NCBI GenBank assembly: GCA_913055945.1 | Contig: CAJXKU010000001.1 | Coordinates: forward strand, 1 to 42,760 | Direction: 5' to 3' | From: an uncultured Lentisphaerota bacterium | GTDB lineage: Bacteria > Verrucomicrobiota > Lentisphaeria > Oligosphaerales > CAJXKU01 | DNA length: 42,760 nucleotides | Part shown: positions 1 through 42,760 of the stretch, one piece after another | Numbering within the stretch: position 1 is the stretch's first letter | Layout of the letters: every line of letters starts with the position of its first letter | Notes under the pieces: generated by a model | Database searches by the model: none | What the model was told of the DNA's origin: nothing | What the model saw: only the letters and a program-made list of their open reading frames with translations | Program-made: the position numbers and the translations under genes

Positions 1-173
1 CGGCCGCGCCGTCGACGGCGGACCCTCGATCGCTTCTTTATAAGTGGCCGCCACTCTTTCAACGAACGACCCCGTCAGAGCGCCTTCCGGTGATTAAACC
101 GAGTTAAATCGGGCGTAATTCGGCTGAACGGCTTGCGTCATTAAAGTGGGTCGGGCGCCGAGGGGAAGTCGCT

Positions 174-476
174 ATGAACGCGATCCGAACGACGCTGCTC
201 GTGGCGCTGGCCACGGTGGTACTGATCGGGACCGGCGCGGCCGCCGGCGCCGTCGCGGCGACGCCCGGGCCGGGCGACGCGCCCGGCGACGCGGGGCCGC
301 CGAGCGACCTCCCGGACCAAGTGCCGGACTTCGTCGGCGGGGTCCTCGATAGCGTGAACGAGTTCCTCGGCGGCGGCGTCGACGACCTCGGTGAGACCGT
401 GAGCGAGGTCGCCGGGAACGGCGCCGGCGATGGCGAGGATGACGGGTCCGACGCGAGCGACGGGGAGGAGGCGTAA
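174..476 (+). CDS. Small secreted, extremely acidic protein (haloarchaeal-type composition)
   Basis: ATG-to-TAA ORF of 100 aa. It has a hydrophobic N-terminal signal (MNAIRTTLLVALATVVLIGTGAAAGAVAA) followed by a D/E/G-rich mature part. GC3 is almost saturated, and local GC is about 72% (43/60 at 181-240, 44/60 at 421-480). No family recognised. Confidence 0.45.
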   Translation: MNAIRTTLLVALATVVLIGTGAAAGAVAATPGPGDAPGDAGPPSDLPDQVPDFVGGVLDSVNEFLGGGVDDLGETVSEVAGNGAGDGEDDGSDASDGEEA

Positions 477-477
477 C

Positions 478-1158
478 GTGACGGACCGGACGCCGGACTC
501 GGACGCGTCCGCCCTCGACGCTCTCGACCGCCGGACGTACCTGCAGGCGATCGGTACGGCTGTTGTGGGAAGCGCCGTTATTCTGCTGGGAAGCCTCCAC
601 GTCTACCTCGTGCATCGTATTCACGAGCTGAACCTGAACAAGATCAACGAACTGATGACCAGGGATGAACTTACCCGTTTGTTCAATCTGCGCGCAGGTC
701 AGGAAGCTCTGCAGAGGGAGATGGAACGTGCAGAGAGGTATCAGGAAGCGTTCGCCGTGCTATCCATAGACTTGGATAATTTTAAGACCGTGAACGATAC
801 CCTCGGTCATAGCGCAGGCGATGACCTTCTTGTTAAGGTTGCAGACACGTTGAAGGCGTCCAGCCGTAGAACGGACATTCCCGTCAGGGTTGGCGGAGAT
901 GAATTTTTGATGATTCTTCCGAACACCGGTATCGGCGGGGCTGTTGTACTCGCTTCGCGGCTCATTGAGCACATCCGGAAGCTATCTGTGCAGGAGGGGG
1001 AAGAGGTTGAAAATCAGATTCCGATCAGCGCCAGCATAGGAACTGCAGCGTTCCCTGATCATGGCACAGACGGGGAGAAACTGTTACAGAAAGTGGACAA
1101 AGCACTTTACAAGGCAAAGAACAACGGGGGAAGCCAATACAGCTTACCGCAGGAATAA
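478..1158 (+). CDS. GGDEF-domain diguanylate cyclase; the N-terminal ~40 codons have different (high-GC, Tat-signal-like) character, so this is a probable chimeric ORF
   Basis: The C-terminal 170 aa form a canonical GGDEF domain (LSIDLDNFKTVNDTLGHSAGDDLL ... RVGGDEFLMIL ... KALYKAKNNG). It has an RxxD I-site (RRTD) exactly 5 residues upstream of GGDEF. The N-terminus (VTDRTPDSDASALDALDRRTYLQAIGTAVVGSA) resembles a haloarchaeal Tat signal. A GTG at 478 follows the TAA of the preceding ORF, and an in-frame ATG at 430 is the alternative start. GC drops from about 72% to about 50% across roughly 550-615. Confidence 0.7.
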   Translation: MTDRTPDSDASALDALDRRTYLQAIGTAVVGSAVILLGSLHVYLVHRIHELNLNKINELMTRDELTRLFNLRAGQEALQREMERAERYQEAFAVLSIDLDNFKTVNDTLGHSAGDDLLVKVADTLKASSRRTDIPVRVGGDEFLMILPNTGIGGAVVLASRLIEHIRKLSVQEGEEVENQIPISASIGTAAFPDHGTDGEKLLQKVDKALYKAKNNGGSQYSLPQE

Positions 1159-1350
1159 GCGAACCTTTAAGCAGGAAACCGGCCCGCTGTCAGGACTGAA
1201 TCCGATTGGCCCGAGTCTGTGTTTCTGTTCTTCATCCCGGACAATAAAAACAAGAGACGAAAGCCGGAGAGCATAATACCCGGTCTTTTTAGTTAAAATG
1301 CGTACACCTCCGTGCGCCCGTAATGCCAGGCGACGCAGGGAGATTTTACG

Positions 1351-1370
1351 GGTGTACCCATATGTACACC
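1351..1370. promoter_or_regulatory. Inverted repeat upstream of the sigma54 response-regulator gene
   Basis: GGTGTAC (1351-1357), spacer ccatat, GTACACC (1364-1370). A third GTACACC half-site lies near 1301-1307. The repeat is about 100 nt upstream of ATG 1467. Confidence 0.3.
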
Positions 1371-1466
1371 ACGGAATTGTTATCTGTGCAGTGTCCGTTA
1401 TGTTAAAACAAGAACAGGGATACTGGGAATCGCTCCTACAGACGAGAAGTAAGTGGAGTTGCACTA

Positions 1467-2819
1467 ATGCGCGTTCTGATTGTCGAAGATGAAAAGACGT
1501 ACGCTCAAATGCTTAAGCGCCTTCTTGAGAAAGAAGGCTACGAAGATGTGGCTTTGGCCCAAAGCGGAGAGGAAGCACTTGAAAAGCTGGCGCAGGGGCC
1601 ATTTGACGTATTGGTTTCCGATATCTGCCTTCCCGGTATGAGTGGGCTCGACTTGGTGCCTCGGGCTCGAAAGAAAATTGCCGGACTGGATGTCATACTG
1701 ATGACCGCCTTCGCTGATATAGCTTCAGCCCGTGAGGCCCTGCGACAAGGGGCCCTCGATTATCTGGAAAAGCCCTTCGACAACAAGGATATCCTTTCGC
1801 TTCTTTCCAAGGTGCAAGCCCGAAGACAGGCTCGGGGCAATCGTTCCGGCACCGACACAGAGACATTTGACGGAATGATCACAAGCAGTTCAGTGATGCA
1901 CGAGATTTTTAGAAAAATTGACAAAGCCGCTCGATCCCAAGTACCTGTGCTGATATGTGGTGAAAGCGGTACCGGTAAAGAACTGGCCGCTCGAGCGGTG
2001 CATCAACAGAGCGACCGTTCGGAAGGGCCGTTCGTCGTCATCCACTCTCCGGCCTTACCGGATACACTGCTGGAAAGCGAATTGTTCGGGCACGAAAAAG
2101 GAGCTTTTACCGGTGCTGATACACAGAAAACGGGAAAATTCGAAGTGGCGAATGGGGGCACACTTTTTTTCGACGAAATCGGGGAAATGCCGTTAAGGCT
2201 CCAGCCTAAGCTCTTACGTTTTCTGCAGAATTACGAATTCAACCGGGTCGGGGGATCACAGTCCAAGAGTGTGGACGTTCGTGTCATAGCAGCCACGAAC
2301 CGCGATCTGGACGATGAGCTTCGGGCAGGCAACTTCCGGGAGGATCTGTTTTACAGACTGGACGTTGTGCGTATTACTATTCCGCCTCTTCGGGAACGCC
2401 CCGAAGATATTGAACCGTTGGCCAAACACTTCATCCGCCAGCAGGGATACCCCGAAACGATCCTTGCCCCTGATGCGCTGCGGATTCTGCAGGAACACCA
2501 GTGGCCGGGCAATGTGCGCGAATTGATCAATGTCATTGAAAGTGCGGTCATCGAAACTGAAGGAGAAAATATTACTGCGGAGACCCTGTCAAGCAAAATA
2601 AGTTCCGCCGCAGCGCAAAAAAGAAACGGCTCTCCTGCTCCGCAAGCTGTCGAAGACGAAACATCGACGCTGGACTTGCAGGATAACGAAGCGCGTCTGA
2701 TCCAAAAGGCCCTGAAGCAGAGTGAAGGAAACAAATCCAAAGCAGCAGAACTTCTGGGTATAACAAGGCGCCGGCTTTACTCCCGTATGGACCGGTTGGG
2801 CCTGACTTCTAAGGACTAG
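1467..2819 (+). CDS. Sigma-54-dependent response regulator (NtrC family: REC + AAA+ + Fis-type HTH)
   Basis: Receiver domain (MRVLIVEDE ... DVLVSDICLPGMSG ... KPF). AAA+ Walker A GESGTGKE, the sigma54-contact loop GAFTGA (EKGAFTGAD), Walker B LFFDEIGE and FREDLFYRL. C-terminal HTH (KSKAAELLGITRRRLYSRM). No histidine kinase gene is adjacent. Confidence 0.9.
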   Translation: MRVLIVEDEKTYAQMLKRLLEKEGYEDVALAQSGEEALEKLAQGPFDVLVSDICLPGMSGLDLVPRARKKIAGLDVILMTAFADIASAREALRQGALDYLEKPFDNKDILSLLSKVQARRQARGNRSGTDTETFDGMITSSSVMHEIFRKIDKAARSQVPVLICGESGTGKELAARAVHQQSDRSEGPFVVIHSPALPDTLLESELFGHEKGAFTGADTQKTGKFEVANGGTLFFDEIGEMPLRLQPKLLRFLQNYEFNRVGGSQSKSVDVRVIAATNRDLDDELRAGNFREDLFYRLDVVRITIPPLRERPEDIEPLAKHFIRQQGYPETILAPDALRILQEHQWPGNVRELINVIESAVIETEGENITAETLSSKISSAAAQKRNGSPAPQAVEDETSTLDLQDNEARLIQKALKQSEGNKSKAAELLGITRRRLYSRMDRLGLTSKD

Positions 2820-3112
2820 CCGTTAATGTGCAACGGTCGATGCGCGAAGTTCCGTGCCGCGTTTGAGAACTGAACGACTCACCATTCATAATTGATGTAA
2901 ACAGATGTCAACGTCGATGTCGGACGTAACCCTGGAGTTGTTCTCCAGCGACGGTGTTGTCCAGCAAGCTGCGATACAAAAGAGGGGGCTTAAAAGTTGA
3001 AAATCGGCGGAGGGCCACTATATTACTATAGCGGATAGAACGGTAGCTTTGACCCCACATAATTGAGCTCCCCATACAAAAGTTGGAACCGTAAACGAAA
3101 TTGGAGGAAAAC

Positions 3113-4330
3113 ATGGCAAATCAAGCACGTCTCTATAACATTGTTCCGTTGCTGCGGGCGGCTGAGCAGAGTTCCCAGGAAGGACATCATGCCGCTGTTG
3201 GTGCGTACAACATAAATTTCTATGCCCAGGCCGAAGGTGTCGTGGAAGGCCTGAAGCGCACCGATTCTCCCGGGATTATTCAGGCCAGCAAGGGGGCGAA
3301 TAAGTTCCAGGGCGGACCGGATAAGCTCCAGTATATGCTTTTTAAAGCGGCTACGGATCTGGGCTATGATGTCCCTATGGCCCTGCACCTTGACCATGGC
3401 AATGAAAAGGCGGCCAAGGAGTGCATCGAAAAAGGCTACAGCTCAGTTATGATCGACGGATCCGGAGATCATATCACCGAAAACTTCGGCTTGACCGAGA
3501 AAATCACCGCGCTGGCTCATGAAAAAGGGTTGAGCACGGAAGGCGAACTCGGGCAACTTGCGGGTGTTGAAGAAGACGTCGAACACGAGTTCAGTAAATA
3601 CGCCGATCCGGTAGTTGTCCCCGCCTTTTTCCGTCTCACCGGCGTTGATGCATTGGCCGTAGCGTACGGTACCTCTCACGGTCCCACAAAAGGCCGGACA
3701 GATCTGGTCAACCTGAATATCGTTGCCGATTCTTATGCCCGCCTGCGTAATGATAATCTGAATGAGGATCACTTCCTGGTGGGCCACGGTTCCTCTACAG
3801 TACCGTCGAAGTACGTTGCTTTGATCAACGAATATGGCGGCAACCTTAGCGATACAAGCGGTGTACCGGAAGCGATCCTGAAACAGGGGAGATACGTCGG
3901 ACTTCGCAAGTTTAATATCGATACCGATCTGCGGCTTGCTATGACGGGGTACGTACGCAAATGGGTCCACGAAAACGCAGATGCAGCTGAATCCTCCGAA
4001 TTGGTAAGCAAAATCAAGGGCACGCTGGACGGTAAGCTGCCGGCATACGATAAAAACGGCGAACAGGTAAAGCCTGAGGAAATCACCGACCCCAGAAGTT
4101 GGCTTACGCCGATTGTGGAGTCGAACCCGGATGCTTTGCGGGAACATTACAAAGATACGGGTGACGAAGCATTCATCGAACTGATGGGGGTCGTTAAAGA
4201 AACCGTGGCCGAACACGTGGCGTATCTGAATGACGCCGTATTCAACAATAAAGGACTTGCAGAGAAAGTAGAGGGGCAACCGTTTGCAACTATAGGTAAA
4301 GAGGATGTTGCCTCTTTACTGAAAAGCTGA
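3113..4330 (+). CDS. fba: Class II fructose-1,6-bisphosphate aldolase
   Basis: Class II ketose-bisphosphate aldolase pattern: AVGAYNINF ... IIQASKGA ... PMALHLDHG ... SVMIDGS ... EGELG ... AVAYGTSHG ... GHGSS. The ATG at 3113 is preceded by GGAGGA. The ORF track starts at an upstream TTG (3101). Confidence 0.85.
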   Translation: MANQARLYNIVPLLRAAEQSSQEGHHAAVGAYNINFYAQAEGVVEGLKRTDSPGIIQASKGANKFQGGPDKLQYMLFKAATDLGYDVPMALHLDHGNEKAAKECIEKGYSSVMIDGSGDHITENFGLTEKITALAHEKGLSTEGELGQLAGVEEDVEHEFSKYADPVVVPAFFRLTGVDALAVAYGTSHGPTKGRTDLVNLNIVADSYARLRNDNLNEDHFLVGHGSSTVPSKYVALINEYGGNLSDTSGVPEAILKQGRYVGLRKFNIDTDLRLAMTGYVRKWVHENADAAESSELVSKIKGTLDGKLPAYDKNGEQVKPEEITDPRSWLTPIVESNPDALREHYKDTGDEAFIELMGVVKETVAEHVAYLNDAVFNNKGLAEKVEGQPFATIGKEDVASLLKS

Positions 4331-4390
4331 TCAGCCGCACAGACCGGCCTGAAAAGGCTTTGCTCACATAAGCCTCTTTCTCAGCTGAAC

Positions 4391-4443
4391 AAAAGGTTGG
4401 AGCGGTTACCATCTGTCTGAAAGAGCCGTTCCAACCTTTTTTT
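4391..4443 (+). terminator. Rho-independent terminator downstream of fba
   Basis: The arm AAAAGGTTGGAGCGG (4391-4405) pairs with CCGTTCCAACCTTTT (4426-4440), giving 15 bp with one G-U. The loop is 20 nt and the stem runs into a 7-T tract (4437-4443). The A-tract/T-tract symmetry could make it bidirectional. Confidence 0.6.
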
Positions 4444-4795
4444 ACGTCCGTGCACATATCGTGCACGTATAGGGAATATATGCTTCGATTACAGACATTG
4501 GACAAACGAGTAAACGTGGTATCGTATGGGTGAGCGTATGAGAGAGAAAGCGAGCCAAGAGAGTTGATGCTTCCGAGGTGCTCGTGGAGAAAAGAATGTT
4601 CAAAAGGCGGGGTGTCGATCGCCTAAGGGAACAAGTGAACGCAACAAGCGTGGAGCATGGGTTCCGTAGGATTCTTTTTTTTAAGCTCTTTATTGCAGGA
4701 TTGGCCCGTTGTGGGATGGATGGCTCCACCGAATGAGGCTATGGTAAGGGTAGTGTCGAGGTAACACTCAGGGTAAAGACAAAGGAGCTTTACTG

Positions 4796-7516
4796 TTGCG
4801 GTTTCAGTGTCCACATTGCGGCGGTATAAACGAGGTAGATGACTCGTCAGCAGGTAAGGCGGTGAACTGCACAAGCTGCAGTACGGCGGCCGCCGTACCC
4901 CCGCATCATCTTGCTCCCGGAGCCGTGGTTAACGATTTTGTAATTAAAGAGAAAATCGGTAGCGGCGGCAGCAACACGACTGTATATCAGGCCCACCAGA
5001 TTTCCCTTGATCGACCCGTAGCGTTAAAAATCGTCCATGAGGCCGAAGAGCAGGACGAGAGCGTACGTAACGAACTGTTGCGCGAAGGACGTGCTGCGGC
5101 GCGTTTGACCCACTCCTCGATTGTACAGGCATATGCGGCCGGAGAAGAAGGCGGCGTATACTATTTTGCCATGGAATACGTAGAAGGGACCACCCTTCAC
5201 GAGATTCTTACGCAGACCGGACGCATGGTCGTGGACCAGGCTTTGACCATCATTGCCCAGATTGCTGAAGCGCTGGCGCACGCCTGGGAAAAAGAGCAGC
5301 TTGTGCACAATGACATTAAACCCAGCAACATTATCCTGTCAAAAAGGGGGGAGAAAAAACTTGCCGACCTTGGGCTGGCTCACCGGCCTGCCGAATCAGC
5401 TGAACAGGATGAGACGGTCTCGGGTACTCCCCAGTATATTGCCCCTGAACACCTTCAGGGAAAAGGCATCGACTGCCGCGCGGATATTTACAGCCTTGGC
5501 GGCACGCTATACTGCGCGCTCACCGGCACGCCGCCGTACGTGGGAAAAAATGCTTTAGAAACAGCGAAAAAACATTTGACTACACGTCTGACCCCTCCGG
5601 AGAAAATTGTGTCAGAAATCTCGGCCAATGTTTCCCACCTTGTCCAATGCATGCTCACCAAACGTCCGGAACATCGTTACAGCTCCTACCGGGAACTGCT
5701 GCAGGATATGAAACGGGTTCAGCGCGGAAAAGCCCCCACGAAGGAACTGCCCGAAGATGCTCAGAAACCGTTGTTATTCGAAGATGGCGAAGAGCAAACC
5801 GGCGAAGGGAAAGAGGGCAGTGAGAAGAAAAAACGGGAAACTCGATCACAGAAAAAAGAAGACAGTGAACGGGGAACGGAAAGTAAGGGGAGTGCCGGAG
5901 GAAAGCGGCTGAAAACACATTCCGGACGTTCAAAGAAAACACTGTCGCATAAAGGTAAAAGTTCCCGGTCAGATTCCGGCAGTGAAGGTGATGCCCGGGC
6001 GGCCTCAACCAGAAGCGGCAGTGGTCGGTCAGGGCGAACGCGGCCGAACACTGCGCAGTCTAAGGCAGAAGGGGATCAGAACAACCAAACAGGAACTCAG
6101 GAGCAAAAAGCGTCTGCCGGAAAAAAGAAAGCTGCAGTGGGCGTACTTTGCCTGCTGGCCCTGCTTGTTGCAGGAGGCGTAAGCGTTGTTTTGATTTCCG
6201 GCGGTGAGTCTTCCTCCTCGGACGGAAAAAACGGGCAAAACCAGGCATCCCAGGGAGAATCGGAGAATTCAGCTGATTCCGGCGGGACTGGTGAAAATGA
6301 AAAACGAAAGAACACTCTCCTCGAGTTAAAAAAGATGGTGAAGTCTAATGCGGACGCTTCAGAAATTCTGCAAACAGCCGAGACCGCAATTGCTCAGGCC
6401 CAGGGCGAGACAGTCTTCATTACAAAAGTACGCAAAATTATAAGGAAAGTTCTTGAGAAAAAGGTTCGGCAGGAACGACAGGTCCACCATCAGAAACAAA
6501 TGCAGAACTGGGAAGAACGTGCACAGAAGCTGAGAAGGCAACACCTCAAAGAGACCGCTGAAGAAAGGCGTGCAGCAGTTGAACGTCTGCGCAATGCGGC
6601 CAAAGGTGTAAACGCACAAGAGTGGGCCGAATCGTACTGGGAACGGGCTACGCGGTTGCAGAAAAAAGCCAGGCAGGCTTTTGAAGAGGAAAATTTTGAG
6701 AAAGCCGGCGCGCGGTGGCAAAGCGCAAAAGAAGCTTTACAGGAAGCTATACAGGCCGGCCGAGAAAAGCAGGAAGAAAAACAAAACCTGAAACAGCGAT
6801 ATGACAAATTGCGGGAAAAGGCCCTAAACCTTTGTCGAAAGAACAAATACTTGAAGGCGAAGGAGCTCTTTATTCCTTTAAAAACGAGTGATTTTCCGGA
6901 ATGTCAAGCCTGGGCGGAGCAGAAGATGAAGACGATAGATGTTGCCAAGGAAGTTTTCTCCAGCGTGGCCGGCACAGATAACAAACTGAAAGGCAAAGAC
7001 TTCACTGGTAGAGACGACAATTGGAAAGTGGATTACATAGGTTCCTCGAAGATCGGACTTCGTCTCATCGAGACAAGTTACAAAAATGGAGAATGGAAGA
7101 AGGAAACAACGAGGAAGACAAAGCTTCCCTTGAAAGATGTCTCTGCTTCGGCAATGTTGGATCTTTACAAGATGTTGAAGCTGGGCAGCAAAGACAAAAA
7201 GCTTACATCAGAGTTGAAATATAAGTTTGGCGCTTATTTACTTGCCAGGGGAAAAAATAAAAGCGCTCTGGATATGGCGAAAAACTTTTTAGCGGCATAC
7301 GGAAAGCCGCCCTCGTCAAAAATGCTGAAGGAGTTGGAAAAGGTCCGGGTACTGGTCGTTGAACGGAGCTGGACGAAAAGACTTGACAGGCTGAAGCTGT
7401 GGGTCAATCAGGGTCGGATGGAAAAAGCGAAAAGGTTTGTTGAGTACCTAAAGCAGAAATACCCGGATAAATATGCTGAAAGTAAAGAAGAAATTCGCCG
7501 GATACTGCGAGAGTAA
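4796..7516 (+). CDS. Membrane-anchored Ser/Thr protein kinase with an N-terminal C4 zinc ribbon and a coiled-coil extracytoplasmic C-terminal region
   Basis: TTG start 8 nt after AGGAG. Zinc ribbon CPHC-x17-CTSC (aa 5-28). Hanks kinase motifs are intact: IGSGGSNTTVY, VALKIV, HNDIKPSN, DLG, GTPQYIAPE. A long K/S/G/E-rich disordered linker is followed by one TM helix (AAVGVLCLLALLVAGGVSVVLI, about 6131-6203) and then about 430 aa rich in heptad-like K/E/R/Q sequence. Confidence 0.85.
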   Translation: MRFQCPHCGGINEVDDSSAGKAVNCTSCSTAAAVPPHHLAPGAVVNDFVIKEKIGSGGSNTTVYQAHQISLDRPVALKIVHEAEEQDESVRNELLREGRAAARLTHSSIVQAYAAGEEGGVYYFAMEYVEGTTLHEILTQTGRMVVDQALTIIAQIAEALAHAWEKEQLVHNDIKPSNIILSKRGEKKLADLGLAHRPAESAEQDETVSGTPQYIAPEHLQGKGIDCRADIYSLGGTLYCALTGTPPYVGKNALETAKKHLTTRLTPPEKIVSEISANVSHLVQCMLTKRPEHRYSSYRELLQDMKRVQRGKAPTKELPEDAQKPLLFEDGEEQTGEGKEGSEKKKRETRSQKKEDSERGTESKGSAGGKRLKTHSGRSKKTLSHKGKSSRSDSGSEGDARAASTRSGSGRSGRTRPNTAQSKAEGDQNNQTGTQEQKASAGKKKAAVGVLCLLALLVAGGVSVVLISGGESSSSDGKNGQNQASQGESENSADSGGTGENEKRKNTLLELKKMVKSNADASEILQTAETAIAQAQGETVFITKVRKIIRKVLEKKVRQERQVHHQKQMQNWEERAQKLRRQHLKETAEERRAAVERLRNAAKGVNAQEWAESYWERATRLQKKARQAFEEENFEKAGARWQSAKEALQEAIQAGREKQEEKQNLKQRYDKLREKALNLCRKNKYLKAKELFIPLKTSDFPECQAWAEQKMKTIDVAKEVFSSVAGTDNKLKGKDFTGRDDNWKVDYIGSSKIGLRLIETSYKNGEWKKETTRKTKLPLKDVSASAMLDLYKMLKLGSKDKKLTSELKYKFGAYLLARGKNKSALDMAKNFLAAYGKPPSSKMLKELEKVRVLVVERSWTKRLDRLKLWVNQGRMEKAKRFVEYLKQKYPDKYAESKEEIRRILRE

Positions 7517-8400
7517 TGCGCATTGTTCATTTTTCAGATACCCACGTGTTTCGCGCCCCCCGGGATGTCAGGGCGTTTCTGGACAAACGTCTCTTAGGCG
7601 TAATAAATTTCAGCCTCCGCCGGCAATCCCGAATTGATTACAATCTTTTCGATCGGGCTGTCTCAACAATAAAATCCTTGGCACCGGATGTAGTTGTGTG
7701 CACCGGCGATCTTACGGCTGTGGGAACGCCTCAGGAATTCGCCGACGTTCTGGATGTATTGGCTCCTCTCCGCAACAACCCGGCATTTGACTTCATCTTT
7801 GTGCCGGGAAACCACGATGCCTACGTGCCGCGCAAACGGTGTAAGGAGAGCCTTCGGGAAACGTTTTACGAACTCAACAGTGGTCGATGGAAGCTTGATG
7901 ATCTTCCGGTTACCTTGGAGAAGGACAACCTTCGGTTTTTCGTCGTGAATCAGGCACAACCCACGAATCTGTTTTCTTCTGCCGGTATTACCTCTGATGC
8001 TGAGCTGGAACAACTCCGAACGGAGCTTAATGCTCCTCGTAAAACCGGGGAGAAACGTCTGATGATATCCCACTACCCGACGCTTAACGGTGAGGGACAC
8101 CGGCTTCCTTGGCCCCGCCGCCACACCAAAGACCGGCAATTCATGAAAATTCTGGATGATGGACAGATTGATATTCTGCTCAGTGGCCACGTTCACACGC
8201 CGTTTAAACACGTGCAACCTAACAGTACACTCCAGATTTCTGCAGGTGCATTGACGATATACGGACAGATCAATGTCCTTGAATACAGTCCCCAGACAGG
8301 AACATTCCGGCAGTACTGGAAGGATATTAAAAAGCCTCAGACGCCTCGCCCTGACGCGATGGAATCACAGACTCTTCTGCAGGCAAAGGCCCGGGAGTGA
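7516..8400 (+). CDS. Calcineurin-like metallophosphoesterase
   Basis: Ordered metallophosphoesterase motifs: HFSDTHV, CTGDLT, VPGNHDA, ISHYP, SGHVHTP. The start ATG shares one base with the kinase stop (TAATG at 7514-7518), which suggests translational coupling. Confidence 0.85.
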   Translation: MRIVHFSDTHVFRAPRDVRAFLDKRLLGVINFSLRRQSRIDYNLFDRAVSTIKSLAPDVVVCTGDLTAVGTPQEFADVLDVLAPLRNNPAFDFIFVPGNHDAYVPRKRCKESLRETFYELNSGRWKLDDLPVTLEKDNLRFFVVNQAQPTNLFSSAGITSDAELEQLRTELNAPRKTGEKRLMISHYPTLNGEGHRLPWPRRHTKDRQFMKILDDGQIDILLSGHVHTPFKHVQPNSTLQISAGALTIYGQINVLEYSPQTGTFRQYWKDIKKPQTPRPDAMESQTLLQAKARE

Positions 8401-8577
8401 AGGGTGCTCGAACCTCGGACGGGCACATTTATGTAGGGGCAACGGGATGTCACCGCCGGCAAAACAGTTGGTCGTGAGCAAGCTGAGTAGCACCTGTTAT
8501 TTTACTACACTAGTGATAGGGATCAGGATATTTCAACTGTATGAAATCACCTTGTTAATGGACAAAGGGGACTGTGT

Positions 8578-9462
8578 ATGCATCAACCGTTTTTAACTAC
8601 CAGCAGAGGAATCCTTTTTGCGGAGGATTGCCTTTCGTTCCTGGCGGATGTCTCGTCTAATTTTGCAGATTGCGTTTTTGCCGATCCCCCTTTTAATCTC
8701 GGAAAAGACTATAAGAACGGATATGAGGATAACATAGGCAGTACAGCATATTTCCGGTGGTGTCAGGAGTGGCTTAACGAATGTTGCCGTATTCTTAAGC
8801 CAGGAGGTGCCATCTTTGTTTACGCCACCCCAGAACTTGCCATCCGTTTTGCAAATATCCTAAGCGACATAGCTGACTTCCGACATTGGATTGCATTGTC
8901 GATGAAGGGAACCTACCCCCGAGGCAACAAACTATATCCTGCTCATTACGCTCTTTTATATTACACGCTAGGTCAGCCGAAAACCTTCAACAATCTGCGC
9001 GTACCTATTCCTACATGCCGACATTGCGGAAAAGAAACTAAAGATTACGGAGGGCACCGAAATAAACTTAACCCTGAAGGTTTAAATCTTACTGACTTTT
9101 GGGAAGATACTTCACCAAACAGACATCGTAAGTTCAAGGTCCGCCCGGGGGTCAACGAACTGAAGCTTACTATTCCGGAACGGGCTATTCTGATTGCCAC
9201 GAATGAGAACGACATTGTGTTCGATCCTTTTGGCGGTGGAGGTTCTACTTACCAGGCCGCTGAGCTCCACAACCGATTTTGGTTAGGGACAGAAATGTAT
9301 GACAGCGGCCATATTCGACGACGTCTTCTTGAACGCTTCCCTTTCTCGGTCGATAGAAAACCAGATTTCGATATAAGTAAAGCTTTGGATAACTATGAAG
9401 ATTACCAACATCATTTACTACAACGGAGCGCACCAGAAAATATGCCGTCTCGGACTGGCTGA
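8578..9462 (+). CDS. Type II DNA methyltransferase, beta-class (N6-adenine or N4-cytosine)
   Basis: Catalytic motif IV DPPF (ADPPFNLGKDY, nt 8683-8694) lies N-terminal to the AdoMet motif I FDPFGGGGST. This is the beta permutation typical of ParB-less N4/N6 methyltransferases. It is immediately followed by, and overlaps, a restriction endonuclease gene. Confidence 0.85.
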   Translation: MHQPFLTTSRGILFAEDCLSFLADVSSNFADCVFADPPFNLGKDYKNGYEDNIGSTAYFRWCQEWLNECCRILKPGGAIFVYATPELAIRFANILSDIADFRHWIALSMKGTYPRGNKLYPAHYALLYYTLGQPKTFNNLRVPIPTCRHCGKETKDYGGHRNKLNPEGLNLTDFWEDTSPNRHRKFKVRPGVNELKLTIPERAILIATNENDIVFDPFGGGGSTYQAAELHNRFWLGTEMYDSGHIRRRLLERFPFSVDRKPDFDISKALDNYEDYQHHLLQRSAPENMPSRTG

Positions 9463-9940
9463 ACTGTTTCTCGAAGTACAGGACGCCCTGCTTTCGCTCT
9501 CCGTAGAACTAAAAGAAGAAAAAGATGCGAACGGCGGCGCTGAATTGCGAAAGATGATCGATGCCAAGTTTGAAGCGTTAGGTGACTGGGAAAAGATATC
9601 TGCTGGGGGCATAGATTGGAAGAAAAAACTCCGCTATAACCAGACAATCCTCGTACGATTGGGGGTCGAGCTCCAAGTATCAGCTCGGAGTGACCTGCTT
9701 GTGCGTGACATTGTTCATTTTCGCAAAAGTATTGATGATGGTGAAATAGATGTGGGGTTAGTGATTGTGCCTGATCATAAACTGCAACGCTTCTTACCGG
9801 ATAGGACCCCTTGTCTTCAGGATGCCACTCGGTATATCGAAAAAGAGTTTAAAGAGGCGATGAATTATCCGCTTATAGTGCTTGCGATTGAACACGACGG
9901 ACCGGGGGAAATTCTGCAAAAACAAGCAAGAAAGGCTTGA
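9395..9940 (+). CDS. Type II restriction endonuclease, BamHI/BglII-like fold
   Basis: From memory, the sequence aligns with the BamHI core: GGIDW..(18)..GVELQVSA versus GGPIDV..(17)..GMEFETGN, GEIDVGLVIVP versus GEIDLAIILMP, and LPDRTPCLQDA versus LTDRVTNFEEL. The E-x-Q (E92, Q94; nt 9668-9676) matches the BglII catalytic variant, and the MKI..YN.A N-terminus resembles BglII. It overlaps the methyltransferase 3' end by 68 nt. Confidence 0.7.
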   Translation: MKITNIIYYNGAHQKICRLGLAELFLEVQDALLSLSVELKEEKDANGGAELRKMIDAKFEALGDWEKISAGGIDWKKKLRYNQTILVRLGVELQVSARSDLLVRDIVHFRKSIDDGEIDVGLVIVPDHKLQRFLPDRTPCLQDATRYIEKEFKEAMNYPLIVLAIEHDGPGEILQKQARKA

Positions 9941-10249
9941 TCACGATGCCCCACGTTTATGGATTAATTTGGTTTTGCAGTTATTGGTTCATGCTCTTGC
10001 GTACTTCCTATCATCCTAAAATACGCAGCAGAAAAACCAAAGAATGTATAAGTGCTTCTTTTAAGATGTTTGCTTAGCTTCTCGGCATCTTTTGCCCGCT
10101 ATGGTAAACTGAAACCCGGACATTCAGCTTGGGATCAGAATCGGGCTACGCGCTTGAGTTCTGCAGGTCAACGCAAGGGGCCGATTTCTACGGGCCAGGC
10201 GTAGCAGATGGGTATTCACACAGAGAGGCGAGTCAGGTCAGTGTGCGTA

Positions 10250-11116
10250 TTACGCGTTATGTATCTGTTCAAGAAGTTCAGCGCCGTGAGCATTAACGGC
10301 GATAAACGTCGGATTCGTTACGTCCTCCTTATTGTAAACGAGCGGTTCCCGGTGGTCATAAGTAAGGACGTAACCGCCGCTTGCTTCTACTATGGCCTGT
10401 GCGGCGCCGGTATCCCATTCCATGGTGGGCGCCAGGCGCGGATAAATATCCGCTTCCCCGTCCGCCAGAAGACAGAATTTTAAGGAACTTCCGGCTGATG
10501 TGAGCTCGACATCTGTGGACTTTTGTTTCACAGTGTCAATAAACCGTTGGGTCTCGTCATCCAGATGAGAACGGGAGGCGACGATCCGCACAGTATCGCT
10601 GTCCGTGTTCTTACTATCCTCGTTGAGCTTTATCCAGCCTCCGTTTTCTTTGCGCCGATAGGCGCCTTCGCCTAAAATTCCCGCATAGGTCAGTTCCACA
10701 GCGGGCGCATGGACAACACCGAGGAGAGGGCGGTTCTCAGCCACCAGAGCGATATTGATGGTAAACTCGCCGTTTTTGTTGATAAATTCTTTCGTACCAT
10801 CCAGGGGATCGACCAGCCAGAAAAAATTCCATTGCCGACGGGTTTCGAAAGCGATCTCTTTGTTTTCTTCGGAGAGAATCGGCAGAATTTCTTCCTCGTG
10901 CGCGTCGTGCAGAGTTCTGAGTCCTTGACAGATTACCTCATTCGCCTTCGTGTCGGCACGGGTCAGTGGCGTGTCGTCTGCTTTACGCGTTTGTCCAACA
11001 TCATCCTCTCCATAGACGTCCAGTACCTCTTGCCCGGCTTTTTCAGCTAAAGAGACCACTTCGCTTACCAAGTGAGATACGTCGAAGCTGTCACGTATTG
11101 AGTTTGATTGTAACAT
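10250..11116 (-). CDS. cysQ: 3'(2'),5'-bisphosphate nucleotidase (CysQ / inositol monophosphatase family)
   Basis: IMPase-family motifs: LSEEN, WLVDPLDGTKEF, and WDTGAAQAIVEASGG near the C-terminus. Length (288 aa) and motif order fit CysQ. Confidence 0.75.
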   Translation of the reverse strand: MLQSNSIRDSFDVSHLVSEVVSLAEKAGQEVLDVYGEDDVGQTRKADDTPLTRADTKANEVICQGLRTLHDAHEEEILPILSEENKEIAFETRRQWNFFWLVDPLDGTKEFINKNGEFTINIALVAENRPLLGVVHAPAVELTYAGILGEGAYRRKENGGWIKLNEDSKNTDSDTVRIVASRSHLDDETQRFIDTVKQKSTDVELTSAGSSLKFCLLADGEADIYPRLAPTMEWDTGAAQAIVEASGGYVLTYDHREPLVYNKEDVTNPTFIAVNAHGAELLEQIHNA

Positions 11117-11221
11117 ATTGAAGACCTTTCTCGTTGGCGGAAACTATCTGAACATTTCCGATTGTTCCACTTCGGAGTTCTCAACAGTTCTGAGAAGCGT
11201 AAGCCTACCTGCGATCCTTCG

Positions 11222-12385
11222 TCAGTGTGCTGTGTAGAAGTTTTTGACTGTATCTACCACCGCCTCTGCCTGTTCCGCGGTAAGTTCCGGATAGACAGGT
11301 AAGGCGAGGGTTTCAGCGGCCGCGTTTTCGCTTTGCGGAAAGTCTCCGCTGCCGTATTCCAGGTATTGAAGACACTCCTGCTGATGGAGGCATTTCGGAT
11401 AATAGATCGCCGTACCGATGGCGTTTTCTTTCAAGTGGTGAAACAGTGCATCCCGTTGCTCGGCGCGGATGACGTATTGGTTGAAAACATGGCGATCCGT
11501 CTTTACATTGGGCGTAGTGATTCTGCCTCCGCCGGGGGCGTCCGGGGCGCCGCTTGTGCCTTCGGCGGGTTCTTCGGCCAATCCCTCTTCGGCGAAGCGC
11601 CGGTTGTAGTAATCTGCATTCCTCTGCCTTGCCTCGGTCCATTCATCGAGATATTTCAATTTTACAGAAACAACTGCTGCCTGTAAAGCGTCGAATCGCA
11701 TATTCGCGCCCACATAAGGGTGATGGTAACGCTCCGTCATGCCATGCACTCGCAGACTTCGGAGTTTTTCCGCACGCTCAGGATCGTTCGTGGTGACCAT
11801 TCCGCCATCGCCCGCACCGCTCAGGTTTTTTGACGGGAAGAACGAGAAGCAGCCGTAATGTCCGATATTTCCCGCCCGATTCTCTGCGTGTTCTGATCCG
11901 ATCGCCTGGGCAGCATCTTCGATCACACACAAACTGTTTCGATCAGCTATATCCATGATACGTTCCATATCCGCAAGCTGACCGAATAGGTGTACCGGGA
12001 TTATCGCCTTTGTCCGAGGCGTGATCATTTGTTCGATCTGCTGGGGGTCGAGATTGTATGTGTCCGGCTTAATGTCGACAAATACCGGTTTCGCGCCGGC
12101 CCGAACAATCGAACCCGCCGTGGCGAAAAAAGAGTAGGGTGTGGTGATCACTTCGTCGCCGGGTCCGATATTTTCCGTGAGCAAAGAGATGAGCAACGCA
12201 TCACTGCCTGAGGATACCCCTACGCCGTAAGCCGCGCCCACATAACTGGCCACGGCCGCCTCACATCTTTCAACTTCGGGCCCAAGGATAAACTGCTGCG
12301 AATCGAATACGGCTTGCACGCGGCTTTGAATCTCTTCCTTTATCTGTTCGTATTGCGCCTGTAGATCAAGAAGCGGAACCTTCAT
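11222..12385 (-). CDS. DegT/DnrJ/EryC1/StrS-family PLP-dependent sugar aminotransferase
   Basis: MKVPLLDLQAQYEQIKEEI ... FILGPEV..CE ... GVSSGSDAL ... VITTPYSFFAT ... CFSFFPSKNL (PLP lysine context) ... HVFNQYVIR. It carries a short A/E/G/P-rich insertion (EEPAEGTSGAPDAPGGG). Confidence 0.85.
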   Translation of the reverse strand: MKVPLLDLQAQYEQIKEEIQSRVQAVFDSQQFILGPEVERCEAAVASYVGAAYGVGVSSGSDALLISLLTENIGPGDEVITTPYSFFATAGSIVRAGAKPVFVDIKPDTYNLDPQQIEQMITPRTKAIIPVHLFGQLADMERIMDIADRNSLCVIEDAAQAIGSEHAENRAGNIGHYGCFSFFPSKNLSGAGDGGMVTTNDPERAEKLRSLRVHGMTERYHHPYVGANMRFDALQAAVVSVKLKYLDEWTEARQRNADYYNRRFAEEGLAEEPAEGTSGAPDAPGGGRITTPNVKTDRHVFNQYVIRAEQRDALFHHLKENAIGTAIYYPKCLHQQECLQYLEYGSGDFPQSENAAAETLALPVYPELTAEQAEAVVDTVKNFYTAH

Positions 12386-12415
12386 TGTCAGTCCTTTTTA
12401 TGTTCATTCTCAAGT

Positions 12416-13381
12416 TCAATCGATACCGTGGTAATGTTTGTACCATCGTACAAACGTCGGAATTCCTTCAGAAATGGGGGTTTTCGGCTCGTATCCGAGT
12501 TTGCCCCGACTTCGCGTAATATCGGCGTACGTAGCCGGCACATCCCCCGGCTGAATGGGCAGCATGTTCATCTGCGGCTCCACATTGAGTTCTTCGGCAA
12601 TACCGTGAATCATATCCAGCAGCTCTTCCGGGCGATTATTGCCGAGGTTAAGAATTTCATACGCCTCGAGATTCCGGTTGAAAAGAGCTGCCAGTACACC
12701 TTCGGTAATATCATCGATATAGGTGAAATCACGCCTCATCTTGCCGTAGTTGAATACATCGATTGCCCGGCCTTCCAGCATGGCTTCGGTGAACAGCCAC
12801 ATGGCCATATCCGGTCGTCCCCATGGGCCGTAAACCGTAAAAAAACGTAAGCCGATGGTCTGAATGCCGTACAGATGTGTATACGTATGAGCCATAAGTT
12901 CGTTGGATTTCTTGGAGGCTGCGTAAAGACTCACCGGCGTGTCCACCGGATCAGATTCGCTGAACGGAAGTTTTGTGTTGCCGCCGTACACGCTTGAACT
13001 GGACGCATACACCAGGCGCGGTACAGGTTCGGCGTGTCGGCATGCCTCCAGCATATTAAGGAATGCTTCCATGTTTGACCGCTGATACACGAAAGGGTGT
13101 GTCAGTGAATAACGTACGCCGGCCTGGGCGGCAAGGTGGCATACGAGTTCGGGCCTCGTTCGGCTGAAGATTTCTCCGAGCCCCTCATAATCGCATAGAT
13201 CCATGCTGACGCCTTCGTAACGGGAATACTTTTCTAAAGTGGCGTGCCGATCCTTTTTTAAGTTTACACTGTAGTAATCGTTAAAATTATCGATTCCGGT
13301 TACGCTGTGACCCTGCTGTAGCAGCGCGCTGGCCACATAGCATCCTATGAATCCGGCGGTACCTGTCACGACGATGTTCAT
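12416..13381 (-). CDS. NAD-dependent nucleotide-sugar epimerase (UDP-glucuronate 4-epimerase-like, extended SDR)
   Basis: Rossmann motif VTGTAGFIG, catalytic YAASKKSNE (YxxxK) and RFFTVYGPWGRPDMA, which is typical of the CapI/WbnF-type epimerase subgroup. Confidence 0.8.
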   Translation of the reverse strand: MNIVVTGTAGFIGCYVASALLQQGHSVTGIDNFNDYYSVNLKKDRHATLEKYSRYEGVSMDLCDYEGLGEIFSRTRPELVCHLAAQAGVRYSLTHPFVYQRSNMEAFLNMLEACRHAEPVPRLVYASSSSVYGGNTKLPFSESDPVDTPVSLYAASKKSNELMAHTYTHLYGIQTIGLRFFTVYGPWGRPDMAMWLFTEAMLEGRAIDVFNYGKMRRDFTYIDDITEGVLAALFNRNLEAYEILNLGNNRPEELLDMIHGIAEELNVEPQMNMLPIQPGDVPATYADITRSRGKLGYEPKTPISEGIPTFVRWYKHYHGID

Positions 13382-13466
13382 CGGAAGAAGATCCTATCCA
13401 TGTTTATTCTATTCCCTGTTTCCCACGCCGGCAGATACAGAATACGCCGATGTAACGTCCGAAGGG

Positions 13467-15107
13467 CTATTCTGAGCTGGGCACTGCAAGTCTGACACCC
13501 GGAATCAGGCGGGGGCTCACACTCAATATGCGGACGCCTCGGTCAAGCAGGTACGGTACATAGGAGGGGTCGCCCGCGATTTCGCCGCAAAGGGAGACAG
13601 GTTTCCCTGTGTTACGCCCTGCCTCGACGATCCGCTCCACCAGTTGCCAGAAAACCGGTTGGTCGGGCTGATAATCCTCTGCGACGTATGCGTTGTTTCT
13701 GTCTACAGCAAAAAGATACTGCACAAGGTCGTTACTGCCTATGCTTGCGAAATCGGCCTCGGCTAACAACGCTTCTGCTTCAAGACAGGCAGAAGGGATT
13801 TCGAACATCGTGCCGAGCTGAAGGTTCTTCCCGGAAATGTCCTTCGTCGCCCGGTGGATAATTTCCTTTATTTTCCGAAATTGCTCGACGCCGGTGACCA
13901 TCGGAATCATAAGCGATACGCACCCTTCACGGGAGGCTTTTGCTGCGGCGCGAACCTGAGCGGTAAGTATTTCAGGATTACCCAGCAGGAAACGCGCACC
14001 CCGGTAACCCAAAGCCGGATTTTCCTCCTGCTGAAAATCCAGAAAAGGCAGAGGTTTGTCAGCGCCTACGTCGAGCAGCCGCATATAAAAGGGTTGCCCG
14101 GAGGCCAGCCCCTTGAGCACTTCTGTGTAGAGGGGGACCTGTTCTTCTTCGCTGAGCAGGCGGTTGGCGGCGAAGAACTCAAACTCCGTCCTGTACAATC
14201 CAACCCCTTCAGCTTTCATGGCTACCGCATGCTCTATATCCGAGGATCTGCTGATGCTCGCTAATACGCGCATGGCGGCGATCGGCGCCACCGATTGCAG
14301 CGAGCGGATCGCAGGTTGCTTACGGCTGTGCACTTGCTGAAGTGTCTTTTCTTCCGGCGCGACCACGATTTCACCATTATCGCCGTCCACAAGAAGCTCT
14401 GTGCCGCACGAGATTGTGCTGTGAATACCTTCAATTCCGCTTACAGCGGGTATCCCGAGGGCTTTTGCCAAAATGGCTGCGTGAGAGTTGATGCCGCCTC
14501 GCTCTGTCACGAACGCGATCGTATGCTCTGTGTCCAGTTCCATCGTTAAACTCGGGGTCAATTCCTCCGCCACCACAATGCGATTGTATCCGCGTTGACA
14601 ATGGGCCGAATCATCAGAGCATTGCAGCGACGGATTCATGTTCGCCAGCACGTCAAGCAGACGTCTGCGCACTTCGTCCAGATCAGAGGTGCGACCCTGC
14701 ATGTACTCATTGTCCACCTCGGACAACTGCTCCTGGTAGTAATCCATGACGCTGTTTACAGCGGTTTCAGCATTGCACTCACGTTCTGTAATCGTGTCCA
14801 GGATAGCGTTTTTCAGGGTCTCGTCCTCAAGGAGCATTTTCTGTACCAGGAAGATTTCAGCCTCAGCTTTACCCAGGCGGCTTTCAACATCCTGATGAAG
14901 CTTGTCCAGACGTTCGCTTACCAGTCGGACGGCTCGTTCTGTGCGTTCCCGTTCGCGCGAGATGCCTTCGCCGCCAACTTTATACATGGGGAGGTTGCTA
15001 TGACGTTGTTCGTTAAACAGACAGACCCTTGCAACGCCTACGCCACTGCTCAGTCCAATGCCTTTAAGCCGCTTTTCTTTAATCTGATGCTGCATTTTTA
15101 TATCCAT
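13467..15107 (-). CDS. ptsI: Phosphoenolpyruvate-protein phosphotransferase (PTS Enzyme I)
   Basis: Phospho-His region ERGGINSHAAILAKALGIPAV and the C-terminal PEP-utilising TIM barrel (GLYRTEFEF ... RLLDVGADKP ... NPALGYRGAR ... MIPMV ... GSNDLVQY). I chose the start at the internal ATG 15107 (MDIKMQHQIKEKRLKGIGLSSGVG). The longer track ORF (to 15311) would overlap the upstream gene. Confidence 0.85.
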   Translation of the reverse strand: MDIKMQHQIKEKRLKGIGLSSGVGVARVCLFNEQRHSNLPMYKVGGEGISRERERTERAVRLVSERLDKLHQDVESRLGKAEAEIFLVQKMLLEDETLKNAILDTITERECNAETAVNSVMDYYQEQLSEVDNEYMQGRTSDLDEVRRRLLDVLANMNPSLQCSDDSAHCQRGYNRIVVAEELTPSLTMELDTEHTIAFVTERGGINSHAAILAKALGIPAVSGIEGIHSTISCGTELLVDGDNGEIVVAPEEKTLQQVHSRKQPAIRSLQSVAPIAAMRVLASISRSSDIEHAVAMKAEGVGLYRTEFEFFAANRLLSEEEQVPLYTEVLKGLASGQPFYMRLLDVGADKPLPFLDFQQEENPALGYRGARFLLGNPEILTAQVRAAAKASREGCVSLMIPMVTGVEQFRKIKEIIHRATKDISGKNLQLGTMFEIPSACLEAEALLAEADFASIGSNDLVQYLFAVDRNNAYVAEDYQPDQPVFWQLVERIVEAGRNTGKPVSLCGEIAGDPSYVPYLLDRGVRILSVSPRLIPGVRLAVPSSE

Positions 15108-15193
15108 TCGAGCAACGGCAATCCGACTTCGCGCTTTCTCGGCAATCGTCTTCCGCGTTGCTGCCCTTACTTCCGTTCTCAGCTTTGTCCGAT

Positions 15194-16669
15194 TCAGGTT
15201 TCGCGACGACGGTCCTGCAGAAACGTCTGATATCCTTTGAAGGCCATATACGCATCCAGTTTCCCGGCGATTTCCCACGGTGCATGCATGCTCAGCAGCC
15301 CTGCACCGCAATCGACCACGTCCATACCGTAGCGAGCGAAAAACATGCTGATCGTACCGCCACCCCCTTGGTCGACTTTGCCCAGTTCAGCAGTTTGCCA
15401 GAATACGTTCTGTTCGTTGAACATCCGCCGCAGTTCGGCCATAAACTCTGCACTGGCCTCACTGCAGCCCGCTTTACCTCTGGATCCGGTATATTTGTTC
15501 ACCACGATCCCTGCATTCAGTTTACCCGCATTATTGGGCGAACTGACGTCAGGGTAATTGGGATCGTGGACAGCGCAGACATCAGCGGAAAGCATCCGGG
15601 AACGTTCCAGGGTACGCCGCAGATCCAGATCTGTGTAGCCTTCGGTGCAGCTGTTCAGCAGTTCAGCCACACTGTTTTCGAAGAACGTGGAGTCCATGCC
15701 GGTGGCACCCTTGGAACCGATCTCTTCCCGGTCACACATGAGCACAATTGATGTAAACTCCGGTGTCTCCTCTGCCTGTAGTAAGGCTTGTAAAGCTGCG
15801 TAAGAACTTATCCTGTCGTCGTGGCCATAGCCGAGCATCATCGAACCGTCCAGTCCCGCTTCCCGGGCTACGCCGGCGGGAACAATTTCCAGCTCGGCAC
15901 TGGCAAAATCTTCTTCTTTAATGCCGTACTTGTCAAAGAGTTGCTGCAGCAAATTCTGTTTCACTTTTTCATTTGTTTTTCCGGTTTCCTCTTCCGAATT
16001 TTCCGATTCCTGTTCTTGCGGGGCTGCGCCCAGAAGCACGTTCAGGTTTTCCCCCGGAATAGCTTTCTCCATCTTTTTCTCTGCCTGGTCTTTGTCCAGA
16101 TGCGGGAGTAAATCAGTAATGACAAAAACCGGGTCGTCCGAATCTTCTCCGACGGAGATATTAACTTTCGTGCCGTCCTGTTTCACAATAAGCCCGTGCA
16201 GAGCCAAAGGCATGGTTACCCAGTGGTATTTCTTGATACCTCCGTAGTAATGCGTGTCCAGCAAAGCCAGTTCACTGTCTTCGTAAAGGGGGTTGGGTTT
16301 GGCGTCCAGTCTGGGCGCGTCCGTGTGGCCGCCGACGATATGCAGCCCATCGGTGAGGGGACGCCTGCCGATCTGACACAGAAGGAGCGTCTTCCCGCCG
16401 AAACTGCGATACACTTTGGTTCCTGCATCCAGGGGAGCGTTATTATCGCGGCATACTTCCTCAATGGGTCTGAAGCCTTTGTCAGCCGCTGCCTTCAACG
16501 TCCAGTCGTGCACTTCACGTTCAGTCTTCGCTTGACTCAAAAAAGACATATAACGTGAACAGTACTCTTCCATCTGAGCTTTTTCTTCAGCATCCAGGTC
16601 GTTCCACCGGTTTCGGCGTTCCCAGCGAAGATTGTCGTCTTTTCGGGGTTCCTCAGTAGCCATACGCAA
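15194..16669 (-). CDS. M18-family aminopeptidase (aspartyl aminopeptidase-like)
   Basis: 491 aa with an M18-type layout: GGHTDAPRLD ... THYYGGIKKYHW ... MCDREEIGS ... MLSADV ... GGGTI ... DCGAGLLSMH. Confidence 0.75.
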   Translation of the reverse strand: MRMATEEPRKDDNLRWERRNRWNDLDAEEKAQMEEYCSRYMSFLSQAKTEREVHDWTLKAAADKGFRPIEEVCRDNNAPLDAGTKVYRSFGGKTLLLCQIGRRPLTDGLHIVGGHTDAPRLDAKPNPLYEDSELALLDTHYYGGIKKYHWVTMPLALHGLIVKQDGTKVNISVGEDSDDPVFVITDLLPHLDKDQAEKKMEKAIPGENLNVLLGAAPQEQESENSEEETGKTNEKVKQNLLQQLFDKYGIKEEDFASAELEIVPAGVAREAGLDGSMMLGYGHDDRISSYAALQALLQAEETPEFTSIVLMCDREEIGSKGATGMDSTFFENSVAELLNSCTEGYTDLDLRRTLERSRMLSADVCAVHDPNYPDVSSPNNAGKLNAGIVVNKYTGSRGKAGCSEASAEFMAELRRMFNEQNVFWQTAELGKVDQGGGGTISMFFARYGMDVVDCGAGLLSMHAPWEIAGKLDAYMAFKGYQTFLQDRRRET

Positions 16670-17047
16670 TCGCCTCCATAGTGTTGATGGGTATATTTTT
16701 CAAAGTCGGAACTATGAGCTGTTGTTCTGTAACTTCGCAAACCCTCTGTTTGCCCGGCAACCTGTTACGGGTCATTCACAGGATAAATATGAGGCTCGTT
16801 TGGGTCCGTAGCTGGAGCTGTACAACGTTTTCCGGTGCCGGCCGGCAGATTTGCTCCTGCTGAGGCTCGAGCTGACGGAGATCATAACAACGATCATTCA
16901 TCCTGACCCCGTTCAAAACGGTATGGTACTTACTATAGTACAAATGTTTCTGTTGGGGTTTCACCATAAGCTACGCCTGAGGTTCTATTGATGCAACAAA
17001 AAATGCCGCACCCTGAGCCTGAACGATTGAACCGGCAGCGGGGAGGA

Positions 17048-17689
17048 ATGTTTATAACGTTTGAAGGGCCCGACGCCGCTGGGAAATCGACCCAGGCCCG
17101 AATGCTGGCAGACGTACTGCACGAAGCAGGCTACACGGTCCACTTGACCCGCGAGCCCGGCGGTACGCGCTTAGGGGAAGCGTTGCGGGACCTGGTGAAG
17201 GGGTTGAAGACTGAAGACCCACTGGTTCCTGAAGCCGAACTTTTACTCTTCGGAGCCAGTCGGGCTCAACTCGTAAGACGCGTGATCGAGCCTCGTTTGA
17301 AGAAAGGCGAAATCGTTATCTGTGATCGCTTTTCGGACTCTACGACGGTTTATCAGGGCATTGTGCAGAACATCGATTTGTCGTTCATAAGACAGATGCA
17401 CGATTTCACGAATCAAAGCACGGAGCCGGATCTGACAATCCTTCTGGACGTCACCGTAGCTACGAGCTTTGAACGTTGTGAGGGGCGGAATATTGAGCAG
17501 AAAACGCAAGCCGACCGATTCGAAGCGGAATCCAGCCGATTTCACGAGAACGTACGTCAGGGGTTTCTTCAGTTGGCACGGCAGGAGCCCGGGCGGATAA
17601 ACATTGTCGATGGGGATGCCTCGCCGGAATCCATTCATGCGCATATTAAGGAGCTTGTGTCCAAACATGGCCTTGAATCTATACAATGA
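17048..17689 (+). CDS. tmk: dTMP (thymidylate) kinase
   Basis: MFITFEGPDAAGKSTQ P-loop, TREPGGT and DRF..S..AYQG-like (DRFSDSTTVYQG). The track ORF begins at an upstream TTG/ATG (16988/16991), so the start is uncertain. Confidence 0.85.
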   Translation: MFITFEGPDAAGKSTQARMLADVLHEAGYTVHLTREPGGTRLGEALRDLVKGLKTEDPLVPEAELLLFGASRAQLVRRVIEPRLKKGEIVICDRFSDSTTVYQGIVQNIDLSFIRQMHDFTNQSTEPDLTILLDVTVATSFERCEGRNIEQKTQADRFEAESSRFHENVRQGFLQLARQEPGRINIVDGDASPESIHAHIKELVSKHGLESIQ

Positions 17690-18683
17690 GCGTTTCCCGA
17701 AACTTGTAAAATTTCTGCAGAATGCCAAAGCGAAACGACGCGTTGCGCATGCTTACTTGATCACAGGAGACCAGGAGGAGCTTCTACGGGATTTTGCCCG
17801 GTCCTGGATTCAAGTGTGCGCGTGTGAGTCACCCGGCGAGCGCTATGATGCGTGCGGGAATTGTGAAAACTGTCGGAAACTGCAGAATCACACGTATCCC
17901 GAATTATTTGTCTTATGGCCGGAGTCCAAATTGCGCACAATCGGTGTGGATGATTCCCGCTGGCTCGAACAGCAGTTGGGTATGACCGGAACCGGCGCGC
18001 GCCTCAAAGTGGGCCTGATTACAGAGGCTGATTGCATGACCGAGCAGGCCCAGAATGCTTTCCTGAAAACCCTGGAAGAACCCCAGCCCGGCAATATGCT
18101 GGTGTTGACGACTACGCGACAGCGACGGTTGCTGCCTACCATTCGATCAAGGTGTCAGACAATCTCCATCCGCGAAAATTCGCGGGACTACGGAGATCTT
18201 GTCGATGCGGGTCTTTTTGATATCCTCGCGCAGATCGAGCCGGAATCCGGCGCTCTGCGTGCGTTGACCGCGGCCTCACAACTTGTTGAGCTGTTCGGGC
18301 AGTTGCGGCAACAGGCCGAGGAGGCACACAGCGGCGACGAAGATGAGCGTTGGGAGCATGTCGCTGAAGGTGATAAGAATCTGCAGAAAAAAATCGAAGA
18401 TCAACGCAATGCACAGATAGAAGCTGAATACAGACGGCTCCGAGAGCGCTTTCTGGACGCAATCCAGACGTGGTATCTGCAGCAGGCGTTATTAAGCAGA
18501 GGCGTAAACAGAGAGGCCATACCCCATCAGGAAATGCTGCCCTATATCTTCCCGTGTTCTCCAGAGGCGGCTGATCGAAATGTTCGACTCGTGGATGATC
18601 TGATCTATTACCTGTCCGGTAATACTGACGAACGTCTGGCGATCGAAGCGTTCTGTCTCTCTGTGTGTGAGAAAAGCGCCTAG
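17667..18683 (+). CDS. holB: DNA polymerase III delta-prime subunit
   Basis: HAYLITG, a zinc module CGNCENCRKL, QNAFLKTLEEP and the sensor SRCQ. The ATG at 17667 (MALNLYNERF) overlaps the tmk end by 23 nt, the classical tmk-holB arrangement. Confidence 0.8.
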   Translation: MALNLYNERFPKLVKFLQNAKAKRRVAHAYLITGDQEELLRDFARSWIQVCACESPGERYDACGNCENCRKLQNHTYPELFVLWPESKLRTIGVDDSRWLEQQLGMTGTGARLKVGLITEADCMTEQAQNAFLKTLEEPQPGNMLVLTTTRQRRLLPTIRSRCQTISIRENSRDYGDLVDAGLFDILAQIEPESGALRALTAASQLVELFGQLRQQAEEAHSGDEDERWEHVAEGDKNLQKKIEDQRNAQIEAEYRRLRERFLDAIQTWYLQQALLSRGVNREAIPHQEMLPYIFPCSPEAADRNVRLVDDLIYYLSGNTDERLAIEAFCLSVCEKSA

Positions 18684-18820
18684 TGATCGAACGTGGCTGG
18701 CGTGCTCTCGCAATAGGCGGAGATGACAGCGGCCTTGTTCGGTTGATTCGTGCAGTTATCCTTCGTTTTTTATCGCCGCCCCTCAAGCATGCATCGCCAT
18801 TCTGTCAGAGAGGGAGATAT

Positions 18821-19921
18821 TCACCGGTCCGCCCCGCTTTTCTTCTTCGCGGAATGGGGATTTTTCCGGAAGCGGTAAAGATGCATGAGCCGGGTCAAAT
18901 AGCTCGGCACATCGGGAAACGGCTGACGCCAACAAGCAGCACGGAGCTGTTCTTTCGGCATCAATAACTGTTCAAGCAGTACCGATGTCGGCTGGGACGC
19001 GAGACCGGTCCCCTTTAGCGGTAATTCTTTGAGAAGATCAACCGCCCGCTGCGCTTCTTTCTGCTTCGCCAACCGGACGGCGCGGATCAATACGGCGCTT
19101 GCGTTAGCCTCTGTGGGGGGCGAATGTTCTGTTTTGTGCTCTAGGCCGATGTCCAGGCCATACTGCTGCATCGCAAGCGGACAACGCCCTGTAATAGAGA
19201 TTATCTCCCTTTGCAGTCGGCCTGATGTAAAGTCCTTGGCGTTCTCTGGAAGCGCATCGGCCGTCACTTGGGCCAGTATCGTCTCAGCAATTGGCTTTCC
19301 CCGCATGGAGTTGAGGTCGAACTCGTACAGCAGTTGTCGTAAGGCCCACTTCTTTTCCTTTGTACGACGTTTCGAAATCCTGCCGTCCTGCTGTTCAAGC
19401 CAGTCTTCATAAAATGTAAAACCCGTCAGCGGTTCACTGGTTCGCCGAAGGTTCTGCAACGCTTGGCGAGCCTTCTCTGCCTCCGGATACGGTTGGTGCT
19501 GCATGTAATCCCGGAGAGCGGACAACGCGTTCAGGATATTGTCAACCCGTGCGGAGAACTCCGTATACGATGAGTTCATTGCAAATTGTTCGGCGAGCTT
19601 TTGGGCCGCCTCCAGGTCTCCGTTGGTTAACATGGTGTTAAGTTTCCGCACCCCTTGGCGTTTCTTTTCGTGCGTCCGGAGTCGGTCGACGAATTCTGCT
19701 TGCGGATATACCCCTTCCAGACGATCGATCTTTTTCAGAGTGTCCTGGGGAGGCCCCGAGGCGGCGGCTTCAATTGTACGTTTTAATACCTGAGTGTCCA
19801 GGTTGCTGTATTCATCCGCTGTGTCTTCAGAACCGCCGCAACCGGTTTGCAGCGCTGCGGCGGCTCCCAGCAGGGCGATGAAAATAACCGCCTGATGAAC
19901 TTGTCGTCGAATACTGTGCAA
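18821..19921 (-). CDS. Hypothetical lipoprotein (helical, TPR-like?)
   Basis: An in-frame TTG at 19921 gives M-HSIRRQVHQAVIFIALLGAAAALQTG-C, a textbook lipoprotein signal with a lipobox. The track ORF extends to an ATG at 20005, which would place about 50 aa before the lipobox. No family recognised. Confidence 0.5.
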   Translation of the reverse strand: MHSIRRQVHQAVIFIALLGAAAALQTGCGGSEDTADEYSNLDTQVLKRTIEAAASGPPQDTLKKIDRLEGVYPQAEFVDRLRTHEKKRQGVRKLNTMLTNGDLEAAQKLAEQFAMNSSYTEFSARVDNILNALSALRDYMQHQPYPEAEKARQALQNLRRTSEPLTGFTFYEDWLEQQDGRISKRRTKEKKWALRQLLYEFDLNSMRGKPIAETILAQVTADALPENAKDFTSGRLQREIISITGRCPLAMQQYGLDIGLEHKTEHSPPTEANASAVLIRAVRLAKQKEAQRAVDLLKELPLKGTGLASQPTSVLLEQLLMPKEQLRAACWRQPFPDVPSYLTRLMHLYRFRKNPHSAKKKSGADR

Positions 19922-20105
19922 AATAAGACCTCGCTTCGTTGTCGGGGAAACGTTCCGCAGATAAACGTGCGTGCAAAAACAATGTGCATGAATTACATTA
20001 TTCATATAAGAAGACGTCGTTTAGATGGAAGCGTGATTATTTGATAACATACTGCCCGTCACGACATCAGCCAGTTTACCGGAAGAGAAAGCCTCTGGTG
20101 AAGAG

Positions 20106-20867
20106 ATGTCCGGGGGCAATTACACGAAGGAGCATTCGCAATTGGACAGAAAAGACCGTTCAAGCACAGAACTAAGGCCGATCTCTTATCAGCTCGACTT
20201 CCAGATGCACCCGGCCGGTTCAGTGATGATCCGCTGGGGGCAGACAAGGGTTCTTTGTAGTGTTACCACTCTCAATCGAGTACCTAAGTGGATACTGGAG
20301 CAGAAACTGGAAGGCGGTTGGTTGACAGCCGAATATCGCATGATGCCTGGTGCTACAGCGGATCGCAGCCCCAGGGAATCCGGCGGGGGTGGCCCCGGGG
20401 GACGAAGTCAGGAAATTCAGCGTCTTATCGGCCGTAGCCTGAGAGCGGTGGTGGATCTTGAGAAGATTGGTCAGCGAACCGTCTGTGTGGATTGCGACGT
20501 CATTGACGCTGATGGCGGCACTCGTTGTGCAGCCATAACAGGAAGTTCGGTCGCATTATCCCTGGCATTCGAACGTATGTTCCAGGAAGGAGCGCTCTCC
20601 GCCTGGCCCATGAAAGATCACGTTGCTGCCGTGAGTGCGGGGGTCGTGGACGGGGAAATGCTGCTTGATCTTTGTTATGAGGAAGATGCAGGCGCGGATG
20701 TGGATATCAATATCGTCATGACCTCAAGTAATCGCTACGTGGAGGTACAGGGTACAGCAGAGGGGGAACCTTTTTCGCAGGAGCAGCTGGATGAGATGAC
20801 ATCAGCCGCCCGAGAAGCTATTCCCTCAATCTTTGAGGGACAATCTCAAGCACTTAGAAACAGGTGA
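20106..20867 (+). CDS. rph: Ribonuclease PH
   Basis: ELRPISYQLDF..HPAGSVMIRWGQTRVLCSVT ... GWLTAEYRMMPGAT ... GRSQEIQRLIGRSLRAVVDL ... DCDVIDADGGTRCAAITG. These are RNase PH hallmark blocks. Confidence 0.9.
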   Translation: MSGGNYTKEHSQLDRKDRSSTELRPISYQLDFQMHPAGSVMIRWGQTRVLCSVTTLNRVPKWILEQKLEGGWLTAEYRMMPGATADRSPRESGGGGPGGRSQEIQRLIGRSLRAVVDLEKIGQRTVCVDCDVIDADGGTRCAAITGSSVALSLAFERMFQEGALSAWPMKDHVAAVSAGVVDGEMLLDLCYEEDAGADVDINIVMTSSNRYVEVQGTAEGEPFSQEQLDEMTSAAREAIPSIFEGQSQALRNR

Positions 20868-20899
20868 TATTTATGGGCATTTGTATCGGAAAGCAGCGG

Positions 20900-21853
20900 A
20901 TGCGCGCGGTTCTGGTTCTGCTGTTTATAGGAGCTACGTTGTCTGTGCCGAGCGAAACGAAAGCGTTTCGACCGAGGGAATCATCGGTAAATATTTATTG
21001 CGGCACGATAGCGAAAATCTCTCGGGACACACAACCCAAAAAAATTGTTTCGCTGGAAGAAGCATTGCGGCAGGAAAAATTCGAGCCGGAAGGCTTGCTG
21101 GGGGGAGAGCTTGTCAACGAAAAACCGCCGCAAGAGGGCTATCAGTACGTGACCCTCACGGTCAAGCTTCATCCGGAGTCAAGTATCGGCCGGAACGACT
21201 ACAGCATACGGACAGGAGAAGGAACGTATGATTGCAAAGGGATGAAAACTTCGAAGGATACTTTTGATCCCCGATTGTGGCAGGTTTCAGCCGGCAAAAC
21301 CACTTTGAACAAGGCCGTAGAGCTACTTTACGAAATTCCCGAAGACTCGGAAGACGTGAAGCTTGTACTGAACTATGATGTACCGGCGGCTAAGGATACA
21401 ATCGAGCTGGCAGAGTCACGGGAGACTGCTCAAAAAGCAGCAGCCGAAGAAGCAGCAGCGGAAGAAGAAGTGAAACCCGCCGAAGAAGGAGAGGCTTCGG
21501 AAAAGACCGAAGCGAAGGATGAAAACGGCGGAGAGAAGCCTGAAGGATCGTCCGACAAAGAGGCCGCCGGGAAAGACGGAGACTCGCAAAAGGATAAAAC
21601 AGAAAAGAAGACTGGCGCGGAACCCTGGAAGCAGGACATGAATGGATATATGTCGGAAGAGGGGCAGGAGGAAGAATCCGGAGGAGAGGGAGACGCAGAG
21701 TCTGATATGGATGAAGAAGACGGATCGGCGGCGGAGGAGGATACACAGGATAACGAGAAGACATCAGAAGATGCCGAGCAGGAAGAAGCTGACAAAGAGC
21801 AGAAAGAGCAAGACGATCAGGGCGAGGATGGAGGGGGAGGCGCCTGGTATTGA
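20900..21853 (+). CDS. Secreted hypothetical protein with a ~170-aa polyacidic C-terminal tail
   Basis: Signal peptide MRAVLVLLFIGATLSVPSETKA, a ~150-aa beta-rich domain, then an E/D/K/G/A low-complexity tail ending GGGGAWY. The start could also be 20864 (GTG) or 20873. Confidence 0.5.
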   Translation: MRAVLVLLFIGATLSVPSETKAFRPRESSVNIYCGTIAKISRDTQPKKIVSLEEALRQEKFEPEGLLGGELVNEKPPQEGYQYVTLTVKLHPESSIGRNDYSIRTGEGTYDCKGMKTSKDTFDPRLWQVSAGKTTLNKAVELLYEIPEDSEDVKLVLNYDVPAAKDTIELAESRETAQKAAAEEAAAEEEVKPAEEGEASEKTEAKDENGGEKPEGSSDKEAAGKDGDSQKDKTEKKTGAEPWKQDMNGYMSEEGQEEESGGEGDAESDMDEEDGSAAEEDTQDNEKTSEDAEQEEADKEQKEQDDQGEDGGGGAWY

Positions 21854-21887
21854 AGAAAATTTCCCCTCCGCGGAAATGCTGACTTAC

Positions 21888-22709
21888 CTACGTACCACTG
21901 AGCGTTTCGTTCATGCTTCCTTCCCTGTAGCCGGAAAGATCAAGCGTGACGTATTGGAAACCGAGGTTTTTCACTTCGGTTACGATTTCACTCCTGACCT
22001 CAGTGGCCAGGCGCGGAATATCTTCGGCCAATACTTCGATCCGCGCAAGATTGCCGTGGTGGCGTACGCGGTACTGCCGGAAGTTTCGGGCGCGCAGAAC
22101 GTCTTCTGCTTTTTCCACCGCCTGAAGTTTTTCTGCCGTGATTTCCTCCCCGTAGGGGATGCGGCTGGCCAGGCACGCGAAGGTGGCTTTGTTCCAGGTA
22201 GGAAGCCCTTTGGATTGCGAAAGCTCCCGGATTTCTTCCTTATGCAGGTTGTTGTCGTATAGCGGCGAGATAACGCGATGTTCCCGGGCGGCTTTCCACC
22301 CCGGTCTGTAATCGGCTGCATCGTCCGCGGTGGTACCGTCGGCCACGTAGCTTATCCCTTCGGATTCCGCCAGTTTGCCGAGGCTGCTGAACAGTTCGGA
22401 TTTGCAATAGTAGCAACGATCATGGGGATTTTCGCGGAAGCCGGGAATCGCAAGCTCTGAAGTTTCCAGCAGACGATGCCGAATGCCATGTTCTTTCGCC
22501 AGAGCACAGGCCTCATCCCGTTCCCACTTCGGAAATGCCTCTGAGGCCGCGGTCACGGCCAAAGCATACTCTGCGAGTTCTTCGCTGGCAACCTTGGCCA
22601 GAAAAGAACTGTCAACGCCTCCCGAATAGGCTACGAGGATTGAGCCCAAATCCCGTAACTGCTCCCGCAATCGTTGCTCTTTTTCGTTCAATGTGCTTTG
22701 GTTGACCAT
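21888..22709 (-). CDS. larE: LarE-like ATP-dependent sulfur transferase (PP-loop ATP pyrophosphatase, TIGR00268-like)
   Basis: PP-loop VAYSGGVDSSFLA, DRCYYCK, DGTTADDAADYRPG, and FACLASRIPYGEEIT (the position of the sacrificial Cys in LarE). Also RVRHHGNLARIEV and YVTLDLSGYREGSMNE. The ATG at 22709 has AGGAG 7 nt upstream. Confidence 0.8.
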   Translation of the reverse strand: MVNQSTLNEKEQRLREQLRDLGSILVAYSGGVDSSFLAKVASEELAEYALAVTAASEAFPKWERDEACALAKEHGIRHRLLETSELAIPGFRENPHDRCYYCKSELFSSLGKLAESEGISYVADGTTADDAADYRPGWKAAREHRVISPLYDNNLHKEEIRELSQSKGLPTWNKATFACLASRIPYGEEITAEKLQAVEKAEDVLRARNFRQYRVRHHGNLARIEVLAEDIPRLATEVRSEIVTEVKNLGFQYVTLDLSGYREGSMNETLSGT

Positions 22710-23103
22710 GTCTTCTCCTGGTATGTTCATTTTTCCGATGGGAATATGAGTGTTTACTCTCACTTTGCAAGTTCTAATCAGAAGTACGCTTAAAGCAATC
22801 AGCGAAGAAAGCGAAAAGCTTTTCACAACGCCGCGGGTCAATACTTCCGTTCGTAGTATTCAACGGGTGTTTAGCGGGTTACAGGATGGAAGAATCAAAC
22901 CCGCTTTGTTGTTATATTATCGGAGAATTATGCTGTAGACTGTGTCGCAGCTGTTGAATTGGAACCGTAAAACTGATAAAGCGTGGGGGTATACTTTTAC
23001 GCATCTGCCGGGATCCGCATGGATTAAGCCTGTGAGAACTGACGTCTTTAAAGTATTTGCGAGAAGCCTATCTTTCCGTGCAGGATTATGGAGGACAAAG
23101 TTT

Positions 23104-26100
23104 GTGGAGCGGTTTATTGTTATCTGTCCGAACTGTCAGGGATACAGCTACTTCAGCCAAGTGTACAGCCAGAAGGCTGCCTGTGCTGCGTGCGGCACCC
23201 ACTTTATTGTATCTCCGCCTACCAGTCCGGTAAACCGGTTGTCTTCCGGCGGGTCCTTTATGCCGGCACAGGCGGATTCAGGCTACCAAAGCGAAGAAGA
23301 GACATTCCTGCTGCAACAGCTGGGCCGCGCAGAGCCCGGTGAACACTGGGAAACGGGTGCTGTCATCGACAACATGTACACAGTGGAACGATTTCTTTCA
23401 GATACACCCCGGGCCACTGTATACTGCGCAAGTCACCATTGCTGGGAAGTACCCGTGGTGATTAAACAATTCAAGCCTGCTGCCCTCCCTGAGCCGAGAC
23501 ACCGTGAAATGTTGTTGGATAAACTGGAAAAATGGCGTTCGATGGAGTTGTTTCCTTACGCGGTGACGTGTTATTACTACAGGGACCGCCAACCTTTGCC
23601 GCTGATATTCAGTGAATACGTAAGCGGCGGAAGTCTGGATAACTGGTGTCGCAGCGGGCAATTGTATGAGGGGAGTCAGTCGGAGGTACAGACCCGCCTG
23701 ATAGACTTTGCTTGTCAGCTGCTGCAACAACTCAAGTATATTCACAAAAAGGGCAAACTTCACCTGGATGTCAAGCCCTCCAATGTGTTGATCACACCCG
23801 CGCAAAGCGTAAAACTTACCGGTTTCGGAGCATCGGCTACATTCATTTTTTTCCGATGCGAACTGGAAGCGGTCCGGACGAGGATCGCAGCTCAGGCCCA
23901 CGCAGGGGGAGGTCAAAGGCCGGATCCCGCCGTCCCTGCTATCCGGGTCCCTGCCCACTTGGCCCCTGATCATCTGAGTACGAAAAAGCTTGTGCCCGCC
24001 ACCGATATTTATAATTGGGCCCTGACGGTTCTCGAGATGTTTACCGGCGCACCGACATGGATGACGGGCGGAAGTCCACTGGAAGCCCTGGAGGGCTGCT
24101 TTAACGGGGATACATCCTGCGCAGCTGAGATGCCCCGAAACCTGAAACGGATACTGGAAACATGCCTCTTGCAGGAGCCTGAATCCCGTCCGGCTGAAGT
24201 GAAGGATCTTACCGCCCCGATGGCGGATTTGTACCGTAGCATCAGTGGCCAGCGGTACAGCTTTGTGAAATATAAAGACCGCCGATACCGCGCAGACCGC
24301 CTGAACAACCGGGGTGCCTGCAAGCTGGATCTTGACCGGGTGCAGGAGGCGAGGCACCTGTTCGCCCGAGCACTCCACGCAGATGCTTCTCACGTAGAGG
24401 CAACTTACAACCTGGGGATGTTGCGCTGGCGCATGGGGGAATTGGATGATGAAGACTTTCTCTCACAGTTACAGCATCTGCCGGAGGCGCGGAAAAACAC
24501 CCCGGACGGAACTTGCCTTTTGGCTATGATTCAGGAAGAGCGCGGAGAGTGGCTGGTCGCAAGACGCCTGATTGAACGATTGCCGTCCACAATCTGCAAT
24601 CAACTGAGCATCTCTGCGAAACAGCTGGAAGAACGCCAGAACGATGCAATCGGCAGATTCAAACGGTACACCGCTGACGGCGATGCCGCCGTGCTTGCAA
24701 CAGCGTTAAACCCCAGCGGCCATTATTTGCTTGCCGGAACTATAGACGGGACGCTGCGGTATTGGGATACAGAAACAGGTGCCTCACGCGACTTACCGAA
24801 TTCTGCTGCCGAAGGGATACGGAGCGTTGTTTTTTCCGCTGACGCCCAGGCGGCTTTTGCAGGCACGGTGGGCGGAACGTTGCTTATCCGCGACCTGGGC
24901 AACGGACAAAACAGCTGTGATGTTCCGGCGCACGAGGGCGATATCAACCAGGTCGTGCTCACGCCCGGAGAAACATCCGCCTTTACGTGTGGGGAAGATG
25001 GTATGGTTCTTATGTGGAATCTGCACGACAACACTGTGTTCCGCACATTTCGCAGACATAGTGACCGGGCACGGTCGCTGGCCGTCAGCAGTGACGGTAA
25101 GTGGCTGCTGTCTGCCGGCGCCTGCGATGAGTTGTGGCTGCATGACAGTGAAAGCGGGGAAGTGGTTATTGAGCTGCCCGGCCATGAAGGGCAGATAAAT
25201 TCAGTTGCCTTGAGCCCCGACGGGCGCTGGGCAGTTTCTGCTTCCGATGATCGGACACTGCGGATGTGGTCTACGCGAACCGGTGAATGTGTACGTGAAT
25301 TTCACGGCCATGAACGGGGTGTCCAGAGTGTATGCGGAAATACAACCTTCCTTTGGTTGATCTCCGGAGGCTGGGATAAAACCGTAAAACTTTGGGAAGT
25401 GGCCACAGGCCGGTGCCTCCGCACCATACGGGATCATGATTCGTGGGTCAGTAGCGTGACCATGGACGCTGACGCCACATTGATGGCCTCCGGCGGAGGC
25501 GAAGGCAGCGTCTATCAACGGTATATTTCGCCCATCTGTCAGGAACATCGTTGGCAGAAGAAACCGCATATCGCCATCTGCAGGCCCGAGGCCGAAGAGT
25601 CGGATTCACAGGAAACCTGTGCGCTGGATATGTACGAGGACCTGTTACGGCGTGCCCGGCGGGCTTATCGGCATCGTCGGTATGCTAAGGCTCTTTCCCT
25701 GGCCCGGCAGGCGCGCAAATTACATACAGGCCAGAATGAACCTGAAATCATGAAGCTGTGGCGCGCCCTGACCCCTCACTGCATCCGCACGCGTCTGTTT
25801 AACAGTTGGTTACGATACAGGTCAGACGAGTCTATCGGCGTGGTGGGGGACGTGGACGTCAGTGCTGACGGGCAGACTGTTGTGTCCGCCGGGCACGATT
25901 ACACGGTGCGGGTTTGGGATACGGACAGCGGCACTGTTCTTCGCACACTCACGGGGCACAGCGATATCGTCAGTTGCGTCGCATTGGCTGAGAACGGCAA
26001 GAGAGCGTTCTCCGGCAGTTACGATCAGAATATCCGTGTGTGGAATGTGCGTGCCGGAACTTGTGAAGGATTGTTACAAGGTCATAGCGGTGCGGTGAGC

Positions 26101-26739
26101 AGCGTCGCTTTGACACCCCGCGCGCGCTATCTGTTGTCCGGAAGTTGGGATTACACGCTTCGCCTCTGGTATTTGGAAAGTGGCCGATGCGCCACGACCA
26201 TCACCACCCCGTCGGCGAAGATTACCAGTGTTGATGTCTGCTACTACCACGGGCTTTACGGGGTATCCGGTGCTTATGAACGAGTCGTAAGACTTTGGGA
26301 CCTTACGGAACGGCGCTGTATTCGTACATTCAAAGGCCATAACGGCTATGTATCTTCGGTAGCAATATCTGAGGACGGAAATTTTATCGTATCCGGAAGC
26401 TACGACAGGTCAATAAAGTTGTGGAATGCCGCCACAGGTAAATGTGTCCAAACCTTTGTGGGGCATACAAGCTTCGTGACTGACGTTCTTTTGACACCCG
26501 ATAAGTCATGGGTTATCTCTGCCGCCTATGATCGGACACTGCGAATCTGGGAGGTCAGAACGGGCCGTTGCGTCAAAGTCCTGGAAGGACACGAAGGATT
26601 CGTTTACTGCGTCGCTCACAGTACCAATGGGCGATGGATGATCTCCAGCGGTACGGACATGACTCTGTTATTCTGGGAACTGGATTGGAATCTGGCCAGC
26701 GTAGAAGAAGAAGTTTCCCGCAGACAACAGAGACGGTGA
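23104..26739 (+). CDS. Zinc-ribbon / Ser-Thr-kinase-like / TPR / double 7-bladed WD40 protein (probable pseudokinase or atypical kinase)
   Basis: The GTG at 23104 is 8 nt after GGAGGA and gives M-ERFIVICPNCQG (the track starts at GTG 22942). Zinc ribbon CPNC-x16-CAAC. The kinase-like domain has VVIK, HLDVKPSN and an APD(H)L segment, but GFG replaces DFG (nt 23821-23829) and there is no GxGxxG loop. TPR-like helices follow, then 7 + 7 WD40 repeats. Confidence 0.8.
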   Translation: MERFIVICPNCQGYSYFSQVYSQKAACAACGTHFIVSPPTSPVNRLSSGGSFMPAQADSGYQSEEETFLLQQLGRAEPGEHWETGAVIDNMYTVERFLSDTPRATVYCASHHCWEVPVVIKQFKPAALPEPRHREMLLDKLEKWRSMELFPYAVTCYYYRDRQPLPLIFSEYVSGGSLDNWCRSGQLYEGSQSEVQTRLIDFACQLLQQLKYIHKKGKLHLDVKPSNVLITPAQSVKLTGFGASATFIFFRCELEAVRTRIAAQAHAGGGQRPDPAVPAIRVPAHLAPDHLSTKKLVPATDIYNWALTVLEMFTGAPTWMTGGSPLEALEGCFNGDTSCAAEMPRNLKRILETCLLQEPESRPAEVKDLTAPMADLYRSISGQRYSFVKYKDRRYRADRLNNRGACKLDLDRVQEARHLFARALHADASHVEATYNLGMLRWRMGELDDEDFLSQLQHLPEARKNTPDGTCLLAMIQEERGEWLVARRLIERLPSTICNQLSISAKQLEERQNDAIGRFKRYTADGDAAVLATALNPSGHYLLAGTIDGTLRYWDTETGASRDLPNSAAEGIRSVVFSADAQAAFAGTVGGTLLIRDLGNGQNSCDVPAHEGDINQVVLTPGETSAFTCGEDGMVLMWNLHDNTVFRTFRRHSDRARSLAVSSDGKWLLSAGACDELWLHDSESGEVVIELPGHEGQINSVALSPDGRWAVSASDDRTLRMWSTRTGECVREFHGHERGVQSVCGNTTFLWLISGGWDKTVKLWEVATGRCLRTIRDHDSWVSSVTMDADATLMASGGGEGSVYQRYISPICQEHRWQKKPHIAICRPEAEESDSQETCALDMYEDLLRRARRAYRHRRYAKALSLARQARKLHTGQNEPEIMKLWRALTPHCIRTRLFNSWLRYRSDESIGVVGDVDVSADGQTVVSAGHDYTVRVWDTDSGTVLRTLTGHSDIVSCVALAENGKRAFSGSYDQNIRVWNVRAGTCEGLLQGHSGAVSSVALTPRARYLLSGSWDYTLRLWYLESGRCATTITTPSAKITSVDVCYYHGLYGVSGAYERVVRLWDLTERRCIRTFKGHNGYVSSVAISEDGNFIVSGSYDRSIKLWNAATGKCVQTFVGHTSFVTDVLLTPDKSWVISAAYDRTLRIWEVRTGRCVKVLEGHEGFVYCVAHSTNGRWMISSGTDMTLLFWELDWNLASVEEEVSRRQQRR
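24688..25527 (+). repeat. WD40 repeat array 1 (7 blades) within the kinase-like protein
   Basis: Seven ~40-aa units end in WD-like dipeptides: ..GTLRYWD, ..GTLLIRD, ..GMVLMWN, ..DELWLHD, ..RTLRMWS, ..KTVKLWE, ..GSVYQRY. Confidence 0.8.
25837..26679 (+). repeat. WD40 repeat array 2 (7 blades) within the kinase-like protein
   Basis: Seven units: ..YTVRVWD, ..QNIRVWN, ..YTLRLWY, ..RVVRLWD, ..RSIKLWN, ..RTLRIWE, ..MTLLFWE. Each is preceded by a GH/TP-type start. Confidence 0.85.
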
Positions 26740-26937
26740 AGACGCGGAGAATATATGGAAAAATCCGGTATTTGCTCCAAAGACAAGGCCCTCCAGAACT
26801 CACTTGATGTTGCACGCAACATAAGGTGAGCTCTGGCCCTCAACGCGCCCCGGAGAGTGACTTACCCAGGGGCACCTCCGCCGGCAGCTTTATCATTACC
26901 CTCCCCTCTCTTACCTGCTCCCCGGCGAAATCCGGCT

Positions 26938-27738
26938 TCATTGCCTTTGGTTTTGTTTGAATGACCGCGGGGAAACTCCGTTATAGCGTCGGAAAACACG
27001 CGAGAAATAGAGCGGATCGTAATAACCTGTTCGACGAGCAACTTCAGCCGTTGAACATCGAGTGAATGTCAAAAGATCCTCAGCGCGCGCCATCTTCTTC
27101 CTTTCATGCAGTTTCTGGACCGATGCGCCGAACCATCGCTTCGCCTTACGGCATAGGGTGGTTTTCGATACGCCGAAATATTCTCCAATACGTGCAAGGT
27201 CAGTGGGTTCGGCGATATGGGCATCAAGATATTCGTCAAGCGTATGGGCGGAGAGACCGGATTCCTGGGGTGCCTGAACGCTGCCCGTCAACGTAACCAG
27301 CGCCTGGACGAGATACGCTTCCCGCCACCCCATCTCATCCGGGAGATCACGAGAAGAAAACTGCCCCATTTGTTTTAGGTAATGGCTGACGTCATATGCG
27401 AAATTATGCGGGAAAAAACAGTCCGCCTGCCGCTTCAGAATATCAGCAGCCATCGATACGGCGTAGTGGCCGTTGAATCGACAATAATAGTGCGTATACG
27501 GACAGGCGGTATCGGAGGCAAGTATACCGGCGTCGCCGGGTGTTACGAGCCCGATCATTCCCCCGGTAACGCTGCGCTTGCCTTCGCTGTTCTCGTAATA
27601 TCCCTGGCCGCTGAGAAATACAGTAAGCATCACGTCTCCACCTTTCGTGCCCGGGGTGGAATGGTACGGGGAGTTGCTGATGAGCCCCGACGTACGAACT
27701 CGGAAGGGAGGCGCTGAAACATTCTGATCATCGTTCAT
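26938..27738 (-). CDS. AraC-family transcriptional regulator (cupin-like sensor + AraC HTH)
   Basis: C-terminal AraC HTH signature (LARIGEYFGVSKTTLCRKAKRWFG ... TAEVARRTGYYDPLYFSRVFRRYNGVSPRSF). I chose the start at ATG 27738 (MNDDQN). It is divergent from the GH4 gene, with a 138-bp shared intergenic region. Confidence 0.8.
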   Translation of the reverse strand: MNDDQNVSAPPFRVRTSGLISNSPYHSTPGTKGGDVMLTVFLSGQGYYENSEGKRSVTGGMIGLVTPGDAGILASDTACPYTHYYCRFNGHYAVSMAADILKRQADCFFPHNFAYDVSHYLKQMGQFSSRDLPDEMGWREAYLVQALVTLTGSVQAPQESGLSAHTLDEYLDAHIAEPTDLARIGEYFGVSKTTLCRKAKRWFGASVQKLHERKKMARAEDLLTFTRCSTAEVARRTGYYDPLYFSRVFRRYNGVSPRSFKQNQRQ

Positions 27739-27876
27739 TTCATCCGTCCTGCAAATATTCTCTATGTCATTGCAAATATTGTCGCGTTTGAAGGCTGTTT
27801 CATGAAAATATAATAAATACTGTGAGCAGGACAGTTCGATTGAACAAAAATACGATGAATCAAGGAGGAACAAGCT

Positions 27877-29274
27877 GTGCAATCACCAAAAATTGTTGTC
27901 ATCGGCGCGGGGAGTCACTTTTTTGGTCGACCTGTGATATGGAATATGGTCAACAGCGAAATTCTGAAAGGAGGCACTCTTGCGCTTGTTGATACTGATC
28001 CGGACACGCTGAATACGCTCATGGATCTCGCGCGGAAAGCAGTTGATGCGGCGGGTACTCCTACTGTTGTGACAGGCTCTACGGACCGTCGCGAAGTATT
28101 GCAGGACGCCGATTTCGTTGTACTGACATTCAGTGAGCATAATACCCACTACAGATGTATGGATGCGGAAGTATCCTTTAAGCATGGCGTCCGAATGTGT
28201 TCCGCCGATACCATCGGTCCCGGCGGCATTTTCCGTTCTCTTCGGGAAATTCCCCGTGCGCTGGAAATGGCGGAAGACATTAGAGAACTCGCGCCGGATG
28301 CATGGACGATAAACTTCGTCAACCCCACAGCCGTACTCGGTATTGCGCTAAGGCGCTACGCACCTGAGATCCGTTCGTTCGCTATTTGTGATTCTCATCA
28401 TGAACCGTATTATCGGCTGAAAACCCTGAAAAAGCTCGGCATTCTTCCGGAAGACGCCACGGAGATTCCCACAGAGATCGAGCGCAAGCTGGACCTGCAC
28501 GTGATGGGCGTCAATCATTTTACATGGATAACGAAACTCAACTACGACGGAAAGGACTATCTCCCCGAATGGTATCAGAAATTGTTGCAGGAGGCAGAAG
28601 AATCGCTGCAATCGAAAGAAATCGGCGGACCGGATATTGCCCCGGATTCGAAAGGTAAATTCAATCCGGTATATGCGCAGCAACTAATGGAAATGTTTGG
28701 CGCCTATCCGGACATAATCAGCCACACGAAGGAGTACGTACCGTTTTTCCAGGGGTGCGGAACGGAAGATATTTACCCTGAACCGATCAGGGTGTTTGAC
28801 GGCCATCACCGAGCGCAGCTTATGGCTGAGAAGTGGAACGAAACCCAGCAGTTCGCCCGTGGTGAGAAATCGATCGGGGAATTCCTCAGCTCTGGTCAGC
28901 CTGATCACGCAACGGATATCATCGAAGCTGTGTGGGGTAATCTGCGCAAACCTTTTTACATCAATACGCTTAACAGCGGGGCCGTTCCGAACATGGCTGA
29001 TGATGCGTTTCTGGAACTGCGCTGCGATGTGGATATCAATGGCCCGCGGCCCCAGCCTTTAGACCCCATGCCGCGTGGGCTTCTGGGATTGCAGCAAAAC
29101 GTACTGGATACGCATGAGCTTACGGCAGAAGCTGCGGTCAGCTGTGATCGCCATACGCTCCTGCGCGCGATGATGACTGACCCCATTATCCATAATTATG
29201 AAGATGCTAAGAATATTATGAACGAATTGCTCGAACGACAGAGCGACATCCTGCCGACTGAGTGGTACGAGTGA
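27877..29274 (+). CDS. Glycoside hydrolase family 4 (NAD+/Mn2+-dependent alpha-glucosidase/alpha-galactosidase-like)
   Basis: N-terminal Rossmann KIVVIGAGSHFFG, APDAWTINFVNPTAVL and the Cys/His metal site FAICDSHHEP, followed by VNHFTWI. The GTG start is 8 nt after AGGAGG. Confidence 0.85.
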   Translation: MQSPKIVVIGAGSHFFGRPVIWNMVNSEILKGGTLALVDTDPDTLNTLMDLARKAVDAAGTPTVVTGSTDRREVLQDADFVVLTFSEHNTHYRCMDAEVSFKHGVRMCSADTIGPGGIFRSLREIPRALEMAEDIRELAPDAWTINFVNPTAVLGIALRRYAPEIRSFAICDSHHEPYYRLKTLKKLGILPEDATEIPTEIERKLDLHVMGVNHFTWITKLNYDGKDYLPEWYQKLLQEAEESLQSKEIGGPDIAPDSKGKFNPVYAQQLMEMFGAYPDIISHTKEYVPFFQGCGTEDIYPEPIRVFDGHHRAQLMAEKWNETQQFARGEKSIGEFLSSGQPDHATDIIEAVWGNLRKPFYINTLNSGAVPNMADDAFLELRCDVDINGPRPQPLDPMPRGLLGLQQNVLDTHELTAEAAVSCDRHTLLRAMMTDPIIHNYEDAKNIMNELLERQSDILPTEWYE

Positions 29275-29420
29275 ACCATGTCAGCATATGGGGTTTTGGC
29301 GGATTTCTGAAAGAGTGCTTCCTGAGCGCATTCTGCATGGGTACATGCTATCTTATCCGTTTCAACAGGAATCGCCTACACAACCGGTAAACCGCAATTC
29401 ACAACTCGACCTGTTCCTGA

Positions 29421-30200
29421 ATGGATACCGAAATTCGTATATTAGGAAGCGGAACAAGCACCGGCATCCCTATGCTCGGCTGCCACTGCGGAACGTGTAC
29501 CTCGAGCGACGCCAGGGATCAGAGAGACCGTTCGAGTATTATGCTTACTGCCGGGGGCAGACATGTTGTCGTGGATACGACACCGGAATTTCGTTACCAG
29601 ATGCTGCGTGCTCAGGTTGACGATATTGAGGCCGTGCTGTTAACGCATCATCACGCTGACCATATTCACGGACTCGATGATCTGCGGCAGTTTACCTTAA
29701 AATCGGGACGTACCATCCCGGTGTACGGGCCGCCGGAATCAATGTCGTGGGTGAAAGAGCACTTCAGTTATATCTGGAACGCACCGCAGGTAGGCGGGGG
29801 GCTGCCGAAAGTGGAAATGGCTGCCATTGAAGGTTGTTTCAGCGTGGCAGGTATACGACTACGTCCCATCCCTGTTAAGCATGGGGTCATGAATATGTAT
29901 GGCTATCGTACAGGAAACTTTGCGTATATCAGTGATGTCTCTGAAATACCTCCGGCGTCCTGGGACTTGCTGACGGGGCTGGATGTCCTGGTGATTGACG
30001 CAGTGCGACGTAAGCCGCATAAGACGCACTTTTGTGTTGATGCGGCCGTGGAGACCGCCAGGAAACTCGAAGTAAAACAGACGTATCTTACACATCTGAG
30101 TCATCATTTACGGCATGAGGACTTAGTGGCGGAGTTGCCGGACGGCATCGAACCGGCTTATGACGGACTGAGCTTCAGGATACAGGCTGATTGCGCATGA
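29421..30200 (+). CDS. MBL-fold metallo-hydrolase, PhnP-like
   Basis: ILGSGTSTGIP, a CxCxxC cluster (GCHCGTC) as in PhnP-type phosphodiesterases, the HxHxDH motif (THHHADHIHG) and a downstream VKHG. Confidence 0.7.
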   Translation: MDTEIRILGSGTSTGIPMLGCHCGTCTSSDARDQRDRSSIMLTAGGRHVVVDTTPEFRYQMLRAQVDDIEAVLLTHHHADHIHGLDDLRQFTLKSGRTIPVYGPPESMSWVKEHFSYIWNAPQVGGGLPKVEMAAIEGCFSVAGIRLRPIPVKHGVMNMYGYRTGNFAYISDVSEIPPASWDLLTGLDVLVIDAVRRKPHKTHFCVDAAVETARKLEVKQTYLTHLSHHLRHEDLVAELPDGIEPAYDGLSFRIQADCA

Positions 30201-31033
30201 GTACAGGAGGGAAAAGACAGGTTGTCGCGCAGCTCAACGAGCTCGGCATTCGGCCCAGCAAAAAGTTGGGCCAGAGTTTTCTCATTGACCCCAATCTCAT
30301 AGAGAAAATGGTTCGAACGGCCGGGGCAGGCGGTTGGTATCCGATCGTGGAGATTGGGCCGGGGCTCGGAGACTTAAGCTGTGCGCTTCTTAACACGGGG
30401 GCGGAAGTTACCGGTGTGGAACTGGATAGAAGGCTTTGTGAGTACTTGCGGGAAATTTCTGAACGAGAGCCCCGCTTCCATCTGATTGAGGGAGATGCGT
30501 GTCGGGTTGATTACGACCGGATAATGGGTGAACAGCTCTATCGGACGGTCAGCAGCCTGCCGTATTCGGCCAGTACACCGATCATCGGACGCTTTCTTGA
30601 AATCCGTAACTGTCCTGAGCAGATGGTGGTGCTGCTGCAGCGTGAAGTGGGAGAAAGATTGTGTGCCTCCCCGAAGGACAACAAGACGTACGGAAGTCTG
30701 AGTGTACGCGCTCAGCATGCGTACCACGTACAGATTGAGAGCTATGCTCCTCCGGACGTCTTTTATCCTTCTCCGCAGGTGCATTCTGCGTTGGTGCGAA
30801 TGACCGCAAAGAGCCCGTTTCCCTCGCAGGAAGAGCGTCTCGCACTTCGAAAAGTATGTGAAGTCGGATTCCGTCACCGTCGGAAAAAATTGCGAAGTGC
30901 GTTAATTCAGGAATATGGAGAACGTCGCACAACGGACGTTTTTACGCGACTGAATCTGGCCGAGGACCTTCGGCCAGAGGCTTTGACGCCCGACACGTTC
31001 CGGGCATTGGCACTGGCGTTACATGAAGACTGA
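30197..31033 (+). CDS. rsmA: 16S rRNA (adenine1518/1519-N6)-dimethyltransferase
   Basis: LGQSFLIDPN, the SAM motif VEIGPGLGDLS and SSLPYSASTPI. The ATG at 30197 overlaps the upstream stop as ATGA. Confidence 0.9.
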   Translation: MSTGGKRQVVAQLNELGIRPSKKLGQSFLIDPNLIEKMVRTAGAGGWYPIVEIGPGLGDLSCALLNTGAEVTGVELDRRLCEYLREISEREPRFHLIEGDACRVDYDRIMGEQLYRTVSSLPYSASTPIIGRFLEIRNCPEQMVVLLQREVGERLCASPKDNKTYGSLSVRAQHAYHVQIESYAPPDVFYPSPQVHSALVRMTAKSPFPSQEERLALRKVCEVGFRHRRKKLRSALIQEYGERRTTDVFTRLNLAEDLRPEALTPDTFRALALALHED

Positions 31034-31088
31034 AGGTCGGGGTTTGCACATTTTGACGCTGAATGAAACTGTTGAAGGAGGAACGACG

Positions 31089-31721
31089 ATGCCCAGTAGA
31101 CCTGAAGAAACCGCAGCGGCCGCCGCACCTGTACTTGCTCTTGACATCGGGAATGTATGTGTGCAACTTGACAGTACGGAGTGTGCGCGGCGTTTGGGGT
31201 ACAGTTCACTTGATGAACTGATCGGTGTTATGCCCGTGGTGCGTACTTATGCCCGCTCCCTGGAAACGGGATATCTTGCGGACGCCGTGTTCTTTTCGCT
31301 GCTCGCGCGAACCCTCCCCGAGGCGTGGTCAGCGGCTGAAGTTATCCCGTGGTGGTGCAGTATTATACAAGCGGAGATACCGGGTATGGCAGAGGTTGTG
31401 GATGCAGCCGTGGCTCGGGGGCTGAAACCCGCCTTTTTCTCGGATATATCCGTCACTCATTTGGCGTACACCCGCGGATTGCTTTCCTTTGAATCTAGGG
31501 TGCCGGATGCGGTGTGCAGTTTCGAGGTAGGTGCCTCTAAGCCGGATCCTCGAATGTACGCCGCCTTCGAAGAACAACTATGTGGCGGAAGCACGCCTGC
31601 TCTGTTCGTGGACGACAAACCGGAAAATGTACAGCAGGCGCAGAAGCGAGGTTGGCCCGCTGTCGTTTTCACTTCGCCGGAGGCGCTGATGGAAGAGGTG
31701 AAAAACGCTGGCTCACGCTAG
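31089..31721 (+). CDS. HAD-superfamily hydrolase (YihX-like, DxGNV motif I)
   Basis: Motif I LALDIGNVCV (compare E. coli YihX FDLGNV, from memory), motif II FFSDIS, motif III GASKPDPRMY and motif IV FVDDKPENV. The ATG at 31089 has AGGAGG 6 nt upstream. An alternative ATG is at 31023. Confidence 0.65.
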   Translation: MPSRPEETAAAAAPVLALDIGNVCVQLDSTECARRLGYSSLDELIGVMPVVRTYARSLETGYLADAVFFSLLARTLPEAWSAAEVIPWWCSIIQAEIPGMAEVVDAAVARGLKPAFFSDISVTHLAYTRGLLSFESRVPDAVCSFEVGASKPDPRMYAAFEEQLCGGSTPALFVDDKPENVQQAQKRGWPAVVFTSPEALMEEVKNAGSR

Positions 31722-31796
31722 ATTTTGCAGTTCATTTTGTGGTGGCAGAGGCAGCGGGTTTGTGAGGGACACGGGGACCGACTGTCCGTATGAGAG

Positions 31797-31840
31797 AACT
31801 GCGTTCAGCCTGTCAAACTGCGTTCAGGAATTGCATTCAG
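31797..31840. repeat. Short direct repeats in a convergent intergenic region
   Basis: AACTGCGTTCAG at 31797-31808 and again at 31816-31827, followed by the degenerate copy TTGCATTCAG at 31831-31840. Confidence 0.4.
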
Positions 31841-32060
31841 CATGTCTGCCGAACCTCATACCGGCGCGGCCACCAACGAAAGCGTAGGATGTACCCAATA
31901 AGAAACTAAGCGCGGTATTGACGGTAAATAATCGCCCCACGCAGTGGTCTCATACCGGGGTGTCAGCGTGACTTGGCCCCCGGCGTGTTGGCTGGTATGG
32001 CGCTCTGCGGGGCATTGTCGGTGTCACCTCAGCGCTGAGATGCGCCATGCGCGTCCTGGA

Positions 32061-34640
32061 TCACTCCTCGATCAGTTCGTAGACGTTGACCGACTCCGGC
32101 TTGAACGCGGTATTCTCTGACTGTCCGTAGCTACGTGGTGAAGGATCGTCGGAAGTGAGTTCGCGCACCTTCTGCCCCTCGGCCCACGGGATGGGGGCTT
32201 TTACCGCCTTTTCCTCAGAGAAGTTCGTCACGGCAACGAACTCGCGGCCATCGGCGGTGCCGTGGCGTACCTCCAGTTTCGGGACGGGAAGGTAGGCGGG
32301 AGCATTGCCGGTCACCCGGCCCCACCAGTAAAAAGGCGCTTGGTGGACGGTGGTGTAGGGCGCATCGAGCCCTTCAGCCGGGTCGATCGCCTGATCGAGC
32401 TGCTGCCAGTTCGGGATTTCCGTTGCCCTACGCCGTAATTCTGCGAGTTGATCCGCAGGTAGCTTTTCGCCGTATTCGTTCGTTTCAGGTACGCCGCCCA
32501 CCGCTATAACGTCGCGAGTGGCCGGCAGTTCATTGATCCGCTTGAGCGTGTCGGCCGTGAGCCAGGGTGCCGCCACAATCAGCGTGTCCGTAACGTGTTC
32601 AGCGGAAACGTCCTCGTTCAATACGTATTTCCAGGGTTTGCCCAGTGCGCCGACGTATCCGTAGGCCTGGATGGCTCCACCGATTTCGGGCCGGACATCG
32701 CTTCGCGGGATCTGGTTCCAGCCTCGGTTGCCTTCAGTGATCATAACGGCGATACCGGCGTCCACGCGAGCTTCATACAAGGCGCGGAAGGCGTCTTCGT
32801 GCGTGCGGAGCCAGTGGCGGGCTTTTGTCGCGGTTGCCTTATGGTATTCGCGCGTGCCCTCTCTGCCCATCGGCGCCTCCTCTGTCTTGACCGTTGTGGT
32901 TTCCCGGCTGTAGGAAGTGCTTTTGAAGAGGCCCTGCAGGAAGGTGTGCAAGAGGTGAAACTGGACTTCCGATGGCGTCGAGCTGCCGTGGTTGTAAAGA
33001 TGGTGCTCGCTGTTCCAGACCGGCTTGCTTTGCGCGATCTGCTGGCTATCGACCATGAGCTGACTGAAGCTGGGCGGTACTTTGCAGACCGGGTGGTCGA
33101 AGCTCGCCCCGTTGAATTCGGGGACCTCGCGAAAGAGATAGGGGTTGGCGCGGGTCTTGGTGGTGTAGATGACCCCCGGAACCTGCTCACCTTCCCGCGG
33201 GGTGAGCAGTGGCTGGAGGTCCTTTGCACGGTTCTTGAAATCGGTTTTCCACATGGTTTCGTGACCTTTTTGCGGCTCTTCGAGTGCCTTGTATCGGCGA
33301 CCCCAGACGGTGCGGATGAAGCGCTTGAAGTCGAGCAAGGCGGGGAACTTCGCGTAGGCGTGGTAGCGGAGCGGTTCGTGAAACAGCGTGTACAGAAAGC
33401 TCAACCGTTCGTTGCCGCCGAGGAGGTTGTACTCGAATCCCGACTCTTTCATCATCCGCTCGACCCAGTCAAGCGGAAGTTCGGGCAACCCGATGCTGTC
33501 GATCGAGGTGTAGGAGGTGTCCCAGCGTTCATTGATCGTCTCAACGTCGCCGTGTTTCTCCCTGAGCCAGTCCCGGAATTGCTCGATGGCGATCTGAAGT
33601 TCTTCCTTCGCCTCCTTATCAACCTCTCCGAGGCCATCAATGTGTGGTTGCCCTTCCACTTCCTCGAGTTGCGCCTGCGGCAGGGCGTAGTAGCTTTTAT
33701 AAAGGGGGATGAGAATGCGGGGCGGGTGGTCTTCGTTCTCGGCGTACATCCCTCGGGCCGCCGGATAGTTGCGCGCTTTCCGGAATGTGGCGATGAGAGG
33801 ATGTTCATCGAGATCCAGGTCCGGCGTGTTGCGACCTGCATAGTCTTCCCGGGAACCGAGAGGGGGCAACTGCCCCATCACGATGCCGCGTTCCTCGCAG
33901 AAACGAAGGAATGGTTCCGTGGAATAAGTGCCCATCGCGAGGTTGTAGCCCTCCATCCATATTTTTTTGATTTCGCCGAGGGCGGTACTCGAGTAACGCC
34001 TGTTGCCCATGTGCGTGGTGCCGGTCCACAGCTGGGGAAACGGGCCTTTCCAGGGTGGGCGTTGATTGTGGTAATCCGAGGGCTGAAATTCGGTGACGTC
34101 GGCGTCCGGCGGGTGGAAGAGAAAGAGATCGTGGCGATGCGACTCATCCTCGGGATTGGCTGCGAGAAACTCCCCTCCGGGCCCCTCCATGTAATCCAGA
34201 AATGCCTTGACGGCGGGGGAAGGCTTCTCGGCATGGTGGAGGACACCGTACTCGATAGCGCCGACAGGTTCGCCACCCCGCGTTGCTTCCTGCAGCGCCA
34301 GAGGCACGTACTTAAGCTTCTGCCGGTCTTCCTCGGTCGCCCGATAGTTCCAGTCCACTTTTGTGGTCAACAGCAAGTCGGCACCTTTGCCGGCATCCGG
34401 ATCTTTGACTCTGTGCATCAGCGAGGGCCAATCGCGCCAGGCGGCATTCGGCTGAAAGGTTCGTGCATCGTGGCCGGTTTCGTTCGAATACGCTTCCAGG
34501 AGCTCATTCATCAAGCGGTGTTGTTGGGCTTTCGGGGCAATCACAACCAGTTCGTCCACCTCGGCGCCATGGGCGCCGGATAAACCGATTGTGGTCGTCA
34601 GTACTGCCGCGGTGCAAAAGCTGAGAATCGTCCGATACAT
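32061..34640 (-). CDS. Secreted GH42-like (clan GH-A) multidomain protein, paralog 1 (SBP-like module + TIM barrel + trimerisation-like domain)
   Basis: The ATG at 34640 follows AAGGAG, with signal peptide MYRTILSFCTAAVLTTTIGLSGAHGA. A ModA-like solute-binding pattern is present (ELVVIAP..LMNELLEAYSNETG..GADLLLTTKVDW..YVPLA..IEYGVL..AVKAFLDYMEGPGG). TIM-barrel motifs: GMYAENED and PVWNSEHH. The C-terminal block WKYVLNEDVSAEHV..LIVAAPWLT..VIAVGGVPETNEYGEKLP is shared with the two downstream paralogs. Confidence 0.7.
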   Translation of the reverse strand: MYRTILSFCTAAVLTTTIGLSGAHGAEVDELVVIAPKAQQHRLMNELLEAYSNETGHDARTFQPNAAWRDWPSLMHRVKDPDAGKGADLLLTTKVDWNYRATEEDRQKLKYVPLALQEATRGGEPVGAIEYGVLHHAEKPSPAVKAFLDYMEGPGGEFLAANPEDESHRHDLFLFHPPDADVTEFQPSDYHNQRPPWKGPFPQLWTGTTHMGNRRYSSTALGEIKKIWMEGYNLAMGTYSTEPFLRFCEERGIVMGQLPPLGSREDYAGRNTPDLDLDEHPLIATFRKARNYPAARGMYAENEDHPPRILIPLYKSYYALPQAQLEEVEGQPHIDGLGEVDKEAKEELQIAIEQFRDWLREKHGDVETINERWDTSYTSIDSIGLPELPLDWVERMMKESGFEYNLLGGNERLSFLYTLFHEPLRYHAYAKFPALLDFKRFIRTVWGRRYKALEEPQKGHETMWKTDFKNRAKDLQPLLTPREGEQVPGVIYTTKTRANPYLFREVPEFNGASFDHPVCKVPPSFSQLMVDSQQIAQSKPVWNSEHHLYNHGSSTPSEVQFHLLHTFLQGLFKSTSYSRETTTVKTEEAPMGREGTREYHKATATKARHWLRTHEDAFRALYEARVDAGIAVMITEGNRGWNQIPRSDVRPEIGGAIQAYGYVGALGKPWKYVLNEDVSAEHVTDTLIVAAPWLTADTLKRINELPATRDVIAVGGVPETNEYGEKLPADQLAELRRRATEIPNWQQLDQAIDPAEGLDAPYTTVHQAPFYWWGRVTGNAPAYLPVPKLEVRHGTADGREFVAVTNFSEEKAVKAPIPWAEGQKVRELTSDDPSPRSYGQSENTAFKPESVNVYELIEE

Positions 34641-34708
34641 CACACTTTCTCCTTTTCTGATAATTGACAGATTCAAAAAAATCCTGTCGAAACCATTTCA
34701 GCACCAAT

Positions 34709-34738
34709 GTAATAGGACAGCATTTATATGCAAGTCAA
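34709..34738 (-). promoter_or_regulatory. Candidate sigma70-type promoter for paralog 1
   Basis: On the minus strand: TTGACT (34733-34738), an 18-nt spacer, then TATTAC (34709-34714), about 70 nt upstream of ATG 34640. This is pattern match only, and promoter rules in this lineage are unknown. Confidence 0.25.
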
Positions 34739-34782
34739 TCACGAACTCTTATTATCCGAGCGGGTGTGGCAAAGACCAGTTC

Positions 34783-34804
34783 AGACATGTCGCAGCACAT
34801 GTCT
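34783..34804. promoter_or_regulatory. Perfect 8-bp inverted repeat (candidate operator) in a divergent intergenic region
   Basis: AGACATGT (34783-34790), spacer cgcagc, ACATGTCT (34797-34804). It lies between the divergently transcribed paralog 1 and the Gfo/Idh/MocA gene. Confidence 0.35.
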
Positions 34805-35177
34805 ACGAAGCAGCGTTATTCATCGGGGGAAAAGGGTATAGCCGTTGTTAAAATGCCGTGGCGGTTCAAGTGCTACGCACAAAGACATGAACGTTCCCAA
34901 CAGAATCCGTCGAGATATTATATTGTGCACAGCCACCACCGGAGTATAGGGTGGGGAGGCGGTTTAAATGAAGTAGGATCGCAGTGGACGTAGTTGATAC
35001 GAAAAGTGCATTTACGGGCAATTCCTCCCCCCGACCTTCAATGGATAGAGGAAGGGTCCCCGGCTTTTTCTCGGTGGGCTGAGGGAGGAGACGATTGCCG
35101 TATCAGCGGGCGAATATGGTACAAGGTTCGCCTATTATAATACAGACGAAACAGCCTATGAGAAAGGGAAGGCAAAA

Positions 35178-36530
35178 ATGCAGCAGCCGAAAAGATATTC
35201 TATTGTCGGAGTTGGTGGTCGCAGCGGTATGTGGCGCGACGCCGCGGCTTTCGAATTCAGCTCTACCAGTACCTTAGTGGGCATCTGTGACTCTAACGCC
35301 GGTCGTGTTCGACGTGCACAGGAAGAACTCTCCGAAAACGAAAACCTGGACGTACCAGGATATGCTGCGGAAGATTTCGATAAGATGGTCGAGGAAACAA
35401 AGCCGAATGTTATCATCGTAACAACACCGGACCACCTTCATGATTACTATATATGCCGCTCTCTTGAATTAGACTGTGATGTGGTTACGGAAAAACCTAT
35501 GACCACGGATGAAGATAAGTGTCAGCGGATACTCGATGCAAAGCAGCGCACTGGGCGGAATATAACCGTGTCGTTTAATTACCGGTTTGCGCCGCCGCGG
35601 ACCCAAGTGAAAGACCTGCTTATGTCCGGTGTGATCGGCGACGTGCACTCTGTTGATTTCCATTGGAACCTTGATGTACACCACGGTGCTGATTATTTCC
35701 GCCGCTGGCATCGACGCAAAGAGAACTCCGGCGGGCTGCTCGTACATAAGGCGACGCATCACTTTGATCTGGTGAATTGGTGGTTGTCCTCTGTGCCGAC
35801 AAAGGTCTATGCTACGGGGCACAGGCATTTTTATACCCCTGCCACCGCGGAACGATACGGTTTAAAATCGAGGACGGACCGTTGCCATACGTGTCCGGAA
35901 GCTCCCAACTGTCCTTTTGTTATGGATTTAGAGGGTAATGAGAAACTGAAAAAACTTTACCTGGATAACGAAGGCTATGATGGTTATTTCCGGGATGGTT
36001 GCGTATTCAGTCCGGATATTGACATCGAAGACTCGATGTATGTAACGGCGGACTACAGGAACGGTGTGAAGCTTTCCTATTCACTGAATGCGTTTCTCCC
36101 CTGGGAAGGATACATGGTGGCATTTAATGGCTCCAAAGGGCGGTTAGAGCATCAATGTCAAGAAAGCGTTTACATTAATGCAGACGGTTCTGTGCCCGGC
36201 GCATTGGAAGAAAAAGGGACCTGGCTGCATATTTATCCTCATTGGCAACCTGCCTATGGCGTAGATCTGTGGAGAGGACAAGGGGGGCATGGGGGAGCCG
36301 ACCCGATTATGCTTCGCTACATCTTTGATCCCGACAACCAGCCTGCGGACAAATACATGCGTACGGCGGACGAGCGTGCAGGGGCATGGTCCGTGTTAAC
36401 CGGCGTTGCCGCGAATCACGCTATTGAGAACGGCCGACCTTTCGAAATAGATGAACTCGTGGACGGACTCTCCATGCCTGAGTATCCGCCGATGCCGGGT
36501 GCCGAAGAGCCGTTACCGACGAGAAAATAA
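35178..36530 (+). CDS. Gfo/Idh/MocA-family NAD-binding oxidoreductase (long, GH109-like subgroup)
   Basis: N-terminal Rossmann YSIVGVGGRSGMW, the EKPM motif (VVTEKPM) and YFRRWHRRKENSGGLLVHKATHHFDLVNWW. The C-terminal GGHGGADP resembles the GHGGMD block of GH109 NAD-dependent glycosidases (from memory). No signal peptide is evident. Confidence 0.85.
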   Translation: MQQPKRYSIVGVGGRSGMWRDAAAFEFSSTSTLVGICDSNAGRVRRAQEELSENENLDVPGYAAEDFDKMVEETKPNVIIVTTPDHLHDYYICRSLELDCDVVTEKPMTTDEDKCQRILDAKQRTGRNITVSFNYRFAPPRTQVKDLLMSGVIGDVHSVDFHWNLDVHHGADYFRRWHRRKENSGGLLVHKATHHFDLVNWWLSSVPTKVYATGHRHFYTPATAERYGLKSRTDRCHTCPEAPNCPFVMDLEGNEKLKKLYLDNEGYDGYFRDGCVFSPDIDIEDSMYVTADYRNGVKLSYSLNAFLPWEGYMVAFNGSKGRLEHQCQESVYINADGSVPGALEEKGTWLHIYPHWQPAYGVDLWRGQGGHGGADPIMLRYIFDPDNQPADKYMRTADERAGAWSVLTGVAANHAIENGRPFEIDELVDGLSMPEYPPMPGAEEPLPTRK

Positions 36531-36810
36531 ACGAAAACGGGTATGGATCAAACGCTTGGCGTCTGCCGAAATGACGCTTTCTGCTACTGTGGAAAAATCA
36601 CCTTCGGAGGGGGAAGGCACCGTAGGTGGCCGAATGCGAAAAAGCGTTTTCTAAACACATCCCGGACGTGCGCCGAAACTCGATAGCCGGAAAACAGGAA
36701 GCAGCTTGACGAACACCCGTAGGAAGTGTAAATTGGCTCAACTGTTCTGGCAGGTAGCATTGCTTTTCCCTTTAAGCCATATGCGATAAAACCAAAAAAG
36801 GAGTATAGAG

Positions 36811-39800
36811 ATGAGCAAACGGGGACAAACCACGGCAGTCATGTTGGCGAGTATGTTTTTTACGATTGTGGGCGTGCAGGGGGAAACCATAACGTTGAAC
36901 CGGGGGATCGAGGATGTTGAGATTTCTGCAGAACTCAAGGATGGGGAGCCGAAGTCTGACGGCGAAACGGCCGGCGAAAACAACGAAGGCGCCGGGAGAA
37001 TGGTTTTGGGCGACAGAAAAGGGAAAAAGCGCGGCTTTATCCTGATGCGGCTGGACTTGACCAACATCAAACGTCTGGATCCGGAAAACATATCCGATGT
37101 CCAACTTGTGATGGATTATAATTATCCGGAAGGAAACCCTGAACTGGCGCTTTACAGGATCAGTGATCAGGATGCCGACTGGAACGTTGACCAGGCGACC
37201 TGGCGACAGAAAAGAAAAGGACAGACGTGGACCGGCGGTCCGGGTGGCGGAGAGCCCGGGGAAGGCACGATTTCCGCTGAACCGATGGCCACATATAAGA
37301 AAAGCGAAGGCGAAAGTAAGGCCGTCTTTGATATTCCCGCAGAGGTGATTCGGGAGTGGGTGAAAGAAACACCGGTTCTGGGGAAGAATCCCGGAATGAT
37401 GATAAGAACTGTCGAAGACCGCTCGATGTTCGTGAGTTCTTCGGACGGCCGCAGTCATCATCCGATACTCAACATGGAGGCCGATTTTGAGGCCGACAGG
37501 TTGTTTTTTGAAGCGATCGAAGCAAACGTGAAAATCAGAGGAAGCGGAAAGCTTGGCGAGTGGTTGCTGGAGGATGCCCTCGATATTCGTTATTCTAGGG
37601 GGTATGCGCCGATGAAGTTTAATCCCGCTTTGCGTGTGACGCCTCCCTCCGAGCTGCACAACCGCTGGAACCGAATGCACAATGCCTGCGAGCAGGTGAT
37701 CCAGGGCGACGAGGGGCTGATGCTCGTGTCTCGTCTGGACTGGGAGTGGAGAGTTGATGACAAATACAAGAAGCAGTTGGAATATGTGCCGTTCGCGCGC
37801 CAGCAGGTCACCCGAATGGGAGAAGTCGTAGGCGGGGTCGAATATGGCTTGGCTAAAAAGCCTGACGTATGGATTCCGCAGGTGGAGGCTTTTCTGTATT
37901 TTGTCCGTTCCGAAGACGCGCAGGATAAGCTGGCAGAGGACGACCCCTACGGCTTTGTCCCCGTCGATACGGAGATCCCGGAGTTCGAGCCGCCGGAGGA
38001 GTGGAACCTTTCTCCGCGAGAGGGTCCGGATCCGATGATGGTGCACGGCATGGACCTGCACGGTGGGGCCTTCCACACCACCCGGATAGCGGAGATGCAG
38101 AAGATCCGCATGCTGGGCTTCAATTCCATCATGTTCGGTGGTCAGACCGAGGAAGAAATGGAATGGGCCGACCAGAACAATATGCTGATCTCCGGCAGCC
38201 CGAATCTGACGGAGGAAGATCGGGAGGAAGGCCTGTCCGACCGTGCCGCTGCGGCGAAGAAAATGGCGCAGTATGATTGCTGCTGGGGCACTTATCTGGT
38301 CAACGAGGATTCGGCAGGCGGATGGGTGGTGTCTCTCTATAATTCGTACGTTGACGGTGAAGACTGGGGACACGGAGGCGATAAGTTTCCGGAACGAGTA
38401 AAGGATTTCCAGCAGGTCGCTGAAGGCGGTTTTGCCCGCTGGGCGAAAAAGAAGCACGGCAGCTTGGAGAAGCTTAACAGCCGCTGGAACACCGACTACG
38501 AAAGCTGGGATGAAATCGATGTCCCTCCGGCGCGGCTGAGTGAAATGAAAAAGGTCTACGGGGTCGAGAACAGGGACTACCAGTATAGACTTCGCTTTGG
38601 CATCCGCGGAAGACGGTACGCAATGGCGGAGTATCCGGACCTGCTGGATTTTTTCCGGTATACCAACCGGGTATGGGCAAGCTGGTACGATGAACAGATC
38701 AAAGAAATGAGACCCTACCTGGGCGAGAATTTCCACTACACCACAAAGGCAAAGCCCGAACCTTTCATGCTGCGGGCTTCCGAGCAGTTCAACGGTGCCA
38801 GCCACGATCATGGCCCCGGGAAACATGCCGCGGTGGAGAACCAGATTTTTATCGACACTGTGCAGATCGCCAAAGGCTGGCCGGTCTGGAACAGCGAAGA
38901 CCACAGGTATCATGGGTTTGCTACACCGAGGCGCGTCAGGTACGACATGTTCAGTAATTACCTGATGGGGCAATTCCAGGATACGGCCTATGCGTGGGTG
39001 GAGGCTCCCCGTAACCGTACGACAAAGGGGGATGGCCAGATGCTCGCCGAGGATTCACGCATCAGAAGCCAGATCCGCCGGTATGAAGACATTTTCCGCG
39101 CGCTCCTTGAGGCACGCGGCGACGCTGATCTTGCGGTCCTTGCCAACGAACAGAACAGGGCGTGGGATGAGTATCATCCCCGGCCGGAGGAATCGTATCT
39201 GGGCGGCGCCATTAAGGCGTTTGCGTATATGGGGGCGTTGGGTCGTCACTGGAAATATGTACTCAGCCACGACGTTTCCCCCGAACACGTGACGGGCAAA
39301 CTGATTATTGATGCCCGCTGGCTTACGAATGAGACGCTTCAGAAAATAGCAGACCTCCCCGCGGACCGCGAACTCGTGGTGGTGGGGGATATGCCGGAGA
39401 AGAACGAGTATGGGGAACCGCTTCCTGAAGACGAGTTGCAGCAAGTGAAAGACCGTGCGGAAAAAGTGGCCGCGTGGGAGAATCTCACCGAAGCAGTGCC
39501 GGCGGCGGACGGTCTGATGGATCCCTACACCCGGATATCGGAGGCCAAATGGTGGGTATGGAATCGCTTCCGCGGTCGGGAAGCGTGGTTCCATATGCTG
39601 CCGGTGGCGCGGCTTGAAGTCCGGCGGGTCAAACACGATGGAAACCTCTATCTGGCGGTGATGAACCATCGGGACCGCGCGATTACGGCGCCCATTCCGT
39701 GGGCGGAGGGCAAGGAAGTGAAGGAACTGATCGGCAAGAATCCCGGCGAAATCGTGGAAGATCCCGATAACTACCGCTTTAAACGGGAAGGCGTGGCCTT

Positions 39801-39816
39801 GTTCGAAATCCGTTGA
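36811..39816 (+). CDS. Secreted GH42-like multidomain protein, paralog 2 (DNRLRE-like beta-sandwich + SBP-like module + TIM barrel + trimerisation-like domain)
   Basis: AGGAG lies 7 nt before the ATG; signal peptide MSKRGQTTAVMLASMFFTIVGVQG. The N-terminal domain has a DNRLRE-like pattern (GFILMRLDLTNI..ISDVQLVMDY..LALYRISDQDADWNVDQATWRQK). Candidate acid/base is E499 in LVNEDS (nt 38305-38307). A GH42-like block follows: FARWAKKKHGSLEKLNSRWNTDYESWDEI. Candidate nucleophile is E696 in PVWNSEDH (nt 38896-38898). Confidence 0.75.
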   Translation: MSKRGQTTAVMLASMFFTIVGVQGETITLNRGIEDVEISAELKDGEPKSDGETAGENNEGAGRMVLGDRKGKKRGFILMRLDLTNIKRLDPENISDVQLVMDYNYPEGNPELALYRISDQDADWNVDQATWRQKRKGQTWTGGPGGGEPGEGTISAEPMATYKKSEGESKAVFDIPAEVIREWVKETPVLGKNPGMMIRTVEDRSMFVSSSDGRSHHPILNMEADFEADRLFFEAIEANVKIRGSGKLGEWLLEDALDIRYSRGYAPMKFNPALRVTPPSELHNRWNRMHNACEQVIQGDEGLMLVSRLDWEWRVDDKYKKQLEYVPFARQQVTRMGEVVGGVEYGLAKKPDVWIPQVEAFLYFVRSEDAQDKLAEDDPYGFVPVDTEIPEFEPPEEWNLSPREGPDPMMVHGMDLHGGAFHTTRIAEMQKIRMLGFNSIMFGGQTEEEMEWADQNNMLISGSPNLTEEDREEGLSDRAAAAKKMAQYDCCWGTYLVNEDSAGGWVVSLYNSYVDGEDWGHGGDKFPERVKDFQQVAEGGFARWAKKKHGSLEKLNSRWNTDYESWDEIDVPPARLSEMKKVYGVENRDYQYRLRFGIRGRRYAMAEYPDLLDFFRYTNRVWASWYDEQIKEMRPYLGENFHYTTKAKPEPFMLRASEQFNGASHDHGPGKHAAVENQIFIDTVQIAKGWPVWNSEDHRYHGFATPRRVRYDMFSNYLMGQFQDTAYAWVEAPRNRTTKGDGQMLAEDSRIRSQIRRYEDIFRALLEARGDADLAVLANEQNRAWDEYHPRPEESYLGGAIKAFAYMGALGRHWKYVLSHDVSPEHVTGKLIIDARWLTNETLQKIADLPADRELVVVGDMPEKNEYGEPLPEDELQQVKDRAEKVAAWENLTEAVPAADGLMDPYTRISEAKWWVWNRFRGREAWFHMLPVARLEVRRVKHDGNLYLAVMNHRDRAITAPIPWAEGKEVKELIGKNPGEIVEDPDNYRFKREGVALFEIR

Positions 39817-40074
39817 AAAACGCACCGTCGAGAAAATCCCAGGTGACGGGTTTAACCAAAAAGACAAAGGGGATCGGAAGTTGTGCTCACCTCCTGACAG
39901 GGGGATATCTGCCTTCTGGTCTGTGGAAAGGATGACCTGGAAACCGGAGAAGATAACGTCGAAACACATGTAACCTCCTGTTCGGGCATAGAGGCGAAAC
40001 TCATGTGCTTTGCTTGTAGATAGTTCCCCCGGAACGCTGAGAACATACACAATACTAGAAAAGGAAATCCAGGT

Positions 40075-42760
40075 ATGAAAAGAATATTGGGCATTATTAC
40101 GGGAAGCATCGCTGTCATATCAATGTCATTAACAGCTACAGCGGAGGAGCCCATCGCCCTGACAACGGATATGATCAAAGACACCCTCCTGAGGGTGAAA
40201 ATCGCGGATGGGGAAGAAGTTCTGGACGGCGAGCGTGCCGGAAAGAATTTTAAAGACACCGGCAGGCCACGGATCGGAAAAAGCGACACCGGTCTGTCGC
40301 GTGTGCTTTTACGAATCGATGTCTCCAATCTCAGATTGCTGGACCTGAAAAACATCGACAAAGCTCGCCTTGTTTTAAACTATTCCTATCCCGGCGGGAA
40401 CCCTACCCTCGGGTTATACCGCGTGACTGATCAGGACGCTGACTGGAATCTCGAGCAAGCCACCTGGAAACAGAAAAACAGCGACGAAGAATGGACAGGC
40501 GGCACGGGCGGAGGTGAACCCGGTGCCGGCACGTATGCGGAAGATCCCATCGATACATGCAAAGCAGACAATGGCGGCAAAGTTGAGTTCGAAATTCCGT
40601 CGTCGTTGGTACGCACCTGGATCGAGGGGGACAATGCCGACCAGAAGAATCCGAGTATCATGCTCAGATTTGAAGACAAGGGCAGCGTAAAACTGCAGAC
40701 GCAGGGGTATCCCCCGGGCAGCAGCACGCACTTGTACGTAGACGCCGATTGGAAAGCGGACAAAGCCTTCTATCGCAAGGCATCCGGTAAGCTTTCACTG
40801 TTGGGTGCTCCCGCTGTTGACAAACAATTGATCGACCAAACCCTGCAATCCGCTTTGCAGGAATTCAACCCGAATCTGAGCAAGGTTCCCGCTGATGATA
40901 TTTCCACCCGGTGGTGTCGTTGGTACCCTGGCCAGTATAACGCGTTTAATATCGTCCGGCAGGGTGGCTACGATCTGGCCATTACATCGCGTCAGGATTG
41001 GAAAGAACGGGTTTCGGAAGAACAGAAAAAAGGCCTAACATATGTTCCGGTCGCCAAACAACTGGTTTATCGCGACGGTGATGTCGCGGGCGGTGTTGAA
41101 TATGCGGTTGTGTTCCGGAACGATGCATGGATTCCTCAAGTACATGCCTTTGTGAAAGCCCTCCGCTCTTCGGTTGCTCAGAAGAGGTTGGCCCAGGACA
41201 ACACCTACCTTTTCGCTCCGCTAGACAAAGAACTGCCCTCTTTTGAGCCGCCGTCTTATTGGCGGGAAAAGCCCTGGAAAACGGAAAAGGAGCCTATGAT
41301 GGTTCATGGCGTGGATTTCCACCAGGGGGGCTATTATACCACGGTATTGGCTGAATTGACGAAAATGAAAATGCTGGGCTACAACTCCGTCATGTACGGC
41401 GGTCATCCGGAAAAAGTCATGGAGTGGGCGGATGAGAACGGCATGTTGCTTTCCGGTATGGCCCATGTAACAAAAGAAGATCGGAAAGGTGGACGCTCGC
41501 GTCACGCCGCTGCCGCCAAAAAGATGGCAAAGCATCCCTCTTGCTGGGGAGCATTCCTCGCGAATGAAGATACGGCGACCCACTGGATGGTCAAAATGTA
41601 CCGCGGGGAACTCGGCAAGAACCCCCCCGCCCGTGTCAAGGCCTTCGCCAGGGTGAAATACGGCGGATTTGAAGAATGGGCAAAGCAAAAACATAAAAAT
41701 CTGGAAAAACTGAACGACCGATGGAACACGGATTATAACAGCTGGGCGGACATATTCTTGCCGGATCCCCGGTTGGAGGAAATCGTGGACATTTATGACC
41801 GGATACTCGATCCGGAAGATGTGGGGTACCAGTGGCGCACCCGCCTGGGAGCGCGAGGGATCCGCTATACAATGGCGAAATACCCGGATCTGCTGGACTT
41901 ACATCGCCAGTGCCGCCGCGTCTGGGCCAGTTGGTATGATGAGCGTATAGTGGAAATGCGCGAGTATCTCGGCGATGATTTCCGATATACCGTCAAAGCG
42001 AAACCGCAACCGTACACCCATCGGGCGTCCAAGCAGTTCAACGGCGCCTGTCACGACCACGGCCCGCCGAAGAGTGGAGCGGTGGATCTTCAGATTTTCG
42101 TGGATACAGTGCAGATCGCCAAAGGATGGCCCGTGTGGAATGCGGAGGATCACATATACACCCCGCCGTCCACGCCGCGGCTTGTACGGTTCGATATCTT
42201 TTCCAAATACCTGATGGGGCAGTTCCAGGACACCTCATACTACTGGGGAAGCACCAGCGGCAGAGCCATATCCCGCAAACGCGGCACGGAGCATTATCAG
42301 GCGGAGAAAGAGACGCGCGACAAGATCCGCAGATACGAACCGATCCTCCGGGCGTTCCTGGAGGCACGGGCAAAGGCTGATCTCGCGGTGCTGGTAACCG
42401 AGGGCAACCGCGCATGGGATGAATATGATCCGCGGCCGGAGGAATCGTATCTCGGCGGAGCGATCAAGGCCTATGCCTATATGGGGGCGCTCGGGCGACA
42501 ATGGAAATACGTGCTGGACCGGGACATATCTGCGGAAAGCGTGCAGGACGTGCTGGTCATCGATGCACCGTGGTTGACGGATCAGACGATAGAGCGACTC
42601 AGCAAACTCCCTTCGGACCGACGTCTGATCGCAGTCGGCGAAGTGCCGAACACGAACGAGTATGGGGAACCGCTTCCCGAAGACGCCCTCAACAAAGTGA
42701 AGAAACGCGCCACCGTGATTCAGGACTGGCCCGAACTGAGCGATGTTGTTAAACCGGCGG
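40075..42760 (+). CDS. Secreted GH42-like multidomain protein, paralog 3 (3'-truncated by the window end; absent from the ORF track)
   Basis: My own translation from ATG 40075 gives MKRILGIITGSIAVISMSLTATAEEP..., open for 895 codons to the last base. It is collinear with paralog 2: RVLLRIDVSNL..LGLYRVTDQDADWNLEQATWKQK, FLANEDTAT, FEEWAKQKHKNLEKLNDRWNTDYNSW, FNGACHDHGP, WPVWNAEDH and WKYVLDRDISAESV..LIAVGEVPNTNEYGEPLPEDAL. Confidence 0.8.
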   Translation, partial: MKRILGIITGSIAVISMSLTATAEEPIALTTDMIKDTLLRVKIADGEEVLDGERAGKNFKDTGRPRIGKSDTGLSRVLLRIDVSNLRLLDLKNIDKARLVLNYSYPGGNPTLGLYRVTDQDADWNLEQATWKQKNSDEEWTGGTGGGEPGAGTYAEDPIDTCKADNGGKVEFEIPSSLVRTWIEGDNADQKNPSIMLRFEDKGSVKLQTQGYPPGSSTHLYVDADWKADKAFYRKASGKLSLLGAPAVDKQLIDQTLQSALQEFNPNLSKVPADDISTRWCRWYPGQYNAFNIVRQGGYDLAITSRQDWKERVSEEQKKGLTYVPVAKQLVYRDGDVAGGVEYAVVFRNDAWIPQVHAFVKALRSSVAQKRLAQDNTYLFAPLDKELPSFEPPSYWREKPWKTEKEPMMVHGVDFHQGGYYTTVLAELTKMKMLGYNSVMYGGHPEKVMEWADENGMLLSGMAHVTKEDRKGGRSRHAAAAKKMAKHPSCWGAFLANEDTATHWMVKMYRGELGKNPPARVKAFARVKYGGFEEWAKQKHKNLEKLNDRWNTDYNSWADIFLPDPRLEEIVDIYDRILDPEDVGYQWRTRLGARGIRYTMAKYPDLLDLHRQCRRVWASWYDERIVEMREYLGDDFRYTVKAKPQPYTHRASKQFNGACHDHGPPKSGAVDLQIFVDTVQIAKGWPVWNAEDHIYTPPSTPRLVRFDIFSKYLMGQFQDTSYYWGSTSGRAISRKRGTEHYQAEKETRDKIRRYEPILRAFLEARAKADLAVLVTEGNRAWDEYDPRPEESYLGGAIKAYAYMGALGRQWKYVLDRDISAESVQDVLVIDAPWLTDQTIERLSKLPSDRRLIAVGEVPNTNEYGEPLPEDALNKVKKRATVIQDWPELSDVVKPA

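Follow-up and report, generated by a model that had tools for sequence, protein, structure and literature searches.

Haloarchaea and hypersaline bacteria (e.g. Salinibacter ruber) exchange genes, and the accepted transfers between them are, to our knowledge, whole, functional genes embedded in host DNA. [quoted passage not shown] The locus described here resembles the interspecies chimeric contigs of the CAMI, GUNC, metaMIC and DeepMM literature in that two organisms of a community meet at an abrupt compositional and taxonomic break, the foreign piece lies less than 1 kb from the contig end, and the marker-gene estimate of contamination misses the join; it differs from them in bringing together two domains of life, and in that the join lies in frame inside two genes and yields a plausible fusion protein. 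With the exchange between haloarchaea and hypersaline bacteria it shares habitat and partners, so that a real transfer is plausible in principle; unlike the accepted transfers, it is an un-ameliorated, sub-kilobase fragment at a contig end that cuts both genes.

The stretch of DNA analysed (the window) corresponds to contig C1 in its full length of 42,760 bp, with position 1 at the physical end of the contig; all C1 features given below are on the + strand. Its source genome comprises 376 contigs (3.39 Mb, with completeness estimated at 87% and contamination at 1.58%), a fragmentation and completeness indicating a metagenome-assembled or similarly fragmentary genome (the MAG, below). The original prediction started from a sharp fall in GC content near the contig start, and its five spot counts (43, 44, 37, 33 and 29 out of 60 bases) were exact on recount. 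The GC content is 0.70 for bases 1-549 vs 0.52-0.53 for the remaining contig, and GC3 is 0.93 for 174-473 and 0.96 for 478-549, vs 0.59 for 550-1155; the earliest third positions occupied by A or T are 555, 561 and 564, in line with the switch that had been placed at about 553. The bacterial part downstream (551-1158) has a MAG-like GC content of 0.52. Among 32,982 overlapping 300-bp segments covering the whole 3.39-Mb genome (mean GC 0.528, sd 0.0425), the segment at C1:201 ranks at the top, with a GC content of 0.763 (∼5.5 sd above the mean). The composition shift at the start of C1 is far beyond chance; the break is abrupt, with no gradient (GC3 goes directly from 0.96 to 0.59), and the Halorubrum-type segment has not been ameliorated at all. 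A scan of bases 1-1500 against Rfam gave only a chance-level match. Further into the contig, the gene at 1467-2819 encodes a response regulator of the sigma-54 activator type (read from its translation are a receiver domain, a GESGTGKE Walker A motif, a GAFTGA loop and a C-terminal HTH). The GAFTGA loop is a mark of bacterial enhancer-binding proteins, so this gene indicates that the body of contig C1 is bacterial.

Searched separately, bases 1-560 match a different group: bases 1-554 have their best match in Halorubrum and not in a bacterial lineage, as expected from the two origins that had been proposed. In blastn searches the alignments to H. rutilum, H. sodomense and H. saccharovorum have 86.5%, 84% and 81% nucleotide identity, respectively; they are collinear across non-coding DNA as well as two genes, and each of the three stops at base 554 (the H. 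rutilum match, L002:2828-3360, begins at window base 1). An exact 26-mer on the Halorubrum side retrieved a single contig from the JGI metagenome contigs, L030 (GC 0.68, Halorubrum-type), which aligns at 79.5% and ends at 560. At this identity L030 represents a Halorubrum-type population different from the donor of the C1 segment, and the donor itself is none of the Halorubrum species compared (at most 87% identity). The gene order at the Halorubrum reference loci is a class-II aminoacyl-tRNA synthetase, an intergenic region, a small acidic protein and a 241-aa DUF4382 protein; C1 differs from them in that, of this locus, it has no more than the intergenic region, the small gene and ∼24 initial codons of the DUF4382 gene.

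The intergenic region occupies bases 1-173, which in the references (blastn to H. rutilum L002) lie downstream of the class-II aminoacyl-tRNA synthetase gene; the upstream ORF in L002 is assigned to the Pfam family tRNA-synt_2. It contains conserved A/T boxes, TTTATAAG at 37-44 and ATTAAAG at 140-146, the latter ∼30 nt before the ATG. The haloarchaeal TATA element has a usual position relative to the start, and because of this position the A/T boxes may be read as a promoter. Within the same region, the non-coding block at 86-146 (GATTAAACCGAGTTAAATCGGGCG.AAT.CGGCTGAACGGCTTG) is near-invariant between the window and four Halorubrum-type sequences, and its flanks diverge; this block has no match in Rfam, and it could be a conserved promoter/operator or a small RNA of Halorubrum.

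The small gene (174-476) is complete, and its product has the properties that had been read from it, i.e. a hyper-acidic secreted protein: it has 100 aa with a signal-like hydrophobic N-terminus, 13 D, 6 E, no K and one R, and a pI of 4.05. It was assigned by its homology to Halorubrum, its pI and its GC3; no Pfam family matches it. When one genome of each prokaryotic species was scanned, the protein was found at three loci, all of them in Halorubrum (82-86% amino-acid identity), and the 5.8-billion-protein collection holds 61 homologs, of which all those with a genus-level name are from Halorubrum (one further named match is from an unclassified 'Methanobacteriota archaeon' MAG). Among named sequences the family thus appears to have been seen only in Halorubrum. 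When the 100-aa protein was used as a query against the protein collection, contig C1's own copy was not among the matches.

The second archaeal gene starts at 478 and is cut after ∼24 of its 241 codons (478-550; alignment and translations of L002, L003 and L004, with which L030 agrees). In the references its product is assigned to PF14321 (DUF4382), and the gene start overlaps the stop codon of the small-protein gene (TAACGTG). What C1 retains encodes the n-region and the twin-arginine motif, DRRTYLQA; the remainder of the gene is absent, including the lipobox LAGC. The references go on as ..RRTYLQATGAAALG..LAGC.., with a signal region of ..DRRTYLQATGAAALG.AGLAGC... The haloarchaeal Tat signal claimed for this gene is therefore incomplete: the RR motif is there, but the lipobox found in all references has been replaced by a bacterial transmembrane helix past the crossover.

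A high-GC end does not by itself point to an archaeon, as the MAG has high-GC stretches of its own. GC upshifts of at least 0.10 are found at 15 out of 752 contig ends vs eight out of 2634 internal positions, i.e. ∼6.6 times more commonly at ends; this enrichment was not used alone as evidence for chimerism because part of it is due to a native dispersed repeat. In blastn the repeat (e.g. C232:262-719, C43:39-395, C4:5469-6006 and C6:5704-6055) accounts for 62 HSPs spread over 41 contigs, of which 27 lie less than 500 bp from a contig end, and it is probably the cause of many of the assembly breaks in the MAG. Other native high-GC genes encode a sulfatase, a curlin-repeat protein and a protein with thrombospondin-like repeats. 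Four further high-GC ends, C173 (curlin repeats), C30 (a lambda-type phage portal), C105 (a methyltransferase) and C140 (FlgD_ig), showed no haloarchaeal affinity in Pfam or DNA searches and were left out of the count of haloarchaeal tails. On C30 a lambda-family phage portal gene lies in a 1.9-kb end with a GC content of 0.67 (C30:18491-20371), and on C173 the curlin-repeat protein gene (C173:455-1156) has a GC3 of 0.90; these two ends may be native or of prophage origin, or else tails contributed by other high-GC bacteria.

With such stretches in the MAG, the start of C1 might be regarded as one more native bacterial gene or copy of the repeat, its haloarchaeal resemblance being convergent. 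We consider the probability of this reading to be practically nil: it is refuted by the nucleotide match to Halorubrum (81-87% identity over 554 bp, non-coding DNA included) and by the genus names of the homologs of the 100-aa protein, which are exclusively Halorubrum, and the dispersed repeat has no copy on C1.

On the other side of the junction, bases 551-1158 represent the 3′ ∼202 codons of a bacterial gene for a membrane-anchored diguanylate cyclase, identified by homology to the protein P0002 and by PF00990, and encode a second transmembrane helix (TM2), a linker and the GGDEF domain. As had been predicted, the frame from GTG 478 (or ATG 430) runs without a stop codon into the GGDEF domain, which matches PF00990 with an E-value of 4e-43 over profile positions 3-160 of 161. 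The GGDEF active-site motif is preceded by an RxxD inhibitory site five residues upstream (RRTD-IPVRV-GGDEF); both lie in the bacterial part of the ORF only. The statement that this family is essentially bacterial also held, since GGDEF domains were detected in only one out of 151 Halobacteria genomes (with 29 bits) vs eight out of 14 control genomes, all eight being bacteria. In 40 genomes of the order to which the MAG belongs, the GGDEF matches are at the level of paralogs only (33-41% identity).

Besides itself, the fused protein has its best match in the ENA metagenome protein P0002 (266 aa): residues 61-262 of P0002 align with residues 23-224 of the fused protein at 60% identity over 202 residues, a similarity that extends across TM2, the linker and the GGDEF domain. 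P0002 is unlike the C1 protein in having its own N-terminus of 60 residues, comprising a basic tail and the first, markedly hydrophobic helix (TM1), where C1 has Halorubrum sequence; hydropathy accordingly gives two transmembrane cores in P0002 and one in the C1 protein. Judged against this homolog, the GGDEF gene of C1 lacks its own ∼60 5′ codons. The end of contig C123 was considered as a candidate for the missing N-terminus and rejected, as the weak match is to an unrelated zinc-ribbon membrane protein. Counting against an artificial join, an un-joined copy of the bacterial GGDEF gene is absent from the other MAG contigs, from the JGI metagenome contigs (a scan with a wobble-degenerate pattern of the bacterial sequence adjoining the junction gave no matches) and from the protein collection.

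The two similarities meet within a few bases. The Halorubrum nucleotide alignments end at 554, and the protein similarity to P0002 starts at codon 544 (Q-A-I-G-T-A-V-V-G in C1 and Q-S-I-A-T-A-L-V-G in P0002); agreement with Halorubrum up to 554 together with similarity to P0002 from 544 places the crossover within 544-554. Two bases here, T551 and T555, are unlike all four Halorubrum-type references. Both parents could share ∼7-11 nt at the crossover, encoding the start of a hydrophobic helix, and relative to their homologs both genes, DUF4382 and GGDEF, are truncated at it.

A junction of this kind could be expected from a genuine, very recent inter-domain transfer, in which a Halorubrum fragment was captured by illegitimate recombination at a microhomology and replaced the 5′ end of the GGDEF gene, giving a real fusion protein; the contig would then break off within the insert as reads from abundant co-resident Halorubrum tangle the assembly graph. 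Several features of the locus suit this reading, which we nevertheless hold to be very unlikely. The junction is in frame and falls at what may be a short microhomology, a GGAGG is found 9-13 nt before GTG 478, the remaining hydrophobic helix behind the RR motif resembles a signal or an anchor, and gene exchange between haloarchaea and hypersaline bacteria is known. But both genes are truncated and TM1 is lost, and from the inferred topology the single remaining helix would put either the GGDEF domain or the charged N-terminal tail outside the cell. The composition also argues against a transfer, as it is without any amelioration. Furthermore, the Halorubrum segment starts at contig base 1, so host DNA is not found on both sides of it, and no MAG contig continues the segment; against this last argument, a real insert that resembles abundant co-resident archaea could also break contigs and end up in a terminal position.

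The architecture of the fused protein is found in no homolog, which likewise speaks against a transfer. The fused N-terminus occurs in no other protein of 30-396 aa among the 5.8 billion proteins, the fused ORF is a singleton, and shorter fragments spanning the junction are absent from the same collection. The search for full-length homologs, which would bear on the single-origin alternative raised with the original prediction, thus found none with the fused N-terminus, the best other match being P0002, which does not have it. The ORF itself is present in the public protein collection as P0001 (242 aa, window 430-1158, 100% identity), a family of one member from one 42,760-bp contig; its assigned start, ATG 430, is inside the Halorubrum small-protein gene. 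As a gene model, P0001 is almost certainly an artefact.

Three more contigs of the MAG, C143, C171 and C39, end in haloarchaeal tails. The tail of C143 (C143:7181-8400 of a contig 8400 long; L015:782-2001, minus strand) has 72.7% nucleotide identity over 1222 bp to the haloarchaeal genome G171 and holds a DUF192 gene and a Tat-lipoprotein gene that is cut 12 codons before its natural stop. Without a change of frame, this lipoprotein gene passes into a bacterial oligosaccharyltransferase gene of the STT3/PglB family, at the first transmembrane helix of the latter, and the resulting ORF (at least 492 aa) is spurious. The 3′ end of C171 (∼6800-7204, L031) encodes an archaeal type IV pilin (PF07790) that is 50% identical to its counterpart in G171; matches to this pilin are found in 86 out of 151 Halobacteria genomes. 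At the 3′ end of C39 (∼16717-17867, L032) the last 376 bp share 88.6% nucleotide identity with the haloarchaeal genome G166, and synteny with G166 at the protein level reaches ∼1.15 kb inward; this tail holds the beginning of a DUF1102-like secreted protein, next to which lies a syntenic gene whose GC content is lower.

Each of the four tails has its match at a separate, unlinked reference locus, and these loci are spread over at least three reference genomes; no two of the tails pair as the two sides of one insertion. At the DNA level, the 2.8-kb and 3-kb flanks of the three Halorubrum loci have no counterpart elsewhere in the MAG. A filter for haloarchaeal-type ORFs (≥90 aa, GC3 ≥0.78, K ≤2%, D+E ≥14% and pI <4.8) applied over the whole MAG leaves two ORFs, one terminal on C1 and the other terminal on C39, and none inside contigs. 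That the other three haloarchaeal segments are likewise terminal, lie at other, unlinked reference loci, and include none that is internal or that pairs with another, is the remaining argument against a genuine transfer. To account for all four tails, a hypersaline bacterium would have taken up short pieces of several haloarchaeal genomes that have undergone no amelioration, two or more of them fused in frame to its own membrane-protein genes (the GGDEF cyclase and STT3) with archaeal secretion signals as new N-termini, and these fragments would be terminal only through assembly breaks caused by abundant archaeal reads. We regard this scenario as highly improbable. Explanations besides a chimeric contig end and a genuine capture are negligible.

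We are therefore highly confident that bases 1 to ∼550 of the window are a Halorubrum fragment artificially joined to the end of a bacterial contig and that the fusion protein is an artefact. This was also the first choice of the original prediction, which preferred a chimeric assembly to a genuine gene fusion, and it is supported by the Halorubrum matches, the bacterial nature of the GGDEF part, the lack of a full-length homolog and the three further tails. Observed are two origins, a defined crossover position, a truncation in each gene, a location at the contig end and the recurrence on three other contig ends; from these we infer that the join is artificial and how it would have arisen. 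The sample would have held both Halorubrum and the bacterium, and the contig would have been extended from the truncated bacterial GGDEF gene into Halorubrum over the ∼7-11-nt stretch that the two could share (CAGGCGA..CGG, which in both proteins encodes Q-A-x-G where a hydrophobic helix begins). The join may have been made in the assembler or via a chimeric read or fragment; the extension into Halorubrum would have lasted 554 bases and then ended. An overlap of ∼7-11 nt is shorter than the usual k-mers of assemblers, so that a plain de Bruijn mis-join would need either longer identity in the donor or a chimeric read.

Also counting against an artificial origin, two out of the four junctions (C1 and C143) are in frame, which for random joins has a chance of ∼1 in 9. 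On C1 the reading frames run together because there are few stop codons in the Halorubrum DNA and the shared stretch is in codon phase. In-frame joins more generally may be owed to the scarcity of stop codons in DNA of 70% GC and to phase-locked GCN/GGN/GTN/CTN runs in hydrophobic segments. As a result of the merged frames, gene callers list a 242-aa 'Tat-signal-GGDEF' product, one that very probably exists in no cell.

The tail of 554 bp is of the kind that survives correction, as the last kilobase of contigs is left unexamined by the published tools, and a single MAG with an estimated contamination of 1.58% has at least four cross-domain joins at its contig ends. Anomalies within ∼1-1.5 kb of a contig end should therefore receive a taxonomic check of each side before they are interpreted. 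Since P0001 is in a public collection, it can be misread as an archaeal GGDEF protein, as an inter-domain transfer or as a new domain architecture; both P0001 and the STT3 fusion of C143 should be flagged as chimeric gene models. The fusion on C1 is very probably not a real feature of any genome, and the fusion protein is very probably made by no cell.

Follow-up and report, generated by a model that had tools for sequence, protein, structure and literature searches.

Putative exported glycoside hydrolases of clan GH-A, remotely related to GH167 and GH42, encoded by three paralogous genes of an uncultured Lentisphaerota bacterium

The described enzymes that come closest to the protein family treated here belong to clan GH-A. 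GH167 (BovGH167, 6PTM; the Wenyingzhuangia enzyme, 9WHD) is composed of exo-carrageenases that release beta-neocarrabiose from beta-carrageenan motifs, are described as lipid-anchored and work with S1 sulfatases in carrageenan breakdown. BovGH167 uses E295 as acid/base and E472 as nucleophile, and an E-to-Q mutant of E472 is inactive (the numbering of the 6ptm chain is offset by 2 from that of BovGH167). A three-domain (A/B/C) layout is common to GH167, which has an extra N-terminal domain, the GH42 beta-galactosidases (such as 1KWG, 4UCF, 4UNI and 6Y2K), the beta-mannosidase Bs164 of GH164 and a GH35-type transferase, the beta-1,2-glucosyltransferase of Ignavibacterium album (7VKW). Two groups of binding proteins are also relevant, namely the SBP_bac_11 proteins (ModA, FbpA/SfuA and PstS, class II PBPs), and CBM96, a family of alginate-binding modules. 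DNRLRE domains share ~30% identity with the founding member of CBM96 and occur on alginate, hyaluronate and pectate lyases, enzymes for anionic polysaccharides (PMC9971899).

A window of 42,760 nucleotides (the whole stretch of DNA analysed, from contig CAJXKU010000001.1) contains three large genes for which the best joint explanation, with a probability of roughly 0.6, is that they code for Sec-exported, retaining GH-A glycoside hydrolases. As judged from sequence and structural models, these would form a rare, unannotated remote sister of GH167/GH42 and carry modules for an anionic glycan. The relevant features, with approximate domain limits, are the following:

32061-34640, minus strand: paralog 1, short form of 859 aa; signal peptide aa 1-25, half-SBP ~26-185, (beta/alpha)8 domain A ~200-625, alpha/beta domain B ~626-760, beta-sandwich domain C ~761-859
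34086..34565, minus strand: paralog 1, putative reduced type-2 PBP (SBP_bac_11-like) module
33732..33734, minus strand: paralog 1, codon of E303 (motif AENED), predicted acid/base
33006..33008, minus strand: paralog 1, codon of E545 (motif PVWNSEHH), predicted nucleophile
35178-36530, plus strand: Gfo/Idh/MocA NAD(P)-dependent oxidoreductase, 450 aa
36811-39816, plus strand: paralog 2 (P0001), long form of 1001 aa; signal peptide aa 1-24, DNRLRE ~25-230, half-SBP ~236-385, domain A ~405-770, domain B ~771-900, domain C ~901-1001
36883..37500, plus strand: paralog 2, DNRLRE (CBM96-related) beta-sandwich
37516..37965, plus strand: paralog 2, half-SBP module (SBP_bac_8 match E 0.12; family alignment A2)
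38305..38307, plus strand: paralog 2, codon of E499 (motif VNEDS), predicted acid/base
38896..38898, plus strand: paralog 2, codon of E696 (motif PVWNSEDH), predicted nucleophile
40075..42760, plus strand: paralog 3, long form, 895 codons, open at the window end, where the contig end cuts domain B; signal peptide aa 1-23, DNRLRE ~24-230, half-SBP ~232-385, domain A from ~405
41566-41568, plus strand: paralog 3, codon of E498
42145-42147, plus strand: paralog 3, codon of E691

These coordinates and strands agree with those of the preliminary description, which had also considered the three proteins homologous. Their similarity is far above chance, since paralogs 2 and 3 are 49% identical over ~900 aa (E = 0) and paralogs 1 and 2 are 34% identical over 772 aa (E 3e-128). 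All the motifs that had been quoted were found again (FNGAS(H/F)DH, PVWN(S/A)E(D/H)H, WKYVL...NEYGE.LP, AENED/VNEDS/ANEDT and FARWAKKKHGSLEKLNSRWNTDYESW), the first of them reading FNGACHDH in paralog 3, and E499 and E696 of paralog 2 are at the positions that had been named. A promoter and terminator scan of positions 31700-40200 gave counts no higher than those in shuffled sequence.

The catalytic core and its closest relatives

The AlphaFold model of paralog 2 is of medium quality (pLDDT 71.6, pTM 0.67) and, when compared by Foldseek, its C-terminal ~600 aa show a GH42-type A/B/C architecture. The best PDB matches have E values of 5e-12 to 1e-10 over ~700-800 aligned columns at 9-13% identity, with modest TM-scores (0.42-0.50, target-normalised) and an rmsd of ~10 A. 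GH167 (9whd and 6ptm, E 5e-12) comes first, and further close matches are GH42 (4uzs, 4uoq, 8ibt and others; ~750-790 columns, 10-13% identity, E 7e-12 to 1e-10, TM (target) 0.42-0.48), the I. album beta-1,2-glucosyltransferase and GH164 (both at E 1e-11 to 1e-10). The last two are 9-11% identical to paralog 2 and differ from it in their motifs, having no accessory modules in common with it. A family profile built from 41 sequences (A3) gave a concordant order against PDB, matching 6ptm with E 3.6e-13 over ~110 residues, and then the GH42 chains 9ta3 (6.5e-12), 6y2k (1.4e-11) and 1kwg (3.7e-10), with values up to 1e-9 overall. GH167 is at least as close to the paralogs as GH42. With a single sequence (phmmer), paralog 2 matches 6ptm over 40 residues with E 0.0033.

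The GH42-like core proposed earlier is therefore borne out by Foldseek and by the family profile, the Pfam GH42 matches being local and near threshold: PF02449 recognises paralog 2 with 24.9 bits, over the gathering score of 21, whereas paralogs 1 and 3 (17.5 and 19.3 bits) stay below it, and the match spans profile positions 144-230 of 376, around the helix that follows strand 4. Neither GH42M (PF08532) nor GH42C (PF08533) matches any of the three paralogs at E <= 1. The likeness of the alpha/beta domain to the GH42 trimerisation domain holds for the fold found by Foldseek, but not for the sequence. Searches of Pfam and NCBIfam gave no existing model that covers the core of the family.

These comparisons bear on whether the three proteins could be divergent members of a defined CAZy family (GH42, GH167 or a family without structure, such as GH165) in which nothing but the accessory modules would be new, a reading judged improbable. 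It would accord with GH167 and GH42 being the best matches in both sequence and fold, with paralog 2 exceeding the Pfam gathering score, with the FN(S/T)E-x-H motif common to 6ptm and with sulfatase neighbours that resemble GH167 contexts. However, the GH42 match is confined to one segment and lies below threshold in two of the paralogs, the single-sequence similarity to 6ptm is short of family level, and structural identity (~12% to GH167) is about equal to four families. In addition, the N-terminal domain of GH167 is all-helical, whereas here it is an alpha/beta, PBP2-like half-SBP, to which the long forms add DNRLRE, and the insert between the NE and helix motifs measures ~20 residues there and ~42 here. 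GH42 differs also in that the proteins described here are exported and carry N-terminal accessory modules. NCBIfam gave no match to the core either, and the comparison rests on Pfam, NCBIfam and PDB, so it leaves room for CAZy families that have no structure.

Under the preferred reading, that of a separate sister family, the core would be a (beta/alpha)8 barrel followed by a GH42-type domain B and a domain C, as expected from homology, and would operate by a retaining double displacement. Two invariant motifs would supply the catalytic residues. One is NE, located where strand 4 ends, and its Glu (E499 in paralog 2) is the putative acid/base; the other is P-x-(W/F)-N-x-E-x-H, located where strand 7 ends, and its Glu (E696) is the putative nucleophile. 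Residues N498, E499, E696 and H698 (paralog 2 numbering) are identical in all 41 sequences, among them the core-only relatives, whose identity is 19-30%; E499 and E696 are the two Glu that the preliminary description had singled out. The family sequence 'lgNE' aligned with CNE of 6ptm and with DNEYG of the GH42 chains 1kwg, 6y2k and 9ta3, while 'PvfNsElH' aligned with 'MFNTEGH' of 6ptm in a stretch comprising strand 7 and domains B/C that is collinear, although not significant by itself (8.6 bits). By alignment to 6ptm the two motifs are the counterparts of E295 and E472 of BovGH167, with which the family has also in common the F..W...KHG....LN..W helix. E780 (TEGNR) was considered as an alternative nucleophile and rejected, because E696 aligns with the GH167 nucleophile and E780 is located at the start of domain B and varies in core-only relatives. 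The model of paralog 2 has pLDDT < 50 at residues 494-499 and 691-703, at both predicted catalytic strands, so its active-site geometry is putative.

This low model confidence, together with the several binding-type modules and the tandem arrays, would fit pseudoenzymes, surface proteins with a GH42-like fold that bind glycans or have a structural role without catalysing a reaction. Against this, NE, E-x-H and the barrel-end residues K646, D666 and Y700 show no or almost no variation in the 41 sequences, whose mean column identity is 19%, and pseudoenzymes normally lose exactly such catalytic residues, which makes the non-catalytic alternative very improbable.

Export signals and N-terminal modules

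The N-termini of the three paralogs show a basic n-region, a hydrophobic stretch (12-aa Kyte-Doolittle means of 1.9-2.5) and a cleavage motif of small residues, sequence features that were absent from the N-terminus of the Gfo/Idh/MocA protein in the same inspection. The three signal peptides had been described as unusual for such enzymes; the features just named bear them out, but GH167, to which the family is most closely related, is likewise exported as a rule.

The module that precedes the barrel, by profile and model comparison, is probably a reduced type-2 PBP fold of the SBP_bac_11 (ModA/FbpA) type that keeps about one lobe. SBP_bac_11 (PF13531) matches the paralog 1 module with E 0.016 (15.4 bits, gathering score 25), 10 of the 21 family modules at E <= 1 (best E 1.9e-6) and, above the gathering score, the module of the relative P0166 (30.7 bits). 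Profile matches in PDB are almost all FbpA, ModA or PstS. The module of paralog 1 is modelled with pLDDT 86, and its top 50 Foldseek matches listed are mostly type-2 PBP folds (LysR effector domains, MBP including MBP-fusion entries, ModA, MalX, PEB3), with E 1.5e-3 to 2e-2 and TM 0.3-0.48 among those listed. The parts of the PF13531 profile that are matched are its first beta-alpha-beta unit and its final third (positions 142-223 of 227), and the motifs of that first unit and the C-terminal strand-helix motifs are those of SBP_bac_11 proteins. However, the module has ~150-160 aa, ~130 residues fewer than FbpA, the second lobe being essentially absent, and this is not the two-lobe, hinged Venus-flytrap layout (~230-340 aa). 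It also differs from SBP_bac_11 proteins in being fused in cis to an enzyme, without an associated ABC transporter. The kinship to ModA-type binding proteins proposed in the preliminary description is thus probable for about one lobe, but not as a full ModA-type protein.

The long forms carry, in addition, a DNRLRE domain. The NCBIfam model NF033679 (DNRLRE_dom, cut-off 34) recognises that of paralog 3 with 38.7 bits and that of paralog 2, below the cut-off, with 23.6 bits; it matches 8 of 10 long forms at E <= 0.01, and the sole PDB match of the family profile of this domain is 8wab, a DNRLRE protein (E 0.0014). The beta-sandwich that had been suspected in paralogs 2 and 3 is, thus, supported in both, with paralog 3 above the threshold. 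In PMC9971899 the enzymes named as bearing DNRLRE are lyases; in the present family it is joined to a GH-A hydrolase core and its binding is putative.

It is proposed that, in this lineage, roughly one lobe of a binding protein of the SBP_bac_11 type (ModA/FbpA-like) became established before the barrel, and that the half-SBP and DNRLRE modules would recognise or position an anionic, probably sulfated, glycan. Residues D74, W75, R78, Y89, R99, E108 and Y109 of the module are strongly conserved and either charged or aromatic, suggesting that it is more than a passive scaffold; no precedent for a binding role of a lone SBP lobe was found in the literature on fusions of SBP domains and glycoside hydrolases. 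A bolder form of the proposal is, taken as a whole, rather unlikely. According to it, the paralogs constitute a new GH-A family, sister to GH167/GH42, in which one lobe of an oxyanion-type SBP (ModA/FbpA/sulfate-binding class) would be an in-cis reader of sulfate or other anionic groups near the active site. With the CBM96-like DNRLRE domain, tandem paralogs would then form a graded toolkit for a sulfated polysaccharide, together with S1 sulfatases and a conserved ConA-like partner of ~980 aa.

Gene context, distribution and significance

Tandem paralogs, S1 sulfatases and the ~980-aa ConA-like protein are the recurrent partners at family loci. Arrays of 2-3 paralogs were found in at least five loci. 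An S1 sulfatase adjoins a family member in three independent loci of ~9 contexts, in one of them with an FGE-sulfatase as well, and the three sulfatases are 25-28% identical to each other. The Laminin_G_3/ConA-like neighbour is present in three loci, in copies 45-55% identical. Searches of the 42.7-kb window, tblastn among them, found neither a sulfatase nor the ConA-like partner. Sulfatase genes are abundant in PVC-type genomes, so the adjacency in three of ~9 contexts could be partly due to chance. GH4, AraC and class II aldolase genes are present in the same window, and other relatives have as neighbours an Opp-type ABC transporter with SBP_bac_5 (one locus) or Raffinose_syn/GH36 (another).

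It could be, then, that the sulfatase adjacency is coincidental and that the paralogs are glycosidases or transglycosylases acting on neutral substrates (beta-galactans, beta-glucans or the bacterium's own exopolysaccharide), the half-SBP being only a structural N-terminal domain in support of the barrel, comparable to domain N of GH167. The lack of a sulfatase in the window is in line with this, as are the GH4, AraC, transporter and Raffinose_syn/GH36 neighbours, the fact that one close structural match (the I. album enzyme) is a transferase, and the inability of a lone SBP lobe to close on a ligand. Nevertheless, it is regarded as rather unlikely, given that sulfatases or FGE adjoin three different family members, that the module has conserved charged and aromatic residues, and that relatives of the DNRLRE/CBM96 domain are reported on enzymes for anionic polysaccharides (PMC9971899).

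If the substrate is an anionic glycan, as the preferred reading holds, the paralogs would work together with S1 sulfatases, like GH167 in the degradation of carrageenan, and would differ from each other in the linkages or chain lengths of this glycan that they cut. The Gfo/Idh/MocA gene does lie between the paralogs (PF01408 63 bits, PF02894 75.5 bits, and a PF22725 match), and its product gives weak partial matches to NCBIfam inositol or glycoside 3-dehydrogenase models and no equivalog-level match. Its inclusion in a joint glycan-processing system, as initially envisaged, is not supported, because the linkage is not conserved: the gene is absent at every other family locus examined. As a conserved component it was, therefore, rejected, and it is probably a locus-specific neighbour that might act on the released sugar.

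An exhaustive HMMER search of 1.84 billion representatives gave ~37 clusters of the family at E<=1e-30, and a scan of the GTDB representative genomes with the family profile found no relative. The family members, labelled 'hypothetical protein', are known from only a few metagenomes; P0008 and P0167, both from one 'Planctomycetota bacterium' MAG, are the only relative so labelled. Because of this rarity, the ecological weight of the family is probably small. If the preferred reading is true, clan GH-A would gain a new family within its group of GH42, GH167 and GH164, and a specificity that is also new. This would probably concern the degradation of glycans that are anionic or sulfated, a field in which many linkages are still without a known enzyme. 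A transporter-type SBP lobe on a hydrolase would also be an unusual case of domain recycling, suggesting a class of anion-reading accessory modules distinct from classical CBMs. The invariant NE and N-x-E-x-H motifs, together with the family profile, would allow genes of this kind, now annotated as hypothetical, to be recognised in metagenomes.

The paralogs and their neighbours in the window

The preliminary description had proposed three homologous ORFs around a Gfo/Idh/MocA gene, and all were found:

32061-34640, minus strand: par1, 859 aa
35178-36530, plus strand: Gfo/Idh/MocA oxidoreductase
36811-39816, plus strand: par2, 1001 aa
from 40075, plus strand: par3, open for 895 codons up to the last base of the window

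The window is an entire contig, as the longest contig recorded for P0001 (par2) measures 42,760 bp. Sequence comparison bears out their homology: an end-to-end alignment of par2 with par3 gives 49% identity, and par1 shares 34% identity (E 3e-128) with residues 303-1000 of par2. The motifs quoted earlier are all present, with one small deviation in par3 (FNGACHDH), and the two proposed catalytic residues, E499 and E696 (par2 numbering), lie at the positions given. The N-termini of the three paralogs have the n-, h- and c-region arrangement typical of Sec signal peptides, in agreement with the predicted export, and the Gfo protein is devoid of it.

Apart from the Gfo/Idh/MocA gene, the only carbohydrate-related neighbours in the window are a glycosidase gene and a divergent regulator gene:

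26938-27882: AraC-family regulator, divergent from the GH4 gene and slightly overlapping it
27877-29274: GH4 NAD-dependent glycosidase (PRK15076, alpha-galactosidase-like, 257 bits, below the cut-off of 486)

Between the GH4 gene and par1 lie three housekeeping-type genes, coding for an MBL-fold hydrolase, RsmA and a HAD hydrolase; the remaining genes of the window are housekeeping or regulatory. A probable type II restriction-modification pair occupies 8578-9940:

8578-9462: N6/N4 DNA methylase (PF01555, 120 bits)
9395-9940: BglII-like endonuclease ORF overlapping the methylase (PF09195, 23 bits, just under the gathering score)

The window also encodes a 906-aa Ser/Thr protein kinase followed by a calcineurin-like phosphoesterase with overlapping start and stop codons (4796-8400), and a 1265-aa protein with many WD40 repeats (22942-26739), a eukaryote-like signalling inventory that recalls PVC-type bacteria.

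Domain architecture and distribution of the family

The core had been described as GH42-like. In Pfam, Glyco_hydro_42 gives only a local match (profile positions ~144-230 of 376) to the helix 'F..W...KHG....LN..W' after strand 4, with scores near the gathering score of 21 (24.9, 19.3 and 17.5 bits); neither GH42M nor GH42C was found in par1-3 by the Pfam scan, and NCBIfam has no model for the core. An AlphaFold2 model of par2, built with an 11-sequence alignment and of medium quality (pLDDT 71.6, pTM 0.67), opens with a beta domain at the N-terminus, followed by an alpha/beta module (residues 239-384), a stretch of alternating beta/alpha elements (413-770), a Rossmann-like domain (774-895) and a C-terminal beta-sandwich (909-1000). 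Foldseek returned 73 matches in the PDB at E <= 1e-3, including the following:

Foldseek matches of the par2 model
9whd: GH167, E 4.8e-12
6ptm: GH167, E 5.0e-12
4uzs, 4uoq, 8ibt, 5dfa, 4oif, 3tts: GH42, E 7e-12 to 1.4e-10 (best chain of each)
7vkw, 7x87 and others: Ignavibacterium beta-1,2-glucosyltransferase, E ~1e-11 to 2e-10
6t7g, 7omi: GH164 beta-mannosidase, E ~2e-10 to 6e-10

Every enzyme in this list belongs to clan GH-A and has the domain order A/B/C (barrel, alpha/beta domain and beta-sandwich). The alignments cover ~700-800 columns with 9-13% identity and target-normalised TM-scores of 0.42-0.50, and none of the four groups stands clearly apart as the best fold match. The GH42-like claim stands for the A/B/C fold, as seen in a medium-quality model, but not for the Pfam domains.

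The DNRLRE-like N-terminal domain proposed for par2 and par3 was recovered, with 38.7 bits in par3 (NCBIfam cut-off 34) and a weaker match in par2. It was matched in 8 of the 10 long-form family members, and a PDB search with the profile of this domain retrieved a single entry, the DNRLRE-domain protein 8wab (E 0.0014). According to PMC9971899, alginate, hyaluronate and pectate lyases carry DNRLRE domains, and these domains show ~30% identity to the alginate-binding module on which CBM96 was founded.

Word-indexed searches yielded nine proteins per query, a lower bound, since par1 was missed with par2 as query. Among 1.84 billion cluster representatives, an exhaustive HMMER search retrieved 421 matches at E <= 1e-3, of which 77 reached <= 1e-10 and 37 reached <= 1e-30; many of the weaker ones cover the DNRLRE part only. 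Local re-scoring of these matches separated three tiers of architecture:

Long forms, ~1000 aa: DNRLRE, SBP-like module and core (par2, par3, P0002-P0009)
Short forms, ~770-860 aa: SBP-like module and core (par1, P0015-18, P0163-164)
Core-only, 570-660 aa: core alone (P0025, P0029, P0032, P0036-P0050 and others)

Other N-terminal extensions occur in a few relatives of the short form (P0019, P0020, P0023, P0166). For the core-only relatives, the profile match extends from the barrel to the C-terminus (E 1e-30 to 1e-119). None of the tiers is covered by a Pfam or NCBIfam family, apart from the same weak GH42 match. The JGI metagenome matches all come from one sample (3300027580), and the remaining ones from the ENA assemblies ERZ27241914 and ERZ534239, one Logan run and one Planctomycetota MAG. 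Given these counts, the three tiers, the lack of Pfam/NCBIfam coverage and the few sources, the family is real, rare and unannotated.

The module preceding the barrel (~160 residues; par1 residues 26-185, par2 residues 236-385) is present in all three paralogs, as had been proposed, and its sequence is conserved throughout the long and short forms (38% mean identity in the module alignment). A Pfam scan of 21 modules detected SBP_bac_11 in 10 (best E 1.9e-6), SBP_bac_8 in 4, SBP_bac_6 in 2 and, once each, LysR_substrate and SBP_bac_1; in the relative P0166 the SBP_bac_11 match reaches 30.7 bits, above the gathering score of 25. Searched against the PDB, the module profile matched 28 chains at E <= 10, nearly all class II binding proteins (FbpA/SfuA/YfuA/HitA, ModA, PstS), each weakly (E 0.05-1.6). 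The AlphaFold2 model of the par1 module, built with the module alignment, is confident (pLDDT 86, pTM 0.83), and its best 50 Foldseek matches listed (E 1.5e-3 to 2e-2, TM-scores 0.3-0.48) are mostly type-2 PBP folds (LysR effector domains, maltose-binding protein and MBP-fusion entries, a Clostridium ModA-type SBP, MalX and PEB3), with a few exceptions (e.g. SUFU, a TRAP-type SBP). The match to the SBP_bac_11 profile takes in its first beta-alpha-beta unit and its final third (positions 142-223 of 227), and ~130 middle residues of FbpA are absent from the module. The module thus probably derives from a binding protein of the SBP_bac_11 type, of which about one lobe is kept, joined by a long beta-hairpin, and it is not a full Venus-flytrap protein; the ModA-type resemblance noticed earlier was correct in kind and overstated in extent.

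The putative catalytic pair

A family alignment of 41 sequences from all three tiers, with a mean column identity of 19%, has only seven invariant columns (G436, N498, E499, E696, H698, W814 and P963), which include both proposed Glu residues. E499 belongs to the block '(G/x)NE(D/V)', which closes predicted strand 4, and E696 to 'P-x-(W/F/Y)-(N/D)-x-E-x-H', which closes predicted strand 7. Against the PDB, the profile of this alignment significantly matched 6ptm (3.6e-13), 9ta3 (6.5e-12), 6y2k (1.4e-11) and 1kwg (3.7e-10), and more weakly further GH42 chains, GH50 agarases, GH14, GH5, GH158 and GH2. The family NE aligns with 'LCNE' of 6ptm and with 'DNEYG' or 'NNEYG' of GH42 chains, and 'PvfNsElH' falls on 'MFNTEGH' of 6ptm in a second, collinear stretch (8.6 bits, not significant alone) that continues through domains B and C. 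In BovGH167, E295 is the acid/base and E472 the nucleophile, whose E-to-Q mutant is inactive (GH167 paper). The aligned 6ptm positions, 293 and 470, correspond to E295 and E472, the chain numbering being shifted by 2 in both cases, so E499 and E696 are predicted to be homologous to this catalytic pair. The active-site geometry is inferred rather than seen, since confidence in the par2 model is lowest (pLDDT < 50) at residues 494-499 and 691-703, exactly around the putative catalytic Glu residues. As an alternative nucleophile, E780 (TEGNR) was discarded, since it stands at the start of domain B and its conservation does not extend to every core-only relative.

Genomic context of relatives and predicted function

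The Gfo/Idh/MocA gene, earlier taken as part of a possible system with the paralogs, is in none of the other family loci examined, which leaves such a system unsupported. Two other kinds of gene adjoin family members repeatedly:

L002:3780-5285 (L002/L003): S1 sulfatase
L004:6260-7630: S1 sulfatase, with an FGE-sulfatase gene at 3954-5792
L019:6158-7774: S1 sulfatase
L002:5906-8836, L011:2077-5034 and L018:3483-5654: Laminin_G_3 / 3-keto-disaccharide-hydrolase-like protein (~720-990 aa)

The sulfatases of these three independent loci are only 25-28% identical to each other and many PVC genomes are rich in sulfatase genes, so this link is suggestive only. The Laminin_G_3-like proteins, next to three different members, are 45-55% identical across loci, suggesting a conserved functional partner; the window contains no copy. 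Downstream of the L019 sulfatase (the P0166 locus) lies a second, different GH42-like protein (7750-11046, 1098 aa), with weak PF02449 and GH42M matches, that the family profile does not recognise.

Outside the window, the representative search also found the GH42/GH167 helix motif 'F..W...KYG....LN..YGT.Y.SF.EI..P' in 2-5 tandem copies in otherwise unrelated proteins (P0078, P0084, P0105, P0120, P0125, P0148, P0155). P0078 and P0084 resemble ABC sugar permeases (BPD_transp_1 in Pfam for P0078 only) and carry the repeats in a large loop that follows transmembrane helix 1. This free-standing repeat version of the helix appears to be undescribed.

The paralogs are exported (Sec signal layout), multidomain proteins with a GH42/GH167-like core and a conserved putative catalytic pair. 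Retaining double-displacement on beta-linked glycosides is usual in clan GH-A and, by homology, they would act in this way on a beta-linked (equatorial) glycoside, a predicted mode of action like that of GH167 and GH42 enzymes. With lower confidence, modules and context point to an anionic or sulfated glycan as substrate and to the DNRLRE domain as a CBM, and the half-SBP lobe, which would occupy the place of the helical domain N of GH167, may either be a binding site for an anionic substituent or give the active-site entrance its shape. Tandem paralogs are also found in other loci (three in L005/L006, three in L014, two in L008 and two in L013, besides the three in the window), and these arrays suggest that paralogs are sub-specialised on related linkages.

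Sequence-level tests place the paralogs in neither GH42 nor GH167, and a shallow literature search turned up no account of a fusion between a half-SBP and a GH-A core. The paralogs represent a candidate new GH family in a well-known clan, with an unusual set of accessory domains, set apart by comparison with Pfam and NCBIfam. Reports of new GH families are a regular occurrence. The family is rare in nature, and the fusion of an SBP lobe together with a clean, testable catalytic prediction makes it a worthwhile target.
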